Origin: a virus
Reading direction: 5' to 3' (one strand)
Virus record (IMG/VR): IMGVR_UViG_3300045988_081724
DNA: 61,211 bases
The translations under genes were made by a program, and so were the position numbers. Of this stretch, positions 1-61,211 are shown piece by piece. Each line of letters opens with the position of its first letter. The stretch's first letter is position 1. The notes beneath the pieces are model-generated. The model did no database searches. It was not told the DNA's origin and was given only the letters and a program-made list of their open reading frames with translations.

Positions 1-61
1 ACCTGCGCGGTCTTTCAGCCACGTGATCATAGTCACATAGCGGAAGCCCCATGCCTCCATG
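1..61. repeat. Terminal direct duplication (copy 1), identical to 61151-61211; most likely circular-assembly overlap
   Basis: Exact 61/61 nt identity between the window start and end. Confidence 0.9.
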
Positions 62-261
62 ACCTTGAGACCATCGGGGAGGAAATTGTTCGTCACCCAG
101 AGATACAGGTGGCAGTCATTCGCCGCAATGCTTGGGACGTTTAGCGCCATGATGTCTTTTGTACTCATGAGCGGGTAGTGGCGATCCGCTCCCCGCTTGA
201 TCTTGCCGCCCCCCCGTTCCATCCACGGGGGATCGCAATAAATTGTTCTATACTTTACCAT
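1..261 (-). CDS. DNA methyltransferase, MT-A70 family, N-terminal part (gene wraps the circular junction; the C-terminal part is 60884-61150)
   Basis: Manual minus-strand translation 261->1 gives MVKYRTIYCDPPWMERGGGKIKRGADRHYPLMS... with the DPPW catalytic motif. RBS GAGGTGG sits 7 nt upstream of the ATG at 259-261. It is in frame with the ORF 60884..61210 through the duplicated 61 bp. Confidence 0.75.
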   Translation of the reverse strand, partial: MVKYRTIYCDPPWMERGGGKIKRGADRHYPLMSTKDIMALNVPSIAANDCHLYLWVTNNFLPDGLKVMEAWGFRYVTMITWLKDRAG

Positions 262-271
262 TTCTGCCACC

Positions 272-1348
272 TCATATCGAAGTAGGCAGCGGATATTTCC
301 GGCTGTTCTTTTCAAAAGCCTGGAGGCGTTTAAGAGCCTTACAAGTTGCCCCCGTTTGATTTTTATACATTTTCTGATTCAACTGACAAAACTCCCTAAA
401 TGTCATTTTCTTAACAAAATTCACTTGATTACACCACCTAGCGATTGTTGTATACAGCCCTTCCCACTTGCTTTGCTTCCACGGTGCTTCTTTTGGGGAT
501 TGGTATCTCATAATATACGGTATTGCTCCATATCGAAATAAAAGTTTAACTCTTAAAAAAACGCCTTCGATGTCTCTTTCGTCTGTACTAGTAAATCCGC
601 ACAATACGTAAAATCGCAAACTGGAAGTATTAGTAAACTCACGAATAAGTTGTAGCTTTCTTTCTATTAAGCGATAATCGCCTATATTGTCAAATGCAAA
701 AGTATAATCCCCGTCATATCTACATGAAAATAATTGCTTGCACTTCTCTTTGTCTAATATTCGTTCATCCATTCCTTGCTTAAACTGGAATGGCTTTTTA
801 GTTTCCTTTAGTAGTTCAAGGTATTCTTTCCATTTTGGATGACTTAGAAAGTTATCGTCTAAGAGACAGATCTTCTTTCTCTGCATATTCAAGAACTCTT
901 TTAGAGGACTAGCAGAAAATGCCCTATTGTATTTTTGGTTTACACAAAAAGGACATTTTCTAAAGCATCCCCTAGTTAGATACCCAATGCTATAATCGGT
1001 ATAAAACTTGACACCTTTCTTGTCGCTTTTCCACTCATCGTATAGATGATAGTCCGGCATATAATGTTCAATGGCTTCTGGAAGCATCGGTGCTTTGTCA
1101 AAAAAGTAACCTGTGCCACCTTTTATAATTTTCGTGTTTGTAAATAAACCTCGAATTGGATCAGGTGTATCCGTAAACACCTTAGCCACATAAACTATGT
1201 CAAAGGTGGATAAATTTGAGCAATCGAGTACCAGTTTCACATCGTTACCTATGTCCTTGTGAAAAGCCGATATTTTCATGCAACATAAATTTGGAAATCT
1301 ATGATTTTTTCTACCGACAAGATCGGCGTCAATTATACCAATCTTCAT
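272..1348 (-). CDS. Radical SAM domain protein (orphan; function unknown)
   Basis: 358-aa ORF with a CX3CX2C cluster (GCFRKCPFC) in the middle of the protein. Its stop overlaps the RBS of the methyltransferase. Confidence 0.6.
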   Translation of the reverse strand: MKIGIIDADLVGRKNHRFPNLCCMKISAFHKDIGNDVKLVLDCSNLSTFDIVYVAKVFTDTPDPIRGLFTNTKIIKGGTGYFFDKAPMLPEAIEHYMPDYHLYDEWKSDKKGVKFYTDYSIGYLTRGCFRKCPFCVNQKYNRAFSASPLKEFLNMQRKKICLLDDNFLSHPKWKEYLELLKETKKPFQFKQGMDERILDKEKCKQLFSCRYDGDYTFAFDNIGDYRLIERKLQLIREFTNTSSLRFYVLCGFTSTDERDIEGVFLRVKLLFRYGAIPYIMRYQSPKEAPWKQSKWEGLYTTIARWCNQVNFVKKMTFREFCQLNQKMYKNQTGATCKALKRLQAFEKNSRKYPLPTSI

Positions 1349-1815
1349 TTTCCAGTACTCCCTACTCCGCCAGTACGTTCACCAGTCGCTGTATCGTCAT
1401 CTGTGACCTTGAACGGAATAAAGATGCCTTGGCAAATTTTATCCCCGGTGTTAATCTGTACAGGTTCTTGCCCGAAGTTATACAGCGCAGCAATGATATT
1501 GCCATCGTTATTTTCATTTCCGTAATAATCACTATCAATAATTCCTACACCGTTTGGAATTGTAAGATGCTTCTTAATTCCAAAAGACGAGCGATCGCAA
1601 ATCATTAGAAACTCACCTCGTGGAAAGCGAGCTTTTACCCACGTCTTAATCTTGATCGTCTGTCCCGGCGCAATTACAACTGGATACGGGCAGAAAAAAT
1701 CATACCCAGCAGAATATTTCGTGCTGCGTTCGGGCAGTCGTACAACAAATGGGCAACCTTTTACAACCTTGAAAAATCTGCCTTCGCCAACATTTTTTAC
1801 ATTATTCATTTTCAT
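1345..1815 (-). CDS. dut: dUTP diphosphatase (dUTPase)
   Basis: Motifs SAGYDFF, GIIDSDYYG and GERTGGVGSTG. Confidence 0.85.
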   Translation of the reverse strand: MKMNNVKNVGEGRFFKVVKGCPFVVRLPERSTKYSAGYDFFCPYPVVIAPGQTIKIKTWVKARFPRGEFLMICDRSSFGIKKHLTIPNGVGIIDSDYYGNENNDGNIIAALYNFGQEPVQINTGDKICQGIFIPFKVTDDDTATGERTGGVGSTGK

Positions 1816-2023
1816 TTCCTCCTTTGAGAACGCAAACAGGTTCAGACAATCCGATAGTGAACGAAAGTAGCTCTTTGTCCTTTTTTAATTCCTCTTCGTT
1901 TTTGTATTTCTTGACGACATTTCCATCCACCATGAGGACGGTCTGTCTAAACAGTCCAACTTTTGCGAACTTAATAACTTTCGGGTGGCACAAATACATA
2001 TCGCTTCCGATGATGATATTCAT
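1802..2023 (-). CDS. Hypothetical protein (73 aa)
   Basis: ORF in the co-directional gene train. Confidence 0.4.
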   Translation of the reverse strand: MNIIIGSDMYLCHPKVIKFAKVGLFRQTVLMVDGNVVKKYKNEEELKKDKELLSFTIGLSEPVCVLKGGNENE

Positions 2024-2187
2024 TTAAGTTTCCTCCTTTTACATTTCATCGCGCGCAACTTCATTAAAAATCTTTTTTCCGAATGAAGTGGCTGCATATA
2101 CCTTACAAAATACCCGGCTTCTCGAAGTAAATGTCTCACATGATTCATTGTTGGGTATTTTTTAGTTTTAAACACATTAACCACTCC

Positions 2188-2433
2188 TTACAAATATAAA
2201 TCTATGTGATGATCGTGATACTTTTCTCCGTTGTAAGCCCAATCTTTATCTACTATCTGATACCCGAAAACTTCCTTCTGCATGAGCTCTTTCACTTTTC
2301 GGATTCTGGCATGGTGTCTAGCCTCCGCTATGAACGGATCGTAATTTGCAGCGATGTATACAGTTTCTGCCTCTCCGAAAAGGTTTAACGCTTCTTCAAC
2401 GGTATTTGCGTGCATCCCCCTGTATGTAATCAT
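2188..2433 (-). CDS. Hypothetical protein (81 aa)
   Basis: ORF in the co-directional gene train. Confidence 0.4.
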   Translation of the reverse strand: MITYRGMHANTVEEALNLFGEAETVYIAANYDPFIAEARHHARIRKVKELMQKEVFGYQIVDKDWAYNGEKYHDHHIDLYL

Positions 2434-2435
2434 TT

Positions 2436-2771
2436 TTACTCCCCCGCAACACCTCTTCTTTTACACCAGTTTTTTAAAGTTGCCATATCTCCCGGATAAA
2501 CGCCAAGCAACTCACACAAGCGCCATCCCGATGTGCTTCCACTGTACGAAATCACATAGAGCCTCAAGTATCGCTCCGCCAATGTTCTGAATGTCATGTA
2601 CGTTCTGGGTGTAGACACATTAAGAAAAAAATCAATGGCTCTTTCTGCTTTCTCTACGTCAAACCCAGCAGGTAACACTCTTATTCCATTCACAAACTCA
2701 ATTTCATTCTTTTCCATCTTTACACCCTCCCGTTCGTTTAGCGTACCTCTTATAGATAGCTTGCGCCTCAT
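2436..2771 (-). CDS. Hypothetical protein (start possibly the internal Met at 2717)
   Basis: ORF 111 aa whose 5' end overlaps the HNH gene. Confidence 0.4.
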   Translation of the reverse strand: MRRKLSIRGTLNEREGVKMEKNEIEFVNGIRVLPAGFDVEKAERAIDFFLNVSTPRTYMTFRTLAERYLRLYVISYSGSTSGWRLCELLGVYPGDMATLKNWCKRRGVAGE

Positions 2772-3111
2772 TCTGATGAACGATATTCCACGTCTTGATA
2801 GGTTCAGCGTTCATCCGACAGTCAATAAAATCCTTTTGGTAAAGGTGCTTTTTCTTCCCATGAGCATACACATCATGACAATCTCGACACAGAAGGATTA
2901 TATTCTCAAGAGTGTCGCTACCATATTCCGAACGATAGCGAATGTGGTGGTGATCCATTTTCCCGATAGATTTGCCACACCACTCACACCGAGGATAACC
3001 GTCACGGCTTGCTCTTCTGTCAACCATGGCGCAAATTGCTTTATATCCGGCAGGTGTAAGCCTAATTCGATCTTCTTTTTCAATCTTCATAGCGTTCTCT
3101 CTCCCACTCAT
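2704..3111 (-). CDS. HNH endonuclease (start probably 3090)
   Basis: Motif HHHIRYRSEYGSDTLENIILLCRDCHDVYAHG. A GGGAGAGAG RBS precedes the Met at 3090. Confidence 0.75.
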   Translation of the reverse strand: MSGRENAMKIEKEDRIRLTPAGYKAICAMVDRRASRDGYPRCEWCGKSIGKMDHHHIRYRSEYGSDTLENIILLCRDCHDVYAHGKKKHLYQKDFIDCRMNAEPIKTWNIVHQNEAQAIYKRYAKRTGGCKDGKE

Positions 3112-3631
3112 CTATGAGCTTTTTCCGTTCTTGGGGTGTTTTTACATCTAAGTGCTGCCGCTCTGCTTCGTCAACTAACCACTCAAGCAGTCGGGACATT
3201 TGCTCTTTGGTGTATAAGCTCGAACCTGTATAAACTCGGATCTCCCAATAGTCCCGATGTCTGCTTTCTATGTCAACGCACCACCCGATTCCGTGGCTTT
3301 CCCATTTCCTGCGTAAAGAGTCGTAAGCAAACGGCTTGACCGCTATCGTGTCCCATACTCCGACATTTCGTATTGCCGTCCGATATACGTCCTCTTTTGT
3401 AGAATGTAGCACTTTTGCTAATGCATCACACACAACCCAGCAATAAGCATTTGCCGATAGCGATCGCTTGATTTTTAACTTTCTAGCTTCCACTATGCAC
3501 TTGTCGGATTCGAGTAGATTCTTTAGTTCATCCATCTTGTCATTTGGCGTAATCAACTCTAACGAAACTGCTGTATATCCATAGTGCCTAGCAGGAGTGA
3601 AGCAATAGCGGTTTACTTTATCCCACTTCAT
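3080..3631 (-). CDS. Hypothetical protein (183 aa)
   Basis: ORF; no motif recognised. Confidence 0.45.
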   Translation of the reverse strand: MKWDKVNRYCFTPARHYGYTAVSLELITPNDKMDELKNLLESDKCIVEARKLKIKRSLSANAYCWVVCDALAKVLHSTKEDVYRTAIRNVGVWDTIAVKPFAYDSLRRKWESHGIGWCVDIESRHRDYWEIRVYTGSSLYTKEQMSRLLEWLVDEAERQHLDVKTPQERKKLIDEWERERYED

Positions 3632-4074
3632 TTTTCATTCACGAGCATATGCCGTACTTCATCAAGAGACTGTTCTTTTACAAGTTTGTCGAGATACCAC
3701 CCTGCCTTTTGTAAATCGACAACACCGCCCTTCTCTCTGTATCGCCATGTGTATTTCATGACCTGTCCTTTCAAAAAACCTCTATACTCTTCGCATGTCA
3801 TACTAGCCTTGATAGCTTCGATACATTCGATGTTCCCTTTGTAATAGTTCGGGTTGATTTTATCCGTTTTACATTCTTCGGTTATAGCCTTAACCGTGTA
3901 CGGTGGACAATTTTTAGTAAATTCAATATACCCATCTTTTGAGCAGTTAACGTTTCTTCCGTTGTCAAATTGTACTTTGATGTAATATGACGTATCTGTC
4001 TCGTCATATCCAATTACTGTTCCTTTGCCAAACGCTTTACATTCCACTCTGGTGCCAACCTTGAACTCACTCAT
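3628..4074 (-). CDS. DUF3310-like phage protein with N-terminal KxGxxV..FGxG repeat
   Basis: C-terminus NPNYYKGNIECIEAIK...YTWRYREKGG...AGWYLDKL resembles DUF3310. The ORF 58214..59005 is a paralog. Confidence 0.5.
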   Translation of the reverse strand: MSEFKVGTRVECKAFGKGTVIGYDETDTSYYIKVQFDNGRNVNCSKDGYIEFTKNCPPYTVKAITEECKTDKINPNYYKGNIECIEAIKASMTCEEYRGFLKGQVMKYTWRYREKGGVVDLQKAGWYLDKLVKEQSLDEVRHMLVNEK

Positions 4075-4546
4075 TTTTTGCCTCCACTTCTGAAATAGTT
4101 ACGCCAACACCGCTTTCTCCGGCATATGACTTTTTAACAATCAATGTAACTACCTGCTTGTCATCTCTATACGCAATGCCGTTTAGTGCATCCAGTATAA
4201 TCTTTGCGACATTATCCACATCAGGTTTCTTGAGTGGATATTCCACTTGATTTAGCATCCGAGTTTTTTTGATATTGGACGCTGATTGCGGTGGTTCAAT
4301 ATGCGCGAAGATTGCAACAATAAGCGGAACGTCATCAGGATATCTATAGTTCCCGCATTGTTCCTGATATTGTAACTTGACTAGATTTTCATACGACACT
4401 GTTTCTTTCGGAGTATAAGCAAATCGCCCATTAAATTTAGGTCTTTGCTTCGCTTGCACTTCGCCAGCGATAAAAAACGAATTTATTTCTGACATACAAA
4501 TTCTCCATGTTCTTCTACAAATCCCTTCAACACATCCGTAGCCCAT
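4067..4546 (-). CDS. rusA: RusA-family Holliday junction resolvase (start probably 4495, MSEINSFF)
   Basis: Motif KPDVDNVAKIILDALNGIAYRDDKQV. Confidence 0.75.
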   Translation of the reverse strand: MGYGCVEGICRRTWRICMSEINSFFIAGEVQAKQRPKFNGRFAYTPKETVSYENLVKLQYQEQCGNYRYPDDVPLIVAIFAHIEPPQSASNIKKTRMLNQVEYPLKKPDVDNVAKIILDALNGIAYRDDKQVVTLIVKKSYAGESGVGVTISEVEAKNE

Positions 4547-4695
4547 GACAGTCCGCGACTAAATTCGGGGTTTATTTTTTCGCTATTTTTAGCTCCTTTT
4601 TTTAACCCATGAACAGTAGCCTCGAACAGTTCTCTCGGAATACGAATTTCGTCATCACATGTGTCATCTCTTACCTTGTCATACATTTTAATCAC
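4483..4695 (-). CDS. Hypothetical protein (70 aa)
   Basis: Short ORF. Confidence 0.35.
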   Translation of the reverse strand: MIKMYDKVRDDTCDDEIRIPRELFEATVHGLKKGAKNSEKINPEFSRGLSWATDVLKGFVEEHGEFVCQK

Positions 4696-5492
4696 CCTTT
4701 CATAATCTCTTGCATCTCATCAAACCTATGAACTGCCGAAACCTTTCTGAAACTCTCTCCTGTAAATCTGACAGGAAAACACATAGAGAAAATACGGTCG
4801 TAAATACGCTGATACCGTCTGTCGTCTGTTCGTTTCATTTCTTCAAGCGTGAGGTTCGTTGTGAGAATGAGTGGCTTTCCGCTTCTATAACGGCTATCAA
4901 TAATGTTGTAGACGTTTTCAAGCACGTAGTCCGTGCTACGCTCTGCCCCGAAGTCATCAAGGATAAGCAGTTGCGGACGGTTGAGATTTTCGATAGTATC
5001 CTCGCAAACTCCTGTATTTCCAACTTTCGACAAGATTTTAATGAGAGACGTCATGATAACAGATACGCGGCGTTCCATTAACGCATTGGCGATGGCAGCA
5101 GCAGTATAGCTTTTCCCAGTACCCACATCGCCCCAAAACAGAAGTCCTTGCCCCTTCTTTTTTAGTTCTGAGAACTTTGCAATATACCTTTCGGCTACTT
5201 TGTATCCAAATGCGTTTCCTTCGCTTTTCGTATAGTTTTGTAAGCTGGCAGTGGCAAGCCGTGCATCTAGCAATGACTCTTTTTTCAATTTTCCTACTAC
5301 TCTCATATCGTGTTCGTACTTCGTTTTACGTTCTTTTGCCGCTTCTCTTTCCCTTTCGCAACGACACATAACCGGCATAACACGATTTACCATTTGCTTC
5401 GTGCCGTCCATTGCCGGAAACGCAACGACTCTTTCAATGTATTCGCCGCATTGGGGGCATCGTGCTAACTCCTGCATGTTTATCATCTCCAA
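4692..5492 (-). CDS. DnaC/IstB-like helicase-loader ATPase
   Basis: Walker A GDVGTGKSYTA and Walker B LLILDD. Confidence 0.8.
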   Translation of the reverse strand: MEMINMQELARCPQCGEYIERVVAFPAMDGTKQMVNRVMPVMCRCEREREAAKERKTKYEHDMRVVGKLKKESLLDARLATASLQNYTKSEGNAFGYKVAERYIAKFSELKKKGQGLLFWGDVGTGKSYTAAAIANALMERRVSVIMTSLIKILSKVGNTGVCEDTIENLNRPQLLILDDFGAERSTDYVLENVYNIIDSRYRSGKPLILTTNLTLEEMKRTDDRRYQRIYDRIFSMCFPVRFTGESFRKVSAVHRFDEMQEIMKG

Positions 5493-6187
5493 TCACTAAA
5501 GGGATCGTTTTCATTTGTTTCCACAATTTGAGGTTGAGATTCTTGCTTCGATAAATAATCAGAGAATGGAGTGGATGCTGATAAAAACGTTTTGGGGTGC
5601 TTTATGTACGTCTGCTCCGTGTTAGTTTTTCTTACATAAGCGCAATAATTCTTGGCAGATTCAATAAGCTCATTGGGCGTCCAACCATCCGAAATTCGAG
5701 CTTTGTAACATTTATAAGCATCCGCTTTTCCAATCTTGCGAGGATATTCTTTCCAAAATTCCTCAAACTCTTTTGGATATTCATTTCGCTTTTTCTTTGG
5801 CGGTGCTTCGGTTTCCTTCTGCTTTTCACGAAAACGTCTTACATATTCTCGATTTTTAGCAAGTTCATGCTCACGCTTATACCACCACTTTTGCCAAATA
5901 GCCCAGTCATGTAGTCGAATTGGTTCCACCTTGTCGAGATAGCCAACCTCGATTAACTCTTCGATAACCCTTTCGGGTTCAAGCAGTTTAGACAGTCCGA
6001 CATTTAACACATCTGCTACATCCTCTTTGCTTGCATCTGTTTCTCCGGCTTCATTAGCATTGTGCATCCCCCACAACCAAAGGCGTACAAGTATACCTAA
6101 GGCTTCGTTTTGACTGCAACCTAACGCTTTAGCTAGTCGTCGCAATTTTGCCCCCATGACCGTTTCGTGTACCGAGATCCATACCAT
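5483..6187 (-). CDS. Putative phage replisome organiser / replication initiation protein
   Basis: N-terminal ...LGILVRLWLWGMH... is replisome-organiser-like. It sits between the recT/exo module and the dnaC-like loader. Confidence 0.5.
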   Translation of the reverse strand: MVWISVHETVMGAKLRRLAKALGCSQNEALGILVRLWLWGMHNANEAGETDASKEDVADVLNVGLSKLLEPERVIEELIEVGYLDKVEPIRLHDWAIWQKWWYKREHELAKNREYVRRFREKQKETEAPPKKKRNEYPKEFEEFWKEYPRKIGKADAYKCYKARISDGWTPNELIESAKNYCAYVRKTNTEQTYIKHPKTFLSASTPFSDYLSKQESQPQIVETNENDPFSDWR

Positions 6188-6195
6188 TTCGTCTC

Positions 6196-6993
6196 CTATT
6201 GTTTATTGATAATGTCCTGAATGCCGATGACGTGTGAAAGTTTTTTGTAGTGTCTACAGCATGCACACGCTCCACATTTACGCGGCATGACATTTCCTTT
6301 TTTTACATCAAGGACACGTTCGAGATTGGCTTTAACGCTTTCCAGTGCATCATCGAGATAATTCTGCGTTATCTGAATAATTTGAATATCCGGCTCATAC
6401 TCCTTTGATGCCGCAGCGATATAAAACGGTAACTTTTTGCCAGTATTCTTTTCTACAACCGCTTGATAAATCGCTCCTTGAATGTCGTAGCCCCAATATC
6501 TAATAAAGTCCATGTAGCCAAACTGTCGCGAATAATACATTTCACGTATTGACTGCATTACCTTTAAATCAACAATGCAGACACCGGGAAAATAACTATC
6601 CATTTTTATTTTCCACGGCGTTCCGAAGAGATCCGCCGTCATAATAACCTGCTTATCCCCAGCAAGATATTTCAAGAAATACTCATCTTTGTTAATTCGG
6701 TTAATAACAGACTCCGCTTTCATAAATTCCGCTTTTAGCGTGCCGTCTTTCTTAAAAATTTCAGGATGCTCCGCTTTGAACGGTTCGAGGGTTCCTTCAT
6801 AATAATGGTCAACGTACGAACCAATCATCATTGCATTGTTCATGCCTTCCGACCACGTCCCATTCATTTTTTTCATGGCGCAGAACTCGCAACCTGCATG
6901 ACCGGGTGTACCAACAAAATCCTTATACTGCGATACGCTCATATATTCTTTATTTGCTTCGCTGCTATAGTACGTGCTTTCTTCCAGTTTCAA
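6196..6993 (-). CDS. PD-(D/E)XK exonuclease with C-terminal Cys cluster (Cas4/YqaJ-like), partner of RecT
   Basis: IVDLK motif and C-terminal CGACACC; immediately downstream of recT. Confidence 0.65.
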   Translation of the reverse strand: MKLEESTYYSSEANKEYMSVSQYKDFVGTPGHAGCEFCAMKKMNGTWSEGMNNAMMIGSYVDHYYEGTLEPFKAEHPEIFKKDGTLKAEFMKAESVINRINKDEYFLKYLAGDKQVIMTADLFGTPWKIKMDSYFPGVCIVDLKVMQSIREMYYSRQFGYMDFIRYWGYDIQGAIYQAVVEKNTGKKLPFYIAAASKEYEPDIQIIQITQNYLDDALESVKANLERVLDVKKGNVMPRKCGACACCRHYKKLSHVIGIQDIINKQ

Positions 6994-7856
6994 TTTCTAA
7001 GCTCCTCCATTTCCACTTCTGTAGTCTTATTTTTTGTTTCTTTGTAAGGTATTTGATTGAACTGCGGTTCTGTTACTTCGTTTTCAAGAGTAAAATTATC
7101 AGGCTGATTGTCGCCGTAGCTTCCATTTCCGTTCGCATCGAATGTTTTTTGATCTGCTTCAATGGCACGCTGCATACTAACGGAAAGGACTCCCCACCGG
7201 GAAAGAAGCAGCTTCAAAACCGTTTTCTTTGCCATCGTATCAAAGTTAATGCTCCATTGACTTAACTTTGTTCTTTCGTACAAATCTTTACGATAAGCAC
7301 TAGAATACTTTTTGGCGTGTTCAGTTATTTCCGCTTTACTCATATACAGTTCTTTCACAAATCCACTTTTTAACCGAAACCACGCATAGTACCCAACAAC
7401 TTTATTAAAATCCTTGTTTTTTCTGTCCTTACAAGAGGAAAAGTTTTCGGTAAAAATGCACTCTCCTGTGATTGGGTTGTACATTTCCAGTTCATCCGCA
7501 TAGACTTCCGCGCAATTCATTTTTTCGTAAGCGCCTGTTCTGATAGCTAACTGAATATAGCCTTTGTACATCATCTGAAACTGGCAGATGTCGTTATACG
7601 GAACAAGAGCGGAAAAACCGAGATTAGAATCTACAGGTAAATCGATAGATGCCGCTACCATTGCCGCCGCCATAATCGAATTAGGATTACAGTGTTTAAG
7701 TCTGCCGTTGTTTGCTACTGCGTTAATGATAGAAATCATAAACTGCGGTGCTTTTCCTCCAAGCGCCATGCTAAACCTAGATTTTACATCGTCAGTTTTC
7801 ATGAGTTTTTTAACTTCGGCTAAAGCGTCATTATTTGCAACAATTTTTGTATTCAT
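6990..7856 (-). CDS. recT: RecT-family single-strand annealing protein
   Basis: 288 aa with the ...DTMAKKTVLKLL... motif characteristic of RecT. Confidence 0.7.
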   Translation of the reverse strand: MNTKIVANNDALAEVKKLMKTDDVKSRFSMALGGKAPQFMISIINAVANNGRLKHCNPNSIMAAAMVAASIDLPVDSNLGFSALVPYNDICQFQMMYKGYIQLAIRTGAYEKMNCAEVYADELEMYNPITGECIFTENFSSCKDRKNKDFNKVVGYYAWFRLKSGFVKELYMSKAEITEHAKKYSSAYRKDLYERTKLSQWSINFDTMAKKTVLKLLLSRWGVLSVSMQRAIEADQKTFDANGNGSYGDNQPDNFTLENEVTEPQFNQIPYKETKNKTTEVEMEELRN

Positions 7857-8086
7857 TCTTTTCTCTCCCTTGCGACCTCGAACTCTTCACCTGTGATTTC
7901 CATAAACTCATCAATGGATAAATCTTGCACACAATCTTCGCAAACGTACCCTTTGATTCCATTTATATATTTATCTCCATCACAAATAGGTGCTCCGCAA
8001 ATGCAGCATTCATAAATCCCTTTGGGCTCGGGTTCATATGGACACCCGGGGAAATGTTCAAAAACTCCTCCACAAATTTCACACAT
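7853..8086 (-). CDS. Cys-rich small protein (putative zinc ribbon)
   Basis: Pairs CEICGG, CCICGAPIC and CEDC. Confidence 0.4.
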   Translation of the reverse strand: MCEICGGVFEHFPGCPYEPEPKGIYECCICGAPICDGDKYINGIKGYVCEDCVQDLSIDEFMEITGEEFEVARERKE

Positions 8087-8160
8087 GCTAGCCCCTTTCT
8101 GACTTCTCCGTATAGTTGCAACTACTATAACGGCAAAGTCTGATTTCTGTTGTAAAAAAA

Positions 8161-8877
8161 TTAGAGATATGCTCCTTCAAGCTCTCTCGTGATCTCTTTC
8201 TTCCTGTTTAAAATGTATCGGCTATATTCGGTTGAATGGATTCCCATTTGCCAAAGTCTTGTTGCTTCTGACAATCCCATGTTGTAAGACATAAGAAGAT
8301 AGTTTTCGTCGATACAATGCTTTTGTAATTCCGCAAGATAATCAATACCAACCAAAATGTTATCTACTGGATAATTTTCAATGTCAGCGTGCATGCGAGA
8401 AATACGCTCTTGATGCCAATCTGGAACAATCTGCATGTATCCAATGGCACCAGCATGATTATTTCTTGCTTCGGCATGGTATCCACTTTCTGCTTCGATA
8501 ATCGCAAGCACTAATGGATATGAGACATTATAACCGTGGCAAGCATACCATGTTCGTTTCTGTGTCCTAACATCCATCTTGCCACCTTCAGCCGCAAATT
8601 CAACCGGAATCTTGTACTCCTTAAACCCTTCTTCCTGAATATGTGCTTCCGCAATCATTTTAGGGTTTAAGTCCGTAGGTTCAGGCGTATCTTTGTTAGC
8701 CCAGACACAAGAAACGCCTACACCTACCGTAACTACTAAAGCAGTTGCCTTAATAACATTCTTCCACTTGATCCTTGTCCTTTTCTTCAAGATGTTTTCC
8801 TCCTGCCATAATGGAAATGTCCAATCCGGAATATGTTTCATACGCTTTTTCAAATTCTTCCCGGTTATTGAACCCAA
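8161..8877 (-). CDS. Lytic transglycosylase (SLT domain) with N-terminal membrane anchor
   Basis: Motif AIIEAESGYHAEARNNHAGAIGYMQI; TM segment ATALVVTVGVGVSCVWA. Confidence 0.75.
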   Translation of the reverse strand: MGSITGKNLKKRMKHIPDWTFPLWQEENILKKRTRIKWKNVIKATALVVTVGVGVSCVWANKDTPEPTDLNPKMIAEAHIQEEGFKEYKIPVEFAAEGGKMDVRTQKRTWYACHGYNVSYPLVLAIIEAESGYHAEARNNHAGAIGYMQIVPDWHQERISRMHADIENYPVDNILVGIDYLAELQKHCIDENYLLMSYNMGLSEATRLWQMGIHSTEYSRYILNRKKEITRELEGAYL

Positions 8878-8932
8878 ACTCTTCTTTCAGGTACGCTTCC
8901 ATTCGGGCTACTACTTCATCCACGATAATCAT
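8750..8932 (-). CDS. Hypothetical 60-aa ORF overlapping the SLT 5' end out of frame (possibly spurious)
   Basis: ORF only. Confidence 0.2.
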   Translation of the reverse strand: MIIVDEVVARMEAYLKEEFGFNNREEFEKAYETYSGLDISIMAGGKHLEEKDKDQVEECY

Positions 8933-9128
8933 CCTCCGTCCAGCTTACATTTAAAACGTCGGAGATCATTCGGTTCGTTGGTGGTGCAATGAGCTTACCA
9001 CTCACTACTAACGATACATACGGTCTACTGCGTCCAATTTTTTTTGCAAGCTCTGCTACCGTCATATTTCTTTCTAACATCGCAATTTTCACGCGAACTG
9101 ACCACGATAATTTCTTGGCTTTTTCCAT
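8916..9128 (-). CDS. Cro-like HTH (XRE family) regulator
   Basis: HTH LERNMTVAELAKKIGRSRPYVSLVVSG; divergent from the CI-like gene. Confidence 0.6.
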   Translation of the reverse strand: MEKAKKLSWSVRVKIAMLERNMTVAELAKKIGRSRPYVSLVVSGKLIAPPTNRMISDVLNVSWTEDDYRG

Positions 9129-9341
9129 AATTTCCCTCCTTTCGTAACGGAACTCTCAACTTTTGTACAGAACTGTGCTACAATACTTGTATACAAATGT
9201 TATGTAAGAATTATATATAATTCTTCGCTACATATGTATATCTATATATTGTCTTTTATTTTGTACAATCATATTATATACGAAAGTAACGTAAAAGTCA
9301 ACTACAATAAACGTATTTTTCCAACTTTAAGGAGGATCACC
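9129..9341. promoter_or_regulatory. Lysogeny switch intergenic region (divergent promoters, candidate operators)
   Basis: AT-rich 213 bp between divergent HTH genes. Contains the perfect 20-bp palindrome AAGAATTATATATAATTCTT (about 9205-9226) and two TTGTACA motifs. Confidence 0.55.
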
Positions 9342-9701
9342 ATGTCACCTGTGGTTCAGCGCATTTTAGATTTAATGTATGAACATCATGTAACAGCCGC
9401 AAAATTAACTTCTGATCTCGGAATTTCCCATACCGCCGTTACGGATTGGAAAAAGGGACGTGGATCACCTAAGGTTACTACTATCGCTGACATTTCGCGA
9501 TATTTTAACGTATCTACTGACTACATTATTACAGGCGCGGAATCCAAAAACTTTGCCATTCCATTTGCTACAAAACTGGATAAAATGTTAATCAGTAAAT
9601 TTCACAAGCTCCCCGAAGAAATTCAGCAGGAAGTTTTAAGTTATATTGACTTTAAAATAGCTCAAACTATTGATGCCACCAGTCGCAAGGTATCATTATA
9701 A
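9342..9701 (+). CDS. CI-like HTH (XRE family) repressor
   Basis: ATG at 9342 preceded by AAGGAGGA; HTH VTAAKLTSDLGISHTAVTDWKKG. Confidence 0.7.
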   Translation: MSPVVQRILDLMYEHHVTAAKLTSDLGISHTAVTDWKKGRGSPKVTTIADISRYFNVSTDYIITGAESKNFAIPFATKLDKMLISKFHKLPEEIQQEVLSYIDFKIAQTIDATSRKVSL

Positions 9702-9731
9702 AAATTGATTTTAAGAAGGGGGTGAGAATTT

Positions 9732-11420
9732 ATGACTAGTGCCCGTGTTGCCATTTATATCCGTGTTTCGACAACACATCAGGTTGATAAAGACTCACTT
9801 CCTATGCAGCGTCAGGATTTAATTGCGTATGCAAAGCTCATGCTTCACACTACCGACTGTGTAATCTTTGAGGATGCCGGATACTCAGGTAAAAACATGG
9901 ATCGCCCACGCTTTCAATCCATGATGAAGCAAATTAGGCAAGGGCTTTTTACTCATGTCCTAGTTTGGAAAATTGACCGCATTAGTCGTAACTTGCTTGA
10001 CTTTGCCAGCATGTACGAGGAATTAAAATCTTTAGGTGTTACGTTCGTTTCCAAAAATGAGCAATTCGATACCTCTACCGCCATGGGCGAAGCAATGCTA
10101 AAAATTATTCTTGTATTCGCTGAACTTGAAAGAAACATGACAAGTGAGCGAGTAACGGCAACAATGATTTCAAGGGCTTCGAACGGACAATGGAACGGCG
10201 GGCGCGTCCCTTTTGGCTATAGCTATGATTCAGAAAAGAAGGAATTTTATATTAACGAAAAAGAAGCGCCCATAGTACGCTTAATCCATGATACCTACGA
10301 ACAAAATAGTTCTTTGCTTAACCTTACTCGCATTTTAAATGACAGTGGTTATAAAACTCGTGCAGGAAATGAATGGTCGCCTATTTCCGTACGAATTATC
10401 CTAAAAAATTTCTGGTATACCGGATGCTATCAATATAATCGGCTCAAAGATGGATGTCGCCAAAAGGAAAAGGATCAGTCTGAATGGGTAACGATACCAA
10501 ACCACCATCCTGCATTGATCTCTTTAAAGCAAAAGGAACGAATTGTAGAAATGCTTCGCTCAAATTACAAGCTCATTGCAGCAAACAACATTTATTACAC
10601 TTCAAACAACGTTCATGTCTTTGGTGGTTTAATTACCTGTGCCTTTTGTGGTAGACGCTACATTGCAACCACAGATACGAAAAAAGGATGGAAGATGGGG
10701 CGCTATGGATGTCCGACAAGACGGTACAGTAAAACAAAATGCTTAAATAAATCCATTTCCGACCTAACCCTTGGTGATTTTGTTTTTAACTACTTTGTTA
10801 ATCTTTTAAAAGTACAGAAGCACGCTAAAGAAATTACAACGACAGAGGAATTGCAACGTCAGCTATTATCTGGATATACCTTTAGTTCTGTAAAAGGATT
10901 ATCGCCTCAAAGTTTATTAGATACCCTGCGTCTGATCCATACGCTTAACCCCAGTGAAAAGATATACGGTAAAACTAAAGCTATAAAAAAAATTGCAAAG
11001 CCTGACAAGCAACTATTTACACTACGCGCAAAGCAAAGCAAGCTAAAAAGGGCATTAGATCGCTTGACTACGCTATACCTTTACAGTGAATCGTCTATGT
11101 CAGAAGCAGATTTTGTTGCTAAAAAAGCTGAAATCACAGATAACATAGCTAAAACGGAAGCGGAAATTTCAGAGCTTGTAAAAACTGACATACACTCGGA
11201 TATTACTGATTCTGAATTTTTGAGAAAAGCTAGTGAATTTGTTATTTCCCAGCAGCTTGTGTCCAGGAACTACATTAGCTACGAACGTTTAGCACGCACT
11301 GTAGACGTAAATATAACGCGCGAATTTATTGTAGGAACTATCGAACAAATCACCGTTCGAGACGGGCATATAGACTCCATTCTTTTCCGCAACGGTTTAT
11401 ACCACAAATTTATTTATTAG
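9732..11420 (+). CDS. int: Large serine recombinase (phage integrase)
   Basis: N-terminal resolvase catalytic domain VAIYIRVSTTHQ; 562 aa with a Cys-rich zinc-ribbon region. Confidence 0.9.
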   Translation: MTSARVAIYIRVSTTHQVDKDSLPMQRQDLIAYAKLMLHTTDCVIFEDAGYSGKNMDRPRFQSMMKQIRQGLFTHVLVWKIDRISRNLLDFASMYEELKSLGVTFVSKNEQFDTSTAMGEAMLKIILVFAELERNMTSERVTATMISRASNGQWNGGRVPFGYSYDSEKKEFYINEKEAPIVRLIHDTYEQNSSLLNLTRILNDSGYKTRAGNEWSPISVRIILKNFWYTGCYQYNRLKDGCRQKEKDQSEWVTIPNHHPALISLKQKERIVEMLRSNYKLIAANNIYYTSNNVHVFGGLITCAFCGRRYIATTDTKKGWKMGRYGCPTRRYSKTKCLNKSISDLTLGDFVFNYFVNLLKVQKHAKEITTTEELQRQLLSGYTFSSVKGLSPQSLLDTLRLIHTLNPSEKIYGKTKAIKKIAKPDKQLFTLRAKQSKLKRALDRLTTLYLYSESSMSEADFVAKKAEITDNIAKTEAEISELVKTDIHSDITDSEFLRKASEFVISQQLVSRNYISYERLARTVDVNITREFIVGTIEQITVRDGHIDSILFRNGLYHKFIY

Positions 11421-11437
11421 TTTGCAGGAGGTTTATT

Positions 11438-11980
11438 TTGATTAGACGCTCCAATTATCACTATAAAATAGCAATTACTATTGTTGCAGTTCTTTTCGCA
11501 GGGATGTGTTTTTCCGGGTGTAAAGATAAGCAAGACGCTCCCCCATCTGCGTCGGTATCCAGTCAGCAAGAGAAGGTTTCTGATTCGACAAAAGCCAGTG
11601 AAAAATCAGTGCTTGCTAAACTTCTAAGCACCACAGATAGCTCGGACACTACAAAAAAAGAATATATAGAAACAACGGCTTCCGCTATGATGGACGACTT
11701 GAATACTAACGCACTGCGCGCGAAGAAAAAATATAATAACCGCAATGTTGCTATTAAAGACGCTAAAATTGACGTTATTGACAGTGACGGCGATTATTTT
11801 ACTGTATGTTCGCCCGACGTAGATGTGCAAATTATTCCAATTCTAATAAACATACAATCGGAGAAGCAAAGAGAACAGTTATCCAATATGGATATTGGAC
11901 AGGTTATAACCGTCTATGGAACTGTCACACACGTCGGGGAGTCCATGGGATATGCCATCGATCTTAACAACTTCGAATAG
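11438..11980 (+). CDS. Lipoprotein (TTG start; candidate lysogenic-conversion or exclusion gene)
   Basis: Signal peptide plus lipobox ...LFAGMCFSGC; RBS GCAGGAGG; co-transcribed with int. Confidence 0.55.
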   Translation: MIRRSNYHYKIAITIVAVLFAGMCFSGCKDKQDAPPSASVSSQQEKVSDSTKASEKSVLAKLLSTTDSSDTTKKEYIETTASAMMDDLNTNALRAKKKYNNRNVAIKDAKIDVIDSDGDYFTVCSPDVDVQIIPILINIQSEKQREQLSNMDIGQVITVYGTVTHVGESMGYAIDLNNFE

Positions 11981-11995
11981 CAGATAATAAAAAAA

Positions 11996-12030
11996 CACCG
12001 GGTTTTATTGCCCGGTGCTTTTTATTTTAT
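11996..12030. terminator. Rho-independent terminator at the convergence of the int operon and the minus-strand genes (bidirectional)
   Basis: Hairpin CACCGGG-N8-CCCGGTG flanked by A-run and T-run. Confidence 0.7.
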
Positions 12031-12365
12031 AGAATTACAATGGATAATGCATCGCCAGGTTCGGAAGAAAAGCTCATATCAATCAGAACCTTTTCATCGA
12101 TGTGTTTATCATAAGTTGACCAAAGGTATGAAGTGACCTTTGTCATAACACAGGAGTGGAAGCTCAGTTCATTTTCTTCATACGCATCAATATCATCTTT
12201 AATTCTATCCCATTCATAAACATCTCGGGCTTCTGTGAAAAGAATTTTTGCCCCCTTTGGTAGGCTTTCAAGAATCCTGCTGACGCTTTCATCTCTTCGA
12301 CTTGGGCGGTTGGTTTTTGATGCTAACACACGAGCTAACTCTACATTCATTTCTTCTTTAGTCAT
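12027..12365 (-). CDS. Hypothetical protein (112 aa), moron region
   Basis: ORF. Confidence 0.45.
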   Translation of the reverse strand: MTKEEMNVELARVLASKTNRPSRRDESVSRILESLPKGAKILFTEARDVYEWDRIKDDIDAYEENELSFHSCVMTKVTSYLWSTYDKHIDEKVLIDMSFSSEPGDALSIVIL

Positions 12366-12441
12366 TTTAGGTTTCCTCCTGTTTACTAAATTTTCTTTAG
12401 CCCCGAAGTGGGAAAACCCTTTCCCACTTTACCTGCTTTAT

Positions 12442-12783
12442 CTATTTCATTTTTACAAGATCAGATACTTCCCAACATGGTGCATTTAGCTTTTCTTCCA
12501 AGGGTGGAAGTTTTTCAACTTCATATGCTTCAATTTCGATCTCGCACGTCATTTCTTCATTAAACACATAACATTTTCCATGCTTTTTGTAACTGCATCC
12601 CATTTCCATGCTTCCTTCGACAAACTTCTCAATTTCATCAAAGGACTTTTTACATCCCATCTCCTTCATTGCACACTCAAATGCCGTTTTGGCATTTCCT
12701 TTGAGTGTGTAAAGGAAGTGCATCTCCAAAATATGTTTTTCGCCTTTAGTATCTCTTTTTACGGTAATCTCATAAACTTTCAT
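12442..12783 (-). CDS. Hypothetical protein (113 aa) driven by promoter-cassette copy 1
   Basis: ORF directly downstream of the conserved leader and RBS. Confidence 0.5.
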   Translation of the reverse strand: MKVYEITVKRDTKGEKHILEMHFLYTLKGNAKTAFECAMKEMGCKKSFDEIEKFVEGSMEMGCSYKKHGKCYVFNEEMTCEIEIEAYEVEKLPPLEEKLNAPCWEVSDLVKMK

Positions 12784-12870
12784 CTTTGTTTCCTCCTGTT
12801 ATTTACTAACTATTTCCTTTGTTGTATATATATTACTACATTTTGCCTGATTTGTAAAGTGATTTATTTG
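12784..12870 (-). promoter_or_regulatory. Conserved promoter+leader cassette, copy 1 (-35 TTTACA, 17 bp, -10 TAATAT, about 40-nt leader ending AGGAGGAAACAAAG-ATG)
   Basis: On the minus strand -35 is 12853-12858 and -10 is 12830-12835. Near-identical copies at 50679-50770, 55285-55350 and 60762-60850. Confidence 0.7.
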
Positions 12871-12879
12871 CAAAAACAT

Positions 12880-12930
12880 CAAAAAAATAAAGGCATCTCA
12901 TTCTTTGAGATGCCTAGTACCTTTTTATTT
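12880..12930. terminator. Bidirectional rho-independent terminator
   Basis: Hairpin AGGCATCTC-N7-GAGATGCCT with T-runs on both strands. Confidence 0.65.
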
Positions 12931-12965
12931 TAGTTTCAAAGGAATATGCTTACTTGACATAACCC

Positions 12966-13247
12966 CTAACACCTTTGGGAATTCTTTAATTCCTCTTTGA
13001 TGGTTTTGATTTTTGCATATGCATCACGAATTGCTTCTCTAGCATTGTTTACCTTTTCCGCTGCATTAGGGATTTTCATAAACTGTCCTTCTATCGCAAA
13101 TTCGATAATCATACGCTCCCATTTTCTTTCTCGTTCGCGAAGTACATCTATCCATGCGTATAACCTATGGGTTTCTTCGGGAGTCCCGAATTTTCGGGCT
13201 AAACAGTATTCAAAAAGTGCCTTTTCTTTTTCATTAAGAAATTTCAT
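12966..13247 (-). CDS. Hypothetical protein (93 aa)
   Basis: ORF behind the degenerate promoter cassette. Confidence 0.45.
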   Translation of the reverse strand: MKFLNEKEKALFEYCLARKFGTPEETHRLYAWIDVLRERERKWERMIIEFAIEGQFMKIPNAAEKVNNAREAIRDAYAKIKTIKEELKNSQRC

Positions 13248-13345
13248 GTTGTGCCTCCTGTTAACTTTTCAAAAAACTTGTCGGGTACTTTTTACCCTTC
13301 CACTATATTATACTACATTCTCCTTCTTTTGTAAAGTTATATATT
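13248..13345 (-). promoter_or_regulatory. Degenerate copy of the promoter+leader cassette (-35 TTTACA, 17 bp, -10 TATAAT)
   Basis: Shares GTGCCTCCTGTTA, ATTATACTACATT and TTGTAAAGT blocks with the other copies. Confidence 0.5.
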
Positions 13346-13356
13346 TACATAAATAG

Positions 13357-13392
13357 TTAAAAATAAAAGGCATCTCGCTATTAGAGATGCCT
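13357..13392. terminator. Rho-independent terminator (same stem family as 12891-12915)
   Basis: Hairpin AGGCATCTC-N7-GAGATGCCT; T-run on the minus strand. Confidence 0.6.
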
Positions 13393-13398
13393 GGCTAT

Positions 13399-13857
13399 TC
13401 ATTTGTCAATTTGTATTAACTCCTCAGGTGGCTTACCTTTATTTCCGGCAATCAGTAGCGAAAGCATGAGATTTGCTGCATAGTTAAACCCAGCCTTAAA
13501 TCCGCACAATTCGTACTCTGCGGCAGCATCGATCATGAGTGAATATAACTGATCCGATTCTTCCGGTATTGCTCGAAAAAGCTCATTCTTAAATTCTTTC
13601 GTTAAACTAATGACATCAGGGCTATATCTTTCTTTGGGCGTGCTATTGTTTACATAATCACAAAAATAATCATTCGCCGTTCGGACACCTTCCATTCTTC
13701 CTTCTCTCCTTTTAAAAATCAATAATAGCTCTAAAAAACTTTCCTCCTTTCTTACTCTCAAAACAGTTAGTGTGCTATGTTTTTCTTGCATTATACTCTT
13801 ACTGGTTAACATTTGCAAGAAACAATTTTTTAAGATGTGTATACTGTCATTTCTCAA
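13399..13857 (-). CDS. Hypothetical protein (start possibly internal, MEGVRTANDYF at about 13695)
   Basis: ORF. Confidence 0.4.
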   Translation of the reverse strand: MRNDSIHILKNCFLQMLTSKSIMQEKHSTLTVLRVRKEESFLELLLIFKRREGRMEGVRTANDYFCDYVNNSTPKERYSPDVISLTKEFKNELFRAIPEESDQLYSLMIDAAAEYELCGFKAGFNYAANLMLSLLIAGNKGKPPEELIQIDK

Positions 13858-13894
13858 TTTACATATATTATTATATATATAATATAATAACTGT

Positions 13895-14216
13895 ATATAC
13901 CCTTACAGTAAGGTTTACTGTAAGCCTTACACAATGCACCAATTATGTGTATTTATACAAAATCAGTTAATAACAAGGCGTATAACTTGTATATTGCGTA
14001 TTTTTTGACATACTTTTATTTATGGTTCAGCCGTTGCAAAATTGCTGTAAGATTTTGTAAGTCTTACTGTAATGCTTACTGTAAGCCTTACACTCATACT
14101 TACTGTAAGCATCGCATTGTATAATTGTAATATTTCCAACAAAAACGAATACATATTTATACAATGTAAGTCTTACATGACCCCTTACAGTAAACCTTAC
14201 TGTAAGCCTTACATAA
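13895..14216. repeat. Array of 8 or more copies of the palindromic 11-mer CTTAC(T/A)GTAAG, including three copies of the 18-mer TTACTGTAAGCCTTACA; non-coding
   Basis: Read directly: clusters at about 13900-13935, 14044-14110 and 14165-14215. No ORF over 60 aa on the coding strand. Confidence 0.8.
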
Positions 14217-14261
14217 AAAACGTCATTATAATTTTCAATTCCCATAAATAAGATTTATCGA

Positions 14262-14297
14262 ACATATAAAAAACTCCCATCTAAATTTAGGTGGGAG
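14262..14297. terminator. Rho-independent terminator downstream of the secreted-protein gene
   Basis: Hairpin CTCCCATCTAAATTTAGGTGGGAG with T-run on the minus strand. Confidence 0.6.
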
Positions 14298-14320
14298 TTA
14301 TAACGCATTTTAACAAATTG

Positions 14321-14695
14321 CTACTTCGCATATCGTTCCCATGTTTCAGGAAATGCGGAGTTCTTTGCGCCCTTCTTCCATGCACAATAGTCATCGGCAA
14401 TTAAGTAAGGAATATCATCTTGATAAAACGTGAATGAGGGTGCTGACACAACTGGAACATGAGGACATGTATCTGTCGAGCGCATCAAAGATGCTTCTTT
14501 TCCAGCCACAGAATAGGACGTAATACCTCCATCATGCGGACATTTTATCGTCATCACTTTTTTAAAATATTCAAATTGAATTTCATAACCTTTAAAAAGA
14601 GGTACGACATGCCCATTTTTTTCCACTTGGAAAGCAGATGCAGTAGAACTCATCAAAAGCAAAGCACAAGCAACACATAATGTCTTTACCTTCAT
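14321..14695 (-). CDS. Secreted protein with signal peptide (start at MKVKTL; the ORF extends to 14731)
   Basis: Perfect RBS GAAGGAGGATAAA before the ATG at 14695; signal MKVKTLCVACALLLMSSTASA. Confidence 0.55.
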   Translation of the reverse strand: MKVKTLCVACALLLMSSTASAFQVEKNGHVVPLFKGYEIQFEYFKKVMTIKCPHDGGITSYSVAGKEASLMRSTDTCPHVPVVSAPSFTFYQDDIPYLIADDYCAWKKGAKNSAFPETWERYAK

Positions 14696-14760
14696 TTTAT
14701 CCTCCTTCATAACGTTAGCCGTATATTTCATTTCCTCTTCATTCTACCTTACTTTGGGCA

Positions 14761-14790
14761 ATAAAAAAAGAGGGCTAGTTTCCTAGCCCT
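14761..14790. terminator. Rho-independent terminator right after the frame-A spanin-like ORF
   Basis: Hairpin AGGGCTAGTTTCCTAGCCCT with T-run on the minus strand. Confidence 0.6.
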
Positions 14791-14795
14791 TAAAA

Positions 14796-15266
14796 TCAAT
14801 TCGTTGCTTCGTAAATTGCGAGTGATCCGGCAACAAAGCACCATACATTTCTTTGCCGCTTAGCGAGATTGCGTTGATGTTGCAACGTCTTTACCTGTTG
14901 CTCTAACACTGTCAAGGATTCCTCCAATTTTGCGATTGTCGCTTTTGCATTCGTCAATGAGACGTTTACATTCCTCAAGTTCTGCCTTGCTTCTGTCAGC
15001 AGATTCTTTGCTTCGTTCAACTGCTCCAATGCCTCGCTCAATGCTTTCTCCTGCTCCGTTGAGTTTTGAGTCAGCGCGTTCAGCTTCGTTTCGAGCGTTA
15101 TCAATCTGCTTTCCTTCGTCTTGTACATATTCTCTAGCTCGGTCAACTGTGTTTCCGTTATCGTATACGTTTGTTCCTGCGCATAAGAAGTAGGCGATGA
15201 CAAGCACGCCGATAAGAATAAACACAAGATCAAGCAAATTATAAACCTTGCGAGATTTCCACCCAT
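14796..15266 (-). CDS. Frame A: lipoprotein (lipobox LSAC) with long coiled-coil and hydrophobic C-terminus; spanin-like (o- or u-spanin candidate)
   Basis: ATG lies 4 nt inside the frame-B ATG and shares RBS AAGGAAAGGTG. Q/L/E heptad-rich. The terminator follows its stop directly. Confidence 0.4.
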   Translation of the reverse strand: MGGNLARFIICLILCLFLSACLSSPTSYAQEQTYTITETQLTELENMYKTKESRLITLETKLNALTQNSTEQEKALSEALEQLNEAKNLLTEARQNLRNVNVSLTNAKATIAKLEESLTVLEQQVKTLQHQRNLAKRQRNVWCFVAGSLAIYEATN

Positions 15267-15270
15267 CCAT
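14860..15270 (-). CDS. Frame B: N-terminal TM helix plus charged coiled-coil; i-spanin-like or holin-like protein, almost completely overlapping frame A
   Basis: ATG at 15270 with the RBS 8 nt upstream; TM segment LLDLVFILIGVLVIAYFLCAG. Confidence 0.4.
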   Translation of the reverse strand: MDGWKSRKVYNLLDLVFILIGVLVIAYFLCAGTNVYDNGNTVDRAREYVQDEGKQIDNARNEAERADSKLNGAGESIERGIGAVERSKESADRSKAELEECKRLIDECKSDNRKIGGILDSVRATGKDVATSTQSR

Positions 15271-15390
15271 GATTCACACCTTTCCTTAACTGTAATCCAT
15301 TAAAATTTTGCGAATTTTGGGTCATATAGGCGTTTCCTAGCTCTTTTTGATAAATTACACATTAGCCAGCTAAGACGCCTGTAAACCCAT

Positions 15391-15939
15391 TTAATCGCTT
15401 TCCAAGTACCATTGCGCTTTTCCGCGAAGCACGTTTCCCCCACTCATCCATGTATCATCATCGTGCAGTACAGCTAAATCCCATCTTTTGTCAGGATCAT
15501 CTGATTCAAGGTCATAGCCGTCTATCATCGCAACTTCTGCGTGAGTAAGGAAATGCTCACTATCGATCGGAATGTCAAACACTTTCGCTATTTTTGCCAT
15601 TAGCATAGCAAGGGATTCGATTTGTTCATCGGTAGGAGCTTCTTCTCCTAATCGTGCATACAATCCGCCCTCGCTGTCGAAATACGCTTCCGCTTCATAA
15701 CATGCACACAACGCAATAGCTATACTTCCTTCGTTTCTCTGCCACGTTGCGGCAGGTGTCTCTGTCAGCGGTCTAGTGTTTATGATTTCTCCGTCTCCGT
15801 CAATGCAATAGTGATAATCGCTAAACGTAGTGTAGCGATGTCCTGCTGTCCAGTGTAAATAAACCTGCACCGGAAAAGGATATTGATAAAACGATGGTCT
15901 AGCTTTCTTTAGTTGATTTTCAATTTCTTCCATACTCAT
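15391..15939 (-). CDS. N-acetylmuramoyl-L-alanine amidase (Amidase_2/PGRP-type endolysin)
   Basis: YLHWTAGH motif; 182 aa; directly downstream of the holin-like genes. Confidence 0.8.
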   Translation of the reverse strand: MSMEEIENQLKKARPSFYQYPFPVQVYLHWTAGHRYTTFSDYHYCIDGDGEIINTRPLTETPAATWQRNEGSIAIALCACYEAEAYFDSEGGLYARLGEEAPTDEQIESLAMLMAKIAKVFDIPIDSEHFLTHAEVAMIDGYDLESDDPDKRWDLAVLHDDDTWMSGGNVLRGKAQWYLESD

Positions 15940-16283
15940 TTAGCATCATCCCTTCTATTGAGCGGTATTTGTGGAGCACCTGTCCCTCCTCGCTTTGCTA
16001 ACACTTCTGCAGCATCGGGGCGTCCATCGTGATTTTTGTTTACGCAAAACACGGAAACAAACGTGACAGCAGCCACAACGGACGGCTTAGAAAGCTCATC
16101 GGTGATTCGGAGCAACTTGTCAATGTCAGGAACGTCCGTCAGATACCACATGTAGAGCCATGCGATGACATTCAGCAAAACTAGCGACAAAAGACAGCCG
16201 CCATAGATGTAAACCACCCTCATGCTCGTTCGTGCCCTTGAATTTATAAAGCTCATTGCCTTTTTTGTTAATTGTTCAACCAT
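15936..16283 (-). CDS. Holin-like membrane protein (2 TM)
   Basis: Two hydrophobic segments and a charged C-terminus; position before the endolysin. Confidence 0.5.
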   Translation of the reverse strand: MVEQLTKKAMSFINSRARTSMRVVYIYGGCLLSLVLLNVIAWLYMWYLTDVPDIDKLLRITDELSKPSVVAAVTFVSVFCVNKNHDGRPDAAEVLAKRGGTGAPQIPLNRRDDAK

Positions 16284-16586
16284 CTACTTTGTCTCCAAAT
16301 CACGAAGATCTTTTAGCATCGCTGTTCCCTGCCCGTTACCACCCAGTTGATGATAGGCTTCATAGACTTCTTCGGCGATAGATTCATCTTCGTATGTAAT
16401 AAACCCCCTGGATTTTGACTCACGGTGAACTTTGCGAAGCTCGATTTTCAGAAGCGCACGAGTCCCCTTTTCAATTGCTTGCTGTCGGTCGGATAGTGCT
16501 TTTGACTTATTCCAAAGATAGCCAACGGCAAAAGAAGCCGCCGTCAAAAGTGCCTGTATAATAAACCCATGTAAAATTCCATCCAT
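16284..16586 (-). CDS. Holin-like membrane protein (1 N-terminal TM)
   Basis: TM segment FIIQALLTAASFAVGYLW; charged C-terminus. Confidence 0.45.
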   Translation of the reverse strand: MDGILHGFIIQALLTAASFAVGYLWNKSKALSDRQQAIEKGTRALLKIELRKVHRESKSRGFITYEDESIAEEVYEAYHQLGGNGQGTAMLKDLRDLETK

Positions 16587-16599
16587 AATTCACCTCATA

Positions 16600-16640
16600 A
16601 AGTAAAAACGCCCTATCGATTGATAGGACGTTTTTAATCA
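16600..16640. terminator. Bidirectional terminator separating the tail genes from the lysis cassette
   Basis: Hairpin ACGCCCTATCGATTGATAGGACGT with A-run and T-run. Confidence 0.6.
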
Positions 16641-16662
16641 TGTGTATCTACGCTACGCTACA

Positions 16663-17343
16663 TCAGGTCGTAGGCGTAGTGCCACCGCCACCTGTGATTG
16701 CTTGATAAGGACTTGCTGTAATGTACGCCGGAGTCGGGTACGGACGAAGCTGATTAACCAGTGCGGCGCTCTGCATCACTTGAGACAGATTAAACGTTGC
16801 AGACTGGAGATCGCGGTCACGGTCTGCCAGTTTGTCACGAAGTTCCTGAATCTGATTGGAGAGCATGAGCCCACGGGTCTTTTCAGCCTCTTCGTGAATA
16901 GCGGTCTTAATCTCGCAAGTGTTCTTATAGTTCTCTGCCTTAACGCTGTCAATATTGCGGTTAGTTTCGCAGCAGCATTGTTGTTGGGCAAAGCGGTTCT
17001 CCGCAAGCTGACTACCGAGAGCATAGTTCCCTTGCATGACAGTTTTTTCAAGTCCAGCCTGTCCTTGAAGAATAGTGTTGTTCAGGGAATACGCAGAATC
17101 GGCAAGTCCGTAGCCAATTCCACGAATTTGCCCCATCTCGTCTTGGTGATTAAAACCTGCCTGCATCTCTGCCTGTGTCAGCCCGGAACGGTTTCCAAAA
17201 CCGCCAAAGCCGCCACCTCCCATCAAGGCGAAAATCACGATAATCCACATGAACCACATGCCGCAGCTGTCGCCCCATCCGTTTCCGCCTTTTTCGTTCA
17301 GGTTCCAAACGGGGGCAATACCTTCATTACCTTCCATTTTCAT
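16663..17343 (-). CDS. Glycine-rich membrane protein (hypothetical)
   Basis: TM segment WFMWIIVIFALMGGGGFGGFG. The opposite-strand ORF 16642..17361 is an antisense shadow. Confidence 0.4.
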   Translation of the reverse strand: MKMEGNEGIAPVWNLNEKGGNGWGDSCGMWFMWIIVIFALMGGGGFGGFGNRSGLTQAEMQAGFNHQDEMGQIRGIGYGLADSAYSLNNTILQGQAGLEKTVMQGNYALGSQLAENRFAQQQCCCETNRNIDSVKAENYKNTCEIKTAIHEEAEKTRGLMLSNQIQELRDKLADRDRDLQSATFNLSQVMQSAALVNQLRPYPTPAYITASPYQAITGGGGTTPTT

Positions 17344-17376
17344 ACCTCCTTCAAAACTTGATATATAAAACCCCAG

Positions 17377-17649
17377 CTAGAGGTTTAAGCCAAAAGAAGA
17401 AAGGAAGTCTGAAAACTGCTTTTCGTTCATGCCACGTTGTCGAGCCAAGTTTTGTGCGATGACCTTTAACTCATCATCACTTTTGCCTTTCCCCATCTGC
17501 ATAGCCCGTCCCATCAGCGGATTGCTATTAGCCATGTTGCTTAACATCGCCATGGGGTTTTGTGCTTGCTTTAGCATTCCGATCAGTTGCATTGGATTCA
17601 TTTTCTGCGCTCCTTCCTTGTAACTCTCGAACCATCGCTTCCAATTCAT
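17377..17649 (-). CDS. Hypothetical protein (90 aa; overlaps next ORF)
   Basis: ORF. Confidence 0.3.
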   Translation of the reverse strand: MNWKRWFESYKEGAQKMNPMQLIGMLKQAQNPMAMLSNMANSNPLMGRAMQMGKGKSDDELKVIAQNLARQRGMNEKQFSDFLSSFGLNL

Positions 17650-17989
17650 TTACCTTCTCTTCCAGTGATTCCACGGGATTTTTGATAGGCTTTTTAGACA
17701 GTTCGTAGATTTTATAGACAGGATTTCCATTTAAATCTATTGATTTTTCGTAAATTCTGCCTTCGGATGGGGACGGAAAATAGGCAGCCGTTCCATCAAG
17801 CATAACCTGCGCCGCCTTTACCTCTTCCATGCATGTAACGGTTCTTCCTCGAAGAGGGGATACCTGTTGCTGCATTTGTTGAGCAGCCTGTAATTGCTGC
17901 GCTTGATAGCCCTCCAACTGATTTAAGCGTGCTTGCATCTGCGGCACTGCACCGTACATTCCAGTTTGGTAATCTGGGTATCCATACAT
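17528..17989 (-). CDS. Hypothetical Q-rich protein (153 aa)
   Basis: ORF. Confidence 0.4.
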   Translation of the reverse strand: MYGYPDYQTGMYGAVPQMQARLNQLEGYQAQQLQAAQQMQQQVSPLRGRTVTCMEEVKAAQVMLDGTAAYFPSPSEGRIYEKSIDLNGNPVYKIYELSKKPIKNPVESLEEKVNELEAMVRELQGRSAENESNATDRNAKASTKPHGDVKQHG

Positions 17990-18050
17990 TTACCCCACCT
18001 CCTATAGGTATTATCTCATCTTACAAAAGAATAATGGTGTAACAAAAGCC

Positions 18051-18308
18051 CTAAAAATATCCCAGTTTTCTTCCAGATTTGTACATCTTTTTAGAGATAC
18101 GCCGTGCAATCCTCGCCACACTCTTCCTCGTAAGCGACTGGTCAATAGCAATCTCCTTAAAAGTCATCCCTTCGATAAGTCTCATGCGTATGTATTTCAA
18201 CTCGTCGGGTGTAAAGATGGCGGCTTGAAGCATCGCGTCAAGCTCTTCACGGTCAACCGCTTTTAGCCATTCTTTAACCACCCTTCGCTCAGGTCCCATG
18301 ATAATCAC
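18051..18308 (-). CDS. Small sigma-70 region-4-like HTH protein (candidate late-gene regulator)
   Basis: RMRLIEGMTFKEIAIDQSLTRKSVARIARRISKKM fits the sigma region 4.2 pattern. Confidence 0.5.
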   Translation of the reverse strand: MIIMGPERRVVKEWLKAVDREELDAMLQAAIFTPDELKYIRMRLIEGMTFKEIAIDQSLTRKSVARIARRISKKMYKSGRKLGYF

Positions 18309-18336
18309 CTTTCCTTTCGTTGCTCATGATGTTTGT

Positions 18337-18358
18337 ATCAAAATTCTTATGATATAAG
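18337..18358. promoter_or_regulatory. Palindrome AATTCTTAT-gat-ATAAGAATT upstream of the sigma-like gene (candidate operator)
   Basis: Perfect 9-bp arms sharing the AAGAATT half-site with the switch-region palindrome. Confidence 0.3.
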
Positions 18359-18360
18359 AA

Positions 18361-18816
18361 TTAGATGGTGGCTACATACTGCTTGAACAGTTTACCCTCC
18401 GGCATATCGGGGTCGTCCCAATAGAGAGCTTTAGCCACCGCGATATACTTTTCAGGGTCTTTGCCTAAGACGTTAGAGAGGTCGCTATACAACATGTTAA
18501 TCGCGTAGTACAAATCTGCAGGATGGTCAATGTTACGTCTCTTGGCTTCCTCCTCCACCTCTGCAAACGTCCAGTGCTGACCAGTAGTTCCGTCAACATT
18601 TGCCATATTGGCTACCGCCTTGATAGCAATATCGGTATCAAAATACGGACCGCAGTCCAGCTCGTGCAGTTTGAGTAACATACGTTTTGCTTTTGGGTCT
18701 GCGGTGTCTAAAGTAAGACTATCCAAATATTCACAGATAGCATTGTGCAATTCGCGAGTCTTCGTGCCATCCGAAGCGTCCGAAGACATATCAAGATATT
18801 CCCTAGCAGTAAGCAT
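18361..18816 (-). CDS. Hypothetical protein (151 aa)
   Basis: ORF. Confidence 0.45.
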   Translation of the reverse strand: MLTAREYLDMSSDASDGTKTRELHNAICEYLDSLTLDTADPKAKRMLLKLHELDCGPYFDTDIAIKAVANMANVDGTTGQHWTFAEVEEEAKRRNIDHPADLYYAINMLYSDLSNVLGKDPEKYIAVAKALYWDDPDMPEGKLFKQYVATI

Positions 18817-18851
18817 ATTACCCCCCCTATATTAAAACAAAACTATAGTTT

Positions 18852-19229
18852 TTAATAATCGGTAACGACTGGTGTACTGTTATTGATTTCTGCACTCCAT
18901 CTAATAGTAAACGAGGCAGGACTTTTGTCTGGGTAATCGTTAGGTGCACTCCCATACCAGTAGACGCCGCTAGAACTTTGCAAAAATGGTTCGCCCTCAT
19001 CACCTGTATGATGTATAAACGGCACCCATCCGCCAAGCCAGTAAGTTTTATTAGGGGTTACACCAACGTAACGACCATCTACACTAACTACTCTAACTCC
19101 ATCGGGCACGGTAAACGAGGCTGAGTTATAACCATTAACGGTGATAGTGGTACTTCCGCTCGGCACCGCTACACTTGCTGCCGATGCAGTAAATGATGTA
19201 TTGCTTGTAAATGTTCCTGATTTCATCAA
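18852..19229 (-). CDS. Small tail-fiber-associated protein, paralog A
   Basis: Shares N-terminal pattern (...TFSAS.AS...P.G...VN.T.FTVP.G..V) with 19269..19661. Confidence 0.5.
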   Translation of the reverse strand: MMKSGTFTSNTSFTASAASVAVPSGSTTITVNGYNSASFTVPDGVRVVSVDGRYVGVTPNKTYWLGGWVPFIHHTGDEGEPFLQSSSGVYWYGSAPNDYPDKSPASFTIRWSAEINNSTPVVTDY

Positions 19230-19268
19230 ATCAACTCCCTTGTTACTAATCCATTGTTGTTTTACGAT

Positions 19269-19661
19269 TTAGGCATGGTAATGTTTGACGTCTACGGAGT
19301 GAGTGTTTATTGATGGAGACCATTCTATAGTGATAGAACCAGGAGTATTGCCACCACCTATTTCCTCCATAGTGCCAGTAATGTATCCGTGGGACTCACA
19401 TAGAACCTCAAGCGTATACATTTCCGCGTCAACACCGTCGCGATAGGATTCATCGTAGTATAATTTGTGTTTTGTATTTGGAGTAACGCCTACATAAGCA
19501 CTCAGGTAACGATTATGCATACAGAGAACTGTTATTCCTGCTGGAACTGTAAAATTTACAGTATTGAAACCTAACTCTATGCGTCCTGTCGGTATGATAA
19601 TACTTGCTTCACTAGCACTAAATGTCATATTGCTATTGATCCTCCCCCCCCGCATTGACAT
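19269..19661 (-). CDS. Small tail-fiber-associated protein, paralog B
   Basis: Paralog of 18852..19229. Confidence 0.5.
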   Translation of the reverse strand: MSMRGGRINSNMTFSASEASIIIPTGRIELGFNTVNFTVPAGITVLCMHNRYLSAYVGVTPNTKHKLYYDESYRDGVDAEMYTLEVLCESHGYITGTMEEIGGGNTPGSITIEWSPSINTHSVDVKHYHA

Positions 19662-20055
19662 TTAATGTCCCTGCGGTATAGCCATCAGCAGGGACGACTT
19701 CTGCTTCATAGGATGTACCCTTTGGGATAGTAAAGGACGATGTGTGATCTGTACCCCCGCTCTTTTGCGGCGTGTATACGTGGATCGTCTGATTGGCACT
19801 TTGTGTAATTGTTACATTGACATAAGTGACGGCTTCTTTCCATGCAGCATAGATCACACCGTCTTTTTCTACTCTTAAATGGGTCGCATTGGCATCTGTG
19901 GTACTTCCTAGCTTTACATACCCTTTTGCTCCGTCAACCTCAAGAGCGAGGTAAGGACTGCCGCCTACTTCTTCGGCTGTTGTATAAATATTACAGGTCT
20001 CTTCTGTACCACCTGACTTTAAGATATGCAGTTTTTTAGTAAGTGTACCCATCAA
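19633..20055 (-). CDS. Hypothetical protein (140 aa) downstream of the tail fibre
   Basis: ORF. Confidence 0.45.
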   Translation of the reverse strand: MMGTLTKKLHILKSGGTEETCNIYTTAEEVGGSPYLALEVDGAKGYVKLGSTTDANATHLRVEKDGVIYAAWKEAVTYVNVTITQSANQTIHVYTPQKSGGTDHTSSFTIPKGTSYEAEVVPADGYTAGTLNVNAGGEDQ

Positions 20056-20219
20056 GTCCTCCTATTCCACCCATATTTGTTTACCATCAATATCCAACAC
20101 TGTATCATGGTCAAGTGTTTTCAGTTTATCTAACTCTACATACAGACGGTCGCGTTGGAGTTCGATGATATGATACTCATCGGTGGTATAGCCGCCTAGC
20201 CAATGTATAATGTAATTTT

Positions 20220-21818
20220 TTATTCGACCCATAACTCGCTCCCGTTGATACTAATATGACCGTTAGATAACGGAACATAATTTGCTTTAACGTAGTTTTG
20301 AGTGGCTACGGCATCCCCATTTACATTCAGATGCATGTTGTCTCCACCCGTAATGATTTCTACGCCGCCAGTAGTTTGAATCACGAAATCGCCAGTGCTA
20401 CCATCTATGCTCGAATTGCCAATATCAATTATGTGATTATTCATCGTAAGGTCGCTGTCTGCTTCTTTTTTCATATATGGGGTAAGGTCTGGGGTGCTCC
20501 CTTCAGTAATGTCAGATTTAGTAATATATCCAGCGTCATTAGTAAGCTGACTAACTTTGGTCGGGATATCAGCTCTCACTTCAGCTTTAGCTGCTGAAAT
20601 TTCAAGACTAATATCAGCGTTAGTTATGTATCTTGAATCATTAGTGAGCTGGCTGACTTTTGTAGGGATTGCATCCTGTAGTCTCTTATGCTCTATTTGT
20701 GCGTCTGCCTTGCTTTCTTTCTCGCCTATCTTGTTCAAGACGGTGGTGGCAAAATTAGGGTCGTTTCCTAACGCACTTGCAAGCTCTTGCAACGTGTCTA
20801 ATGCGGTCGGCGCGCCGTTAACTAAATTACTTACCACGCCATGAACAAATTCAGTATTAGCGATGGTCTTTGAGTTGTTTTCCGTCGATGGTGTTGGCAC
20901 GCTTGTCTCTCCGCTTGCAGTGAGCTTGCCCGAGAAGGTAGTCTGCCCCGTTACCGTGCCGCCAGTCAGTTTCAAATAGCGAGTATCAATAGACTTCCAG
21001 TCGCTAAATGTATATGTCGTCGTAGCATCTACTGTTGTCTCCGTGGCAAAGCGATAAAACGAAACGCCGCTTGCGTCAACAACGCGTTGCATTAGCACAT
21101 CATCGATTTGGTAGTCATACAAATAAGACGGAACGACATCAAAAAAGACTGGATAAGTAACTCCTGTAGGACAATGCAAAAGAGCATTTGGAAGATAGAT
21201 TCTTCCGTAATCGGTTAAATCATTTGCGTCAGTCTTATCCGTTGTAGTGTATCTTTGACTTTCTTGTATAGTCATCATGCACTGACTAATCCCTTTTGAG
21301 TTCCCATCAATGCTTTGCTTGTTCTCCGCAACTTGCTTTTTTAATTCACTGATATTCGTTAAATTCCCATTAATCTGTGTTTGTTGTCCGTTAACAGTGT
21401 TTTGGAGTGTCGCAATAGAAGAAGAATTGGCGGCGATACTGACTTCATTCGTTTCTGCTTTTTTAAGTGCTTTATCTGCTGTTTCTTGTGCAGCGTCAGC
21501 CTTACTAATTCCGGTATTACCAAGTTCAGTGGCACGGTCAGCCGTAGACTGTGCGTTTTGTGCTGCATTTAACGCAGTTCGCGCCGCTTCGCTTGCTTCA
21601 AGCCCAGTTTTAAGTGCTTTCGATGCCGTTTTCTGTGCAAAGTATGCATAATTCCCGATATCGTTGATAACGTCTTCGGTCTGCTGTTCAAAAATCAGCC
21701 CCGGCAGTACGCCTTCATCGGGAACGTAGTGAAACTCAAAAAGTTTCTCCGTTGGCTGTTCAGGGCTAGAATCAGGTTCAGGATTCACATATTTCCGCAT
21801 ACTACTCCTCCTAATCAT
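20220..21818 (-). CDS. Tail fiber protein
   Basis: Coiled-coil N-terminus; motif TALDTLQELASALGNDPNFATTV; internal repeat IPTKVSQLTND(S/A)(R/G)YIT. Confidence 0.75.
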   Translation of the reverse strand: MIRRSSMRKYVNPEPDSSPEQPTEKLFEFHYVPDEGVLPGLIFEQQTEDVINDIGNYAYFAQKTASKALKTGLEASEAARTALNAAQNAQSTADRATELGNTGISKADAAQETADKALKKAETNEVSIAANSSSIATLQNTVNGQQTQINGNLTNISELKKQVAENKQSIDGNSKGISQCMMTIQESQRYTTTDKTDANDLTDYGRIYLPNALLHCPTGVTYPVFFDVVPSYLYDYQIDDVLMQRVVDASGVSFYRFATETTVDATTTYTFSDWKSIDTRYLKLTGGTVTGQTTFSGKLTASGETSVPTPSTENNSKTIANTEFVHGVVSNLVNGAPTALDTLQELASALGNDPNFATTVLNKIGEKESKADAQIEHKRLQDAIPTKVSQLTNDSRYITNADISLEISAAKAEVRADIPTKVSQLTNDAGYITKSDITEGSTPDLTPYMKKEADSDLTMNNHIIDIGNSSIDGSTGDFVIQTTGGVEIITGGDNMHLNVNGDAVATQNYVKANYVPLSNGHISINGSELWVE

Positions 21819-22713
21819 CTGCTTTAATCAAAAAACGTACCGTCGCATTTACAGGGCGGTTCTCATCTGCCGTAGGAACCACACGAGAAGCATCGAATTC
21901 TAGGCGGCATCCATTGCCACCACTGCTTGATGAAATATCAAAAGACAAATGAGCACCTTTTTTAAATGCCCCCTTCGGTGTAACGCTATTCGCATGCTCG
22001 CCAACCATTGAATCATCCGCAGAAAATGAGCCTGTAATATTTCGTATAGCATCTCCTTGCTTAGTTCCGACTGCCGGAGAGGTATGAACTGTGCCATTAA
22101 CGGTCTGTGACCCTTGCCCTCGCAGAAATAGTCCTCTATAGTCCGGGATAGTTGTAGAGCCAATAGCAGCCACAAGGTTCGGATAATTCGAAACGTTCCG
22201 CCCATCGCAATCAAGCCACACGCCATAGTCCTCTGATGGATTCTTTGCATAGCCCCAAATAATAATCGTTCCAATCGGTACACCACCACCGCCAACTTTT
22301 AAGCCGAGTGTTTTAGCATTTTGGTGAAGATATTCCACAAGTGTGACCCAATACGAATTATCTGTACCAGGTTCTTTCACGGCGGTATCCGTGCCGTTTT
22401 CTTTCACGCACCACCAAAGAACTCCGTTATGGTAAATAACGGCAGGTGGCGCATAGTTCAATTTGTTTGACCATGCGAATTTGCCACCGCTCTGCCCGAA
22501 GAAAGCAAACATACTGAGAAGGTTAAAAATACCGTTAAAATCCTTTCGGGACGGCGGTAGTCCTCCGATGGAGAGCGGCGTCTCTGTGATTTGCGGAAAG
22601 CCGAGTGAAAAACTGGCGTCACCCTTCCCTTCCGTACCATTCTCCGGAATGGTGTTTTTATTCCCATTCTGTGCAAACGGCATAGGAATGAGAGTGGGCT
22701 GTGTAGGTTTCAT
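21811..22713 (-). CDS. Tail fiber / tail-collar domain protein
   Basis: PIGTIIIWGY...NYPNLVAAIG... phage tail-collar-like segment. Confidence 0.65.
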   Translation of the reverse strand: MKPTQPTLIPMPFAQNGNKNTIPENGTEGKGDASFSLGFPQITETPLSIGGLPPSRKDFNGIFNLLSMFAFFGQSGGKFAWSNKLNYAPPAVIYHNGVLWWCVKENGTDTAVKEPGTDNSYWVTLVEYLHQNAKTLGLKVGGGGVPIGTIIIWGYAKNPSEDYGVWLDCDGRNVSNYPNLVAAIGSTTIPDYRGLFLRGQGSQTVNGTVHTSPAVGTKQGDAIRNITGSFSADDSMVGEHANSVTPKGAFKKGAHLSFDISSSSGGNGCRLEFDASRVVPTADENRPVNATVRFLIKADD

Positions 22714-23360
22714 TCTGTCATCACCTCGCTAGAATTAAAAAAGCGTCCGCAGTCAAAGGGCTGCAAACCGCTTCCTAAAAAACCAAATATAGAGCTTTCG
22801 TCAATAGCAAGAAATTCCCATCCGACACCTGCGTTCAGCGTCAGCAAGCCGCCTGCTTGAAAGGTGGCTTTTTCTTCTGTTGTCAGGTCTTTATTCGTGT
22901 ACCATCGTACATGCATCGGATATTTGTTGTAGTGCTTTCCGTCCTCTTCGCCCTCATGAATAATGGCATAGACTTTTATATCATCATTCGGGAAAAGAAT
23001 ACTTGTCATCTTATTCAGCGTGGCAAGACTTGTATCCGTAATGTTTGCAAGAGCTTTGTACTTTAAGAGACTGCGGTATAAGTCATCATTTAGGGTAAAG
23101 GATTGGTCTTTGTAAGAAAGCGTGCGCTCGATCCCGATAATGCATCCCAATACATCCAGTCCTTTTCCAACCGCTGTATCAAGGCTCATCACGTTGTCGA
23201 TAAACAGGCGAATATCTGCAGTAGGAGAAATTTCATCGCGAAACTTTTCAAGAAGTCGGCATATCGTAACACTGTGCGAATATTGCGACTGAATGTAGTT
23301 CTGTGGTTCTTCTCGAATGTCGGGATTCGCTCGAACGTCTGTCGTAGCATGAAAATTCAT
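22710..23360 (-). CDS. Baseplate-associated protein (DUF2313/XkdT-like, tentative)
   Basis: Position between the baseplate J gene and the fibre genes. Confidence 0.45.
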   Translation of the reverse strand: MNFHATTDVRANPDIREEPQNYIQSQYSHSVTICRLLEKFRDEISPTADIRLFIDNVMSLDTAVGKGLDVLGCIIGIERTLSYKDQSFTLNDDLYRSLLKYKALANITDTSLATLNKMTSILFPNDDIKVYAIIHEGEEDGKHYNKYPMHVRWYTNKDLTTEEKATFQAGGLLTLNAGVGWEFLAIDESSIFGFLGSGLQPFDCGRFFNSSEVMTE

Positions 23361-24565
23361 GAAATCACCTCAATTTCGATATTCTCTTTTGCAAGTGTAG
23401 GGAGCTTGTCGAGCGGTATTTCCAGTTTATCACTATACGTTCCGCTTGCCGCAGGAAATTTAATTTTAATGGTTTGTAAGTTCTCTACGCCTGCAAGAAT
23501 AACGGACTTATAAAAGCGACTGGCATAAACAGTCTGTCCCATTTTCACTCTGCCATGCTCTGCTTCCTGTCCCTCAAAATTTTTAACCAATGCGCTTCGA
23601 ATGTCATCCTCAAATGTAGCTGATGTTTGAGGCGTCTTGACCATAGATATTTTAATACCGAAGGGAACTGTTTCCGGAATCTCATAATAATAATCATGGT
23701 TACTTCCGACGGTCGGGTCTTTGATGGTTACTTTCGTATTTCCAGCGAAGCCACATCCCCCACCGAGCTTCATGTGAATAGCCATGCCGATCTGATCCGG
23801 ATTTCCGCCATAAACAGAAAGGTAGATAGAGTGAGGCGGTATAGTTACCCCTTTTCTTACGATAGATATGTCTCCGCGATTTTGTTCGCAAGCGCACGCA
23901 ATAACGCCGCTGAGGTTAGCAACTGTTCCCTCAACGCTTTCGGCTGTGCCGTGCGCGTTTTTGGATACGCTTTCATAGCGCCTTGTCTCAAATTCGGATT
24001 GCGTTTCTACATCTCGCCCCGTAGCACCTGCCGCATTATTTGATACTGTATCCCATCCCGGTATAACGGTAATAATAGTGTTCACGGCTTTTACTCCGAC
24101 TTCCACAGCCCCATAAACGGAGCAACGGAATACGCACTCCACTATCCCTTCTGACGGGATGACGGCTGCCGTGGTATTGTAAAATGTATTCCCATTGACG
24201 TCCTGCACGACTGCACCGTAGGGAATCACCGTGCCATACAGTCCTCGACATTGACAGGTGACGTAGGTTGGTTGAGCAACCTGCCTTTGCAAAAAATAAA
24301 TCTGAGCTAATGCGTCTTGAAAAACGCCTGTCGCAGTTTTGGGATTAAACCCATTTGCAAGCCTTAGCAAGTCATTATCCTTCTGACTTACAAGAGCGGT
24401 CTGTCCATCTATAAGCTGTCCGGCAGGTGTTTCAGGATCAGTCACAAGCTCGGGACTTCCTTCGCTGACGTTAAACGCCTTTTTCCAGTCGCTTGCAATT
24501 CGCTTTCTAACGACGGCAGTATCTTCGACCGTTACACCAGTTTTCGAGTCAAATACAAGAGCCAT
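23357..24565 (-). CDS. Baseplate J-like protein
   Basis: 402 aa; baseplate J family architecture and position. Confidence 0.65.
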   Translation of the reverse strand: MALVFDSKTGVTVEDTAVVRKRIASDWKKAFNVSEGSPELVTDPETPAGQLIDGQTALVSQKDNDLLRLANGFNPKTATGVFQDALAQIYFLQRQVAQPTYVTCQCRGLYGTVIPYGAVVQDVNGNTFYNTTAAVIPSEGIVECVFRCSVYGAVEVGVKAVNTIITVIPGWDTVSNNAAGATGRDVETQSEFETRRYESVSKNAHGTAESVEGTVANLSGVIACACEQNRGDISIVRKGVTIPPHSIYLSVYGGNPDQIGMAIHMKLGGGCGFAGNTKVTIKDPTVGSNHDYYYEIPETVPFGIKISMVKTPQTSATFEDDIRSALVKNFEGQEAEHGRVKMGQTVYASRFYKSVILAGVENLQTIKIKFPAASGTYSDKLEIPLDKLPTLAKENIEIEVIS

Positions 24566-24576
24566 TGTTTCACCTC

Positions 24577-24963
24577 CTAGATTTCAACAGAAACAGTCTG
24601 CTCGCTATCAGTCACATAGACTGTCCCACCTATAATTCTTTTGTTTTCATCAAAGTCAAGAGATACCTTGCAATCCCTCACGCCTTCAACCGCCATGCAA
24701 GTCTTATAAATTCTGTTTATCAAGACTGATTGCGAAATTTTATATGGCTTGCCAAGCTCCACATCGAAGTGCGGTATCCCTTTTGTTCGATCGAAATAAG
24801 CATCATTCGTGAAAAGTCGTATGGCATTGGCGGCAGTTTGTGCGGTGGCATATGAGCCAGTGGTTGTTGCTATATTTCCTGCTTTGTCAACTTCAATATC
24901 CCATTCGTCATTCAAGAGTAACGTCTGCATGATTCTCACCACCCGTCTTGCGATTCTATTCAA
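24577..24963 (-). CDS. Baseplate wedge protein (gp25/XkdS-like, tentative)
   Basis: 128 aa, immediately upstream of the baseplate J gene. Confidence 0.45.
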   Translation of the reverse strand: MNRIARRVVRIMQTLLLNDEWDIEVDKAGNIATTTGSYATAQTAANAIRLFTNDAYFDRTKGIPHFDVELGKPYKISQSVLINRIYKTCMAVEGVRDCKVSLDFDENKRIIGGTVYVTDSEQTVSVEI

Positions 24964-24995
24964 CTTTCCGCTTTTGGAAATTCACTTTACTACTT

Positions 24996-25610
24996 TTAGT
25001 GTGCTTTGCTCGTCTCTCCATGTACGCCCGTATGCGTATGGTTTTGTAAGCTAATGCCGCCCGCGATAACATCGCCATTAACATGTACATTGCCGTTGAT
25101 TGTTACTCCACTCGTTGCGTTGATAACCATCGTGTTATCCTGTTTGAGTTCTACGTAGGTGGCAGGCTTTCGATTCAGAAATCCACCAACATAAAAACCG
25201 TCTGATTGTGAAAACCTGCGGTAACTTCCGGGCTTCTGTGGTTCATCGCTTTCTGCGGTTACACAAGACGTATCGGCATCAGTAAATACTGCAAGTCCCT
25301 TGTCACCAACAACGGGATCAATAATCAAAGCAGCATTGCCACCTTGCACTCGTGCGTATGGAAGATGGTAAAGCGTGACAGGCTTCACGAACTCGCCCTT
25401 ACCATTCACCGTACCGACAAGGGGAAGAACATCAACATAGCCAGTAGTTTCTCCTGTATATACCGCTTGCACCTTGACAGGAACGGCGATAGACATTTGG
25501 GAAAGGGCTTGCTGAATGAGAAAGCCGATGGCGTTCCCTGCACTTTTATTCGTATACGGAGATCGCTTTCCTTGTACCGCTTTATCATCATTCATGAGTC
25601 TGCCCTCCAT
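24996..25610 (-). CDS. Baseplate spike/assembly protein V (Mu gp45-like)
   Basis: C-terminal ...GGISLQNHTHTG... motif. Confidence 0.6.
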   Translation of the reverse strand: MEGRLMNDDKAVQGKRSPYTNKSAGNAIGFLIQQALSQMSIAVPVKVQAVYTGETTGYVDVLPLVGTVNGKGEFVKPVTLYHLPYARVQGGNAALIIDPVVGDKGLAVFTDADTSCVTAESDEPQKPGSYRRFSQSDGFYVGGFLNRKPATYVELKQDNTMVINATSGVTINGNVHVNGDVIAGGISLQNHTHTGVHGETSKAH

Positions 25611-26479
25611 ACAGCATCAATTTTTGTATGCCAGTTTCCGCCGCTCGAATTGTATGCCTCTAAATCATGATGAATTTTTGTTACTCGCCAAACGCCGGTA
25701 GCTTTAGGAACTATACTTTCAAGTTTAATCAATCCGCCTATTTCAATAAGCGAATTAAAAAGACATTCACACTCAATCCCATCATTCGTGAATGACGGGT
25801 ATCCGATGAGTCCAGTATCTTTACTAATGAGCGGAATAATACATTCCCGATTGTCTTTGTATGACGGGAGAATAACAAATTTTCCATTATCTATGAGAAG
25901 GTCAATTCCAGTTTGTTTTGCAAGCAGTCTAGCCTTCACAATGGGCGTCCCTGCAAATACGCAGTTACTCACGCTTCCCGTTACTCCTTTATTCTCAAGG
26001 GCATACCCAGCTTCTGTCGCGAACTGCTTCATGAGATATTCGATCGTCGTCTCACCCTGTACGCTGACAGGTGGCGTAGACTTTTGCAAGGGATAGTACC
26101 CACTTGCGGCTTCTATCTTGAACGTAACATCGCCCTCGGTTGAGAAAACGGGAATTGCGCTAACGATTTCTCCCTGAAACACAAGATCAAGATCGCGCCC
26201 TTCTTCGCCTGCCATAACCTTAATTACATTGTTGTAGGTTTGTAACTGACGGAAAGACAAAACCGTAAGCTGCTCCATTAAATTGAGCTTGAGATTTTTT
26301 GCTTCGATGGAGCATTTCGGTAGTTCATCACCCCCTGTTTTATCCATAGTGATATGGATTGGAACCGGGGGAAGTGTGATTTCGTTATTTCCTCTACTAT
26401 CGAATGTCCCTTCTGCGAGCGCGATAGTCACTTTAATAGATTTTTTCCAAAACATAGTCACGCACCATCCGTATAGCAA
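25592..26479 (-). CDS. Tail/baseplate hub protein (XkdQ-like, tentative)
   Basis: Position and size. Confidence 0.45.
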   Translation of the reverse strand: MLYGWCVTMFWKKSIKVTIALAEGTFDSRGNNEITLPPVPIHITMDKTGGDELPKCSIEAKNLKLNLMEQLTVLSFRQLQTYNNVIKVMAGEEGRDLDLVFQGEIVSAIPVFSTEGDVTFKIEAASGYYPLQKSTPPVSVQGETTIEYLMKQFATEAGYALENKGVTGSVSNCVFAGTPIVKARLLAKQTGIDLLIDNGKFVILPSYKDNRECIIPLISKDTGLIGYPSFTNDGIECECLFNSLIEIGGLIKLESIVPKATGVWRVTKIHHDLEAYNSSGGNWHTKIDAVWRADS

Positions 26480-26757
26480 AGAATGAACCGACTCCCTAGT
26501 TCCGCATAGTTCGGTTCTTTGTTTTTTCGCTTAACGTCTGTAAAAAACAGATACCCATTAAAATACGGCGTCGGGTAAGCAAGTATCGAAGTAGCGGACA
26601 GGCACATCGCCCCAGTGCGTATCATCTTGTCATCTACAGCGAAATCCATGTAAAGATAATTGCCTCGTTGGAAAAGGTGAATCGTACAGTTTTGGTCGTT
26701 TAATACGACATTGAACCGCTGATTAGGAATAGCCTTTAGAGGTATTTTTCGTATCAT
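26458..26757 (-). CDS. Hypothetical tail protein (99 aa)
   Basis: ORF. Confidence 0.4.
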   Translation of the reverse strand: MIRKIPLKAIPNQRFNVVLNDQNCTIHLFQRGNYLYMDFAVDDKMIRTGAMCLSATSILAYPTPYFNGYLFFTDVKRKNKEPNYAELGSRFILCYTDGA

Positions 26758-27419
26758 GACAAGAGCCCTCCTAGAATTTCTTTACCAGCATCTAAACCTG
26801 TCTTCGCCATGCTTCGGTTATCCTCTTCAGCAGCTGTTCCTTCATCACCCGTCGGAGTCGAAGGAGAAACTTGCCCGCCATCTTCAACCGATGAATCACT
26901 AGCATCGGAGCAATCATCACTTGATATGCTTTCGCTCTCCGTCGCTCTGTTTTCATCTTGATTTTGCTGAATCGTACTTGCATCCACCTGGCTATAGGCG
27001 GGCTTAACTTCGCGAATTTCCTTAAATGTACAGTTGGCAATCAACGCCCCAAGCCCGTTTTCCGTTTTCATTTCGTAGTCGTAATTTTCAAGCGTCATAT
27101 TCTCGTACTCATGGTATGGAGTAGTGATCGAAAAAGTGGCTACGCTGTCTTTGAGTTCAGAAAGAGAAGTTAAGGCATGGTTCAACTCCCAATCCTCACC
27201 TTCAAACCCAATTTCCATATTGATTTCAAGAGGTTCCGTTGTTTTGTTGTACGAAGTAAAACTTCCTTTTTCGATAGCATCTGCCACAACAGAACCACCC
27301 GACGTAACCGCAAAAGAAAGTATGGATTTAATCGGAAGAATGGAGTTCCCTTTTTCGTCTGTAATCATCCATTGTTGCACCCGGTATTCGGGGCTAATAA
27401 TGCTACTAATTAAGGACAT
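26754..27419 (-). CDS. Hypothetical tail protein with acidic C-terminus
   Basis: ORF downstream of the tape measure. Confidence 0.4.
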   Translation of the reverse strand: MSLISSIISPEYRVQQWMITDEKGNSILPIKSILSFAVTSGGSVVADAIEKGSFTSYNKTTEPLEINMEIGFEGEDWELNHALTSLSELKDSVATFSITTPYHEYENMTLENYDYEMKTENGLGALIANCTFKEIREVKPAYSQVDASTIQQNQDENRATESESISSDDCSDASDSSVEDGGQVSPSTPTGDEGTAAEEDNRSMAKTGLDAGKEILGGLLS

Positions 27420-27430
27420 CCAAATCCCTC

Positions 27431-29131
27431 CTATCCAAAATTCTGACTATCTGTGTTTATTTGCGCGCTGATCGAGTCTGCGGTATCTCTATCCATGTTG
27501 CCTTGTACATAAAAATTATTTGTCTGCGAGCTTTCACTTGTGGAGTTGTACGAATTGCCACTTGTGCTGTTCAGCATTTGAATCCCAGATGACAATGACG
27601 GCAATAATCCTTTGAGCTTTCCGAGCCCGTTAGTCAGCCATGCAAATTTCGAAGAAATCCATGAGAAAGCAGTTTCAAGCGTGCTTACGAATCCATCCCA
27701 TGCGCTTGTGAGAGCGGATATAATAGAGTTCCAAATAGATGTAATCGAGCTTGTCGCACTGTCCCATGCGCCAGTGATTGAATCACATGTAGAGTTCCAC
27801 CAGTCAGTCACGCCTTGGCATACGGAGTTCCACCATGCAGAAATGGCAGTGCATAGCGTTTCCCATGCGCTTTGCATAAAAGCGGATAATTCATCCCAAT
27901 ACGCATACAGGACAGCACAGACAGCGACAACTGCCATAATAGCCCAGCCAATCGGACCTATTGCGATTAGTGCAGAAGCGCCGAGCTGAATCACTCGAGC
28001 AATGAGCTTTCCAAAAGCACTGTTCAAAATCCATGCGCCCATTTTGTAAAGTTTGAATGAGGCGTAAAGCATTGTTGCCGCGACTAAAGCAACTTTCCCA
28101 AACTTGACATATTCCTCTTTTAAAACGGCTATGCCGTCTTTAACTTCTGTAACTGATTTCCACAAGCCGGGGAACGCTGAATTTTCTGCCCCTTTTTGAA
28201 ATGCTTTGTAGTCATCATACAAAAGTCCAATCAAGAGAGCCAAAGCGAGGAGTGCAGCCATGACAGGGTTCGTTTTCACCATCGCTGCAAATGAGACAGC
28301 CGCGGCTTTTGCAACGTTTCGCAAAGAAATAATAGCAGCAATAGCCAATGCGGAAAGCAATGGATAAAATGCCCGTATATGCTTTGACAAGAACGCAAAT
28401 CCTTTCGCCGCATTGGACATAAGAGGAAGGATCAGCCGAAAAACAGGTAGAAGCAGGTTTCGGATAGCTCTTGATACAGCCATCAAGGATTTTGAAAATT
28501 CTTTAGACTTCTTAGCATCCTCATCAGTGTAAGCGCCTTGCTTTTTCATAGACGCTACAGTCCGTTCAAGTTCCGTCCTCCCCCTGCGAAGCATGGCTAT
28601 TTGACCGACGTTTCGAATACCTACCGATCTTGCAAGAGCAGTAGCTTCACCGGGGTTCATGTTTTTCAAAACATCGGACAATTCGAGGACAAGTTCTTCC
28701 GTACTTTTGAGCTTTCCGTCGGCATCAGTCAAACTGTCGATTACACCATTCTGCACAAGCTCGGCAAATGAGCCAGTTCCAGTCTTGAGGGAGTTTGAAG
28801 CACTTGCACCAACCTTTGAAAATGCATTAACTAAATCCTCTAACTGGATCCCCATGGATTGTGCGGTATCAGCCCATGCGCTCATTTCTTCTGTACTCAT
28901 GCCGAGGAATGAACCGAATTTTGCTGCTTGCTTTGCACCAGCAATCATATCCGAAACAAACTGCCCGGACATAACGCCAGCGAAGGCGGTCATAGCAGGA
29001 GCAGCAACGCTCTTGATAATCTTTTTAAGACCGCCGTCAAGTTTAGAACTTAACTGTGTAAGTCCTTTGTCTACGGCTTTTGTATTCAACCCAACATAAA
29101 TAAAAAGCCTTTCCACTATGCTATCTGCCAT
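27431..29131 (-). CDS. Tail tape measure protein
   Basis: 566 aa; central TM segments; Trp repeats AWWNS..DWWNS..AWDS..IWNS. Confidence 0.8.
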   Translation of the reverse strand: MADSIVERLFIYVGLNTKAVDKGLTQLSSKLDGGLKKIIKSVAAPAMTAFAGVMSGQFVSDMIAGAKQAAKFGSFLGMSTEEMSAWADTAQSMGIQLEDLVNAFSKVGASASNSLKTGTGSFAELVQNGVIDSLTDADGKLKSTEELVLELSDVLKNMNPGEATALARSVGIRNVGQIAMLRRGRTELERTVASMKKQGAYTDEDAKKSKEFSKSLMAVSRAIRNLLLPVFRLILPLMSNAAKGFAFLSKHIRAFYPLLSALAIAAIISLRNVAKAAAVSFAAMVKTNPVMAALLALALLIGLLYDDYKAFQKGAENSAFPGLWKSVTEVKDGIAVLKEEYVKFGKVALVAATMLYASFKLYKMGAWILNSAFGKLIARVIQLGASALIAIGPIGWAIMAVVAVCAVLYAYWDELSAFMQSAWETLCTAISAWWNSVCQGVTDWWNSTCDSITGAWDSATSSITSIWNSIISALTSAWDGFVSTLETAFSWISSKFAWLTNGLGKLKGLLPSLSSGIQMLNSTSGNSYNSTSESSQTNNFYVQGNMDRDTADSISAQINTDSQNFG

Positions 29132-29269
29132 TTTTCACCGCCTTGTATGCTCGCTCTTCGTTAATACTGTTAATGTAAGCTATCTCATATAAATCCAAAA
29201 GGTCGCTGTAGCTGTAGACTGTCTCCAGTTCATGCAGCGTGGCGAACTTCTGACTGACGACAACGCCTG

Positions 29270-29791
29270 TTAGCGTTGAGACGTTTTTGTAACCTTCTTG
29301 AACGTAACCGCTTTCGCTGCTGGTTCGCGGGAGTTCATGACGTTCTGAAAAAAACCGAAATTGACCTTTGCGGCTTCAATTCGAAGTCTATAAAGTGTCA
29401 TTGGGTTCTCGATGTTCGCATCAATAACCGTTGGAGACAGCTCCATAGTCATAAGCTGATTGGATTGATCCGGAATGAGCTTGCAGCACGAAAGCAATTC
29501 GTTGTAAAGCGGCTCTACTGCGTCATAATCGAGTTGACCTATAAGTTGTACTATCTTGGCGTGGAAATCGCTGCCTGACGCCAAATTTTCAATCTGTGGC
29601 GATTTTAGAAGTGACTGTAGATTGGAAATTGCATTGGCAGACACATTAGTGAGCTTTGCTCCGTATGAACGAGCTAAAAGAATAACAGCCCGATTGATAA
29701 ATCGTTCCAGTTGCAGTGCAGGCATCTGTTTAATAACAAACAGAAGGTCACGCTCTTCGTCTTGAATGTGTATTTTTACTTCTTTTCTCAT
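29270..29791 (-). CDS. Tail assembly chaperone (start MRKEVKI at 29791, 1 nt after the tube-gene stop)
   Basis: Position between the tube and tape-measure genes. Confidence 0.5.
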   Translation of the reverse strand: MRKEVKIHIQDEERDLLFVIKQMPALQLERFINRAVILLARSYGAKLTNVSANAISNLQSLLKSPQIENLASGSDFHAKIVQLIGQLDYDAVEPLYNELLSCCKLIPDQSNQLMTMELSPTVIDANIENPMTLYRLRIEAAKVNFGFFQNVMNSREPAAKAVTFKKVTKTSQR

Positions 29792-29792
29792 G

Positions 29793-30218
29793 TTATTCCA
29801 CGCTTTCAAAATCAATAACGGCATTGATTGGGTCAAGTACCTGCTTGTGATCCGGCATGAGCTTCCAATTTTTCAGTACGCCATTCTTGTAAACAATCAC
29901 TTTCCCGAGGGACGGTACAGTCACGATAAGGTTAAGCCAGTAAACTTTGTGAGCTGATTTTGAGTGTTTGTAGATCGTATCAAAAACAGAAGCAGACGGA
30001 GAAGATGCCTCGAGAGCGATAGTTACGCTCTTAATCGTTGGCACCCAGCCAGCTACCATCTTTCCGTCTACACCGATGCGATCACTTGCCATTTCCTCGT
30101 CTCCCTGTGTGATGGATTGGTCGGTCGAAAACTGTTGCAGCTCTACGCCGATTGGATACAGTTCTGGGCAAGTTAAGATAATTTTACTGTTTGCACTTGT
30201 AATGTCTCTATTAGCCAT
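29793..30218 (-). CDS. Tail tube protein (XkdM-like)
   Basis: 141 aa directly downstream of the sheath. Confidence 0.6.
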   Translation of the reverse strand: MANRDITSANSKIILTCPELYPIGVELQQFSTDQSITQGDEEMASDRIGVDGKMVAGWVPTIKSVTIALEASSPSASVFDTIYKHSKSAHKVYWLNLIVTVPSLGKVIVYKNGVLKNWKLMPDHKQVLDPINAVIDFESVE

Positions 30219-30231
30219 TGTAACCTCCTAA

Positions 30232-31704
30232 TTATTTAATCATCGTGACAGGAACGTCGAGCTTGTGAACCGCTCCGCCGTATGTATACCAAAGCCCAAT
30301 AGTCGGGGACTCTCTATTCTGTCTAGCCTGCGCCCCCGGGTCTGTGACAAGCAGATAATATCCGTCTGTGTTGATAGTGTCTGATTTGTCCTCTCCGATT
30401 TCATTCAGAAGTTGAGACTTCTGCAACTCATTCAAAGTGACACCTGCGCGAATGACGCCGTTCAGCTTCGCTTGCTCAATAACATCCGTGAACCATGCTC
30501 GAATCAGTGCATATCCCGATTCAGTGTACGGGACTGCGCTAACGCCAGTGAATCCAGTCATGCAAGCAAGCTGTAAGGAATTTTTAAGCCATACCATACC
30601 AAGGTATGCATCAATGTAATCATAGTTACCGCCAGTCATTGCACCCTCGGCGAAAATGGTAAAATCATCTGCGCGAGTTGCATAGCGTCCATAAAAATTC
30701 ATGTGAAGCTCTTTGAGTCTGTCGGCGGTAGTTTCGTCCATGACGTTGGCAGCGAGTCCGCTTTGGGATTTAAATTTAAAAGTGGGAAGTCCGTTTTCTC
30801 TGTTCCAGTCAATACTTGCGGCAAATGCCATTGGCAGAATTGCGTAGAATGGATCACCATAGGTGAGAGTAACCCCTTCGAGATTGAGCGCACGGAGTTT
30901 ATTTGGAAGGTTAGATTTATTTGTCGGAAGCGTATCAGCTTTGTCATCCGTCCATGGGCAGAAAAGATAATCAACATCCTGTGCATTTGACCACTGCGCC
31001 AATCCGATAATTTCATCGGCGGTAGCTTTGTAAATGGTAGTAAAGGTAGCCCAATTCGTAGTGGAGTTAGTAACGGATTTCATGAGGGCGGATGGATCAA
31101 GGGCATCGCTACCCTCGGAAAGCGTTGCTCCCGCGCTTTCTGTCAGTCCCAGTGCATCTGCATCTGTGCCACTTGCAAAACTAATTTTGCTTTGCTTTCC
31201 TGTAGCCTTAGACGTAACAATAAACGCATTAAGGTTACTGTTAAAAGATACAGACGTCCCAGTCAGCTTTGCTTCAATAGCCTGTGCCATCTCACTTTCG
31301 GTGGATGCAGCAGAAAGGTCTAAATCACTGACGGCTCTTTCTGTTCCGTCAATGCTGATTGTAATACTTCCTTTTGTAATCTTTTTGAGAGTTTCAAGAG
31401 ACTGAATTGAACCCCCAATAAGACATGCGGCAATGGGTTCAGTAACCGCACGCGCAAAGTAAATGGTGGCAGGCTTTTTAAATGAGTTGCTATAGCCGAG
31501 AAAATACTTTGCCGCGACTTTGTACTCATAGCTTTCCATGCCAAAATATCTGCCTACGGCATTTGCACTAGTGAATTTTTGAACGTCCGGGAATGTGCAA
31601 AGTGGGTTCTTTGTGAGAAGCAACCCTGCCATTTCAAGTTCGTTGCCACCTGCGTTAATAACTCGTGACGTAATATTCACAATTTTACTTGCGGGAATTG
31701 ACAT
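30232..31704 (-). CDS. Contractile tail sheath protein (XkdK-like)
   Basis: 490 aa; sheath family architecture; precedes the tube gene. Confidence 0.8.
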   Translation of the reverse strand: MSIPASKIVNITSRVINAGGNELEMAGLLLTKNPLCTFPDVQKFTSANAVGRYFGMESYEYKVAAKYFLGYSNSFKKPATIYFARAVTEPIAACLIGGSIQSLETLKKITKGSITISIDGTERAVSDLDLSAASTESEMAQAIEAKLTGTSVSFNSNLNAFIVTSKATGKQSKISFASGTDADALGLTESAGATLSEGSDALDPSALMKSVTNSTTNWATFTTIYKATADEIIGLAQWSNAQDVDYLFCPWTDDKADTLPTNKSNLPNKLRALNLEGVTLTYGDPFYAILPMAFAASIDWNRENGLPTFKFKSQSGLAANVMDETTADRLKELHMNFYGRYATRADDFTIFAEGAMTGGNYDYIDAYLGMVWLKNSLQLACMTGFTGVSAVPYTESGYALIRAWFTDVIEQAKLNGVIRAGVTLNELQKSQLLNEIGEDKSDTINTDGYYLLVTDPGAQARQNRESPTIGLWYTYGGAVHKLDVPVTMIK

Positions 31705-32284
31705 TATGTACCTCCTTTATTTTGTGGTCAACATCAATATTTTCTATGCCCCTTTTGTAATATGTCTTGTCTACATCGCCTGTGCTGTCAGACTTCTTAC
31801 CATGGATCGAATGGTTAATAACAACTTCTTTGGCGGTTGTCTCATTGACAGATGTTTCTTCCCATGTCGAAACATAAAGCCGAATACGATAGCGATGAAG
31901 GAAATGTTTATCCTCGTCAAGATACGGAACATCTTGAACACCAGCGGAATACGGCATAGATGCATTTCGCTCTTTAAAGAAACCTCCGATATAATCTGAC
32001 CAACACAACCCTTCGACTCGAGAAGCAAGCTCTCTTTGCTTTAAATCATTATCACCGATAAAATCAATATCAATCCCATAACTAATGAGCTTCTTTATGC
32101 TTCTTTCGTTTTCGGAATTGCTCTCAACGTTCGTTCCGTGTCTCTTGATTTCCATAATTGACATGACACAGAACCCCTCATTGTTCGGGGGCATGGCAAT
32201 ACAATTTTGATACCCCTGAAATATAACTTCCTGCTTCAGCTCTGTAAACGTCAAGAGAAAATCGTTAATCAGTTCAAGTATCAA
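31685..32284 (-). CDS. Hypothetical structural protein (199 aa)
   Basis: ORF. Confidence 0.45.
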   Translation of the reverse strand: MILELINDFLLTFTELKQEVIFQGYQNCIAMPPNNEGFCVMSIMEIKRHGTNVESNSENERSIKKLISYGIDIDFIGDNDLKQRELASRVEGLCWSDYIGGFFKERNASMPYSAGVQDVPYLDEDKHFLHRYRIRLYVSTWEETSVNETTAKEVVINHSIHGKKSDSTGDVDKTYYKRGIENIDVDHKIKEVHNVNSRK

Positions 32285-32709
32285 TCAGAATCCCCCCAAT
32301 CGCTATTAGTAAAGTTTGGTGGACTTGTCTGACGTGTGATTGCAACGCACGCCCATCCTTCTTCCGTCCAGTCAGACAATACAGCAGTGACGAGCCAAAA
32401 TGTTCCATCCTTCCTCTTAACAATATCTCCCCCTCGAGTTAGCGGTAAGCGATTGACGCTTGCCACGGGTAAGGTGGGATCTGAATAGAGGAAAGCTTGC
32501 ATGGATTCACCACCGACATTGAACGTTTCCAGCATTTGCAATGTCTCGCTTCCGGCAGGCTGAATTTGTGCAAGTATCTTAAAAGGTTTCTTGTAAACAG
32601 GAGTAACGATGCCCTTAACATTCGATTGACCAATCGCTTGTATCAGGTAGCATGGTTCATCCTTGTGTACGGTCTGTATGATGCCTCTGACAATGTGATG
32701 TAAATTCAT
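32281..32709 (-). CDS. Hypothetical protein (possible tail completion protein)
   Basis: ORF in the head-tail joining region. Confidence 0.4.
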   Translation of the reverse strand: MNLHHIVRGIIQTVHKDEPCYLIQAIGQSNVKGIVTPVYKKPFKILAQIQPAGSETLQMLETFNVGGESMQAFLYSDPTLPVASVNRLPLTRGGDIVKRKDGTFWLVTAVLSDWTEEGWACVAITRQTSPPNFTNSDWGDSD

Positions 32710-33200
32710 TTGACTACCTCATAATCAATAGACTGAATCATCGTCGTTGTATCGATAAGTACCCGGTTAGGGTCTATTCCTGTGGTTCCTTTTCCGCTGC
32801 GTGCCTTACGCGCTTTGGCAGCTATCGTTGCAGGTGCATTAGGGCGTGGATCATCAGGCGACCATTTTTTTATAGTGTTTATCATGTCAGCCTTTGCGAC
32901 TTGTCCGGCAAAATCATACGCTTTAATAACGTTCGCTTCGCTAAAGTTTCCGTTTACTGTATTCTTGATGCCCTTAACCCATTTCTCTCCATTTTGTTCC
33001 ATGGTGCGGTGCATAAACGGTCTTCGCGGGTTACGCATTTCCCCGTTTTCATTGATATATGCAACGGTAGCAACGCTTAACCCATCAGGGTAGGTAGCTC
33101 CATTTAAGATACCAACTTTTGCCCCAGTTTTAATTTGAGCTATTTTCTTGAGATATTTGTCTAGCACCTTACCACGGCGAACGGTTACGACTTGGAGCAA
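32706..33200 (-). CDS. HK97 gp10-like head-tail joining protein (tentative)
   Basis: 164 aa; position. Confidence 0.45.
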   Translation of the reverse strand: MLQVVTVRRGKVLDKYLKKIAQIKTGAKVGILNGATYPDGLSVATVAYINENGEMRNPRRPFMHRTMEQNGEKWVKGIKNTVNGNFSEANVIKAYDFAGQVAKADMINTIKKWSPDDPRPNAPATIAAKARKARSGKGTTGIDPNRVLIDTTTMIQSIDYEVVK

Positions 33201-33561
33201 TATACCTCACTCCTCTCCTATACTTTGCTGTCGCTTGCCAGTACAGCGCGCCCCACTGGGTTTGTTGATACCAGTTCGCATTATTCAGTCCAGCAAATGA
33301 AGCTGATACATTTCCTTCGCTTGCACCTGTCATGAGTCCAACCGCCTGTCCCCCTCTTTCTGAAAGGTAGTAGAGGTGAAGAATAAGCAGGTACAGTAGT
33401 AGCTTTCTTTCGTTCAAATCTTGCACTCTTGAATTTTCTGTATTGTCTAGTAGCAGACAGGCGTTTCCAAACAAGGACGCAAGAATATCATCATCCACAT
33501 TATTCATTTCGGGATGAGTTTTCTTAAAGTCCTCTACATCAAATTCAACAACGCCGTTCAT
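33169..33561 (-). CDS. Head-tail adaptor-like protein (tentative)
   Basis: ORF. Confidence 0.4.
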   Translation of the reverse strand: MNGVVEFDVEDFKKTHPEMNNVDDDILASLFGNACLLLDNTENSRVQDLNERKLLLYLLILHLYYLSERGGQAVGLMTGASEGNVSASFAGLNNANWYQQTQWGALYWQATAKYRRGVRYIAPSRNRSPW

Positions 33562-33562
33562 T

Positions 33563-34051
33563 TTAGGTAGTTCCTTTTTCTTCTACACCACGAATGCATT
33601 GACGGTCAAGTGGTTCATAGCCATTCCGAAGGTCTGCTCTTTCTTGTGCAGCATCTGCCACTTTTGCCGAGGTAGAAGCGAACATGAGTCCGTTTTTAAT
33701 CGGAGGCCAGTTTTTATAGGTTTTGGAAATCCAGTCCCAAGCCTCTTTATCCACCTGTGTAAGCCCATAGCCTCCTGCATAGAGTTCACCTTTCGGTTTG
33801 CCAATCAGATCGGCATTATTCCCTTTGATGACCACTCTCTTAATCTGACCCTTGCACGGAACATCAAACACTTGAGAATGAACACCGTTGTATGCAACAA
33901 TAACCGTTTCTCCGGCTACATTCTCTTTGATAACCTTTTTTGCTTTTTCGTTCGTGTTAATAACTTGAGTTTCGACTTCTTCGCCAGAAACAACGTCGGG
34001 TGTAACCACGGTTTCTTCTTTTACTTCCTGTGTCTTTTTTCTGTATGCCAT
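33563..34051 (-). CDS. Hypothetical protein (162 aa)
   Basis: ORF. Confidence 0.4.
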   Translation of the reverse strand: MAYRKKTQEVKEETVVTPDVVSGEEVETQVINTNEKAKKVIKENVAGETVIVAYNGVHSQVFDVPCKGQIKRVVIKGNNADLIGKPKGELYAGGYGLTQVDKEAWDWISKTYKNWPPIKNGLMFASTSAKVADAAQERADLRNGYEPLDRQCIRGVEEKGTT

Positions 34052-34069
34052 TTTCTCCTCCGAGTGCTA

Positions 34070-34105
34070 TATGCAGAAAAATAAGGGACTACCTGTGTAG
34101 TCCCT
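34070..34105. terminator. Rho-independent terminator immediately downstream of the major capsid gene
   Basis: Hairpin AGGGACTACCTGTGTAGTCCCT with T-run on the minus strand. Confidence 0.6.
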
Positions 34106-34138
34106 TGCTTCTACATTTGTGAAAACATTAAATAAAAA

Positions 34139-35152
34139 TCAAGTTGAGCTAACGCCAGTCATCTTAGCAATAGCGAACGGTCTATAAAGAATTGCGCCGT
34201 ATGAACCGAAAGCAAATTTCTGTTCATAGTAAGAAGAATGCGGAATCAGCCGCATTGCACGCATCTTTTCGGAATAACCGAGTTCAGCGGTAGGAAGTCC
34301 CTGAACCTGTTTTGCAATAAGCATGACTGCATCCCCGGAAGTTGCTGATGCAAGTTCCGGCAGGGTTACGATGTCTACATTCGGGGCATACTTCTTCACC
34401 ATGTCCCATACGGAAACATTGTAGTCAGTTGCTTTACCGAGTTCAACGGCAGTACCAGGAGCAACTGCAAGGACGAATGCATCGGTCTGATTGATAAGAC
34501 CCTTGGATGCGGTGATGATCTGTTTAAAGAGTTTCAGAATATCGTTATAGATGTCTTTAGTAGACTTGTCGCTCCATGCGGTCTTGCCACCTACAGACTC
34601 CGGGGTAAGTGCTGCCGGAATGTTCGGCTCGTTAATCAGTCCATAGATAGACATGCCCTCAATACCGAGAAGGTCGATCTTATTAGCCGCAATGTCAATG
34701 ACGGTAGCAGCTGCGGTCTGCTTTTGAGACACAAGGTCAATCATGGCGCGTGCAGAGCGTTCCTGCTCGAGATCGCCGTACTTAATAGTGGTTTGTCCTA
34801 CATACTGCTGACGGGTCGGGTAAGCGACGTTGGTATCAGCAGAAGCGCCATTGCCGTAGTCGGTGTATGGAGTTACGCTTCCGACAGGTTCAACGGTACG
34901 GAATACCGCATAATCAGTAGTCCAATCACCTTTTTTAGTTTCCGGGAAAATCTGTCTTGCATTGCGCGGAGCAAGAAGAATATCAATAATTTTTGAATCG
35001 AGATAGTTTGTGAAGATCCCCGGAATACCGCTATTAGCAGGAGTGATGGTTGCTGCATCCTGCGCGAGTTGGGCGCGGTTTTTTTCAGTGATAAAATGTT
35101 TTGCTGAATCAAAGATGATGCCTTTATTTTTCAGCTTTTGAAAATCATTCAT
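34139..35152 (-). CDS. Major capsid protein
   Basis: 337 aa; follows the scaffold and decoration genes; a terminator follows it. Confidence 0.7.
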   Translation of the reverse strand: MNDFQKLKNKGIIFDSAKHFITEKNRAQLAQDAATITPANSGIPGIFTNYLDSKIIDILLAPRNARQIFPETKKGDWTTDYAVFRTVEPVGSVTPYTDYGNGASADTNVAYPTRQQYVGQTTIKYGDLEQERSARAMIDLVSQKQTAAATVIDIAANKIDLLGIEGMSIYGLINEPNIPAALTPESVGGKTAWSDKSTKDIYNDILKLFKQIITASKGLINQTDAFVLAVAPGTAVELGKATDYNVSVWDMVKKYAPNVDIVTLPELASATSGDAVMLIAKQVQGLPTAELGYSEKMRAMRLIPHSSYYEQKFAFGSYGAILYRPFAIAKMTGVSST

Positions 35153-35170
35153 ATGGCTTTAACCTCCTGA

Positions 35171-35647
35171 TTAAATAGCTACGCTAGTGATAATACCGAC
35201 TTCGCCAGCCTTAACATTTTCGGCAAAGTAGAAATTCGTTTCGACTGCGCCTTCTACAGTTGCGCCCTTATTGCCCGGTACAATCGTGCCGTCGGTGGTC
35301 TTAGCGAATACCTTTTGACCTCTAGTAGCTTGTGCTGCAGTGAGAGCGAAGAAATCACCTGCGACAAGAACGTCTACTGCTTGACCTTCCGGGACTTTAT
35401 CGGATGCCCCTTGAGTGATGTTTTGGAAGGTATAGGCATTGACACGGTGAACGAATCCGAGCGGAGTACCAGTGCCAGTGTTCTCTACCGTAAAATCATC
35501 GGTAGTCCATACGAATGTACCGATACCGACGTCTTTACCTGCGATATATCCCTTCGGAGTGGATACATGCGGATTGATGCTTGCAAAAGCACCAGGAATA
35601 CCACGCGCAATATCTGCGTTGATAGTTTTCTGAAATTCGACTGCCAT
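35171..35647 (-). CDS. Head decoration/structural protein (tentative)
   Basis: 158 aa, Gly/Thr-rich, between the scaffold and capsid genes. Confidence 0.45.
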   Translation of the reverse strand: MAVEFQKTINADIARGIPGAFASINPHVSTPKGYIAGKDVGIGTFVWTTDDFTVENTGTGTPLGFVHRVNAYTFQNITQGASDKVPEGQAVDVLVAGDFFALTAAQATRGQKVFAKTTDGTIVPGNKGATVEGAVETNFYFAENVKAGEVGIITSVAI

Positions 35648-35666
35648 AAATTAACCTCCTGTAATG

Positions 35667-36848
35667 TTAATCGAGATAGCCCTTGAGCGTATCCGGAAGC
35701 TCTTCATCAACTGCCGGAATATTGCTATCGTTTGCAATACCTTTATTTTCCTGCTTGCCGAGAACTGCCACCATAGATGCATAAGCAGCCTTGGGATATT
35801 TTGAGGTATCAAATCCCTTTTGTTTAAGTGCAAGTTCATAAATGTCGGTAGCGCTGTCAAAAGCGAGAGCGTCTTGGCGACCGATAGCAAATTCACATTC
35901 TTTTGCTGCCTTGCTAAGTTTGCGAACGTGTTCAATCGCTTCCATCTTTGCTTTCTCTTTAACCTTTTCAAGACTATCACCAGTGATTTTGTCCACCTGC
36001 TTTTCACCACCAGTGTCTTGACTAGCTTTCAGCCCTGCGGCATATCCAGCTTTGTAATCATCGGAGTCAGTGTTAATCTTGACTTCTTCAGCTGAATCTT
36101 CTGTCTTTTGGGGTTCGTCATTGCTCTTTGGAGCTTCCTGTCTTTCTACGCCTTCCGGAATTTCATCTTCTCCCGGGGCAGGAGTAGGAACTTCGTTGGT
36201 TTCCGGGACGGTGTTCTCGTCCATGGCTTTTTGTTGTGACTTCTTCTTTTCTTCTGCTTTCTTTTTTTCCATTTCCAGTTTCTCCTTTACTTTTGAAATA
36301 CTATCAGCAACTTTCACATCATGACCAGCTCTTCCTTCTGCGACAAGTGCCACGTGGTTTCCTCTGATGTTTCTTATAACGAAATCATAAGGAATGCCCT
36401 CAAACTCTCCCGGTGTGAAATCTGCATCATAGGCATATGCACAAGAGATTTCCTTTGCACTTCCATCTTCGATAGCTTTGATAGCTTCTGAATCTGTGAT
36501 TGATAAGCTATTTTTTAAATACTTCCCATCGAATACAGCATCCGTCCCTGTACTTCCCACTTGAAATTGCTTGGCAGGATTATCGGCATTGATTTCGTGG
36601 TGATCCATTAACAGCGGCAAGCCGTTGAATGTGTCTGTTGCCTTTTTAAGTTCATCCGGGTCTCGAAGTGCGTAGTAAATTTCATCGGGCTTACACCCAT
36701 GCGCTTCCCCATCCGGAATTTCTGATCCAAGGTAAGGGTTTACGCAAGCCTTAGAAATAGGAGTGAGCTTAACATGCATATAGCCGTTGCTGTCAATTGT
36801 TCTCATTTTTGGTTCGGCATCAAAAATGATTTTTGCCTTTTCGTTCAT
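35667..36848 (-). CDS. Scaffold / prohead protease-like protein (DUF2213-like) with acidic K/E-rich region; start at the Met preceded by AAAGGGGGTGA
   Basis: The ORF extends to 36869. The RBS favours 36848. Confidence 0.5.
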
Positions 36849-36865
36849 TGTTTTCACCCCCTTTC

Positions 36866-37678
36866 TCATTCCTCAAAGCCAGGAATCACCGGAACAAATT
36901 GGCAATTACAATAAATGAGTTCTCCCGGCTTTACATATTCACCTACGTCAGAATCATACAGACCTGTATCAAGATCAAACAATTCGCCGTCAAAATCAAC
37001 ATGCGTGTTCCTGCTTGAGTGTTCTCCTGCGACGTGAATCCATCTACCCTTTTGCAAGCCATATGACTTTGCGTTAGCAATAGCCATGGTTTGGGTGGTC
37101 TTATTCATCTGATCTCTTGCAATGAGTGCCGCCCGTTCTGCGCTAATCTCTGCCATATCAGAAAGCTGCTCCGTAAGGTATCCTATATCTCTACCTTTGG
37201 CGTATGCGTTCATGATGGTCGTTTGAGCTTGTGCGGCAGCATACTGCGGTAACGTGTGCCAAAGGTCTACGCTATCTTTGACTGCTTCCTTTAAGACTGC
37301 TTTTTGATACCCTTCCTCAACATTTCGGTGAACGGTGAATCCGTACTCATCCAGTTTTTGGAGAATAATCTTGTCAGCCCTTCGATACGTCTTTCTTGAC
37401 ATCCATTGGGCAAGCTCTTTCGACAACTCATCAAACTTTGGATACCATTTCATTCTTGACTTTTTCATAAGACGAATGATAAACCGTCTATCAAGTCCGT
37501 CCATAGCCATATGAGGATTTCTGCTATCCATAGCTATACGCTTCTCATATTCAGGCTTGACCTGCTCGATAATGTCCTTATACATTGCTCGAACCAGTGC
37601 TTGCATCTTTCGCCTCATATGAATTTCGGTAGCCAAATCGGGTGCCGTTCGTCCGATGCGCCGTTTATCCCTTTCCAT
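36866..37678 (-). CDS. Minor head protein (phage Mu F-like / SPP1 gp7 family)
   Basis: 270 aa downstream of the portal. Confidence 0.65.
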
Positions 37679-39137
37679 TTTTCATCGCCTCTTGCTCTTC
37701 GGGACTATACCCCTCAATATCAGGTTCAGGAATTTTTGATGGATCAAGCGGCGTGTCATAAGCTACTAAATCGTCATATCCGCTATTCTTATCTTGAATG
37801 AGCTTATTTCTAATTTCATCTGCTCCGACTACGCCGAGACTTGCATAGATCGAATCGGTTTCAGCTTTGACTTTGTTTGTGTTCGCTTGTGCCATGTCAG
37901 CTTCATCTGACAACGGGGCAAATTTAAACTCAATATCGCTATCGATGCTTCCGTAAAGGTTGAGCTGAATAATTTCGAGAATCTTTTGAATGTTATCGCT
38001 AAACATTTGCTCTTGAAGGGATGCTATGTTGTCGTAGTGGTTCTTCATATCACTTTCACCCGTGGCATTGAATCCAGCAGGTGACATGCCCCACATCTTC
38101 GTGGCAGGTTCATTGAACATGGCAGCAACGTATTCCATTGCCTGCCTTACAATGTCGATAACCCCCGAAAGGGTGTTATTAAAGATAGCCATGTCTTCGG
38201 TGTCTTTATCGATAACAGCCATTCCTTCATAATCCCAATTATTCACGAAATACTGGCAACGGTTTTTCAGGTCAAGGTCGCCCCCGCCTGTCAAAACATC
38301 CTGCATGTCAGTTTTCAAAATGACGAGGCTGACCTTCTTTAATAACTTGCTTGCGCTCTCCCTGTCTGCGGTGTAGTGACTGACTGCATCAAGAACTTTT
38401 TGTGACAATGACATGCCAAAAAAGTTGTAAGCAGGTTTCAGCATATCTTCCATCTCGCTTTCTCGGAAGAATAGGAATCTGCTTGAGTGTACGGGAACGC
38501 CCTGAACATACCATACCGACGGCTTATAGTAGTTTTGTGATAATGGGTTAGTAGCGTTATATACACCGGGATAAACCGTATATGGATCTATTAACTTAAA
38601 GCCTTTCAGTGAACCAATAGGGAACGTCCTAGCATCGAATATAAGCGGATTAACCAGCTCGCTAGTTTCTTCTCCTGTATCAATAAAAAGGAGGCAGCCT
38701 CCGAGATACCCATTCTTTTCAGCTGCCATTCGGAACAGCTTCTTGACTTTGAACTTTACCAATGCCCGTGTGATTTCATTGATCGAATCATTATCTTCAT
38801 TGTCATTATCCCCGGTCCTAACCACTTCACCCCACTTACGAGTCATTTCTTTGGCTCTCATCTCAACCCCGCTTCGAATGAGTGGATTTTGGGATAATCC
38901 AGTTAGCATCGTGTATCCGGGGAATGACGGCAACCCTTCCTCTGATATTCCCTCTATCGTGTGCGAAAGCAATGTCCGTACAGGGGCAAAGCATTCATCC
39001 ATTGCCATTTTCTGCTTCCTGCTGAAATCAGGCTTGCCAATCGTGTCCGGGATTTGATACTTTTCAATCCTTGTATTAAATGCGCCATCCTTTCCCGGTT
39101 TAGTCCATCGAGACAAAATGTCAAATCGAATTTTCAC
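37665..39137 (-). CDS. Portal protein
   Basis: 490 aa immediately downstream of the terminase large subunit. Confidence 0.75.
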   Translation of the reverse strand: MKIRFDILSRWTKPGKDGAFNTRIEKYQIPDTIGKPDFSRKQKMAMDECFAPVRTLLSHTIEGISEEGLPSFPGYTMLTGLSQNPLIRSGVEMRAKEMTRKWGEVVRTGDNDNEDNDSINEITRALVKFKVKKLFRMAAEKNGYLGGCLLFIDTGEETSELVNPLIFDARTFPIGSLKGFKLIDPYTVYPGVYNATNPLSQNYYKPSVWYVQGVPVHSSRFLFFRESEMEDMLKPAYNFFGMSLSQKVLDAVSHYTADRESASKLLKKVSLVILKTDMQDVLTGGGDLDLKNRCQYFVNNWDYEGMAVIDKDTEDMAIFNNTLSGVIDIVRQAMEYVAAMFNEPATKMWGMSPAGFNATGESDMKNHYDNIASLQEQMFSDNIQKILEIIQLNLYGSIDSDIEFKFAPLSDEADMAQANTNKVKAETDSIYASLGVVGADEIRNKLIQDKNSGYDDLVAYDTPLDPSKIPEPDIEGYSPEEQEAMKNGKG

Positions 39138-39155
39138 TTTCTCACCCCTGTCTCT

Positions 39156-40568
39156 CTATCTCAAAATAATTGGATTGATTTTTATGCCTGTCCGGTTCAT
39201 TTTTTCAATAACACCAGTCAGTGCATCCTCTGCGTCATCGTGGGCGTTTTTCCCTTCCCGTTGGAACTTGTGGAGGTGGTCGTAGAACTCTGTCCACTTG
39301 TCTTGCCAGTTGGCGGGGAAAAAAATATGATCCATAACAGCCGTACTATTAGACAGTATCCTTGCCCTTTTGTTTTCACCTTGATGAAACCAACAAATCT
39401 TACACCGATGGTAGTGATAAGACTGTTTGAGTTGCTTCTCTACAGCCCTTGCAAAGCCTCGTCCACCGTTGTTTGATTCAATGTCGGCTATTCGGACATT
39501 AAAAGAAGCGAGGCGTTTTGCCGTCTCGCTCTCTGTGTATTCCATGGGCTTCTGCGTGTATAGAACATCTAAAACATAGGCATCGTTTTCATAAACACCA
39601 TAGATGATATTACAAAGGTAGTCGCTGCCTTCGTCGGCAGTATCGCAGTAGGATTTAACTGATGTAAATAACGGATAGCCAGCCATATCTCTTGGCACAT
39701 CCGTATAGGTTTTGAACGATGTATATAAACGCCCCTTGATGTCGATAGGTTCTTGCTGATAGTTAGCTGACCAAATGTCCAATCCCATAAGTCGCTTCTT
39801 TTGGTCGCAACTTTCTTTTGATAGGATGGACTCACATAGCATCGATCCGTCTTTTTGAACGGCGGTGTAATTGATATGTTCAACCTGTTCAGGCTTGAAA
39901 TAATCAAGCACTCTTCCTGCGAGGTCATCGCTTGCCCACCGTGTCATAATGACGATAATCTTTCCGCCCTCTTCTAAACGAGAAAGCATCGTGTTAGTAA
40001 ACCAATCCCAGTGCTTTTCTTTTACCATGTCGCTATACGCTTCTTGTGAGGACTTTATTAAATCGTCAATAACGAGATAGTCAGCACCGAATCCCGTAGC
40101 AGATCCTTGCGGAGATGTAGCGAGATAAGAATTGTAGTATCCATCAATGCTCCAAAGGTTCATTGCTCCATCGCCACTTTTGATTTTTACATCGGGAAAC
40201 ACATCACTATATACTATCTTATCCGCATCGCCCTTGATTTCTGAAATGTCATCACGAACTAGCTTGGAAAACCTCGTCGAAAGAATATCATTATATGAGC
40301 CCATCATAATCTTTTTGTCAGGGTAGTTACCTAGTAGCCATTCAATAAAATGGGACGCAGTAAAGCTCTTTCCGTGGCGCGGCGGCATATTTACTACCAT
40401 TGCTTTTTTATCCGACTTTGTAAACTCTTGTAGTTTCTCGCAAAATTCTTTGAGGTGTGTCCTTTCAGGACTGTAGAATTTAGGATTTTTTACACGACAA
40501 TAGAACCACAAAAAGCGCCTACATGCTTCGGTTTTAAAGTCGTAAACGCCTTGTGCTTCGTTCATCAT
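39156..40568 (-). CDS. terL: Terminase large subunit
   Basis: Walker A MPPRHGKSF; Walker B ADYLVIDD; TRWASDDL. Confidence 0.9.
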   Translation of the reverse strand: MMNEAQGVYDFKTEACRRFLWFYCRVKNPKFYSPERTHLKEFCEKLQEFTKSDKKAMVVNMPPRHGKSFTASHFIEWLLGNYPDKKIMMGSYNDILSTRFSKLVRDDISEIKGDADKIVYSDVFPDVKIKSGDGAMNLWSIDGYYNSYLATSPQGSATGFGADYLVIDDLIKSSQEAYSDMVKEKHWDWFTNTMLSRLEEGGKIIVIMTRWASDDLAGRVLDYFKPEQVEHINYTAVQKDGSMLCESILSKESCDQKKRLMGLDIWSANYQQEPIDIKGRLYTSFKTYTDVPRDMAGYPLFTSVKSYCDTADEGSDYLCNIIYGVYENDAYVLDVLYTQKPMEYTESETAKRLASFNVRIADIESNNGGRGFARAVEKQLKQSYHYHRCKICWFHQGENKRARILSNSTAVMDHIFFPANWQDKWTEFYDHLHKFQREGKNAHDDAEDALTGVIEKMNRTGIKINPIILR

Positions 40569-40570
40569 TT

Positions 40571-41065
40571 TCAGCTCCCTTTCTCGTCTAGAATTTTGTT
40601 CATTACCGCCTTGAGTTCTTCATCAGACAAGTGGCTGGCTGCATTTTCTTTATGTTGTGTTTCAATGTTTCCACCGATTGTTAATTTTTCGATGTACCCA
40701 CGCTTCTTGCCCCTACACTTCAAAAAAAATATAATGGCCGTCATGTTACCCTTTTGAACGGCTTCGAAAAGTTTGACCTCACCTAAATCCAAAAGTTTTT
40801 CTACGCCACGACCTGCTGCCTCTTTAAGTTTTGGGTTTCTTTTCATTCTCCCCGAAATGCTGCTTCGAGCGTATATAATTCCTTTGTTTTTCCTAAGCCA
40901 AACACTAGCCGCCTCTTGTACGCCACCGCTATTTTCGAGGGCTTCTTCCAGTTCTTCGTCGGTTGGTGTCTTTTTTATGGGGCTGTCAAATTGACGCGAG
41001 TTTTCTTTACCGTTGCTATCTAAGCCATTCGGTTTTCCTTTCGCTTTAATAGCTTTCTTTTCCAT
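40571..41065 (-). CDS. Terminase small subunit (tentative)
   Basis: 164 aa basic protein directly upstream of terL. Confidence 0.5.
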   Translation of the reverse strand: MEKKAIKAKGKPNGLDSNGKENSRQFDSPIKKTPTDEELEEALENSGGVQEAASVWLRKNKGIIYARSSISGRMKRNPKLKEAAGRGVEKLLDLGEVKLFEAVQKGNMTAIIFFLKCRGKKRGYIEKLTIGGNIETQHKENAASHLSDEELKAVMNKILDEKGS

Positions 41066-41092
41066 GTTCTACCTCCTTTCCTTCTCTTACTC

Positions 41093-41671
41093 CTATTCTT
41101 TCAGCATGTTTAAAAATCTTTCTTGGTTTTCCATACTGTTGAATATTCCGCTTGTCTCAAGTGTTACTGTTTTAGTTCCAGGCTTCTTGATACCTCTAGC
41201 GGTTACGCATGAGTGTTCTGCCTGTATTCTTACCGCTACGTCATTTCCTACTACCTTTGTCATGACTTCAAGAATGTCTTTCCCGAGTCGCTCCTGTAGT
41301 TGTAGGCGCTTTGCGCACATTTCCGCAATGCGTGCTACTTTTGATAATCCAATAACCTTGCCATTCGGCATGTAACCTACATCGACTTTCATGTTGTACA
41401 TTAGAGCAAGGTGGTGTTCGCAATATGAGAATACAGGGATTTCTTTTATTATAACGATACCTTTTGAGGTGGTAGGAAAGCTCTTACCAAACATTTTGGC
41501 AATATCATCGTTACTGTATTTTTCCCCTTCCCATACTTCATTTAGCATCTTTATTACTCGCTTAGGAGTTTCTTCAAGCCCCGGGTGTTTTTGTGGGTCA
41601 ATTTTCAATGCTAGTAGTAACGCAAAAATGGCGGCTTCTGCCGCTTTGTTATCTGTTTCCATGTTATACAC
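41093..41671 (-). CDS. folE: GTP cyclohydrolase I
   Basis: Motifs SYCEHHL and ...RLQLQERL... Confidence 0.85.
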   Translation of the reverse strand: MYNMETDNKAAEAAIFALLLALKIDPQKHPGLEETPKRVIKMLNEVWEGEKYSNDDIAKMFGKSFPTTSKGIVIIKEIPVFSYCEHHLALMYNMKVDVGYMPNGKVIGLSKVARIAEMCAKRLQLQERLGKDILEVMTKVVGNDVAVRIQAEHSCVTARGIKKPGTKTVTLETSGIFNSMENQERFLNMLKE

Positions 41672-42293
41672 CTCTTTCCATGGGATTCCATATAAATTTG
41701 TGAAGCTGGAGCTGAATACGCCAGTTTTGTAAATTGTGCTTCTTCATATACGCTACAATGTCTCTCGGCTCGATTTTACCGAACACCGGGCTTATATATA
41801 CCTGCGCTTTTGGGTCATACGTGCTATACACGTTATGGGCTTGATCGAGATCGTCCTGACTTCCTACTACGAATTTCAGTACATCCTGTTTCCTCAGTGC
41901 CCAAAAATTTTCCTCTAACATATGCTTGCTCATGCCGGAGCACCCACACTTGTAATCAATCGTAAACCATGCATTTTTATGTCGCATGTATGGGATAATT
42001 AAAATGCTACCGTTTGTCTCAATGTTAACATCATGCTCCGTAAGCCTATCCAGTAGCCCATGAACATCTTGAAATAACGGTTCTCCGCCTGTTAATGTAA
42101 CATTCTTGTAAGATACCTTTTTCACAATATCTTCGATTTCCATTTCTTCCCCTTCATTGAAGGTATATATAGAATCGCAGTACGTGCATCGAAGGTTACA
42201 TCCAGTTAGACGAATAAAGGACGTAAGCTCTCCAGCTCTACGCCCTTCTCCATCAATGCTATCAAAAATTTCGTTAACTTTAAGTTTCTTCAT
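41664..42293 (-). CDS. queE: 7-carboxy-7-deazaguanine synthase (radical SAM)
   Basis: CNLRCTYCD cluster near the N-terminus; size 209 aa. Confidence 0.8.
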   Translation of the reverse strand: MKKLKVNEIFDSIDGEGRRAGELTSFIRLTGCNLRCTYCDSIYTFNEGEEMEIEDIVKKVSYKNVTLTGGEPLFQDVHGLLDRLTEHDVNIETNGSILIIPYMRHKNAWFTIDYKCGCSGMSKHMLEENFWALRKQDVLKFVVGSQDDLDQAHNVYSTYDPKAQVYISPVFGKIEPRDIVAYMKKHNLQNWRIQLQLHKFIWNPMERGV

Positions 42294-42615
42294 AGATAGC
42301 CACGTTCCCTTCGCTTTCCTGTACCTGTACCTTTACGCAGTACGGAACGTTGTCATGAATCCATTTGGCAATGTTTTCCGCAGTTGGGTTCATGTTTGGC
42401 AGAACCTCATTTACATACTGATGATCTAAGTTCTCCTTTACTGCTTCACTAATGTGCTTGAAGTCTACGACCATGCCATTTTCATTGAGCGTTTCTGCTT
42501 TGCAGGTTACGTAGATAATCCAGTTATGCCCATGAAGATTACTGCACTTGCTTTTATATGGAAGTGTGAGCTTGTGTGCGCCAGCCACTTCCAGTCTTTT
42601 TGTCACTGTGTACAT
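42280..42615 (-). CDS. queD: 6-carboxy-5,6,7,8-tetrahydropterin synthase
   Basis: CSNLHGHNW motif; 111 aa. Confidence 0.8.
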   Translation of the reverse strand: MYTVTKRLEVAGAHKLTLPYKSKCSNLHGHNWIIYVTCKAETLNENGMVVDFKHISEAVKENLDHQYVNEVLPNMNPTAENIAKWIHDNVPYCVKVQVQESEGNVAIYEET

Positions 42616-42616
42616 T

Positions 42617-43324
42617 TCAGTCCTCCAATGCAGGGTCTTTTACACCATTTTTACGAAAAGCATTTGCTCTATCTATGCACGTTCCGCACGTCCCGCACGG
42701 CTTTTCTTTTCCTTCGTAGCAGCTCCAGGTTAGTTTATAAGGTGCATTCAGCTTTAATCCGACAGCCACCACACCGGCTTTATTCAACTTCGCAAGGGGG
42801 AATTTTAGATGAACTTTGCCATAAGTGCCAATTTTTATAGCTCTTCCCAACGCTTGCAAGAAAGGTTCGCTACAATCTGCATAAGCGTCTCCTGCTGCAT
42901 CATCTGCGTGTGCGCCGATATAAATATCAACCTCATCCTCCTCGAATAGACTTGCCGCGAGCGATGCAGCTGTCGAGAGCATAAGACCATTGCGGAACGG
43001 TACATAAGTTGAAACTTTGCCTTCTCCATTCTTGGCAATCTGCTCGGCATAGCTCTCGTGTATAATTTCTTCCGTGGAGCCCTTAAGAAGGGAGCAATTC
43101 GAATACTGGAAAATAGCAGAAAGATCAAACTCATAGTGCCGTACATGGTAGTACTCCGCAACCTTGCGTGCCGCAAGGATTTCCTTTTCGTGCTTCTGCC
43201 CATAAAAAATAGAAGCAGTCACTACATTTTCAGCACCTAATTCTTTAACTGCAATAGATACGCAAGTTGTGGAATCTACGCCACCGCTAGATAAAACAAT
43301 GGCTTTCTTATTTATTAAGTTCAT
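42617..43324 (-). CDS. queC: 7-cyano-7-deazaguanine synthase (start MNLINKK at 43324; the ORF extends to 43432)
   Basis: PP-loop SSGGVDS; C-terminal zinc site CGTCGTC. Confidence 0.85.
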
Positions 43325-43790
43325 GAATATATTCTTCTTTCCGATTTTTAACGAGCCCCAAATTATCCCCAGCGTTTGCAAAAGGCTTAATGCTGATGCC
43401 ACCCCTAGGATTGAACAAGCCATAGACCTCAATATATTTAGGGTCGAGCAATTTTTTTAAGTCTTTCATAATCATATTTACGCAATCTTCATGAAAGTCT
43501 CCGTTATTTCTGAAACTAAAAAGATACAGTTTTAGTGACTTGCTTTCGACAAGATAATTGCGCGGAATATAATTGATTATGATTGTTGCAAAATCCGGCT
43601 GTCCTGTTTTTGGGCAGAGACTTGTAAACTCTGGGCAATGTAAGTGAACCACATAATCATTGTCGGGATGTTTATTTTTAAATTTTTCTAATAAATTTGG
43701 ATCATACTCTTGCCTATATATGGTTTTTTTGCTTCCTAAAGAGTTAACGCCTTCCAACTCATTTAAGGTTCTCATAGATAATTCCTCCAC
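43308..43790 (-). CDS. queF: NADPH-dependent 7-cyano-7-deazaguanine reductase
   Basis: [15 protein letters not shown] and ESKSLKLY motifs. Confidence 0.8.
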
Positions 43791-44590
43791 TTTTCTTCAT
43801 ATTCCCTTTGCATCGCCATTCCTCTCTTATAAGCTTCAAGTTCAACTAGATCTCTATTCTTGGCGATTCTTATCCAGTCGCTATCAATTTTTCGCCCATC
43901 CATCACTGCATAGCGAACAGGCGAACTCCACGAACTACTATCAACAAAATCAAAAGGAACTTTATCTAACACATCACGGCGTGTCATGCCTAGACAATGC
44001 ATTTTGCAGCCATATTGTTTGGCTCTCTTCAAAAACATCAAATATTGGTCGTCTTTAATATCCTCATTTTTGAATCCTGATACGGCTATAATCTTTCCTT
44101 GGAAATCACGACACATTTTATTGAACTCCGCAATGCCGCGACCTTTGTGCCAAACTGGAATGATTTTATTTGAAACGTTCATTAGCTTTCTTCGCAATTC
44201 CAACACGCGCGGATAGCCAACAATAGCATCAATATCTATTTCAAAAAATCCTAAAATGTTCGGTTTGTCGAAAGTTTGAATAAATTTCGCATATTTGTCT
44301 ACGTATGTCTCCCATTCTACCCGCTTCCCTTTCTGGAAACTGTGCGCACCACTGTCAACTAGCATAAGTTCACTATTATCTCGGATACAAGTCGCACGTT
44401 TTAAAAAACCTGAATTTTTCAAATAGTAATAAGATACTAGATTATATTTAAGACGAAATGGCAAGTTTTTAACGTCTTTCAGCCATGAGTTTTCTGGACG
44501 TATCCCATGCTCTAACGAAGATAAAAATATTTTCATTAGAGCACCTTCTTGAAAAATGCTTTGCCCGCAATATGATGACACTTGGGACAC
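43772..44590 (-). CDS. dpdA: tRNA-guanine-transglycosylase-like protein (DpdA-like 7-deazaguanine DNA transglycosylase, inferred)
   Basis: [12 protein letters not shown] resembles the TGT DSGGFQ motif; context downstream of folE-queEDCF. Confidence 0.55.
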
Positions 44591-45042
44591 TCTAGCCTAT
44601 CCTTGCTTGGTTCTTCATAGGATTCTTCATCTAATTCGTGTACATCATCCCATTTAATGCTATCTCCTACCTCAAAGCCAAAATCACCGAGGTCTATATT
44701 CTCTATTCCTTCAATTTCTAAATTGAGTTTTTCAAAATCCCATTCTGCTAGTTCGTTTGTTTTATTGTCCGCCAGTCTAAAAGCCTTGATTTGTTCATCT
44801 GTTAAATCGTTAGCAATGATACATGGTACAGTTTCCATGCCTAGTTGAATTGCTGCTTTCAGTCTCGTATGTCCGCATACAATCACATCATTTGAATCAA
44901 TAACGATCGGCACTTTGAACCCAAACTCTCGAATTGAGTTTGCTACAGCTTCCACGGCGTTGTCGTTCTTTCGCGGATTATTTTCATACGCTTTAAGTTC
45001 GCCGACCTTCTTCTCTACAATTTCCATAATTCGTCCCTCCAA
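44536..45042 (-). CDS. ParB-like nuclease domain protein (possible DpdB-like partner)
   Basis: VIVCGHTRLKAA ParB/Srx motif; RBS GGAGGGA. Confidence 0.65.
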   Translation of the reverse strand: MEGRIMEIVEKKVGELKAYENNPRKNDNAVEAVANSIREFGFKVPIVIDSNDVIVCGHTRLKAAIQLGMETVPCIIANDLTDEQIKAFRLADNKTNELAEWDFEKLNLEIEGIENIDLGDFGFEVGDSIKWDDVHELDEESYEEPSKDRLECPKCHHIAGKAFFKKVL

Positions 45043-45050
45043 TAAAAAAC

Positions 45051-45080
45051 CTACGACTAAACGCCGTAGGAGTTAAATTT
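45051..45080. terminator. Rho-independent terminator at the end of the tRNA array, 10 nt upstream of the ParB-like/late operon start
   Basis: Hairpin CCTACG-N9-CGTAGG with TTTTTTATT on the minus strand. Confidence 0.6.
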
Positions 45081-45244
45081 GACCTGCCCTGTTTTCCGAT
45101 ATCAAAGAAAATCATTGGTTTAGCAGCAAAAAACATAAGATAAAAGTATTAGGCACAACATATCGACTTATGCTTTGTTACAAGGCAGGTGTTAAGTTGT
45201 AATGCGGTTTCACATGGATGCTAATGTATGCTAGACCGCGCTAG

Positions 45245-45314
45245 GGTTAGGAATGGATTTGAACCATTATTTGGCGATTTCAGGTCGCCCGTTTTACCAT
45301 TAAACTACCTAACC
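45245..45314 (-). tRNA. tRNA (70 nt, no encoded CCA); anticodon loop CCUGAAA, apparent anticodon UGA with non-canonical C33 and a short variable arm; identity uncertain
   Basis: Manual cloverleaf: acceptor GGTTAGG/CCTAACC, D-arm GTTT-AATGGTA-AAAC, anticodon stem GGCGA/TCGCC, T-arm AATGG-TTCAAAT-CCATT. Confidence 0.5.
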
Positions 45315-45426
45315 ATGCAGTGCCTCTAATGTACACTCATCATGAATACATAAGAGGCAAACATTGAGGGGGTGTAAACGGTGGATCAGTCCCTCTCCAG
45401 TGGAGAAACCTTACACTCATTTACAT

Positions 45427-45490
45427 TGGTGAGCAGCACTAGATTTGAACTAGCAAAGTCTTTTGACCGCAAATTTACGGTTAGCTACTC
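45427..45490 (-). pseudogene. Truncated tRNA-like element: duplicate of the 3' part of the adjacent tRNA-Tyr (T-arm, acceptor, CCA) with no anticodon arm
   Basis: Shares GTCAAAAGACTT-CTAGTTCAAATCTAGTGCTGC-CACCA with 45512-45594; 64 nt. Confidence 0.4.
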
Positions 45491-45511
45491 TATACTCCCT
45501 AGTCGCATACA

Positions 45512-45594
45512 TGGTGGGCAGCACTAGATTTGAACTAGTGAAGTCTTTTGACTCAGACTTACGGTCTGTCCTTTAGCCGCTTGGATAGCTGCCC
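45512..45594 (-). tRNA. tRNA-Tyr(GUA)-like, class II (long variable arm), anticodon loop CCGUAAG with C33
   Basis: Acceptor GGGCAGC/GCTGCCC plus ACCA; D-loop AAGCGGCTAAA; T-arm CACTAG?TTCAAAT. Confidence 0.55.
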
Positions 45595-45629
45595 ATGTAT
45601 TGTAAACCATTTTCGCGATACTACGAAAA

Positions 45630-45705
45630 TGGTGGGGACAGCAGGACTTGAACCCACATCGAAGCGGTTATGAGCCGCTTGCTTTACCATTTAAGCTATA
45701 TCCCC
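45630..45705 (-). tRNA. tRNA-Met(CAU) (elongator type; could be Ile2)
   Basis: 76 nt including CCA; anticodon stem AGCGG/CCGCT; loop CUCAUAA. Confidence 0.7.
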
Positions 45706-45717
45706 AAAGACGCATTG

Positions 45718-45780
45718 TGGGTTTGGAAGGACTTGAACCCTCGACACAAAATCGCTCTAGCCAACTGAGCTACAAACCCA
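45718..45780 (-). ncRNA. 63-nt tRNA-like element with acceptor, D-arm and T-arm but no anticodon arm
   Basis: GGGTTTG-TA-GCTCAGTTGGCTAGAGC-GATTTTGTGTC-GAGGGTTCAAGTCCTTC-CAAACCC-A. Confidence 0.4.
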
Positions 45781-46543
45781 TATGCAAGGCAAGCTCGTGG
45801 CTCACCTTGCACTTATCATTCGGAGGAAACCGAATCTTCATGCCGAGCAAAACAGGTCGTCGCCCCTCTTTTGCTCATGTAAAGGGTAAAACGGGTAGTT
45901 AGCCGATTTCACCCACATATGCGCTCTACGCCCGCACAAGCGCAGAGCTAACTTTCCTTAGCCAAGAAACATTTAAGCGGCGCAGCCTAGTTTTTCCCAA
46001 TGACGGCTACACTTCATGAGTACGATAACCCGATAGTACGTCCGGCACATGTGAACCCATCAAAAGTTCGCTTTAGAATTAGTTGAGAGCGTGTTCACAC
46101 TGTTGCTTCCCCTAACGTTGGGAACTTTTAGCATCCACGACTGCTCCAACACTCCGCAGCAGAGTATTTTCCTTTTTACGTTAGACCCGAAGGAAGAAAC
46201 GCCGTTTTTCTGTGCATGAGCTTAACGATAACTCTCCACTCCGGTAAGTGGAACCCCCTGTTTAGAGCCTTAGAAACAGCACTAGTACCGTCCCATGCAT
46301 GCAGGGACACGCTTTTTCGTAGGTGTAGCGCGCACCGGACACTTTTAAGGTGCTCCGAACCATCCTTCCATTTTCGTAAGGAAACTTTAGCACGCCACTC
46401 TATCGCTGTGGATTGCGCTCTGTCCTTTATACTGATGACATGCTGTCAGCCGCACGCTACATTTTTGCCATGGCATGTTGTGCGGAGCTGGTGGGAGTCA
46501 TTTATACTCGCCCCCCGGAGAGTGCTGCCTTTTCGGCAACCAT

Positions 46544-46617
46544 TGGCAGGGAGTGATGGAATCGAACCATCGATGCAGGAGTCAAATTCCCGTGCCTTAC
46601 CTCTTGGCGAACCCCCT
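46544..46617 (-). tRNA. tRNA-Gln(UUG)
   Basis: 74 nt including CCA; anticodon stem CGGGA/TCCTG; loop AUUUGAC; T-arm GATGG-TTCGATT-CCATC. Confidence 0.7.
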
Positions 46618-46723
46618 ATAATTCCATGTAGTTATTGCTACATGGAGTGATACCGCAACGATATTACGCGCTCCCATGCGGTTAGGATACGCCCCTATAT
46701 TTTAAGCCACTTGGGTAGGCTAT

Positions 46724-46815
46724 TGGCGGATACAGTAGGATTTGCACCTACGAGCGGCTTACAATCCGCTTCTTGCTTAGCAGGCAAGCACCTTCGACTA
46801 CTCGGTCATGTATCC
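46724..46815 (-). tRNA. tRNA-Ser(GCU)
   Basis: 92 nt; anticodon stem CTTGC/GCAAG; loop CUGCUAA; long variable arm; CCA encoded. Confidence 0.7.
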
Positions 46816-46816
46816 A

Positions 46817-46905
46817 TGGCGGAAGCGGTAGGATTCGAACCTACGCCCAGTTTCCCAGCTCTCTGTTTTCAAGACAGTTCCCTTTGACCTCTTGGGTACG
46901 CTTCC
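46817..46905 (-). tRNA. tRNA-Ser(UGA)
   Basis: 89 nt; loop CUUGAAA; long variable arm GAGCTGGGAAACTGGGC; T-arm GTAGG-TTCGAAT-CCTAC; CCA encoded. Confidence 0.7.
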
Positions 46906-47099
46906 ATGCGACAAGGTGTGTTGCTTCACCTTGTCAGATTTGTGGAGGTGTCATGCCACTAGGCATGACCACAAGGAAGAAAGCCAATTCTTTTTTTTGC
47001 GGAAACGCTTAGAAGTATTCTCGCTTGATAGAATGGAACTCGCAAATGCTTATTCGTTGGCTACAATAATTATAACATATGATTATACCGTAAATCTTC

Positions 47100-47160
47100 T
47101 ACGGTTTTTCTAAATATTTACAGCATATTCTGAAAGTGATTTATTCCTATATGTTGCTTC
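47100..47160 (-). promoter_or_regulatory. Degenerate copy of the promoter cassette upstream of the tRNA array (AATCACTTTCAGAATATGCTGTAAATAT..., TATAAT further downstream)
   Basis: Partial identity to the AATCACTTTACAAATCAGGCAAAATGTAGTAATAT core. Confidence 0.3.
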
Positions 47161-47171
47161 TTAACTTAGTA

Positions 47172-47212
47172 CACAATAAAACAGCCCAGTTATTCTTGGG
47201 CTGTTTTATGTC
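47172..47212. terminator. Bidirectional terminator downstream of the HTH gene
   Basis: Hairpin ACAGCCCAG-TTATTC-TTGGGCTGT with T-runs. Confidence 0.65.
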
Positions 47213-47262
47213 TTTATTAAATTTACCCCCTTTGGGGTTAGAAACTGCTATAGCTACTACTT

Positions 47263-47661
47263 CTACTGGATTGTATTTAAATACTTAATACATTTTTCTT
47301 CACTATCAAACTCTATTTCGCTAGGCGTTCCAGTTCGATTATCGAAGGCAATATATTTGTCATTATCTTCGCAGAAAAATAGTCCCATTTGGTTATTATT
47401 ATTTCGGATCTCCTCTAGCTCGCTCGGTACAACGCGAATATATCCTACTTTTTTTAGTTCCATGGCATATCCTAGACAAGCCATCATTTCTAAAAACTTC
47501 TTGACTGTTACATCCTTTTGCAATACAAATCTCTGCCTGCACGCTTGACGGGTTAACCCACTACGTCTTGCCAGTACTGATAAACCGACTTTTTCTTTCT
47601 CCATGTATTGCTGCACAATTTCTGTTCCTGTTTTCATAATAAATCCTCCTGTTAAAATCAT
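47263..47661 (-). CDS. HTH-domain protein (putative transcriptional regulator)
   Basis: KVGLSVLARRSGLTRQACRQRF HTH-like segment. Confidence 0.4.
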   Translation of the reverse strand: MILTGGFIMKTGTEIVQQYMEKEKVGLSVLARRSGLTRQACRQRFVLQKDVTVKKFLEMMACLGYAMELKKVGYIRVVPSELEEIRNNNNQMGLFFCEDNDKYIAFDNRTGTPSEIEFDSEEKCIKYLNTIQ

Positions 47662-47695
47662 ATCATTTATTTCCCCTTTCCGTCAACTAATCGCT

Positions 47696-48103
47696 TTACA
47701 CGTGACAGTCAAACACTGCTACAATTTCATACCACCTGTTTGGCTCTGCCAACTTTTTGATCCATTCCTTAAACGTCATCGGTTGCTCTCCAGTGCAAAC
47801 CACTAACTCTTCCGAAATTTGTCGCACCATGCCATATAAATACCCTCGACACATTCCACATTTAATATCGTGCATGTTTTTCTCGCTCATAAAGAATAGT
47901 TTTTTGGTAGGCATGGTTATTCCTACGTCGTCATCCATGATTCGCCACATAAAGTTTACGATTGGTTTCCAGTCGCATTTCTCGCAATAATCGTATACAT
48001 CATTATCAATACCTCGTACAATCTCATCACATTCTTCTGTAAGGGGATGGTTTTGGCACCCTTTGTGCCATGCCTCAATCTGATACATGTACTGATGTGC
48101 CAT
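47696..48103 (-). CDS. Hypothetical Cys-rich protein (135 aa)
   Basis: ORF. Confidence 0.45.
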   Translation of the reverse strand: MAHQYMYQIEAWHKGCQNHPLTEECDEIVRGIDNDVYDYCEKCDWKPIVNFMWRIMDDDVGITMPTKKLFFMSEKNMHDIKCGMCRGYLYGMVRQISEELVVCTGEQPMTFKEWIKKLAEPNRWYEIVAVFDCHV

Positions 48104-48371
48104 GTTTTTCTCTCCATTCTAGCTCCGCTTCGATTCGTTCTTTAATGTCATGTGGAGACATGGCATTAAACGTCTCAAATGAGACAATATCAGGGGGTGG
48201 TTCTTTGTATACGAATTTAGTATCCGCAGTAACAAACGAGCTTGTGATTTTGTCGACTTTAGGATCGTATTCAATAACGACCTTGAAACTCTCTAACCTA
48301 CCGCCACTGTTGCCATACGACAAACAATGCGTATCGAAACTGGCAGCTCTAATGCCTTTGTACTTCCTCAT
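48075..48371 (-). CDS. Hypothetical protein (98 aa)
   Basis: ORF. Confidence 0.4.
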   Translation of the reverse strand: MRKYKGIRAASFDTHCLSYGNSGGRLESFKVVIEYDPKVDKITSSFVTADTKFVYKEPPPDIVSFETFNAMSPHDIKERIEAELEWREKHGTSVHVSD

Positions 48372-48592
48372 TTTTTAGCTCCTTTAATTTCAATAGCAAG
48401 AAACGGGGCAACTGAATTAGCTGACAATGGGGTTACTTTTGCAATCTTTAAATCGTGCCATTCCCTAAATTTTGAAAACGGCAAATTCTCAAGGTTTCCA
48501 TCATATAACGGATCTTCACCGCTGTATTCGTTCCGGCAAATTGTAACCCATGTGTCCATGTCAAGGACGTTTAACAACTGACTAAAATACAT
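48368..48592 (-). CDS. Hypothetical protein (74 aa)
   Basis: ORF. Confidence 0.35.
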   Translation of the reverse strand: MYFSQLLNVLDMDTWVTICRNEYSGEDPLYDGNLENLPFSKFREWHDLKIAKVTPLSANSVAPFLAIEIKGAKK

Positions 48593-49095
48593 TATGCAAA
48601 CACCTGCTTTCCAAAAATTCCATACTGCACAATTAAGTCAGCAATATAAGCATCAATATCCCCGGTATAAAGGCAATGTGAAGCCTTTAACATAAGTAAC
48701 GTATTTTCGGCATTCACATAATATGCATCTTTATTTTCAAATCCGTAACGTGAAAGGTCTAAATTGCTCGACGCAATCAGGTAAGCAATTCCACGAAGCA
48801 TCTTGAATTTATTAAGTTGGTACTGCTTTCCATCCAAATCTTTCAAAATGAGTGTTCCACCTTTTACTATGTGTTCCTCCGTAAAATACCCTTCCCAGTG
48901 TCCATCTTTGGGATAAACATCTTTACACCAGTATGCTATTCCATCAAAAGCACTGCAAAGTATATCTTCTAAATCATTATCAGTTACAAGAAGTTCCGTG
49001 ACAATACCATTCAATTCCATCTCAATAAGCGACGCAGGTTTAAGGTCTGCCGCCGTTAATATTTCTCGTCTAATGCGCCATTTGATTCTATTCAT
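48592..49095 (-). CDS. Hypothetical protein (167 aa)
   Basis: ORF. Confidence 0.45.
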   Translation of the reverse strand: MNRIKWRIRREILTAADLKPASLIEMELNGIVTELLVTDNDLEDILCSAFDGIAYWCKDVYPKDGHWEGYFTEEHIVKGGTLILKDLDGKQYQLNKFKMLRGIAYLIASSNLDLSRYGFENKDAYYVNAENTLLMLKASHCLYTGDIDAYIADLIVQYGIFGKQVFA

Positions 49096-49549
49096 TTCCT
49101 TCCCTCCACTTAAAGCAAGTCTCTAAATTGCTATATCCGATCAGAAGGCATCCTTCGCCCGCTCCGTCCTCTACAATTCCTTCTAAATTGAATTTCTTGA
49201 CATCGCTCCATAATTCATTTAACAAATTAGAAATTGGCTTTTGAAATTGACTTTCTAATTCTTCGATCTCATCAGATTCGACAAATGCCATTCCAGTCTC
49301 GTTTTCAACTGACCGCCAAAACATCTCTTGAAGTAACGGACACGCCCTATTTATATCAGGAATTTTTCTCGTTGCCGGTAGCTGAAATGAGTTATGGATT
49401 ATTATTTGGGTTTCAAACTCAGTTGGATTGCCTTTGTACTCACTTGGATCGAGACAAATAATTCTCTGATATCCTTGATTCGAAATACCAGCGAACACAT
49501 TCGCGTCATCTTCTACGACCCAATTCACCTTTACGTCGCCATAGATCAT
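49088..49549 (-). CDS. Hypothetical protein (153 aa)
   Basis: ORF. Confidence 0.45.
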   Translation of the reverse strand: MIYGDVKVNWVVEDDANVFAGISNQGYQRIICLDPSEYKGNPTEFETQIIIHNSFQLPATRKIPDINRACPLLQEMFWRSVENETGMAFVESDEIEELESQFQKPISNLLNELWSDVKKFNLEGIVEDGAGEGCLLIGYSNLETCFKWREGNE

Positions 49550-49567
49550 TTTTTGCTCCTTTCAAAA

Positions 49568-50011
49568 TTAGCAAGTTCTGATTAGTCCGCCAAACTGCGG
49601 CTTTACTCTGATGTATCCACTTTCTGATGACAGGTCATCAGTTTTATTCCACACATACACCCACGGTTCTCTATTAGCCACTTCTCTTCTTTCCCCTTCC
49701 CAATCAAGCGGATTTGCCGACACATACAACATCGTCAAGCATTCTCCAAACTCGAAGTGATTCAGGATACATGTGTACACCATGTTCCCAGTCTTTTCTT
49801 CAAAGGCTTTTACAGCCTCTTTTTCTTCGTCGTTGAGCCAGTACAACGCCCCGTATCCCTCTGACTTATTCAATACGCGGTCTTTCTTTCTGAAATCGCG
49901 AATTGCATTTCCGTAAATGTTTAACATCTTCATTCTTGCAATAGCTTCCGCTTTCATTTCCTGTTCTGTCATCTTAGTAAACCTCCCAAGTCTTAATCTT
50001 TGCTTCTGCAA
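49568..50011 (-). CDS. Hypothetical protein (147 aa)
   Basis: ORF. Confidence 0.45.
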   Translation of the reverse strand: MQKQRLRLGRFTKMTEQEMKAEAIARMKMLNIYGNAIRDFRKKDRVLNKSEGYGALYWLNDEEKEAVKAFEEKTGNMVYTCILNHFEFGECLTMLYVSANPLDWEGERREVANREPWVYVWNKTDDLSSESGYIRVKPQFGGLIRTC

Positions 50012-50036
50012 TCGCTTTCGCTTTCTTTAATGATTC

Positions 50037-50153
50037 AGCTTCAAGCAGCCAATCCCCCTGTTGGGAAGTGCCGTTCCACTTCCCATTAACCCTTCGAATG
50101 ATAATCAGATCATTCTCGCTATAATATGTCCCACTCCTTCCAATCCACCTCAT
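50037..50153 (-). CDS. Small ORF (38 aa, MRWIGRSGTYYSENDLIIIRRVNGKW...) with GGAGG RBS
   Basis: Manual translation; the ATG overlaps the upstream stop. Confidence 0.3.
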
Positions 50154-50678
50154 TTATTTTTCCTCCATCACTGCATTGTCTACTAAACCTTTAAGAGCTG
50201 CCAACTTTCTTGTATTCAAGAGATTTGCTACTTCGTCCATTGTTAACAGGTCGTATCCGACAAGTGTTTCGAGCCCTTTGATTACGCCATCCATTCTCAT
50301 TACCATAGCGGTAAGGTGCAGTTTAGTTTCGTAATAACTAACCTCATTCATATCATGTTTATGTTCATCAAGATAGATTTCAGCTTTTGTTACCGCGTTT
50401 ATATTCGCCATAATCTTTCTTGCTTTTTCTTTTGCCCCTTCCTTTTGCGTATCCTTAATTACTTCTTTAAAAGCGGCTTCACACTGCTTTTCAGCTTCTC
50501 CTTTCGTGATAATTTCGGTCTTTGTAAATGCCTCTACGTAGTTGCTTGCGACGAACGATTTCATCTTTGCGATAATCTCGCTTTCGTTTTGTGCCTTACT
50601 CATATACATGTCGTAATAAGCATTGTATACGGTTTCCAGTGCGTTTTCTTTTACTTCTTTTACTTCTTCTACTTTCAT
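50154..50678 (-). CDS. Hypothetical protein (174 aa) driven by a promoter-cassette copy
   Basis: ORF directly downstream of the conserved leader. Confidence 0.5.
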   Translation of the reverse strand: MKVEEVKEVKENALETVYNAYYDMYMSKAQNESEIIAKMKSFVASNYVEAFTKTEIITKGEAEKQCEAAFKEVIKDTQKEGAKEKARKIMANINAVTKAEIYLDEHKHDMNEVSYYETKLHLTAMVMRMDGVIKGLETLVGYDLLTMDEVANLLNTRKLAALKGLVDNAVMEEK

Positions 50679-50770
50679 CTTTGTTTCCTCCTGTTATTTA
50701 CTAACTATTTCCTTTGTTGTATATATATTACTACATTTCCCACGATTTGTAAAGTGATTTATTGTCTTAG
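50679..50770 (-). promoter_or_regulatory. Conserved promoter+leader cassette copy
   Basis: Near-identical to 12784-12870 through the -10 element; diverges upstream. Confidence 0.65.
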
Positions 50771-50797
50771 CTGGCATTTTCCCGATACAAGTTTGCA

Positions 50798-50832
50798 ACA
50801 AAAAAGCCCATCAAATTTTGATAGGCTTTTAT
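50798..50832. terminator. Terminator-like imperfect hairpin
   Basis: AGCCCATCAAA-TTTGATAGGCT with T-run on the minus strand. Confidence 0.45.
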
Positions 50833-50926
50833 CGTTCTATACATCTGTATGGAAATGGTTCACTTTAAAAACATAGCATCCCCTATGCCCTAAATGTGAA
50901 CTATTTCCTTACATTTGTATAGAACG
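50833..50926. repeat. Long imperfect inverted repeat (about 44-bp arms at roughly 80 percent identity around a 7-nt CATCCCC centre)
   Basis: Left arm cgttctatacatctgtatggaaatggttcac... against the reverse complement of the right arm cgttctatacaaatgtaaggaaatagttcac... Confidence 0.75.
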
Positions 50927-50951
50927 ATAATATCATTTTACGCATCCCCTT

Positions 50952-51425
50952 TCAACCTAAAACATCTGTCATTGCGTCTCTCTGCTCTTCTGCCAGTGCT
51001 TCTTGCCCTCTAATAAATTCGTCGCTATGCTCAATCTTGAATCCCATCTCACCTTCCACTCTTTCAATCTCATCATTGAAGAAAGCTCTCCAGTCATCCT
51101 CGTTTTTTACAAAATAGATATGGGGGCTTTTGCAATCCGTTTCATAAGAAATATCCTTGAACGACCATAATTTCCCGACGCAACGTGAGCATGGATCATG
51201 CTTAGTTTTGAGTTCAGCATATTTTTTTTGCTGAATATTGTGAAGATCAACCAGTCCTCTTTTGAATATTTCATCACAAATGTCTTTAAGGTCTGCCGGG
51301 TACGCATTTTGATAAAATGCCCACTCTGCCAGTTCACGAATGCTATATTTGCAATTGCGAATATAGCTAATATCTTCAACCTTGCAATTTAGCAAGCCAC
51401 AAATAATATCTTCATTTTGATTCAT
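50952..51425 (-). CDS. Hypothetical Cys-containing protein, paralog A
   Basis: Shares the C-terminal E.MGFKI.HSDEFI and N-terminal C..LL.C...D pattern with 51441..51878. Confidence 0.5.
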   Translation of the reverse strand: MNQNEDIICGLLNCKVEDISYIRNCKYSIRELAEWAFYQNAYPADLKDICDEIFKRGLVDLHNIQQKKYAELKTKHDPCSRCVGKLWSFKDISYETDCKSPHIYFVKNEDDWRAFFNDEIERVEGEMGFKIEHSDEFIRGQEALAEEQRDAMTDVLG

Positions 51426-51440
51426 AGCTATTTCCTCCCT

Positions 51441-51878
51441 TTATCTTCCGATGAACTCGTCGCTATGCTGAATCTTGAATCCCATATCATTCTCGACTTT
51501 TTCAATCTCCTTTTGAAAATAACGCCGCCATAATTTTTCATTCCCTACAAATCTGATGTATGGAACGAAACAATTAGCCTCATAACGAATGTCAGCGTAT
51601 GCACTCAAAGATCCAAATTCTTTTAGCGGTGACTCATTTTCATTGATGCCATTTAACCTAAGACGCTTTGATTCTTCCCACACTGCTTTTTCTAAAGCAT
51701 CCCTTCCTTTTGTAAAAATCTCTTCAATCAACCCATTTATATCAGGCATTGCTTCTTCATACGTGATATATCTATTAACGAGTTCGCGAAGATTATACTT
51801 GCAGTCTTTAATCATTTCGAGGTCATCAATTCCACAATCAAGCAAGTTGCATAAGCAGTCTTTTTCATTTCTGTACAT
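51441..51878 (-). CDS. Hypothetical Cys-containing protein, paralog B (start MYRNEKD with AGGAGAG RBS; the ORF extends to 51953)
   Basis: Paralog of 50952..51425. Confidence 0.5.
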   Translation of the reverse strand: MYRNEKDCLCNLLDCGIDDLEMIKDCKYNLRELVNRYITYEEAMPDINGLIEEIFTKGRDALEKAVWEESKRLRLNGINENESPLKEFGSLSAYADIRYEANCFVPYIRFVGNEKLWRRYFQKEIEKVENDMGFKIQHSDEFIGR

Positions 51879-51880
51879 TT

Positions 51881-52450
51881 TTACTCTCCTGTTGCCTTTA
51901 AAAAACCTTTCATTTTCGGAAGTGTTTCTACCACTCTGCAAAACTCCTTCCATTCCGGCAACGCATGATTTTTTCTCTGCTTGTACATGTTCAGTAGCTG
52001 CAAATAATTGGTATTTACCCGTGCTCGTTCCTCTAGCCCTACCGGAACACTATAGATCAATGCATTTTTATCTACATTCTCTTTCTTTTGCAGCGCGTCA
52101 TAAAATTCATTTACTCTATTCTCAAACGCCTCTATTACTTCTTTCGGCGTCCCTTCTGCAAATGTCCAGTTGCGTTTCGCCACGCAATGCATTAAGCCCT
52201 GGCTCATTACAATATCAAACCAGTGATAACGCTGCGCCTGTTGCCACCACTTTATACTTGCAGTGATTGTCATACCAACACGCGCTCCGACAAGAAAATT
52301 TGCCTCTCCGCTACTTACTCCACGGCTAACAAGTGTATTTGCAAGTTTTTTAGTGCTAACCTTAAACGGATCATATTCATCGCCATAACTTAATCCAATA
52401 GCCGCCAATGCGCTATTTAATCCTGATACTGTAATCTTTTCAATTTTCAT
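51881..52450 (-). CDS. Hypothetical protein (189 aa); weak resemblance to the ThyX signature (..TASIKWWQQAQRY..)
   Basis: ORF; S-x-QQ-x-QRY segment only. No RHR motif. Confidence 0.3.
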   Translation of the reverse strand: MKIEKITVSGLNSALAAIGLSYGDEYDPFKVSTKKLANTLVSRGVSSGEANFLVGARVGMTITASIKWWQQAQRYHWFDIVMSQGLMHCVAKRNWTFAEGTPKEVIEAFENRVNEFYDALQKKENVDKNALIYSVPVGLEERARVNTNYLQLLNMYKQRKNHALPEWKEFCRVVETLPKMKGFLKATGE

Positions 52451-52790
52451 AGCTTGCTCCGCTAACTAATCCAACTTCTACGAGCTTTTTAACTGCATCA
52501 ATCTGTGCCTTCGTCATTTTTAGGGACGTATCGTCAGGACAGATACCTTCATACCAAACCATAACTAACCCACGATACCCATGCTTTTTTAGCCGTTCCA
52601 TCTCAATGTCATGTGACGGGCTAGCAAGAAAAACCAACCCATTTTGCGTTACTATGCATTCGCAATAGCACACGAAGCACTTGGGATACTGCTTCGTCAT
52701 TTTAATAAACTCATCCGGTGTAAATCCAACACCTCGAAACTTTGTATATGGAGAATCAGGCGGATTCATAAAGTGTTCAAGCATCATCAT
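52440..52790 (-). CDS. Hypothetical protein (116 aa)
   Basis: ORF. Confidence 0.45.
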   Translation of the reverse strand: MMMLEHFMNPPDSPYTKFRGVGFTPDEFIKMTKQYPKCFVCYCECIVTQNGLVFLASPSHDIEMERLKKHGYRGLVMVWYEGICPDDTSLKMTKAQIDAVKKLVEVGLVSGASYEN

Positions 52791-53023
52791 TAACGCCCCC
52801 TCTTTTTTGATAATGTGTTCTCAGTGTTAACCGTTATAACAAGACCAAACTGGTTTCCAGTCCCAACCTCGCGCACAGCCATACGTAATACATTATCGTC
52901 CACATTATCATGTGTTCTGTTACCACACAAATAACTATCGTATAGATATTTGTCTGTTGCAATATCATATACGCATACATCATCCTCTTTACTGCAAACC
53001 TTCAATAAGTCTCCAACTGTCAT
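52790..53023 (-). CDS. Hypothetical protein (77 aa)
   Basis: ORF. Confidence 0.4.
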   Translation of the reverse strand: MTVGDLLKVCSKEDDVCVYDIATDKYLYDSYLCGNRTHDNVDDNVLRMAVREVGTGNQFGLVITVNTENTLSKKRGR

Positions 53024-53352
53024 TTGACTTCCCCTTTCACAACAATCACCAACACTGGTTCAATGGTATCATCAATATAAATGTCATTTATTGTTTCATC
53101 ATATCGGAAAAACTCAGGGCAATAATCAGGAAAAATGTCGCACACTTCCCTATTTTTTAATTCTTCCAATGTATACGAAAATTTAGGATGACCAAATTTG
53201 CCACGTCTGCCACGTATTTTTATTGTGTCAATATTTTCGTACATAGATTCAGTTGAATTAGTTGATTCAAAAATAGCAAAATGCACAAGACTTTTATTCA
53301 CGTTTTTTAAAACTTCGCTAACTGTCATTTTTATCTCTCCTTCATCACACAC
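53020..53352 (-). CDS. Hypothetical protein (110 aa)
   Basis: ORF. Confidence 0.45.
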   Translation of the reverse strand: MCDEGEIKMTVSEVLKNVNKSLVHFAIFESTNSTESMYENIDTIKIRGRRGKFGHPKFSYTLEELKNREVCDIFPDYCPEFFRYDETINDIYIDDTIEPVLVIVVKGEVK

Positions 53353-53695
53353 TTACGCCAGTGTGATACTTGAAATAGTCTTTTATGTATTTCTCACCGA
53401 ATTTATTAACCATCCATTTGAAGTATGCGGCGTTTATCTTCGACGGGTAAAATGGTTCCCAGTCTCGAGTTTCAGGCGGCTCGAAATCATAATATACATA
53501 CCTAGTTTCCGCATAGCATTTTTCTTGTTCATCATCGTCGGGCGGTATTTCTTCCCAAAACGTAACGTATAAATTTGGGTTACTGTCGATATAAATTTGT
53601 GTTTGCTCGCGGTCAAAAGAATCACATCCCATGACAACTTTTTCCAGCTCTTCTATGTCTTTCTTTGTAAGTTTTTCAATGTACATTATTAACAC
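53345..53695 (-). CDS. Hypothetical protein (116 aa)
   Basis: ORF. Confidence 0.45.
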   Translation of the reverse strand: MLIMYIEKLTKKDIEELEKVVMGCDSFDREQTQIYIDSNPNLYVTFWEEIPPDDDEQEKCYAETRYVYYDFEPPETRDWEPFYPSKINAAYFKWMVNKFGEKYIKDYFKYHTGVSV

Positions 53696-54078
53696 GCACC
53701 CTCTTTTTCTTGAGATAATCTTTTAAACATCTTGATTAGCTGTTCATCCCTTAACCCGTTATCAGCATTAGATATTTCGAGAAGGTCGTTGAAATTTTTT
53801 CGTTTCCTATCCTCTTGTAATCTAACCTCGTATCCCTTTCCAACCGTGCTTGAAAGTAAATCACCTTTTTCATGCCATTTGTTAAACCGAAGAACAGGAT
53901 ATGCCCATGGCTTATTCCGAAAGTCTCTTTCAGTTTTCCATGCAATGGACACCTCTAAAAGGTATTCAGGGCTAAGTCGAATGTACTTGTGTAGCCAAAC
54001 TGCCTGCCATAAGTTTACCTTGAACCCATTGCCGCACTTTTTATTCCATACTTCGATTTGTTTTCTCGTGATTTTCAT
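53689..54078 (-). CDS. Hypothetical protein (129 aa)
   Basis: ORF. Confidence 0.45.
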   Translation of the reverse strand: MKITRKQIEVWNKKCGNGFKVNLWQAVWLHKYIRLSPEYLLEVSIAWKTERDFRNKPWAYPVLRFNKWHEKGDLLSSTVGKGYEVRLQEDRKRKNFNDLLEISNADNGLRDEQLIKMFKRLSQEKEGAC

Positions 54079-54093
54079 TCTGCTTTCCTCCGT

Positions 54094-54489
54094 TTATCTT
54101 GCCCACACATCGTCTGCACTCGATCCAATAGCAGGGATAGCACATGCAGCAATATCTTCAATTAAGTTATATTTTTCACATTCGTCTGCATCCGGCAAGA
54201 ATGAATCAGGATACCCATTCTCGCTATCGTCCAGCCAAAACCAATAAGCGCAAGCGTTAAAATCATTATCACGGATTCGAAACAGTCCTCCTTTTCCATC
54301 GTATCCGCATTGCCAAAACAGATTATGAATTTCACCTTCAGTTTCAAACTGAATAGCTACTCCTTGTCCATCTTCGATAATCTCTGTTTTTAAAATCCTG
54401 TATCTTCTCATTCCTGTTCCTCCGTAAACCCGACTCTTTCCATTAGATACGGATCGCTTAAAATTCCTTGAATAATTTCCTCTTTCCAA
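54094..54489 (-). CDS. Hypothetical protein (start possibly MRRYRIL at 54411)
   Basis: ORF; its 5' end overlaps the next ORF. Confidence 0.4.
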   Translation of the reverse strand: MERGNYSRNFKRSVSNGKSRVYGGTGMRRYRILKTEIIEDGQGVAIQFETEGEIHNLFWQCGYDGKGGLFRIRDNDFNACAYWFWLDDSENGYPDSFLPDADECEKYNLIEDIAACAIPAIGSSADDVWAR

Positions 54490-54815
54490 GGAAACATCAA
54501 CTCATCCAGCTCGTCACTGGAAGAAAATCTATTATTCAGCGATGTATAGGCTTGCCATTCACACCCAAGAGAAAACTTATGCTCGTCTATTGACTGGCTT
54601 ATAGCCTCCGCAAGGCTTAGGAAATCATTGATTACATCTCTCATCATGTAATCAATTTCATGGGTTCGAAAGAAATACACGTCGCTCCCATGTTCTGTTG
54701 CTTCGCCAGCAATTTCCGCAATTTCATTATCATTTTTCAAATTCAGTAGCATGTTCCATACTCTGTCTTGGTCATTAGTAAATGGATCGTACATTTTTAG
54801 TCCTCCAATTTCCAT
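54408..54815 (-). CDS. Hypothetical acidic protein (135 aa)
   Basis: ORF. Confidence 0.45.
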   Translation of the reverse strand: MEIGGLKMYDPFTNDQDRVWNMLLNLKNDNEIAEIAGEATEHGSDVYFFRTHEIDYMMRDVINDFLSLAEAISQSIDEHKFSLGCEWQAYTSLNNRFSSSDELDELMFPWKEEIIQGILSDPYLMERVGFTEEQE

Positions 54816-55012
54816 TCCCCGACTTTGTTCCCGTTGAAATCAAATACAAATCCCTTCGTATTTCCTTCTTTAAGTCTTTTAGCAATCCTGTCTAGCAATC
54901 TTCGGATTTCGCATGCAGTGGGATCAAGTGGGTAGTTCCCACTTGCATCCACTTGTCCACTCAAATCATCTCTGAATGCCGCTCCCGACGTCATAATTTT
55001 TACGGTAAACAT
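54797..55012 (-). CDS. Hypothetical protein (71 aa)
   Basis: ORF. Confidence 0.4.
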   Translation of the reverse strand: MFTVKIMTSGAAFRDDLSGQVDASGNYPLDPTACEIRRLLDRIAKRLKEGNTKGFVFDFNGNKVGEWKLED

Positions 55013-55035
55013 AAGTAACTCCCCTTTCTTATTTT

Positions 55036-55284
55036 TTAATCCATTGCCATATATTTAGGCTCATCATCAATGGTTATGTTCCAAAGGAACAGATAATCAT
55101 CTCGAATCTCTTTATTTTCCCAATTTTCTTTTCGGAGCCTTACTGCGTCAATAACTTCCCATTCGCCATTGTCGTCCTTGTCAATCCATTCAAAAAGTCC
55201 TCTTTCGTAGTTGTAACGGAACTTTCTGCCGCTTCTTTTAACAATTTTGCTGTACTTCATTTTGTGCCTCCTGTTATTTACCAA
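55036..55284 (-). CDS. Hypothetical protein (82 aa) driven by a promoter-cassette copy
   Basis: ORF directly downstream of the conserved leader. Confidence 0.5.
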   Translation of the reverse strand: MVNNRRHKMKYSKIVKRSGRKFRYNYERGLFEWIDKDDNGEWEVIDAVRLRKENWENKEIRDDYLFLWNITIDDEPKYMAMD

Positions 55285-55350
55285 CTTTTTTCTTTGTTGT
55301 ATATATATTACTACATTTTGCCTGATTTGTAAAGTGATTTATTGTCTAAG
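55285..55350 (-). promoter_or_regulatory. Conserved promoter+leader cassette copy
   Basis: Near-identical core TTTACA-17-TAATAT plus leader. Confidence 0.65.
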
Positions 55351-55370
55351 TTAGTAAATCGTCGCCAAGA

Positions 55371-55413
55371 ATTTTTAAAAAAAGATACGCTCCGATAGAT
55401 CAGAACGTATCTT
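55371..55413. terminator. Rho-independent terminator downstream of the ArpU-like gene
   Basis: Hairpin AAGATACG-N16-CGTATCTT with TTTTT on the minus strand. Confidence 0.55.
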
Positions 55414-55418
55414 TAGAC

Positions 55419-55988
55419 TTACATAGATGACAAGTAAATAGCAATGATACTTCTCGCTATATTATCATCCTTATAGATTGTTTTCTCTGACACATGTTCT
55501 TGCTCTGCTATTTCCTGCACAGATGCTTTATTTTTATTCATATATAAGGCATCTATAACTCGGTAGCGTCGCAAGGATTCTTCGCTTCCGTTATCTTCAC
55601 ACTCCTGTTTATAAAAGGAAACCGCTTTCTCGATCTTTTTGACCTTATAATAATTGTACTGTAGTTTGCGTTCTGTTATGTATGCAACTTTTTCAGCATA
55701 TAACTTTTCATCGGGATTTCCCATAAGCTCCCGAAGATATTCCCACTGCAAGCTAATCGCTTCTTCCTTAGTGGGTTGGATCTCATCTGTCGCTACCCTT
55801 TTTAATCTTCGATAGTCCGAAAGCATTTTTTTAGCTGCTTTTTGTGGACTGTAAACTTCTCTTTTCTTTTCTTCCAGTTCGTTTATCTCGTTTACGGTGG
55901 TTTTGGCAACTTCTTTCGCAAGTTCCAGTATTTTTTCCACCGTAATCGTAAGCTCTACGTCACCCAACGTTCGTACTTCTTGCTCCAT
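55419..55988 (-). CDS. ArpU/RinA-like (sigma region-4-like) transcriptional regulator, tentative
   Basis: C-terminal ...ASVQEIAEQEHVSEKTIYKDDNIARSIIAIYL HTH-like segment; 189 aa. Confidence 0.45.
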   Translation of the reverse strand: MEQEVRTLGDVELTITVEKILELAKEVAKTTVNEINELEEKKREVYSPQKAAKKMLSDYRRLKRVATDEIQPTKEEAISLQWEYLRELMGNPDEKLYAEKVAYITERKLQYNYYKVKKIEKAVSFYKQECEDNGSEESLRRYRVIDALYMNKNKASVQEIAEQEHVSEKTIYKDDNIARSIIAIYLSSM

Positions 55989-56004
55989 CGGTTGCCTCCA
56001 CTAA

Positions 56005-56487
56005 TTAGAACGGGATATCTTCATCCTGATACTGTGGTTGATAGTTCCCTTCGGGTTTCGCCTGTCCGAACTGCCCGAATGAGCCGCTCTGCTGTTGTCC
56101 ATAGTTTTGACCATTGTTCCACTGTTGTTTCTGCGGCTGTCCTTGCCCACGCTTTTGATAATTGACAGGAAGCGGTAAAGCAATGAAATTAACAACAATT
56201 TCCGTGATATATTTATCCTGCCCGTTTTTATCTTGATACTTTCGGCTTTCCCAACGCCCTTTAATATATACGCGCTTTCCCTTTTTTAAATAATTCGCCG
56301 CTGACTCTGCCAACTCATTCCAAACAACGCACGGAATAAAACTAGCTACCTCTTTCATTTCCCCAGTTGCTCTGTCCTGATATTTGCGATTTGATCCAAC
56401 ACTAAACCTAACCATGCAGCCGCCAGTCTTTGTAGCCCTTACGTCAGGGTCTTTTGTTAAATTTCCTAAGATTTCAATCGTGTCCAT
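56005..56487 (-). CDS. ssb: Single-stranded DNA-binding protein (start MDTIEILGNL; the ORF extends to 56502)
   Basis: OB-fold N-terminus; Gly/Gln-rich tail ending DEDIPF. Confidence 0.85.
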   Translation of the reverse strand: MDTIEILGNLTKDPDVRATKTGGCMVRFSVGSNRKYQDRATGEMKEVASFIPCVVWNELAESAANYLKKGKRVYIKGRWESRKYQDKNGQDKYITEIVVNFIALPLPVNYQKRGQGQPQKQQWNNGQNYGQQQSGSFGQFGQAKPEGNYQPQYQDEDIPF

Positions 56488-56511
56488 TTTAAGCCCCCAC
56501 ATTAACTATTT

Positions 56512-56748
56512 TTAATTTTCCGTTACCTTGAATCCTTGCAGCTTGTAACGTTTAATAATGCTCTTATGATTCCTAATTGCATCGGTATCTTTACTTTCCG
56601 AATACTGTTCGTTTGCTTGTAACATAAATCGTCCATGCTTGTCCGCAACTATTACAAGCGTGATATATTCAATGGCACGGTGTAGATCCGCCGACTTCGC
56701 AGTTGTAATTTGTACCGCTTGATTTCCTTTTCTCATTATCGTAATCAA
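56512..56748 (-). CDS. Hypothetical protein (78 aa)
   Basis: ORF. Confidence 0.4.
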   Translation of the reverse strand: MITIMRKGNQAVQITTAKSADLHRAIEYITLVIVADKHGRFMLQANEQYSESKDTDAIRNHKSIIKRYKLQGFKVTEN

Positions 56749-56785
56749 TTTATTGTTTCCTCCTTTCTTTGAATTCCCTTCTTTG

Positions 56786-57061
56786 CTAATTGGTTATTTT
56801 CTCAAATCTGTACTTTTGCTTTGCATTAGGATATTTTACAGTGTCCACTTCACTCATAAACATATGCAGCGGGCGAGCGTAAATCCCGTATTTCCCATAT
56901 AGGGCTTGGTAAATCACTAATTTTTCGCCTGTTTCTGTGTGTTCAGCAATAGCAATGATTTTATATTCCCTACCCTTGAAATGACGCCATATTTCATTTT
57001 GTGAAGGATTTGCTCGTTCATTCATTTTCTTCTTCCTCGTAAATTTCCCAGTCATCCGCAA
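56786..57061 (-). CDS. Hypothetical protein (91 aa)
   Basis: ORF. Confidence 0.4.
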
Positions 57062-57263
57062 AAATAGCGTCCCATCCTAAATGCTCCAAGATTACGGTTT
57101 CATCAAAATCTCTGATGGAAGTTTGCCAACCCAAGTGCGTTATAAGAGCTGGCTTACCAAAGCGTGCTCCTTCGTCCTTGAAGCTGTACTCGTCATCCGT
57201 CCAACACTTTCGCCGAATTTTCTTTCCCTCATCGGCGGCTTTGAGGGCTTCCCAGGTTTTCAT
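57018..57263 (-). CDS. Hypothetical protein (81 aa)
   Basis: ORF. Confidence 0.4.
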
Positions 57264-57305
57264 TTTTCCTTTCTCTTCCTTTCTTTATATATTTCATCCA
57301 TTCTA

Positions 57306-57476
57306 AGCAAGATACTTACCGTCTTTTTTCGCTTTCTCCCATTCCTCTTTCGAGAAAAATACCCTTTCGCCTTTCCGTTTGCACCCCCAGCAATCAGTAT
57401 CAAGGATTGCGATTACATAGTTATCGTATGTTCTGACCTCGATAATCTTTTCTATATAAACATCGCACAAATTCAT
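57306..57476 (-). CDS. Small ORF (56 aa, MNLCDVYIEKIIEV...CWGCKRKGERVFFSKEEW...), ATGA overlap with the upstream stop
   Basis: Manual translation; not in the 60-aa ORF track. Confidence 0.3.
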
Positions 57477-57751
57477 TCTTCTTCTTCTCCGTAAACTGGA
57501 AACAATACTTTAAGACCCTTGTAGTCAAGTTTGATCTTTACAGTATGGTATGTAACATCAATATTGAGATACTTTGTCGGAATATGGAAAGCTACAAGTG
57601 TATAATACAGCTCTCCAATAGCATTAAACAAATCACAAAAAGAATTTCTCTTGTAAATTGCTGTGATAGACCCATCGTGGGCATTAAGATCAGGCTGAAC
57701 TTTCTTGCACACCCTACGAAAGTCATCAATAATCTGTGTTACATCATCCAT
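57473..57751 (-). CDS. Hypothetical protein (92 aa)
   Basis: ORF. Confidence 0.4.
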   Translation of the reverse strand: MDDVTQIIDDFRRVCKKVQPDLNAHDGSITAIYKRNSFCDLFNAIGELYYTLVAFHIPTKYLNIDVTYHTVKIKLDYKGLKVLFPVYGEEEE

Positions 57752-57762
57752 TATGTTCCTCC

Positions 57763-58041
57763 TTATACAATTTCAATCGTGAGCTGGGTCTTAACATGAA
57801 AATCAATCATATCATCACCAAACAACTTTACACCAGTGGGTAGATATGCTGTAGCTCCCGGATGAATTGCGATGACATTCATGCCCTCGACCTGCTCTTT
57901 AATAAACTTTTCTTTTTCAGCAAATTTCTGAATGGCATCCTCTTTCGTGCCGTAAACAATAATGCCGTTGTCTTTATCAAAATTTGCAAGACCAATTTCA
58001 TAATTGTCGGGGATCACTCCCAAAAGTACTTTAAGTTTCAT
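57763..58041 (-). CDS. Hypothetical protein (92 aa)
   Basis: ORF; RBS AGGAGAACACA. Confidence 0.4.
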   Translation of the reverse strand: MKLKVLLGVIPDNYEIGLANFDKDNGIIVYGTKEDAIQKFAEKEKFIKEQVEGMNVIAIHPGATAYLPTGVKLFGDDMIDFHVKTQLTIEIV

Positions 58042-58055
58042 TGTGTTCTCCTTTC

Positions 58056-58217
58056 CTACAATACAACAACCTTTTTAGAATTAGTCTCTTCCAGTGTCGG
58101 ATGAATATCATAGTCCCTTCCATGATACAAGCCCCCATCGTCTCTGTACTGTACACATATGTCACAATCTAAGCAGTCATTCTTTTCTGCCCACTCCAAG
58201 AGTTCTTTAAGTGTCAT
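58056..58217 (-). CDS. Small ORF (53 aa, MTLKELLEWAEKNDCLDCDICVQYRDDGG...), ATGA overlap with the upstream stop
   Basis: Manual translation. Confidence 0.3.
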   Translation of the reverse strand: MTLKELLEWAEKNDCLDCDICVQYRDDGGLYHGRDYDIHPTLEETNSKKVVVL

Positions 58218-59005
58218 TCACTTTCACATTCCTCAAGCTCCTTCAGCTTATTGGCATACCATGCGATCTTTCCGGCGGTTTCTGCTTTGTCTCCTTTGCG
58301 ACCATAGCGATATGCATACTTCAAAATGTTGCCCCAAAGGAAGCCCTCATACTGATCTTTGTGCATCAGATGATTGATAATGTCAATGGCTTCAGGAAGA
58401 CTCTTAACTTTATAATGTGATGGGTTGATAGCGTCTTCTGTCTTCTTGTTCAGTACATTACTCAGTGGATGAATATCAAGTTTAGGGTCTTCATCCTGTA
58501 CGTCATATACGCCATTTTCAGAAAAGTAGCTAAAAGTGTTCGGGTATTTAGAATCATCAGACCAGCGTACTGCCACTGGATATGGATTTCCTTTATCATC
58601 CAGAATGTTCTCTACAACTCCGAAACCAAAATTAAAAGAAAAAACATTATCCCCTACAAAAAACTTTTCATTGTCTGTAAACATTTTATGGTTAGAAAAA
58701 GCCTTATCTCCTACATGAAATTTTTCATCTTCTGTACTCATTTTTTTGTCATCCCATTCTTCTTTTTTTAAGGGCTTTAATATCAAACTCTGGTCAAACT
58801 CTGGGTCTGGAAGAGGTGTAACAGTATACCTTCCTTCCAAAGTAAAGACATCATCTGATCTATAACTTGGATTTACTAACTTTGTCCACTTTACATGAAT
58901 TGGATATACAGGGTCTTCACTTTCATCAATTCCAGTGATAATGCCCTCACCAAAATGAGGGGAAATGACCCTGTCACCTACTTTGAATTTGCTTTCCTCT
59001 GCCAT
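58214..59005 (-). CDS. DUF3310-like protein with three N-terminal KF.VGD.V.S..FG.G repeats (paralog of 3628..4074)
   Basis: C-terminal INPSHYKVKSLPEAIDI...LWGNILKYAYRYGRKGDKAETAGKIAWYANKL. Confidence 0.55.
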   Translation of the reverse strand: MAEESKFKVGDRVISPHFGEGIITGIDESEDPVYPIHVKWTKLVNPSYRSDDVFTLEGRYTVTPLPDPEFDQSLILKPLKKEEWDDKKMSTEDEKFHVGDKAFSNHKMFTDNEKFFVGDNVFSFNFGFGVVENILDDKGNPYPVAVRWSDDSKYPNTFSYFSENGVYDVQDEDPKLDIHPLSNVLNKKTEDAINPSHYKVKSLPEAIDIINHLMHKDQYEGFLWGNILKYAYRYGRKGDKAETAGKIAWYANKLKELEECESE

Positions 59006-59435
59006 TTCTCTTCTCCTCTTCGCGCGGCTCTATCTCTATTTCGATTTTATCGCCCCATTCAGACCTATAAGGGCTAATTCTTTTTACTAAACAATCGTCA
59101 TATTCTTCACTGGTGCAAAGTACAGCTCGGTCAGAATATACCTTTTCTTTTGTGCCGTCACGGTTATCGACGTACACGTCGATACAAGCATAACTACTGA
59201 GACAGTTAAGCAGTTCTCTAAAGCTACCCTTCCTAGAATTTCTTTTTACTTCTATATGCAATCTGTCGTAACCAGCGAAAAACGTTCCGACTTCCATGCA
59301 AAGTAAACTCTCCGGAATAACGTCAGAAGCGTTCTCTCTTTTGAATAGAACGTTAGTGTCCGGAGCTCTAACTATCCATAAAACTATATTGTTATCAATT
59401 TTGTTCACTAATTCTTTAAGTTTCATATGCTTCAA
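58974..59435 (-). CDS. Hypothetical protein (153 aa)
   Basis: ORF. Confidence 0.4.
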   Translation of the reverse strand: MKHMKLKELVNKIDNNIVLWIVRAPDTNVLFKRENASDVIPESLLCMEVGTFFAGYDRLHIEVKRNSRKGSFRELLNCLSSYACIDVYVDNRDGTKEKVYSDRAVLCTSEEYDDCLVKRISPYRSEWGDKIEIEIEPREEEKRNGRGKQIQSR

Positions 59436-59512
59436 CCTCCCAATCCTGCATCCTTACAAGCTCTCCGACTCTAAATGTTTTACCATTCATAATATTCTCC
59501 TTCGCACAATCA

Positions 59513-60310
59513 TTAGAACAAACTCGTTTCTCGCTTCTCGAACTCAATCTCTTTTTTAAACCGCTCTTCCCATTGCTTAAGAGTGTTTTGGTTGTGACTC
59601 ATTTGTTTAAACTCATACACTTCACCACCTTGCGACTGAATGTTCTTTATCACTTCTTTGTTTAATCGCTTTAATTCTTTCCACAAATCGGGGAAATCGC
59701 GGTACAAGAGCTTTAAGTCTCTCACACCTTGCATTGGGCAAACCCAACATGAAAGCCGTGTGCGCTCTTTGTACAGCCCCCCCCAATCGAATCCATGTTT
59801 GTAGCAGTATTGGAGTGCCTGTGCCTCTGTTATTCCCCATTCAAACAAGGGATAAATGTCACCATGAACTCTTTTGGGCTCATCAGCGGCGATTCCGATA
59901 TACATCTTAGTATTTGCTTTCGTAAATCCATGCTCTTTCATAAATTTGGATACGGGTTCTCTTTTTAATGTGTACGTACACCACCTATTATTCATAGATG
60001 ACCACCCATAACCATGAGTTCCGGCTCGCTTTCCCTTCTTTCGAAGGATGTGAAGCAAGCCATATTCAAATCCGTTGCTCGGTTTTAGCACAGTCACCAT
60101 TTTCCCGTACTTCTCTTCGATATACGAATTTACCCGCTCGATATGCTCATACATCTGCGGGAACTCCATCCCGGTATCACAAAAGAGGATGTAATCAATT
60201 TTCATTCCCCTTTCTAACATCATGAGTAACATCGCCGTACTATCTTTACCACCGCTGAAAGAAACGATCGACTTCTTACTATTCTCGATATGTTCCCTGT
60301 AGTCGCTCAT
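59513..60310 (-). CDS. Phosphoadenosine-phosphosulfate-reductase-family PP-loop protein (start MSDYREH; the ORF extends to 60349)
   Basis: PP-loop SFSGGKDS; 265 aa. Confidence 0.7.
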   Translation of the reverse strand: MSDYREHIENSKKSIVSFSGGKDSTAMLLMMLERGMKIDYILFCDTGMEFPQMYEHIERVNSYIEEKYGKMVTVLKPSNGFEYGLLHILRKKGKRAGTHGYGWSSMNNRWCTYTLKREPVSKFMKEHGFTKANTKMYIGIAADEPKRVHGDIYPLFEWGITEAQALQYCYKHGFDWGGLYKERTRLSCWVCPMQGVRDLKLLYRDFPDLWKELKRLNKEVIKNIQSQGGEVYEFKQMSHNQNTLKQWEERFKKEIEFEKRETSLF

Positions 60311-60323
60311 TACATATCTCCCC

Positions 60324-60761
60324 TCAGTTGATTTCAAAAACCAAAGCATGAAGAATTTCCTGTTTTCTGCTCCATGGGTCAGTTTTTCCCTTAACCTCTT
60401 TCATTCCAACCATTCGGCATCCGGCTTTCTGTAGTTCCCATGCATTTTCGATCGCTCTCGTCCAGCCGGAGGAAAAGGTGAAGCGCTTCACTCCGTTTTC
60501 CTTGAGGCAGGCGATGCAGCTTTCGGTCTTGTCAATGTAGTTATGGAAATTCAGATCTTCGTTTCCATTCTTTCGGGACTCTTCGTATTCGCTGTAGATG
60601 AATGCGAACACCGAGCCTTCCTTGTGGTAGCGAGCTTTCCATGCCTTGTAGGCGTTTCTAGCTTTTGCCTTCCCTGCTTCGTCCATTCTTTCTTCTGCCT
60701 CATCAAACGCCTTGTCGAAGGTCTTGTATTCTTGGTAGGCTTTTTCAAATTTGTTTGTCAT
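60324..60761 (-). CDS. Hypothetical protein (145 aa) driven by a promoter-cassette copy
   Basis: ORF directly downstream of the conserved leader. Confidence 0.5.
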   Translation of the reverse strand: MTNKFEKAYQEYKTFDKAFDEAEERMDEAGKAKARNAYKAWKARYHKEGSVFAFIYSEYEESRKNGNEDLNFHNYIDKTESCIACLKENGVKRFTFSSGWTRAIENAWELQKAGCRMVGMKEVKGKTDPWSRKQEILHALVFEIN

Positions 60762-60850
60762 GGTGGTTTCCTCCCATTTACTAACTATTTCCTTTGTTGT
60801 ATATATATTACTACATTTTGCTTGATTTGTAAAGTGATTTGTTGTCTAAA
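60762..60850 (-). promoter_or_regulatory. Conserved promoter+leader cassette copy
   Basis: Near-identical core to 12784-12870. Confidence 0.65.
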
Positions 60851-60883
60851 ATCGCATGTTTTTGACTTTTCGTAGCAAAAAAA

Positions 60884-61211
60884 TTAGAGGAGAATATCAC
60901 TTTCTACTTCATTTCCCCATACGTCCCATCTTGAATGCGGCTCGCGAGCAAAGAGCTCGCAGTAGGGTCCATAGGATACGCTCTCAATCATGCGGCGCAT
61001 CTCCTCCGGCTTTCGACTGTGGATGGTGCGCGTGGCGGTGAATCCTGTGAGCCCCTGACAGCGCTTCCCATCTGCGCCGATTTTGTAGGGCGGGTGCCCC
61101 TTGATCCCAAAGAGGCAGCTCTCGGTGATGCCCCGGAAATACTGCCCGAGACCTGCGCGGTCTTTCAGCCACGTGATCATAGTCACATAGCGGAAGCCCC
61201 ATGCCTCCATG
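60884..61211 (-). CDS. DNA methyltransferase MT-A70 family, C-terminal part (continues from 261->1 across the junction; 61151-61211 duplicates 1-61)
   Basis: ...MEAWGFRYVTMITWLKDRAGLGQYFRGITESCLFGIKG...HSRKPEEMRRMIE...WDVWGNEV. Confidence 0.75.
   Translation of the reverse strand, partial: MEAWGFRYVTMITWLKDRAGLGQYFRGITESCLFGIKGHPPYKIGADGKRCQGLTGFTATRTIHSRKPEEMRRMIESVSYGPYCELFAREPHSRWDVWGNEVESDILL
61151..61211. repeat. Terminal direct duplication (copy 2), identical to 1-61
   Basis: Exact identity to positions 1-61. Confidence 0.9.

Follow-up and report, generated by a model that had tools for sequence, protein, structure and literature searches.

Genome Organization of the Phage

The window analyzed here, a stretch of 61,211 nucleotides to which all coordinates refer, derives from a temperate myovirus-like phage of the human gut. 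A repeat search shows that its termini share 61 identical bases, and the window thus represents a circular genome of 61,150 bp, arbitrarily opened. According to family scans, the plus strand carries a short lysogeny block alone, consisting of a CI-type HTH gene (9342–9701), a serine integrase gene (9732–11420) and one further gene (11438–11980); all other genes are located on the minus strand. The latter begin with a Cro-type gene (8916–9128) and continue with genes for a RecT-like annealing protein and an exonuclease (6196–7856), DnaD/DnaC-type replication proteins, RusA, an HNH endonuclease and dUTPase. Genes encoding a radical-SAM protein and an MT-A70 methylase span the ends of the window, and about 13.5 kb of small genes, mostly of unknown function, run from 60761 down to 47263. 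Other minus-strand modules comprise a tRNA cluster, a 7-deazaguanine synthesis cluster and the structural and lysis genes (terminase, portal, capsid, sheath, tape measure, baseplate, fibre and endolysin). The lysis module is separated from the integrase region by another four small genes, also of unknown function (13695 down to 12027, minus strand). The Rfam scan of the window returned six tRNAs as its sole matches.

The nearest cultured terminases belong to temperate Clostridium and Clostridioides phages (~60% identity). Searches of GenBank phage DNA gave no match to the cassette described below (distant mode) or to 20 kb of the window (near mode). Wherever the source of a related contig is stated, it is a human-gut metagenome. 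Phages of this type are common in that habitat, and the assembly collection has the exact integrase protein in 105 of its indexed blocks. A scan of the genome collection produced a sole host label, Dialister sp., attached to one binned contig of 1.9 kb; we consider this too weak to assign the host.

Copies of the Repeated Cassette

An earlier note on this DNA, made from the sequence alone, had proposed that a promoter, a 5′-leader and a ribosome-binding site recur together as one conserved cassette. This is borne out by four near-identical copies of 86–91 bp, all on the minus strand (nhmmer, E ~1e-25 each), and the consensus quoted in that note is the exact sequence of the copy at 12784–12869. 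We designate the full copies A (12784–12869; E = 1.1e-26; ATG at 12783), B (60762–60849; E = 2.5e-26), C (55261–55349; E = 5.9e-25; ATG at 55260) and D (50679–50769; E = 5.5e-27). The −35 and −10 hexamers are located at 12853–12858 and 12830–12835 in cassette A, 60828–60833 and 60805–60810 in B, 55328–55333 and 55305–55310 in C, and 50748–50753 and 50725–50730 in D, again on the minus strand. Positions reported earlier need only minor correction for the full copies, except that copy C had been begun at 55285, which is too short; an in-frame TTG in its leader extends the mechanical ORF and thereby shortened the copy, whose true bound is 55261.

Several searches agree on this number of copies. 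The repeat search of the window finds a single family with four members, and a hidden Markov model built from the four recovers those same four (E = 5e-27 to 6e-25), with nothing comparable elsewhere in the window. A 29-nt core pattern allowing up to three mismatches detects three copies against zero expected, missing the fourth, which has a more divergent spacer.

Partial copies are also present. The site near 13248, previously described as a degenerate copy, does have the promoter and the same ribosome-site module, AACAGGAGGCAC, but its leader is a different one. This copy, A′ (13248–13356, minus strand), therefore combines the promoter half of the cassette with another leader. The model matches it at 13305–13356 alone (E = 0.007, model positions 2–53), where a promoter at 13307–13335 (minus strand) reads TTTACA, 17 bp, TATAAT. 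A second degenerate copy, placed by the earlier note at about 47100–47160, did not stand: the site holds a 19-nt remnant of the cassette 5′ end (AATAAATCACTTT-CAGAAT; 47127–47145, minus strand) that nhmmer does not detect, located after the terminator closing operon D and before the tRNA cluster. Ribosome-site modules occur apart from the promoter as well. One promoter-less 3′ module, AACAGGAGGAAACC (12370–12393, minus strand), precedes a 112-aa gene, and another, AACAGGAGG (47645–47653, minus strand), stands before the last gene of operon D, which encodes an HTH protein (47263–47637). The motif AACAGGAGG(A/C)AAC has six minus-strand occurrences in all, each ahead of a start codon, against 0.46 expected.

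Predicted Promoter, Leader and Ribosome-Binding Site

At the sequence level, the sigma70-type promoter proposed earlier is present in all four full copies as TTTACA, a 17-bp spacer and TAATAT. Upstream of the −35 hexamer, these copies share an AT-rich block, AATAAATCAC, and a T-rich stretch. The spacer ends at its 3′ side with TGTAG, a near-match in the register of the Gram-positive TRTGn '−16' element, a motif described in PMC6570832. In the same register, the more distant relative 099312 has TGTGG-TATGAT, an extended −10 that matches TRTGn in full. Transcription is predicted to begin at the A of a CA dinucleotide, 7 nt past the −10 hexamer, so that the leader is predicted to be A/G-rich and about 40 nt long (ACAAAGGAAATAGTTAGTAAATAACAGGAGGAAACAAAG). 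Each copy carries AGGAGG or GGGAGG 7–8 nt ahead of the ATG. The A′ leader is about 55 nt long and has its own sequence with a small hairpin. From these sequence features we infer promoter activity, the start site, recognition by host sigma-A and high translation efficiency.

The leader is unstructured. Five leaders gave MFE values of −1.4 to −7.1 kcal/mol, which do not improve on those of their shuffled counterparts (z = −0.1 to −1.4), comparison with Rfam returns no family match, and neither covariation in the leader nor an inverted repeat within the cassette was found. A structured cis-regulatory leader RNA such as a riboswitch, an attenuator or a put-like element was rejected on the folding and Rfam negatives.

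The sequence TAGTAA recurs 30 nt downstream of the −10 hexamer. A sigma-dependent pause or Q-type antitermination was considered and dropped: position 6 of the downstream hexamer does not have the key T, and the TAGTAA repeat is missing from the 099312 leader. The arrangement TTTACA ... ATGT...TATA also resembles promoters of TcdR-family sigma factors. We rejected this assignment, as the ORF scans revealed no sigma gene of that family and the register is that of sigma-A together with a −16 element.

Terminators and Transcription Units

The copies had been described as usually preceded by a terminator, and A, A′, C and D indeed each follow a strong hairpin with a U-tract (−15.8 to −20.8 kcal/mol; z = −4.3 to −6.2). 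These hairpins are found 30–60 nt upstream in four of the five promoter copies and are homologous to each other only between A and A′. The intrinsic terminators are located, all on the minus strand, at 12891–12915 upstream of A (z = −6.2), at 13368–13392 upstream of A′ (z = −4.3), at 55381–55414, where operon B ends upstream of C (−19.2 kcal/mol; z = −5.7), and at 50797–50836, where operon C ends upstream of D (−19.5 kcal/mol; z = −5.8). No terminator was found upstream of cassette B in this window; the gene that stops shortly before this copy is an inserted methylase gene. A bidirectional terminator (11990–12023, minus strand) closes unit A and forms the right boundary of the cargo that is swapped in relatives.

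The position of terminators just upstream of four of the five promoter copies suggests that each copy heads its own transcription unit. The earlier claim that each copy drives a different small hypothetical gene needs refinement. A and A′ head moron-like units of one or two genes (113 aa and 112 aa in unit A; 93 aa in unit A′), and B, C and D head multi-gene operons of 3.4–5.3 kb. Operon B (~5.3 kb) encodes DUF7698, PAPS-reductase-like and kinase-like proteins, SSB and, at its end, a 189-aa HTH protein (55419–55988); operon C (~4.3 kb) begins with a 74-aa gene and operon D (~3.4 kb) with a 174-aa gene.

Sequence Variation, Gene Conversion and Probable Selection

Variation was surveyed in 22 copies, drawn from eight viral contigs and one MAG contig as well as this window. 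The −35 hexamer with its upstream flank, the −16/−10 block and the leader are near-invariant across the set, and seven positions in the upstream half of the spacer vary freely. Similarity among aligned copies thus reaches beyond the hexamers. It runs through the leader to the ribosome-binding site, in agreement with the near-identity of leaders that had been noticed in the window. When paralogues within a genome are compared, the spacer stretch differs in 29–48% of comparisons versus 2–6% for the rest of the region from −35 to leader; Fisher tests give p = 4e-5 to 5e-16 in three genomes, the pairs not being independent of each other but the difference being large. The variable stretch is located exactly where sigma-A promoters are unconstrained.

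Orthologous copies present a different measure, as the leader shows 0.057 differences per site versus 0.071 at third codon positions. The lack of extra conservation in the leader relative to third codon positions reflects a clade that is only ~5–7% divergent, which renders an orthologue-based test for purifying selection uninformative. The informative signal is the identity of paralogues whose flanks are otherwise unrelated. All four cassette positions are orthologous throughout the clade, and the copies are therefore older than the clade; paralogues are nevertheless just as far apart as orthologues (0.036 in both cases).

A linked three-base variant, ATATTTACAGTAAAGG instead of ATATATACAACAAAGG, is found at non-orthologous sites. 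Contig 083171 carries it at positions A and D together with standard copies at B and C, and contig 23491_277 carries it at position A. At position B, UOJS925 has ATATTTACAGTAAAGG itself, and L026 / 7000000455_137 and ODUU199 have a close derivative with ACGG for ACAG. Other copies within these genomes retain the standard form. In addition, the C-specific sequence AAAAAGTTGG is swapped for the standard form in L001, L008 and others. Such identical multi-site variants at non-orthologous positions show that non-allelic gene conversion takes place among the cassette copies, and part of the paralogue identity stems from it. However, conversion alone would homogenise the spacer too. Since the spacer is varied, selection likely acts on the remaining positions, the leader sequence included. 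Basic promoter function does not need the leader, and the −10 hexamer TAATAT is sub-optimal, yet fixed in all full copies. This fixed sub-optimal −10 and the hexamer-like invariance of the leader would likewise be compatible with the binding of a further factor.

The Cassette as a Probable Recombination Joint in Related Phages

The best-supported part of the earlier note is its suggestion of a portable recombination module, as replacements, deletions and relocations in related phages break inside the cassette or its ribosome-site module. Related phages checked for the cassette beside different cargo display four cargo haplotypes at the A/A′ site. In relative L009, window positions 12024–12776, from the ATG of cassette A to the terminator, are replaced, with three genes (68, 114 and 101 aa) in place of two; on either side, up to the terminator at 12023 and from 12777 onward, L009 and the window are collinear. 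In relative L104, cassette A and the 113-aa gene are followed by a hairpin, by a leader 3′ module that lacks a promoter, TTAGTAAACAGGAGGAAACAAA, and by the three genes of L009, an arrangement indicating that the L009 haplotype is a deletion between two copies of the leader 3′ module. In L005, the A′ promoter and spacer run into a −10 and leader of the standard form, after which come a ribosome site of B type and a new 81-aa gene, and the sequence rejoins the window at 12381, within the AACAGGAGGAAACC module ahead of the 112-aa gene.

Rearrangements also involve the operon-leading copies. Contig 099312 (L079) has lost the B-type gene from the B position and carries it at the C position, where it is followed by the leader 3′ half, the A′ gene and the C operon from its second gene onward. 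In L088, the D gene is preceded by a ribosome-site module of the C/A′ type. A 1.5-kb block with the radical-SAM and methylase (MT-A70) genes, present in the window and in contig 121585 and absent from four relatives, ends ~35 nt upstream of cassette B. Not every mosaic boundary is located at a cassette: identity between L002 and the window shifts from 99.8% to 96.8% at window positions 2376–2739. The RecT-like protein and exonuclease of the phage could recombine the short homologies that the cassettes provide.

Spread of Cassette Parts among Phages

The full leader is confined to this narrow clade; an 18-nt leader match in L072 lies inside a coding region and was dismissed as chance. The promoter core (ACTTTACA, N, AATGTAGTATAAT) recurs at two further sets of sites in gut phages that are only distant relatives but also possess the 7-deazaguanine operon, once before this operon and once beside a CI/Cro-type HTH gene, with different leaders. 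The search pattern required the promoter core, so the core sequence of these distant matches is not independent evidence. That an immunity-region promoter uses the core speaks for host RNA polymerase recognising it unaided by phage factors. Contig 099312 retains the architecture but not the sequence. It has two cassettes of its own (~400 nt; 90–93% identical), whose leader has a different sequence containing a hairpin and whose two copies differ chiefly in the spacer.

Comparison with Known Systems

The closest parallel is found in T4-type phages, whose mobile regulatory cassettes are known as PeSLs, or promoter-early stem-loops (Arbiol et al. 2010, PMC2839356; Comeau et al. 2014, PMC4122927). 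Recombination between neighbouring PeSLs forms encapsidated mini-circles. Both are composite intergenic motifs of about 100 bp present in several copies per genome (here four of 86–91 bp plus one partial copy), with an AT-rich upstream region and, at the sequence level, sigma-70-like −35 and −10 hexamers, and with a Shine-Dalgarno sequence and start codon at the 3′ end. Insulating terminators and small genes of unknown function accompany both. Indels and replacements between close relatives cross over inside the motif, including between the −10 and the ATG, and the phage's own recombination system, here putatively the RecT-like protein and exonuclease, needs only short homologies.

The differences are nevertheless considerable. 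PeSLs reside in hyperplastic regions of lytic T4-like myoviruses, whereas the present phage is a temperate, integrase-encoding gut myovirus of Clostridia type; it has four or five copies rather than dozens, and its cassettes head multi-gene operons as well as single genes. Its conserved core includes a long unstructured leader, while the stem-loop falls outside the conserved core, save between A and A′, and there is no sequence homology. Given these differences in phage type, copy number, stem-loop and sequence, the cassette cannot strictly be counted among the PeSLs.

Units A′ (13248–13392) and A (11990–12915) fit the moron concept of Juhala and Hendrix, a unit of promoter, gene and terminator in temperate phages (PMC2839356). 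They consist of one or two small genes with their own promoter-like site and terminator, lie between the lysis module and the integrase region, and differ in cargo among close relatives. In contrast to these units, classical morons have no common conserved flank and are thought to move by illegitimate recombination, and the cassette described here also heads three large operons of the early-middle region.

Start-associated sequences of Cluster K mycobacteriophages (SAS and ESAS; Pope et al. 2011, PMC3203893) offer another comparison. The SAS measures 13 bp, occurs in 11–19 copies 3–7 bp from start codons without being tied to promoters and is presumed to function in translation initiation, and the ESAS adds 17-bp inverted repeats (PMC3203893). 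The likeness is partial: the cassette, too, is an asymmetric repeat of one orientation that includes the ribosome-binding site and stands before the starts of unrelated non-structural genes. Unlike the SAS, the cassette is 88 bp long with the promoter included, lacks inverted repeats, has far fewer copies and is unrelated in sequence. A regulator site in the leader RNA, as discussed below, would be akin in spirit to the case of the SAS and ESAS. Sets of closely similar, strong sigma-A/sigma-70 promoters with strong ribosome sites ahead of small genes are found in the SPO1 host-takeover module and among the T5 early promoters. There, too, similarity extends beyond the hexamers, and the transcribed regions are conserved in T5. 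However, these phages are lytic, and neither whole-leader near-identity nor use as a recombination joint is a defining feature of their promoters.

Interpretation and Alternative Explanations

We consider it probable that the repeat is a host sigma-A promoter and translation-initiation cassette that also acts as a PeSL-like homology patch for module shuffling. The cassette would consist of a host sigma-A promoter, a leader of ~40 nt and a consensus ribosome-binding site, through which accessory and early-middle genes would be expressed as parallel insulated modules from one signal, each operon autonomous in transcription and initiated equally well. Selection on the promoter and initiation region together with non-allelic gene conversion would hold the copies near-identical. 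The copies, as identity patches of 65–90 bp, would then serve as crossover points, and modules of cassette plus cargo gene could be replaced, deleted or moved within the clade through such crossovers. Constitutive sigma-A promoters in operons of the lytic strand would imply expression in the lysogen unless they are repressed; a comparison of the immunity region (9129–9341) with the cassette yielded no convincing shared operator motif and no repressor site.

The last point bears on the foremost of the alternatives, which we regard as unlikely, namely that the cassette is a DNA operator. A phage regulator, be it the CI-type repressor, the Cro-type protein or the 189-aa HTH protein ending operon B, would bind it through the blocks flanking −35 and −10 and through the initially transcribed region, switching the four operons together for silencing in the lysogen or for middle-class activation. 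The phage does encode these candidates and, being temperate, must silence its lytic-strand operons in the lysogen; the sub-optimal but fixed −10 and invariant bases exceeding the contacts of RNA polymerase (AATAAATCAC; +1 to +30) point the same way. However, the immunity-region repeats TTTTGTACA, CTACAATA and AAGAATTATATATAATTCTT are absent from the cassette, which shows no dyad symmetry except TACA-N12-TGTA. The promoter core also occurs in distant relatives whose HTH protein is only 36% identical, and there it adjoins the immunity gene itself, suggesting that host polymerase alone reads it; moreover, A and A′ occupy the classical location of morons, from which genes are usually expressed in the lysogen. 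Rather improbable, behind the operator in our ranking though not exclusive of it, is the idea that a dedicated trans-acting factor binds the invariant leader at the RNA level (a phage translational repressor or activator, an endoribonuclease guide or a small RNA) coordinating translation or stability of the four operon-leading messages. It would account for a leader as invariant as the −35 and −10 while seven spacer positions 20–30 nt away vary, for its predicted single-stranded and hence accessible state, and for the retention of its 3′ half before cargo genes even where the promoter is missing. The different leader of 099312 is nearly identical between its own two copies, as co-evolution would predict. 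On the other side, the leader is confined to the narrow clade, and copy A′ has another leader. ORF family scans and motif searches gave no candidate RNA-binding protein or complementary RNA, and the leader shows no structure, covariation or Rfam family. Its divergence between orthologues (0.057) is close to that of third codon positions (0.071), and the demonstrated gene conversion also accounts for identity within a genome. Post-transcriptional control via the leader, as the earlier note had envisaged, is weakly indicated, and we hold equally doubtful a long-site post-transcriptional regulon in which a factor encoded by phage or host would recognise the leader and each phage lineage would co-evolve its own pair of leader and factor.

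Two other readings fare worse against the anatomy of the cassette. Long identical promoter blocks repeated genome-wide typify phage-specific transcription systems, and the 189-aa protein has a weak region-4-like HTH (Sigma70_r4_2, E = 0.038), so the cassette might be read by a phage-encoded RNA polymerase or alternative sigma factor, as a promoter of the T7 or SPO1 gp28 type. This is very improbable: the geometry of −35, 17-bp spacer, −16 and −10 is canonical, the variable stretch sits where sigma-A promoters are unconstrained, and the scanned ORFs contain no RNA polymerase and no convincing sigma domain. Hardly credible at all is a selfish or recently duplicated sequence devoid of a regulatory role, whether a miniature mobile element or a segmental duplication, although a short, intergenic, multi-copy repeat of high identity could superficially be taken for one. 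The four positions are orthologous clade-wide and the copies pre-date its divergence. They have no terminal inverted repeats or target duplications, share one orientation, always lie at ribosome-site distance from a start codon and usually follow a terminator, and their variation follows promoter anatomy. A MITE, an integron attC site and a homing site were rejected on the same grounds, namely the lack of inverted repeats and target duplications and the orthology of the positions.

Seen as a promoter and initiation cassette that doubles as a homology patch, the repeat is a clear example of a known principle in a new setting, a temperate gut phage of Firmicutes type. If this reading is true, the PeSL principle, by which one repeated cassette of promoter and ribosome site both expresses accessory genes and supplies the homology for shuffling them, would not be peculiar to lytic T4-type phages but would extend to temperate Firmicutes-type gut phages. 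It would also provide a concrete mechanism by which prophages gain, lose and relocate small genes with their operon logic intact. The cassette would furthermore supply a compact and apparently strong expression unit for gut anaerobes that are difficult to work with. With a spacer that drifts and a leader that does not, any function of the leader itself can be tested directly.

Genes carried by the cassette-headed operons

The promoters of the four near-identical cassettes A–D (promoter, leader and ribosome-binding site) differ in the 17-bp spacer between TTTACA and TAATAT (12836–12852, 50731–50747, 55311–55327 and 60811–60827). Among orthologous copies, the seven variable spacer positions show 0.24 differences per site, vs 0.07 at third codon positions. 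A few spacer alleles (TCAGGCA, TCAAGCA, TCGTGGG, TTAGGCA and others) reappear at different cassette positions across genomes, a pattern possibly reflecting conversion-driven shuffling of alleles or, alternatively, promoter strength tuned for each copy.

The final gene of operon B, the unit headed by cassette B, is followed by a terminator and then by cassette C. It encodes a 189-aa protein (55419–55988; PHROG 1558, unknown function) possessing a C-terminal helix-turn-helix (HTH) domain (HTH_11, E = 4e-5) and a weak match to Sigma70_r4_2 (E = 0.04), and is a candidate regulator of late or middle transcription. Two adjacent small genes of the same operon (57018–57263 and 56786–57025) yielded two matches in the family scan: that to the Thoeris anti-defence Tad2-like domain is sub-threshold (E = 0.0055; 17.6 bits vs a cut-off of 25), and the DUF1653 match is clear. 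These matches hint that counter-defence genes are carried in the cassette-driven operons.

Operon C contains two neighbouring paralogous genes encoding proteins of 157 and 170 aa (50952–51953), neither with a family match. The repeat search revealed a 59-nt stretch that is 85% identical between them (51013–51071 vs 51451–51509); the pair represents a local tandem duplication.

Beside cassette B lies a block encoding a radical-SAM protein and an MT-A70 methyltransferase (44–1280 and 60888–61150). It is found in the window and in one related contig (121585), and is missing in four relatives, where the dUTPase-side DNA abuts the sequence immediately upstream of cassette B.

DNA modification genes and a palindromic array

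Family scans identified a complete 7-deazaguanine precursor pathway within 41093–45027, comprising GTP cyclohydrolase I (41093–41662), a QueE-like radical SAM protein (41664–42293), QueD/PTPS (42280–42615) and QueC (42617–43324). QueC is followed by a 272-aa protein with no Pfam match (43772–44590), possibly a DpdA-type transglycosylase, and then by a ParB-N protein (44536–45027). The block is common to distantly related gut phages, at 45–72% amino-acid identity. Its gene content suggests that the phage DNA is hypermodified.

A repeat search also detected about 11 copies of the palindrome CTTAC(A/T)GTAAG, often spaced by 12 bp, in two clusters at 13870–14240. They occupy the non-coding interval separating the lysis-side genes from the moron-like genes, the small cargo genes of units A and A′. 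The array looks like iterated sites for a dimeric DNA-binding protein, perhaps the iterons of an origin, a site where the ParB-like protein encoded at 44536–45027 acts in partition, or an attachment or regulatory region.

tRNA cluster and the region ahead of it

The tRNA cluster (45244–46905) contains five genes found by ARAGORN (two Ser-TGA, Met, Gln and Ser-GCT), a sixth tRNA-like match in the Rfam scan (45718–45779; 46 bits) and further repeats resembling tRNA ends (45427–45552). Operon D is closed by a bidirectional terminator (47176–47209). Beyond this terminator and a cassette remnant, still within 47000–47210, comes a hairpin (ACCGTA...TACGGT). Two TATAAT boxes lacking a good −35 element also occur there, so placed that they immediately precede the tRNA genes and the late region; these boxes are possibly an activator-dependent late promoter.

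Genome ends and contigs carrying the integrase

Positions 1–61 of the window are repeated exactly at 61151–61211. This 61-bp terminal direct repeat arises where the ends of a circular assembly overlap, and genes therefore cross the window ends, as does the MT-A70 methylase (60884–61210, resuming in 1–226).

In the assembly collection, 105 index blocks list the exact protein sequence of the serine integrase (9732–11420), in contigs reaching 118 kb. Contigs L100–L105 span 70–118 kb, lengths that exceed the 61-kb phage genome. Within 10 kb on each side of the integrase these contigs contain phage DNA, in the order of the circular map; thus, either the attachment site lies away from the integrase gene, or the over-long contigs are concatemeric assemblies.

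What the first reader, a model, noticed from the sequence alone, without database searches (positions are those of the whole stretch)
13895..14216. Non-coding array of CTTAC(T/A)GTAAG palindromes (at least 8 copies, including three copies of TTACTGTAAGCCTTACA)
A roughly 320-bp stretch without a credible ORF sits between two terminator-bounded moron genes. It carries three clusters of an 11-bp palindromic motif. The spacing is irregular, so it is not CRISPR-like. Such iterated palindromes are typical of dimeric DNA-binding protein sites. Possible roles are a replication origin or iteron set for the replisome organiser, a partition or centromere-like site for the ParB-like protein, or a repressor-operator array.
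Basis: seen in the sequence. Interest (0 to 1): 0.7.

Follow-up and report, generated by a model that had tools for sequence, protein, structure and literature searches.

The report
Phage replication-origin iteron array
The palindrome array is real and is most likely the replication origin of a temperate Dialister phage, made of binding sites for the phage's own replication-initiator protein next to the most easily melted DNA in the genome; this is a known kind of element in an unusual place.

Summary
Window 13902-14213 holds 18 GTAAG/CTTAC pentamers in a strict 6-bp register, about twelve 12-bp units in three clusters. Nowhere else in this circular 61-kb phage does a 320-bp stretch hold more than 3. 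Each unit is a 9-bp palindrome (TTAC-W-GTAA) plus a 3-nt linker. Related phages carry a similar three-cluster array plus (TA)n tract, all within a few kb of the integrase gene, but with switched motifs: TTAC-A-GTAA, GGAA-T-TTCC, GGAC-W-GTCC. In relative L128 the remote array's motif recurs, with the same 12-bp period, inside the replisome-organiser gene. Other organiser homologues also carry internal 12-bp iterons of these motif classes. That is the classical position for an origin. The (TA)n tract beside cluster A is the least stable 40-mer duplex in the genome. The window's organiser gene has no internal repeats, and TTACNGTAA is at chance level elsewhere. The array is therefore most likely the origin, resembling SPP1 oriR. 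Partition is disfavoured: the phage integrates, with attP at about 50867, no ParA/ParM/TubZ was found, and the ParB-like protein is DpdB-like. A CI/Cro operator role, inverton, attP and structured RNA are also disfavoured. It is a new member of a known kind, of moderate interest. Binding and origin activity are untested.

The parts
13857..13900 (.). (TA)n-rich tract, the proposed DNA unwinding element (DUE)
   Evidence: It is 91% A+T. 13859-13898 is the least stable 40-mer duplex of the whole genome: -34.6 kcal/mol, against a mean of -53.0 (sd 3.8) and a next-lowest value of -38.7. Its length varies among close relatives, with offsets of 90-116 bp. An equivalent tract flanks the arrays of L097, L098 and L128.
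13902..13931 (.). Iteron cluster A: CTTACAGTAAGG TTTACTGTAAGC CTTACA (2.5 units of 12 bp)
13932..14041 (.). A-B spacer, 70% A+T
   Evidence: The distance from the first site of A to the first site of B is 145 bp in all 15 haplotypes.
14042..14116 (.). Iteron cluster B, about 6 units, some degenerate (GTAAT, CTCAT, CATCGCA)
   Evidence: In variant L081 the same cluster is an unbroken run of 12 pentamers and is one 12-bp unit longer.
14117..14163 (.). B-C spacer, 82% A+T, bracketed by the inverted pair CATTGTATAA / TTATACAATG
14164..14213 (.). Iteron cluster C, about 4 units. Positions 14184-14206 are the exact reverse complement of 13902-13924.
   Evidence: (I6)
14272..14299 (-). Intrinsic terminator of the 124-aa secreted-protein gene; right boundary of the element
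   Evidence: Stem plus T-run on the minus strand (I11). Compensatory C14281T/G14294A change in relatives.
13790..13818 (-). Promoter-like site TTGCAA-17-TATAAT for the 98-aa ORFan gene, reading away from the DUE. This is context; transcription from here might help unwinding (inference).
5483..6187 (-). Replisome organiser / replication initiation protein (234 aa), the proposed iteron-binding protein
   Evidence: PHROG replication initiation protein, replisome organizer and DnaD-like helicase loader families, E=5e-23 to 4e-13. The gene has no internal repeats. Homologues in relatives carry 12-bp iterons inside the gene. The predicted N-domain is helical with a beta-hairpin, and its best (non-significant) fold matches are winged-helix proteins including the DnaD N-domain.
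4692..5492 (-). DnaC/DnaI-type helicase loader, partner of the organiser
   Evidence: Pfam IstB_IS21/AAA; NCBIfam PRK08116 at 272 bits, and DnaI/DnaC

Best explanation
The array is the iteron set of the phage's replication origin. Each 12-bp unit is a 9-bp palindrome (TTAC-W-GTAA) plus a 3-nt linker (GSC). Each unit is proposed to bind a dimer of the N-terminal domain of the phage's DnaD-like replisome organiser (5483-6187). Cooperative filling of the three clusters (about 12 units over 310 bp) would build a nucleoprotein complex. That complex would melt the adjoining (TA)n tract (13857-13900). The DnaC/DnaI-like loader (4692-5492) would then bring in the host helicase. In most relatives of this initiator family the iterons lie inside the organiser gene. 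In this lineage they have moved to a non-coding slot among the moron genes near the integrase, about 8 kb from the organiser gene, like oriR of Bacillus phage SPP1. Shown here: the repeat structure, its uniqueness in the genome, similar three-cluster arrays with switched motifs near the integrase in relatives, the same motifs inside organiser genes of relatives, and the instability of the flanking tract. Inferred: that the organiser is the binder, and that replication starts here.
For: (1) The array is unique and strictly phased.
(2) Relatives found through integrase homologues of 58-60% identity carry a three-cluster array with a (TA)n tract and a terminator, between the integrase gene and the lysis genes. 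The motif differs: L097 has ATTACAGTAATM, and L098/L100 have GGAATTTCCATG. L128 has GTCCATAGGACA next to its integrase gene, with the (TA)n tract between clusters 2 and 3 rather than at one end.
(3) In L128/L129 the same GGAC-W-GTCC units, at the same 12-bp period, also lie inside the organiser gene, in the linker-coding part. One unit, GTCCACCGGACA, is identical in both places.
(4) The organiser genes of L126, L127, L130, L135, L196, L207 and the 288-aa group carry internal 11-12-bp iterons. Their classes are GGAx-N-xTCC, GTAAC/TTAC-N-GTAA and GGAC-G-GTCC. The L130 unit is close to the L098 remote unit.
(5) The organisers of the window, L097 and L100 are short (234-240 aa) and lack internal repeats. 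TTACNGTAA occurs only twice outside the array, which is chance level.
(6) L099/L100 are 89-99% identical to the window in many early and lysis proteins. Yet their organiser is only 50% identical and the motif is switched. The more distant L097 keeps 60% identity and the TTAC-N-GTAA core. N-domain identity roughly follows motif class.
(7) The flanking tract is the least stable 40-mer duplex in the genome.
(8) The centre and linker positions vary in 11 of 23 columns, against 19 of 115 for the pentamer positions. Degenerate units revert to consensus in relatives.
(9) Precedent: SPP1 oriR is a non-coding set of repeats plus an AT-rich DUE. It is bound by the organiser gp38, lies 12-13 kb from oriL, and sits among moron genes between transcription signals (PMC6316719, PMC3485210).
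Against: No binding or origin activity has been measured. The window's own organiser gene has no TTAC-N-GTAA site, so the organiser link rests on relatives. The organiser N-domain is fairly conserved across motif classes (45-69% identity). No single specificity residue held up: the H/N idea failed when T-type organisers were also found with GGAC iterons. Cro also diverges in parallel with the motif switch, at 41% versus 57% identity. Many organiser-bearing phages show no array within 10 kb. The array position in L128 differs from the other lineages: it lies upstream of int, with the TA tract between clusters 2 and 3. There is no GC-skew inflection at the array. Fold matches for the organiser model are not significant, with best E=0.19.
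Confidence: 0.6

Rival explanations
1. The array binds the organiser but is not the start site. It could be a replication-fork barrier that triggers the switch from theta to rolling-circle replication, as proposed for SPP1 oriR. Or it could be an iteron sink that titrates or handcuffs the initiator, like incA of plasmid P1. In that case initiation happens at an unrecognised site.
For: The SPP1 model has G38P on oriR stalling the fork, followed by processing by a Holliday-junction resolvase, an exonuclease, a single-strand annealing protein and SSB. The window encodes the same set: RusA 4067-4546, PDDEXK exonuclease 6196-6993, RecT 6990-7856 and SSB 56005-56502. L128 has both internal iterons and a remote array, so there the remote one may be auxiliary.
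Against: In the window no other organiser-type site exists. The most meltable tract of the genome adjoins the array. Together these fit an initiation site.
Confidence: 0.15
2. The array is an operator set for an unidentified transcription factor, from the phage or from the Dialister host, that controls the neighbouring lysogenic-conversion (moron) genes. For example, it could act through looping between the three clusters.
For: The array lies between a terminator and the promoter of the 98-aa gene. Short palindromes are typical operators. GTAAG-S-CTTAC equals the central 11 bp of the IdeR/DtxR iron box GTWAGSCTWAC (from my own knowledge), and 15 of the 19 box positions match.
Against: The neighbouring genes differ between lineages. 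In L097 the array has no gene on the (TA)n side, and in L098/L100 it sits between other morons. The (TA)n tract varies by 26 bp, so the phase to the promoter is not kept. No strong promoter lies inside the array. A sigma-54-like match at 14025-14040 is mutated in relatives. The motif switches with the phage lineage, which argues against a host factor. The motif classes match organiser-gene iterons.
Confidence: 0.1
3. The array is a centromere-like partition site, of the parC/tubC/parS type, for an episomal prophage state.
For: Contiguous 11-12-bp units in two or three clusters resemble the parC site of plasmid R1 and the tubC site of pBtoxis (from my own knowledge). Variant L081 has lost the integrase but keeps the array.
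Against: Integrated copies with host flanks exist, and the junction is at window 50867. No ParA, ParM or TubZ was found among the early, replication, lysogeny and moron proteins scanned. The ParB_N protein is below the family cut-offs, has only the N-domain and is DpdB-like by context.
Confidence: 0.04
4. The array is the packaging recognition site (pac) for the small terminase.
For: A tripartite repeat layout is known for the pac sites of SPP1 and P1 (from my own knowledge). The head genes suggest headful packaging: a Mu_F-like protein and a Terminase_6N large subunit.
Against: The array is 26 kb from terS (40571-41065). The motif classes match organiser-gene iterons, not terminase genes.
Confidence: 0.04
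5. The array is an invertible promoter flanked by the 23-bp inverted repeats 13902-13924 and 14184-14206, or it encodes a structured non-coding RNA.
For: The 23-nt inverted repeat is perfect, with 259 bp between the arms (I6).
Against: The inner segment has the same orientation in every assembly examined, covering 15 haplotypes. L066 and L081 have direct rather than inverted copies. Rfam finds nothing. The complementarity follows trivially from the palindromic units.
Confidence: 0.02

Closest known systems
oriR (and oriL) of Bacillus subtilis phage SPP1, bound by replisome organiser gp38/G38P
   Same: Both are repeats plus an AT-rich DUE. Both are non-coding, bracketed by transcription signals and set among moron genes, about 8-13 kb from the organiser gene. 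Both phages encode an organiser, a loader, a RusA-type resolvase, an exonuclease, a single-strand annealing protein and SSB.
   Different: SPP1 also has oriL inside gene 38, while the window has no internal set. The units here are contiguous 12-bp units with 9-bp palindromes in three clusters. This phage is a temperate, integrating Dialister phage that uses a DnaC/DnaI-type loader. Homology of the organiser to G38P was not tested.
Lambda-type origin: iterons inside the initiator (O) gene next to an AT-rich region
   Same: Dyad-symmetric iterons are bound by the N-terminal domain of the initiator. In relatives (L126-L130, L135, L196-L215) they lie in the linker-coding part of the initiator gene, as in lambda (the lambda layout is from my own knowledge).
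   Different: In the window the iterons lie outside the gene. The units are 12 bp and abutting, not about 19 bp and spaced. The initiator family is different.
Plasmid centromeres parC (R1, ParR) and tubC (pBtoxis, TubR)
   Same: Arrays of abutting 11-12-bp units in two or more clusters, which would be coated by a small dimeric DNA-binding protein (from my own knowledge).
   Different: There is no partition NTPase, the phage integrates, and the motif classes match organiser-gene iterons.
IdeR/DtxR iron box (TWAGGTWAGSCTWACCTWA)
   Same: The central 11 bp GTWAGSCTWAC equals GTAAG-S-CTTAC (from my own knowledge).
   Different: Four of the 19 positions do not match. The half-site arrangement alternates rather than running in two direct pairs. 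The motif changes with the phage lineage.

Membership tests
Iteron-type phage replication origin (SPP1 oriL/oriR, lambda ori) | Several repeated binding sites (iterons) clustered in a few hundred bp | tested here: met
   About 12 units of 12 bp and 18 pentamers in 13902-14213. The array is unique in the genome.
Iteron-type phage replication origin (SPP1 oriL/oriR, lambda ori) | Adjacent A+T-rich, easily melted DNA unwinding element | tested here: met
   13859-13898 is the least stable 40-mer in 61 kb. An equivalent tract is present in L097, L098 and L128.
Iteron-type phage replication origin (SPP1 oriL/oriR, lambda ori) | The phage encodes an origin-binding initiator and a helicase loader | tested here: met
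   Organiser 5483-6187 (PHROG). Loader 4692-5492.
Iteron-type phage replication origin (SPP1 oriL/oriR, lambda ori) | Iteron sequence is tied to the initiator, through sites in its gene or co-variation | tested here: inconclusive
   Met in relatives. L128 has the same units inside the organiser gene and in the remote array. L126, L127, L130, L135 and L196-L215 have internal iterons of the same design. The organiser is the outlier when the motif switches. The window's own gene has no site, and no specificity residue could be fixed.
Iteron-type phage replication origin (SPP1 oriL/oriR, lambda ori) | Initiator binds the repeats and replication starts there | not testable with these tools
   Needs EMSA or footprinting, an origin-cloning assay, or marker-frequency analysis.
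Partition centromere (parS/parC/tubC) | Cognate partition NTPase (ParA/ParM/TubZ) and adaptor encoded nearby | tested here: not met
   None was found among the early, replication, lysogeny and moron proteins scanned with Pfam or PHROGs. The ParB_N protein has only the N-domain and scores 43 bits against a cut-off of 58. It sits next to a DpdA-like protein and QueC/D/E/F homologues.
Partition centromere (parS/parC/tubC) | The element is maintained extrachromosomally | tested here: not met
   Integrated copies lie next to the Dialister tgt-yajC-secDF genes, with the junction at 50867.
CI/Cro immunity operators | The same motif lies between the cI and cro genes | tested here: not met
   No TTACNGTAA or GTAAGNCTTAC in 8916-9342. 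That region has TTGTAYACAA-like sites instead. The same holds for GGAA.TTCC in L099.
Invertible promoter (inverton) | Both orientations of the segment between the inverted repeats are seen | tested here: not met
   One orientation only in all assemblies. Read-level data were not available.
Serine-integrase attP | Homology to the integrated prophage breaks at the site | tested here: not met
   The break is at 50867, inside a 96-bp imperfect palindrome at 50829-50924, which is 36.8 kb from the array.

The most novel reading that the evidence does not exclude
The array is not a start site. It is a dedicated organiser-binding 'control locus' placed beside the lysogeny module. By sequestering or handcuffing the initiator, or by blocking forks, it would decide between silent prophage and runaway lytic replication, or time the theta-to-sigma switch. 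Its switching specificity would define replication incompatibility groups among co-resident Dialister prophages.
Probability: 0.15. Interest if true: 0.6.

Novelty: new member of a known kind. Interest (0 to 1): 0.38.

Why it matters
It would place the replication origin of an abundant human-gut Dialister prophage group. These phages are uncultured and have no experimental data. It also provides a natural series of homologous arrays whose 9-bp palindrome changes in two-base modules: TT-AC-W-GT-AA, GG-AC-W-GT-CC and GG-AA-T-TT-CC. These arrays are paired with homologous initiator N-domains, which makes the initiator-iteron recognition code directly testable. The series shows an origin moving out of the initiator gene into the moron region, with an intermediate (L128) that has both. 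It also corrects public gene calls that place a 72-aa ORF in the array.

Tried and rejected
- INPHARED phage BLAST of 13300-14800 found no match.
- Rfam found nothing credible.
- A literature search for the motif strings returned only primers and the like.
- The genome-contig scan for two palindromes within 30 bp gave 38 loci, all unrelated by BLAST to the window. L013 is the end of a T7-like podovirus with a coincidental 12-bp tandem repeat.
- An apparent clustering of contig ends at the array turned out to be a storage-chunk boundary (L006 and L012 are contiguous) and was dropped.
- Contigs of 84-172 kb were first taken as integrated prophages. The 172-kb one proved to be a tandem concatemer, and the others were not checked.
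- The 98-aa protein was considered as binder. It is an ORFan, it is absent next to the L097 and L128 arrays, and it has no family hits.
- A sigma-54 promoter at 14025-14040 is not conserved.
- The extended -10 I first read at about 14118 is a plain TATAAT with no -35.
- A single H/N specificity residue in the organiser failed once more organisers were seen.
- L216 and L217, with short organisers, showed no array in the DNA held. L116 and L134 have GTAA-rich cI-cro operators, not arrays.
- Fold search of the organiser model found no significant match.
- PDB sequence search found nothing.

Full report
**The window.** The 61,211-base window is a complete circular contig; its first and last 61 bases are identical. 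It is a temperate phage with nearly all genes on the minus strand. The map is as follows.
- 272-8877(-): early and replication genes. These include dUTPase, NinB, RusA, a DnaC/DnaI-like loader (4692-5492), a replisome organiser (5483-6187), a PDDEXK exonuclease, RecT and an SLT-domain protein.
- 8916-9128(-): Cro. 9342-9701(+): CI. 9732-11420(+): a large serine recombinase. 11438-11980(+): a lipoprotein.
- 12027-14731(-): small moron genes, each with its own promoter and terminator.
- From 15391 upward: lysis, tail, head and terminase genes.
- 41-45 kb: a queuosine/7-deazaguanine gene cluster. 45.2-46.9 kb: five tRNA genes.
- 47-61 kb: further early genes, including SSB.

- CTTACWGTAAG with at most one mismatch occurs 7 times, all within 13902-14206, against 0.78 expected. 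The 17-mer occurs three times exactly.
- The region holds 18 GTAAG/CTTAC pentamers. No other 320-bp stretch has more than 3.
- The pentamers sit in a strict 6-bp register with alternating orientation, and TRF reports period 12.
- The array is the most repetitive spot of the genome at k=6, 7 and 8. The replication module has no comparable repeats.
- The region is non-coding. The 72-aa ORF that public gene callers place there is broken by 1-nt indels in relatives.

**Close relatives.** Viral and metagenome contigs at 92-100% identity give 15 array haplotypes.
- The A-to-B distance never changes.
- Cluster B gains exactly one 12-bp unit in variant L081. There all three clusters are closer to consensus, and cluster B is an unbroken run of 12 pentamers.
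- The (TA)n tract left of cluster A varies by up to 26 bp.
- The centre and linker positions vary in 11 of 23 columns. The pentamer positions vary in 19 of 115, and the spacers in 33 of 174.
- Six of the 11 centre and linker changes are G<->C or A<->T. That pattern is expected from flipping of palindrome centres, or from gene conversion between inverted units.
- The inner segment is never inverted.

**What the array is not.**
- *Not attP.* Four integrated copies lose homology to the window exactly at 50867, inside a 96-bp imperfect palindrome (50829-50924). They continue into host tgt, yajC, a 5-formyltetrahydrofolate cyclo-ligase gene, secD and secF. The exact Tgt protein is found in Dialister sp. 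genomes.
- *Partition is not needed.* The phage integrates. No ParA, ParM or TubZ was found among the early, replication, lysogeny and moron proteins scanned. The 'ParB-like' protein (44536-45042) has only the N-domain and scores below the family cut-offs. It lies beside a DpdA-like protein (read from the ORF, no family hit) and QueC/D/E/F and FolE homologues.
- *Not a CI/Cro operator set.* The cI-cro intergenic region holds other palindromes and no TTACNGTAA.
- *Not a structured RNA.* Rfam finds nothing.
- *Not an operator bound by the neighbouring 98-aa protein.* That protein is a lineage-specific ORFan.

**The decisive step: more distant relatives.**
- Integrase homologues of 58-60% identity led to L097 and to L098/L099. 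An organiser alignment led to L100 and L128.
- L097, L098/L100 and L128 each carry a three-cluster array with a (TA)n-rich tract and a terminator, near the integrase gene. The unit differs: ATTACAGTAATM in L097, GGAATTTCCATG in L098/L100, and GTCCATAGGACA in L128.
- In L128 the layout is not identical. The array lies directly upstream of int, and the TA-rich tract lies between clusters 2 and 3.
- Read this way, every unit is a 9-bp palindrome X4-N-X4' plus 3 nt. The window and L128 share the inner AC-W-GT. L128 and L098 share the outer GG..CC.
- The neighbouring genes differ. In L097 the array lies directly after int. In L098/L100 it lies between the homologue of the 124-aa gene and the 136-aa gene. 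So the array is an independent cis element, not the control region of one moron.

**The link to the organiser.**
- In L128/L129 the same GGAC-W-GTCC units, at the same 12-bp period, also lie inside the organiser gene, just after the N-terminal domain. One unit is identical in both places.
- The organiser genes of L126, L127 and L130 hold internal GGAx-N-xTCC iterons. The L130 unit is close to the L098 remote unit.
- L135 holds GTAAC / TTAC-N-GTAA units. L196, L207 and a widespread 288-aa group hold GGAC-G-GTCC units.
- The organisers of the window, L097 and L100 are short and have no internal repeats.
- L099/L100 are 89-99% identical to the window in many early and lysis proteins. Their organiser is only 50% identical and the motif is switched. 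The overall more distant L097 keeps 60% identity and the TTAC-N-GTAA core.
- Only Cro shows the same pattern, and Cro's own region lacks the motif.
- The N-terminal 105 residues are the shared module of organisers whose C-termini differ. Their similarity roughly follows motif class.
- An AlphaFold model gives a confident helical N-domain with a beta-hairpin. Its best fold matches are winged-helix proteins, including the DnaD N-domain, but none is significant.
- A single-residue specificity rule that I tried did not survive more data.

**The flanking tract.** 13859-13898 is the least stable 40-mer duplex of the genome, more than four standard deviations below the mean. Iterons plus such a tract are the standard anatomy of an origin.

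**The closest described case.** This is SPP1. It has oriL inside the organiser gene 38 and oriR in a non-coding stretch among moron genes. Both are repeats plus an AT-rich DUE bound by gp38. gp38 on oriR is proposed to stall the fork and trigger the switch to rolling-circle replication, through a RusA-type resolvase, an exonuclease, a single-strand annealing protein and SSB (PMC6316719, PMC3485210). The window encodes that same set.

**Verdict.**
- The array is most likely the phage origin, a remote-only version of the oriL/oriR arrangement (about 0.6).
- A purely regulatory or fork-barrier role for the same organiser-bound array is the main rival (about 0.15).
- An operator set for another factor (about 0.1), a centromere, pac, an inverton or an RNA are less likely.
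- Binding and origin activity are inferred, not shown.
- This is a new member of a known kind, of moderate interest. Its main value is the natural specificity series.

Noticed in passing
window 50829-50924: Probable attP, a 96-bp imperfect palindrome. Four integrated copies (L084, L086, L087, L088) lose homology exactly at 50867 and continue into host tgt-yajC-secDF. This is about 20 kb from the only recombinase gene found (serine integrase, 9732-11420), an unusual separation. The other junction was not seen.
   Followed up: partly
L084/L086-L088 host flanks: The host of the integrated relatives is Dialister sp. The exact Tgt protein sequence occurs in NCBI Dialister genomes.
   Followed up: partly
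window 41093-45042 (-): A 7-deazaguanine/queuosine-type DNA-modification cluster directly upstream of the terminase genes. It comprises GTP cyclohydrolase I, QueE-, QueD-, QueC- and QueF-like genes, a DpdA/TGT-like protein and a ParB_N (DpdB-like) protein. The prophage integrates next to the host tgt gene.
   Followed up: partly
window 45244-46905 (-): Five phage-borne tRNA genes: Ser-tga twice, Met, Gln and Ser-gct.
   Followed up: no
window 12784-12870, 50679-50765, 55285-55350, 60762-60850 (-): Four nearly invariant copies of an ~85-nt cassette with a promoter (TTTACA-17-TAATAT), a 5' UTR and an RBS. They drive four unrelated small genes. This suggests a shared regulatory module or a recombination hotspot.
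   Followed up: partly
L081 (ERZ27952972 k141_273782): A natural deletion variant lacking window 9867-12761: most of the integrase gene, the lipoprotein gene and two moron genes. It keeps the array, which is more perfect and 12 bp longer.
   Followed up: partly
L067/L083 (HANS18-1 scaffold_71, 172 kb): This long public contig of the phage is a tandem concatemer. The same genes recur 58.8 kb apart. It is not a prophage in host DNA.
   Followed up: yes
window 14027-14245 (-): Public assemblies annotate a 72-aa ORF inside the array. It lacks an RBS and is frame-shifted in relatives, so it is a spurious call.
   Followed up: yes
window 13902-13924 vs 14184-14206: The 3-nt centre of the 23-bp palindrome (GGT/ACC) swaps between clusters A and C among relatives. 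The window has A=GGT and C=ACC, L065 has the reverse, and L066 has GGT in both. Many changes at centre positions are complement transversions.
   Followed up: partly
L126, L127, L130, L133 organiser linker regions: A second repeat, (CCGTCA)n/(CCGTAA)n, lies directly downstream of the internal iterons. It encodes SPSP-type linker peptides. It may be a second DNA element or just low-complexity coding sequence.
   Followed up: no
window 12891-12915 and 13368-13392: Near-identical terminator hairpins (AGGCATCTC...GAGATGCCT) end two successive moron genes.
   Followed up: no
L134 3030-3340: In an unrelated immunity region, TTACCGTAA/TTACGGTAA palindromes sit between cI and cro as apparent operators. 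The 9-bp motif alone is therefore not diagnostic of organiser sites.
   Followed up: no

Follow-up and report, generated by a model that had tools for sequence, protein, structure and literature searches.

The stretch of DNA analyzed here, which we call the window, is the whole 61,211 nt of IMG/VR virus record IMGVR_UViG_3300045988_081724. At positions 14796 to 15270, a single segment of about 470 nt carries two open reading frames (ORFs) on the same strand in different frames, which we refer to as ORF A and ORF B. They lie at the end of a lysis cassette with the following features, listed from 5' to 3':

15936 to 16586, minus strand: two small membrane proteins of the holin type (phrog_4105), of 115 amino acids (aa) (15936-16283) and 100 aa (16284-16586), at the head of the cassette
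15391 to 15939, minus strand: endolysin, a single-domain Amidase_2 protein of 182 aa (PF01510, 6e-12), directly upstream of A and B
15277 to 15287, minus strand: putative shared purine-rich ribosome-binding site (RBS), AAGGAAAGGTG, read from the sequence and serving the starts at 15270 and 15266
14860 to 15270, minus strand: ORF B, 136 aa, candidate inner-membrane (i-spanin-like) subunit
14796 to 15266, minus strand: ORF A, 156 aa, in the +1 frame of B, candidate partner subunit
15144 to 15170, minus strand: most conserved nucleotides of the pair, encoding TYTITETQL in A and (N)VYDNGNTV in B
14796 to 14859, minus strand: tail found in A only, RQRN plus a hydrophobic C-terminal anchor (VWCFVAGSLAIY-EATN)
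14761 to 14790, minus strand: intrinsic terminator with an 8-bp stem, a GAAA loop, and a T run, directly 3' of the A stop

The two ORFs overlap by 407 nt, and their start codons are 4 nt apart (ATGgATG). An earlier note on this DNA had described two almost fully overlapping ORFs on one strand with ATGs 4 nt apart and one RBS, and the sequence confirms that description. The RBS lies 6 to 8 nt 5' of the B ATG and 10 to 12 nt 5' of the A ATG. A extends 64 nt beyond the B stop, and the terminator that follows the A stop closes the lysis operon. The co-start, which the earlier note considered unusual, is kept as ATGnATG or GTGTATG in 7 of 13 deep lineages of related loci. In every locus A is in the +1 frame of B. 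Its start lies at about 0.01 of the length of B. The products of the most conserved nucleotides fall just past the signal cleavage site in A and just outside the transmembrane (TM) helix in B; an Rfam search found no structured RNA that would account for their conservation. A programmed frameshift linking the two frames was judged unneeded because A and B each have their own start.

The note had also raised the alternative that one frame is a compositional artefact of coiled-coil coding. Both frames are open in all of the approximately 125 related loci except L155, a lone 1-nt frameshift fusion of the two frames. These loci include the window clade (16 distinct sequences), at least 12 deep lineages retrieved by the A-frame motif, 45 Phascolarctobacterium-type loci retrieved by A only, in which the B frame is present as well, and 43 Megasphaera-type loci retrieved by B only, in which the A frame is present save in L155. 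Protein identity between lineages is only 20 to 35%, which excludes the possibility that the loci are recent copies of one sequence. The third frame is closed in every case, with open pieces of at most 48 codons across the window and its relatives and 23 in the window itself. Most exact-pattern matches in viral contigs, such as L021 and L044, were chance matches and were discarded.

Neither open frame is expected from the coding of the other. In the window, the probability that B is open given the A protein and phage codon usage is 7e-6, and the probability that A is open given the B protein is 4e-3; the corresponding values per lineage range from 1e-6 to 6e-4 and from 2e-3 to 5e-2. When synonymous codons were permuted in 14 lineages, the alternative frame acquired on average 34 stops (minimum, 22) when A was taken as primary and 29 (minimum, 19) when B was, compared with 0 observed in both cases, and alternative-frame identity exceeded the permuted sequences with z = 22 and 26. 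The adjoining amidase gene is saturated at synonymous sites (z = 0.2), and in the same three lineages the overlap keeps position-specific "synonymous" conservation (z = 2.2), which reaches z = 5.5 for A and 10.4 for B across nine lineages.

Polymorphism within four shallow clades points the same way for A and less uniformly for B. Variants synonymous in one frame were enriched over doubly nonsynonymous ones with p = 0.001, 4e-4, 0.09, and 0.048 for A and p = 0.016, 0.77, 0.013, and 0.26 for B, and B-specific amino acid constraint is weak or undetectable in two of the four clades. None of 677 variants in the overlap creates a stop, compared with about 9% expected for random changes. In the A-only tail, all 10 polymorphisms are at third codon positions (p = 1.7e-5). 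An apparent drop in nucleotide diversity in the overlap relative to the flanks was an artefact of a single locus, L053, which has a different endolysin, and this argument was therefore dropped; pairwise identities of overlap and flanks are in fact similar.

The earlier note had held that phage-like codon usage in only one frame would count against dual coding. In this comparison B is gene-like (score, 0.32) and A is intermediate (0.01 to 0.04), below every real gene tested. As the sole ground for rejecting a frame, however, codon usage is misleading: the comparative data show that both frames are maintained. The contrast in codon usage, gene-like in B and atypical in A, suggests that A arose by overprinting of an ancestral B frame, as has been proposed for Rz1 in Rz. 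The low score of A and the habit of gene callers of annotating one frame per locus are what one would see if only one frame were real and the other long ORF were a by-product of coiled-coil or low-complexity coding. We regard this explanation as very improbable, given at least 19 alternative-frame stops in every permutation beside a synonymous-saturated flanking gene, the presence of the second frame in loci fetched by the first alone, the frame-specific motifs, the conserved paired start, and the purifying selection on the A-only tail. As in overprinted pairs, each frame is kept open and under constraint in divergent relatives to an extent that the coding of its counterpart would not generate. 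Judged from sequence comparison, the 470-nt segment is a true dual-coding unit in which both frames are genuine genes, and the open-frame probabilities, permutations, relatives' loci, and selection tests all uphold the note's view that neither is an artefact.

B is predicted to have a short cytoplasmic N terminus, a TM helix at approximately aa 12 to 31, the juxtamembrane sequence NVYDNGN, and then a long charged helix that ends in an ECK..I..ECK/VRATG region. Across 10 clusters it is 81 to 99% identical and always 136 to 137 aa long, and its frame has conserved motifs of its own, an N-terminal MYEKIK..W and a C-terminal E-C-Q-x-I...VR..G. An AlphaFold2 (AF2) model of window B contains helices at 4-31 and 41-135 at low pLDDT; this model and that of a 170-aa relative of A have values of 55 to 58, so both are of low confidence. 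In all lineages the predicted layout is that of an i-spanin, with an N-terminal TM domain (TMD), type II topology, and a periplasmic helix or coiled coil. The B family comprises 82 representatives at 50% identity, and phrog_18860 is matched by 30 of 61 members. Its sole recurrent functional label is "Rz-like spanin" (nine PHROGs; best E = 3.8e-8), profile matches between TM-plus-coiled-coil proteins being of a kind that can be compositional. Window B had no PHROG match at E <= 1e-3 (best, phrog_18860 at 0.0024), and Pfam and PHROG scans of the window proteins returned only sub-threshold coiled-coil noise. The i-spanin likeness put forward in the note is therefore borne out by the TM segment and charged helix and by the Rz-like matches of the wider family.

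A is predicted to begin with a signal peptide (aa 1 to 29, cleaved between SYA and QE), followed by the TYTITETQL motif, a heptad coiled coil, KRQRN, and a short hydrophobic C-terminal tail. The family motif Y-x-I-T-E-T-[QE]-L is invariant. A profile search with A returned 660 protein matches, and the family has no consistent match to a characterized spanin family. Annotation pipelines name only one gene per locus; A is labelled "peptidase M24" in one NCBI record and "chromosome segregation ATPase" in a JGI record.

The earlier note took A for a lipoprotein on the basis of the lipobox LSAC in the window. This claim failed. The Cys is polymorphic within the window clade, being replaced by Phe (LSAF) in six sibling loci (L002, L006, L007, L049, L052, and L053), and lineages L062 and L063 have no Cys near the cleavage site. 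Where other lineages conserve the Cys, it is preceded not by G, A, or S but by Y, F, W, I, or T (position -1), and the signal resembles the signal peptidase I (AXA) type. The lipobox [LVI][ASTVI][GAS]C is thus not conserved, and we rejected A as a canonical lipoprotein; since the lipobox Cys is not conserved, A falls outside the definitions of both o-spanins and u-spanins. The coiled coil and the hydrophobic C terminus that the note described do stand.

The C-terminal anchor of A appears to take two forms. The hydrophobic tail is 12 residues in the window and 15 in most lineages; the forms from the window, Megasphaera, and Acidaminococcus are predicted to end in a short hydrophobic helix of about 15 residues. 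The Phascolarctobacterium and Megamonas relatives are instead predicted to carry a C-terminal four-strand beta domain that ends in a beta-signal like that of outer membrane proteins (OMPs). The AF2 model of the 170-aa relative has three to four beta strands (pLDDT below 60), and one relative with the beta domain (P0118) had no Pfam match, YadA_anchor included. By default, a window-type tail would be an inner-membrane stop-transfer sequence. In that case neither A nor B would reach the outer membrane, and a link to it would still call for an explanation.

The selection results could be taken to mean that A alone is the effector, a C-anchored coiled coil resembling a unimolecular spanin or a fusion protein, with B mainly a modulator, or a chaperone-like or decoy product that arises by alternative initiation. 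Purifying selection is stronger on A in three of the four shallow clades, the most invariant motif belongs to A, and B in the Phascolarctobacterium clade has no amino-acid-level constraint beyond staying open. B is nevertheless gene-like in codon usage, looks ancestral, has its two terminal motifs, and is constrained at deep divergence (z = 10.4), and the signal by which u-spanins are defined, that of an outer-membrane lipoprotein, is missing from A. We therefore consider an effector role for A alone improbable.

Our preferred reading, in which A and B function together as a spanin-like module, draws on their genomic setting. The pair is the last lysis unit, downstream of holin-like genes and the endolysin, and in the window, as in most lineages, it directly adjoins the endolysin; its position at the end of the cassette after two holin-like genes and an amidase is as the earlier note reported. 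The endolysins that precede the pair are short and, like that of the window, have no wall-binding domain (Amidase_2, GH25, VgrG3-like, or YkuD-like). Phage homologues of the window amidase occur only in phages of diderm hosts. Cassettes of the Phascolarctobacterium type (L028) and of the Megasphaera type open with a short N-terminal-TM protein bearing Y-H-x-L-G-x-N-G, whose likeness to the window holin-type gene was judged by eye rather than by alignment. Two loci depart from the usual order: in L028 a toxin-antitoxin-like pair sits between the amidase and B/A, and in P. faecium CP195918.1 the pair is 1.1 kb from the amidase, beside host genes in a moron-like position. In P. faecium, the neighbors of the pair include an autotransporter gene. 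Contig walking showed the long contigs to be colinear with the circular phage map.

All named hosts of the family (seven names) are Negativicutes. They belong to three orders and to the genera Phascolarctobacterium, Megasphaera, Acidaminococcus, and Megamonas, and they include P. faecium, Megasphaera paucivorans, M. hexanoica, M. elsdenii, Acidaminococcus timonensis, and Megamonas funiformis. In other respects, the phages that carry the pair are close to those infecting monoderm Firmicutes. The note's expectation of a diderm host such as a Negativicute is accordingly correct for the family; the window phage itself probably infects a Negativicute, as suggested by its family membership, an amidase 37% identical to that of a P. 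faecium prophage, and its GC content. No cultured phage carried the pair: a DNA search found no relative, and tblastn found nothing for B of L055 or A of L136 and, for window A, nothing beyond a partial coiled-coil match to Vibrio phage VP4B. Two scans of species-representative genomes with the A-frame motif likewise found no relative.

These hosts are of particular interest for outer membrane breakage. Negativicutes lack LolA/LolB (PMC5007114), and no spanins are known for their phages (PMC12596118; 10.1101/606087); the one comparative study of Negativicutes prophages annotated holins and lysins only (10.1101/606087). Spanin surveys found all types in Pseudomonadota and only unimolecular ones in Bacteroidetes; phages of Gram-positive hosts and of cyanobacteria yielded none, and diderm Firmicutes were not treated (PMC6139136, PMC12596118).

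Two protein-coding frames need not form a spanin. The pair might act in lysis timing or be another membrane-acting accessory or lysogenic-conversion (exclusion) module at the prophage end. A timing pair has a precedent in T and RI of phage T4, a holin and antiholin that comprise a one-TM protein with a large periplasmic domain and a secreted partner. With a helical tail, A and B would both be inner-membrane proteins by default, the P. faecium pair stands apart from the endolysin and abuts host genes, L028 has its toxin-antitoxin-like insertion, and the window proteins have no significant match to any characterized spanin. Such a role is nonetheless rather unlikely, in our estimation. One or two proteins of the holin type are already encoded in the cassettes, no functional label other than Rz-like spanin recurs in the B family, and the named hosts are all diderm Firmicutes even though the phages are close to those of monoderm Firmicutes. 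Further, relatives of A bear an OMP-type C-terminal beta-signal, and the outer membrane needs breaching by something, for which the cassette holds no other candidate.

We therefore favor, with slightly better than even confidence, a function for A and B as a dual-coded spanin-like module of Negativicutes phages that disrupts the outer membrane without depending on a lipoprotein. Ribosomes recruited by the one RBS would begin at the ATG at 15270 (B) or at 15266 (A), yielding two unrelated membrane proteins. B would be a type II inner-membrane protein with a charged periplasmic helix of about 100 aa, the architecture of an Rz-type i-spanin. A would be exported by its cleavable signal peptide, and cleavage would expose the invariant, beta-prone N-terminal Y-x-I-T-E-T-Q/E-L. 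The coiled coil, about 100 aa long, would serve as a stalk for this motif and would be held by the C-terminal membrane anchor. Presumably in contact with each other, and with the helical tail of A in whichever membrane holds it, the two would carry out the step of lysis that comes after those of the holin and of the endolysin, which has no wall-binding domain. Since Negativicutes lack LolA/LolB, a lipoprotein o-spanin could not be delivered to the outer membrane, and we propose that A substitutes a protein anchor.

More tentatively, and with somewhat less than even confidence, we suggest that the pair represents an unrecognized class of spanin specific to diderm Firmicutes, with subunits made from nearly identical nucleotides and a lipoprotein-free link to the outer membrane. 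In one version of this link, the partner would be an oligomeric beta anchor inserted by BAM; in another, the N-terminal Y-x-I-T-E-T-Q/E-L strand of A would dock by beta-augmentation on an outer-membrane or OmpM-type component. If this is true, the pair would offer the first explanation of how phages of Negativicutes breach the outer membrane without a Lol pathway, in hosts where the textbook lipoprotein o-spanin should fail, and among the longest conserved same-strand overlaps in tailed phages that give two folded proteins. It is the best candidate yet for outer membrane breakage by phages of double-membraned Firmicutes, and its wide, conserved distribution, with the hundreds of A matches and the many B representatives described above, makes the question experimentally approachable. 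It also offers a natural case of two coiled-coil membrane proteins, both predicted to be ordered, overlapping by about 400 nt, with a single RBS apparently serving two out-of-frame starts that lie 4 nt apart.

Among the closest known systems is Rz/Rz1 of phage lambda (also 18.5/18.7 of T7), which, like A/B, is the last cassette unit; the lambda host has an outer membrane, as do the named hosts of the A/B family. Rz combines a TMD at the N terminus with a coiled coil in the periplasm, the layout predicted for B, and in both systems the second gene is in the +1 frame; no sequence homology is detectable between the lambda and window proteins. Lambda Rz1 is a proline-rich, unstructured lipoprotein of about 60 aa whose start lies at 0.4 to 0.5 of the length of Rz (PMC6139136). 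A, in contrast, exceeds the TMD subunit in length, begins no more than 4 nt from its start, and overlaps it almost totally; it also has a predicted structured coiled coil, a signal peptide, its own C-terminal anchor, and no conserved lipobox. In P2 LysB/LysC, as in A/B, the partner gene overruns the stop of the TMD subunit, but the two P2 genes overlap only in part, and LysC is a lipoprotein. T1 gp11 resembles A in closing the cassette and in being a single chain with an export signal at its N terminus and a hydrophobic anchor at its C terminus. It differs in that its outer-membrane lipobox is functional and its periplasmic domain consists mainly of beta strands, whereas A has a heptad coiled coil and no conserved lipobox and is always accompanied by B.

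The A proteins of the Phascolarctobacterium and Megamonas relatives may be likened to the anchors of trimeric autotransporters and to TolC-type barrels, with a coiled-coil stalk, four short amphipathic beta strands, and an aromatic beta-signal, four strands being too few for a barrel unless the protein oligomerizes. Unlike trimeric autotransporters, these relatives have a Pro-rich linker in place of the pore-traversing helix and no YadA_anchor match, and window A has a helical tail. Finally, A/B resembles overprinted same-strand pairs of viruses, in which both frames are constrained and one has genome-like and the other atypical codon usage. It stands out in that about 400 nt is an unusual length of overlap for a tailed phage, its products are predicted to be ordered helical membrane proteins, and it recurs in phages of three bacterial orders.

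The lysis cassette closes with two long open reading frames (ORFs) that overlap almost completely on one strand, in the following arrangement.

Two small membrane proteins: 16284-16586 and 15936-16283, minus strand, upstream of the pair
Amidase_2 endolysin, 182 aa: 15391-15939, minus strand, upstream of the pair
ORF B, 136 aa: 15270 to 14860, minus strand
ORF A, 156 aa: 15266 to 14796, minus strand, in the +1 frame of B
Intrinsic terminator: stem 14790-14771 plus a T run, minus strand, directly after the A stop

The start region reads ...AAGGAAAGGTGTGAATC ATG G ATG GGT..., with 4 nt between the two ATGs and a single purine-rich ribosome-binding site (RBS) at a workable distance from both. The overlap is 407 nt, and A extends 64 nt beyond the B stop. 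The earlier note had described near-coincident ORFs sharing one RBS downstream of two holin-like genes and an amidase; the sequence confirmed this layout, which the terminator closes after A. The paired start is kept as ATGnATG or GTGTATG in 7 of 13 deep lineages (far-diverged relatives). A Megasphaera prophage has ATGTG (A first, then B), and the starts are 7 to 40 nt apart in the remaining lineages. Just after the terminator lies a separate gene for a small secreted protein (14321-14731, minus strand; signal peptide ...STASA|FQ), which is moron-like and kept in relatives (8715-9104 in the related contig L002). The AT-rich intergenic region at 13863-14217, downstream of the lysis operon, carries arrays of the 12-nt palindromic unit CCTTACAGTAAG (13901-13931, 14056-14110, and 14183-14217), which may bind protein or serve as attP for the serine integrase encoded nearby (9732-11420).

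A database search showed that gene callers chose frame B in the close relatives of the window (10 clusters, 81 to 99% identity, all 136 to 137 aa). Two calls of frame A were also made, one in a close relative and the other at just 34% identity; the distant contig that carries this second call (L001) has both overlapping frames intact. Loci were gathered by four independent routes: we searched viral contigs with a DNA core pattern, with C-terminal motifs of A, and with frame-B motifs from a remote subgroup of B, and metagenomes with an A-frame peptide motif. Both frames are full length in all of these loci but one: in the window clade (16 distinct sequences), in 12 or more deep lineages (where A is 20 to 36% identical to that of the window), in 45 of 45 Phascolarctobacterium-type loci, and in 42 of 43 Megasphaera-type loci. 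Frame C, the third frame of the overlap, is everywhere split into pieces of 5 to 48 codons. The sole broken locus of about 125 (L155, ~3001-3450) has a 1-nt frameshift that joins the N-terminal half of B to the C-terminal half of A and may be an assembly error or a pseudogene. Every public record annotates only one of the two genes; A-type proteins are misnamed "peptidase M24" (WP_337928505.1, Acidaminococcus timonensis) and, in JGI, "chromosome segregation ATPase," and the gene opening the cassette bears the label "CHASE3 domain sensor protein."

The earlier note had allowed that one frame might be a compositional artefact. Exact calculation over synonymous codons gave a probability of 1e-6 to 6e-4 per lineage that B would be open given the A protein, and of 2e-3 to 5e-2 that A would be open given the B protein. 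We then shuffled synonymous codons within each gene in 14 lineages, preserving protein and codon usage. The permuted sequences had a mean of 34 stops in the B frame (minimum, 22) and 29 in the A frame (minimum, 19), versus none observed, which effectively excludes the artefact; other-frame identity also exceeded that of the permutations (23.7% versus 15.7% and 31.7% versus 19.8%). As a saturation control, the neighboring amidase showed no shared-codon excess among the window and the related loci L064 and L028 (z = 0.2). The overlap did show an excess among the same three (z = 2.2) and across nine deep lineages (z = 5.5 for frame A and 10.4 for frame B). By the open-frame probabilities, the permutation, and the saturation control, neither chance nor composition accounts for both open frames.

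Polymorphisms within shallow clades were sorted by their effect in both frames. Double-nonsynonymous changes were depleted and changes synonymous in one frame were enriched, with constraint on A at p = 0.001, 4e-4, 0.09, and 0.048 and on B at p = 0.016, 0.77, 0.013, and 0.26. None of 677 variants in the overlap creates a stop, versus about 9% of random changes expected, and all 10 window-clade variants in the A-only tail lie at the third position of a codon (p = 1.7e-5). It follows that both frames are maintained; amino-acid constraint is stronger on A. Codon usage, proposed earlier as a check on the two frames, bore out B, whose score (0.32) is that of an ordinary gene in this phage (real genes, 0.25 ± 0.07). 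A (0.01 to 0.04) came out intermediate, below the lowest real gene (0.088) and above the highest off-frame value (−0.019); frame C scores −0.30. A gene-like B with an intermediate A is the usual signature of an ancestral and an overprinted frame, so codon usage points to B as the older frame, opposite in direction to the constraint. Judged from sequence comparison, dual coding, as the note had suspected, can be considered established with very little doubt.

Protein B has a short, basic, predicted cytoplasmic N terminus (often MYEKIK.W), one transmembrane (TM) helix, a juxtamembrane D-[IV]-[YH]-D-N-G-N-like motif, a charged helix of about 95 aa, and a C-terminal E-[CS]-Q-x-I-[IL]..VR..G motif. 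An AF2 model gave the TM helix and one long helix at low confidence. Members of the B family (82 representatives at 50% identity) repeatedly match "Rz-like spanin" PHROGs (nine families; best E = 3.8e-8), in keeping with the i-spanin-like character first suggested for B, and 30 of 61 match the unannotated phrog_18860.

Protein A begins with a cleavable signal peptide of typical form, whose AXA-type sites immediately precede a conserved block. An invariant Y-x-I-T-E-T-[QE]-L..LE lies at or near the mature N terminus, followed by a heptad coiled coil of about 100 aa, a basic K-x-Q-R-[ND]-x-W, and a hydrophobic C-terminal stretch, usually of exactly 15 residues with Lys at the end and of 12 in the window. 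The coiled coil and hydrophobic C terminus are as first described; the lipobox is not. Six siblings have Phe in place of its Cys, and some lineages lack the Cys; where it is retained, the residue before it is Y, F, W, I, or T, at odds with an LspA site. Applying the lipobox criterion for o-spanins and u-spanins to A thus led us to reject a lipoprotein or u-spanin. Phascolarctobacterium and Megamonas relatives carry, in place of the helical tail, a Pro-rich linker plus four short amphipathic beta strands (modelled as strands by AF2 at low confidence), finishing in ...V-W-V-T-Y-A-Y, an OMP-like beta-signal. The A family had no consistent match.

The pair always lies downstream of a short endolysin without a wall-binding domain, be it an Amidase_2 protein (180 to 200 aa), GH25 (~200 aa), a VgrG3-C-like lysozyme (209 aa), or a YkuD-like protein (~140 aa). 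In L028 (3528-4410), a two-gene insertion between amidase and pair, which by eye resembles a SocA/Panacea-type antitoxin with a toxin-like partner, shows that the pair is separable from the endolysin. All source names on family members or their immediate neighbors belong to Negativicutes, in three orders (Phascolarctobacterium faecium, Megasphaera paucivorans, Megasphaera hexanoica, Megasphaera elsdenii, Acidaminococcus timonensis, and Megamonas funiformis). The pair also closes a P2-like prophage in the complete P. faecium genome (CP195918.1), where both frames are open and a host autotransporter gene lies alongside. The diderm host proposed earlier is thus supported for the family; for the window phage itself, we infer it. 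The only cultured-phage relatives of the window amidase come from phages of diderm hosts, and the terminase is closest to those of Clostridium and Clostridioides phages, a mix that is expected for, and fits, a Negativicutes phage (10.1101/606087).

The identical 61-nt direct repeats at 1-61 and 61151-61211 indicate that the phage genome, about 61.15 kb (61,150 bp), was assembled as a circle; it has genes for a contractile tail (DUF3383 sheath, baseplate J), a serine integrase, and RecT. It also holds five clustered tRNA genes (45244-46905, minus strand: Ser-TGA twice, Ser-GCT, Met, and Gln) and four dispersed copies, 71 to 78% identical, of a 124-nt repeat kept in related phages (12785-12908, 50680-50803, 55260-55383, and 60760-60883). 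This 61-kb phage is also carried on contigs of 118 to 379 kb, perhaps as tandem copies or through concatemer-like assembly; along the 21 kb inspected of the 118-kb contig, the genes follow the circular phage order and no host junction occurs.

Four observations converge: the place in the cassette, the separate holin candidates, named hosts confined to diderm Firmicutes, and the documented lack of LolA/LolB in Negativicutes (PMC5007114). They are explained most economically by a lipoprotein-independent spanin equivalent, a predicted function that we favor with moderate confidence. Possibly, the two proteins are instead a holin/antiholin-like regulator pair, or A is the sole effector and B its modulator. 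As a spanin equivalent, B would be the inner-membrane subunit and A its exported partner, with the conserved N-terminal tip at the end of the coiled coil and the C terminus in a membrane, probably the outer membrane for the beta-anchored relatives. The helical tail of the window A is short, has more positive charge on the periplasmic side, and forms the very C terminus; it might act as an inner-membrane stop-transfer or slip through the translocon, and either could hold. Its destination is the weakest link of the model.

As in lambda Rz/Rz1, the lysis cassette ends in a gene for a TM domain plus coiled coil that has a second gene in its +1 frame. The pair departs from lambda in that its genes start together and overlap almost totally, whereas the lambda-type overlap starts at 0.4 to 0.5 of the length, and in that A is not a short disordered lipoprotein but a long, structured coiled coil that carries an anchor of its own; unlike o-spanins and u-spanins, A lacks a conserved lipobox (PMC6139136). 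Recent surveys list spanins only for Pseudomonadota and Bacteroidetes (PMC12596118), and our literature search found no paper linking spanins to Negativicutes phages. Given these differences and this gap, there is a real chance that the pair represents a new class of spanin.
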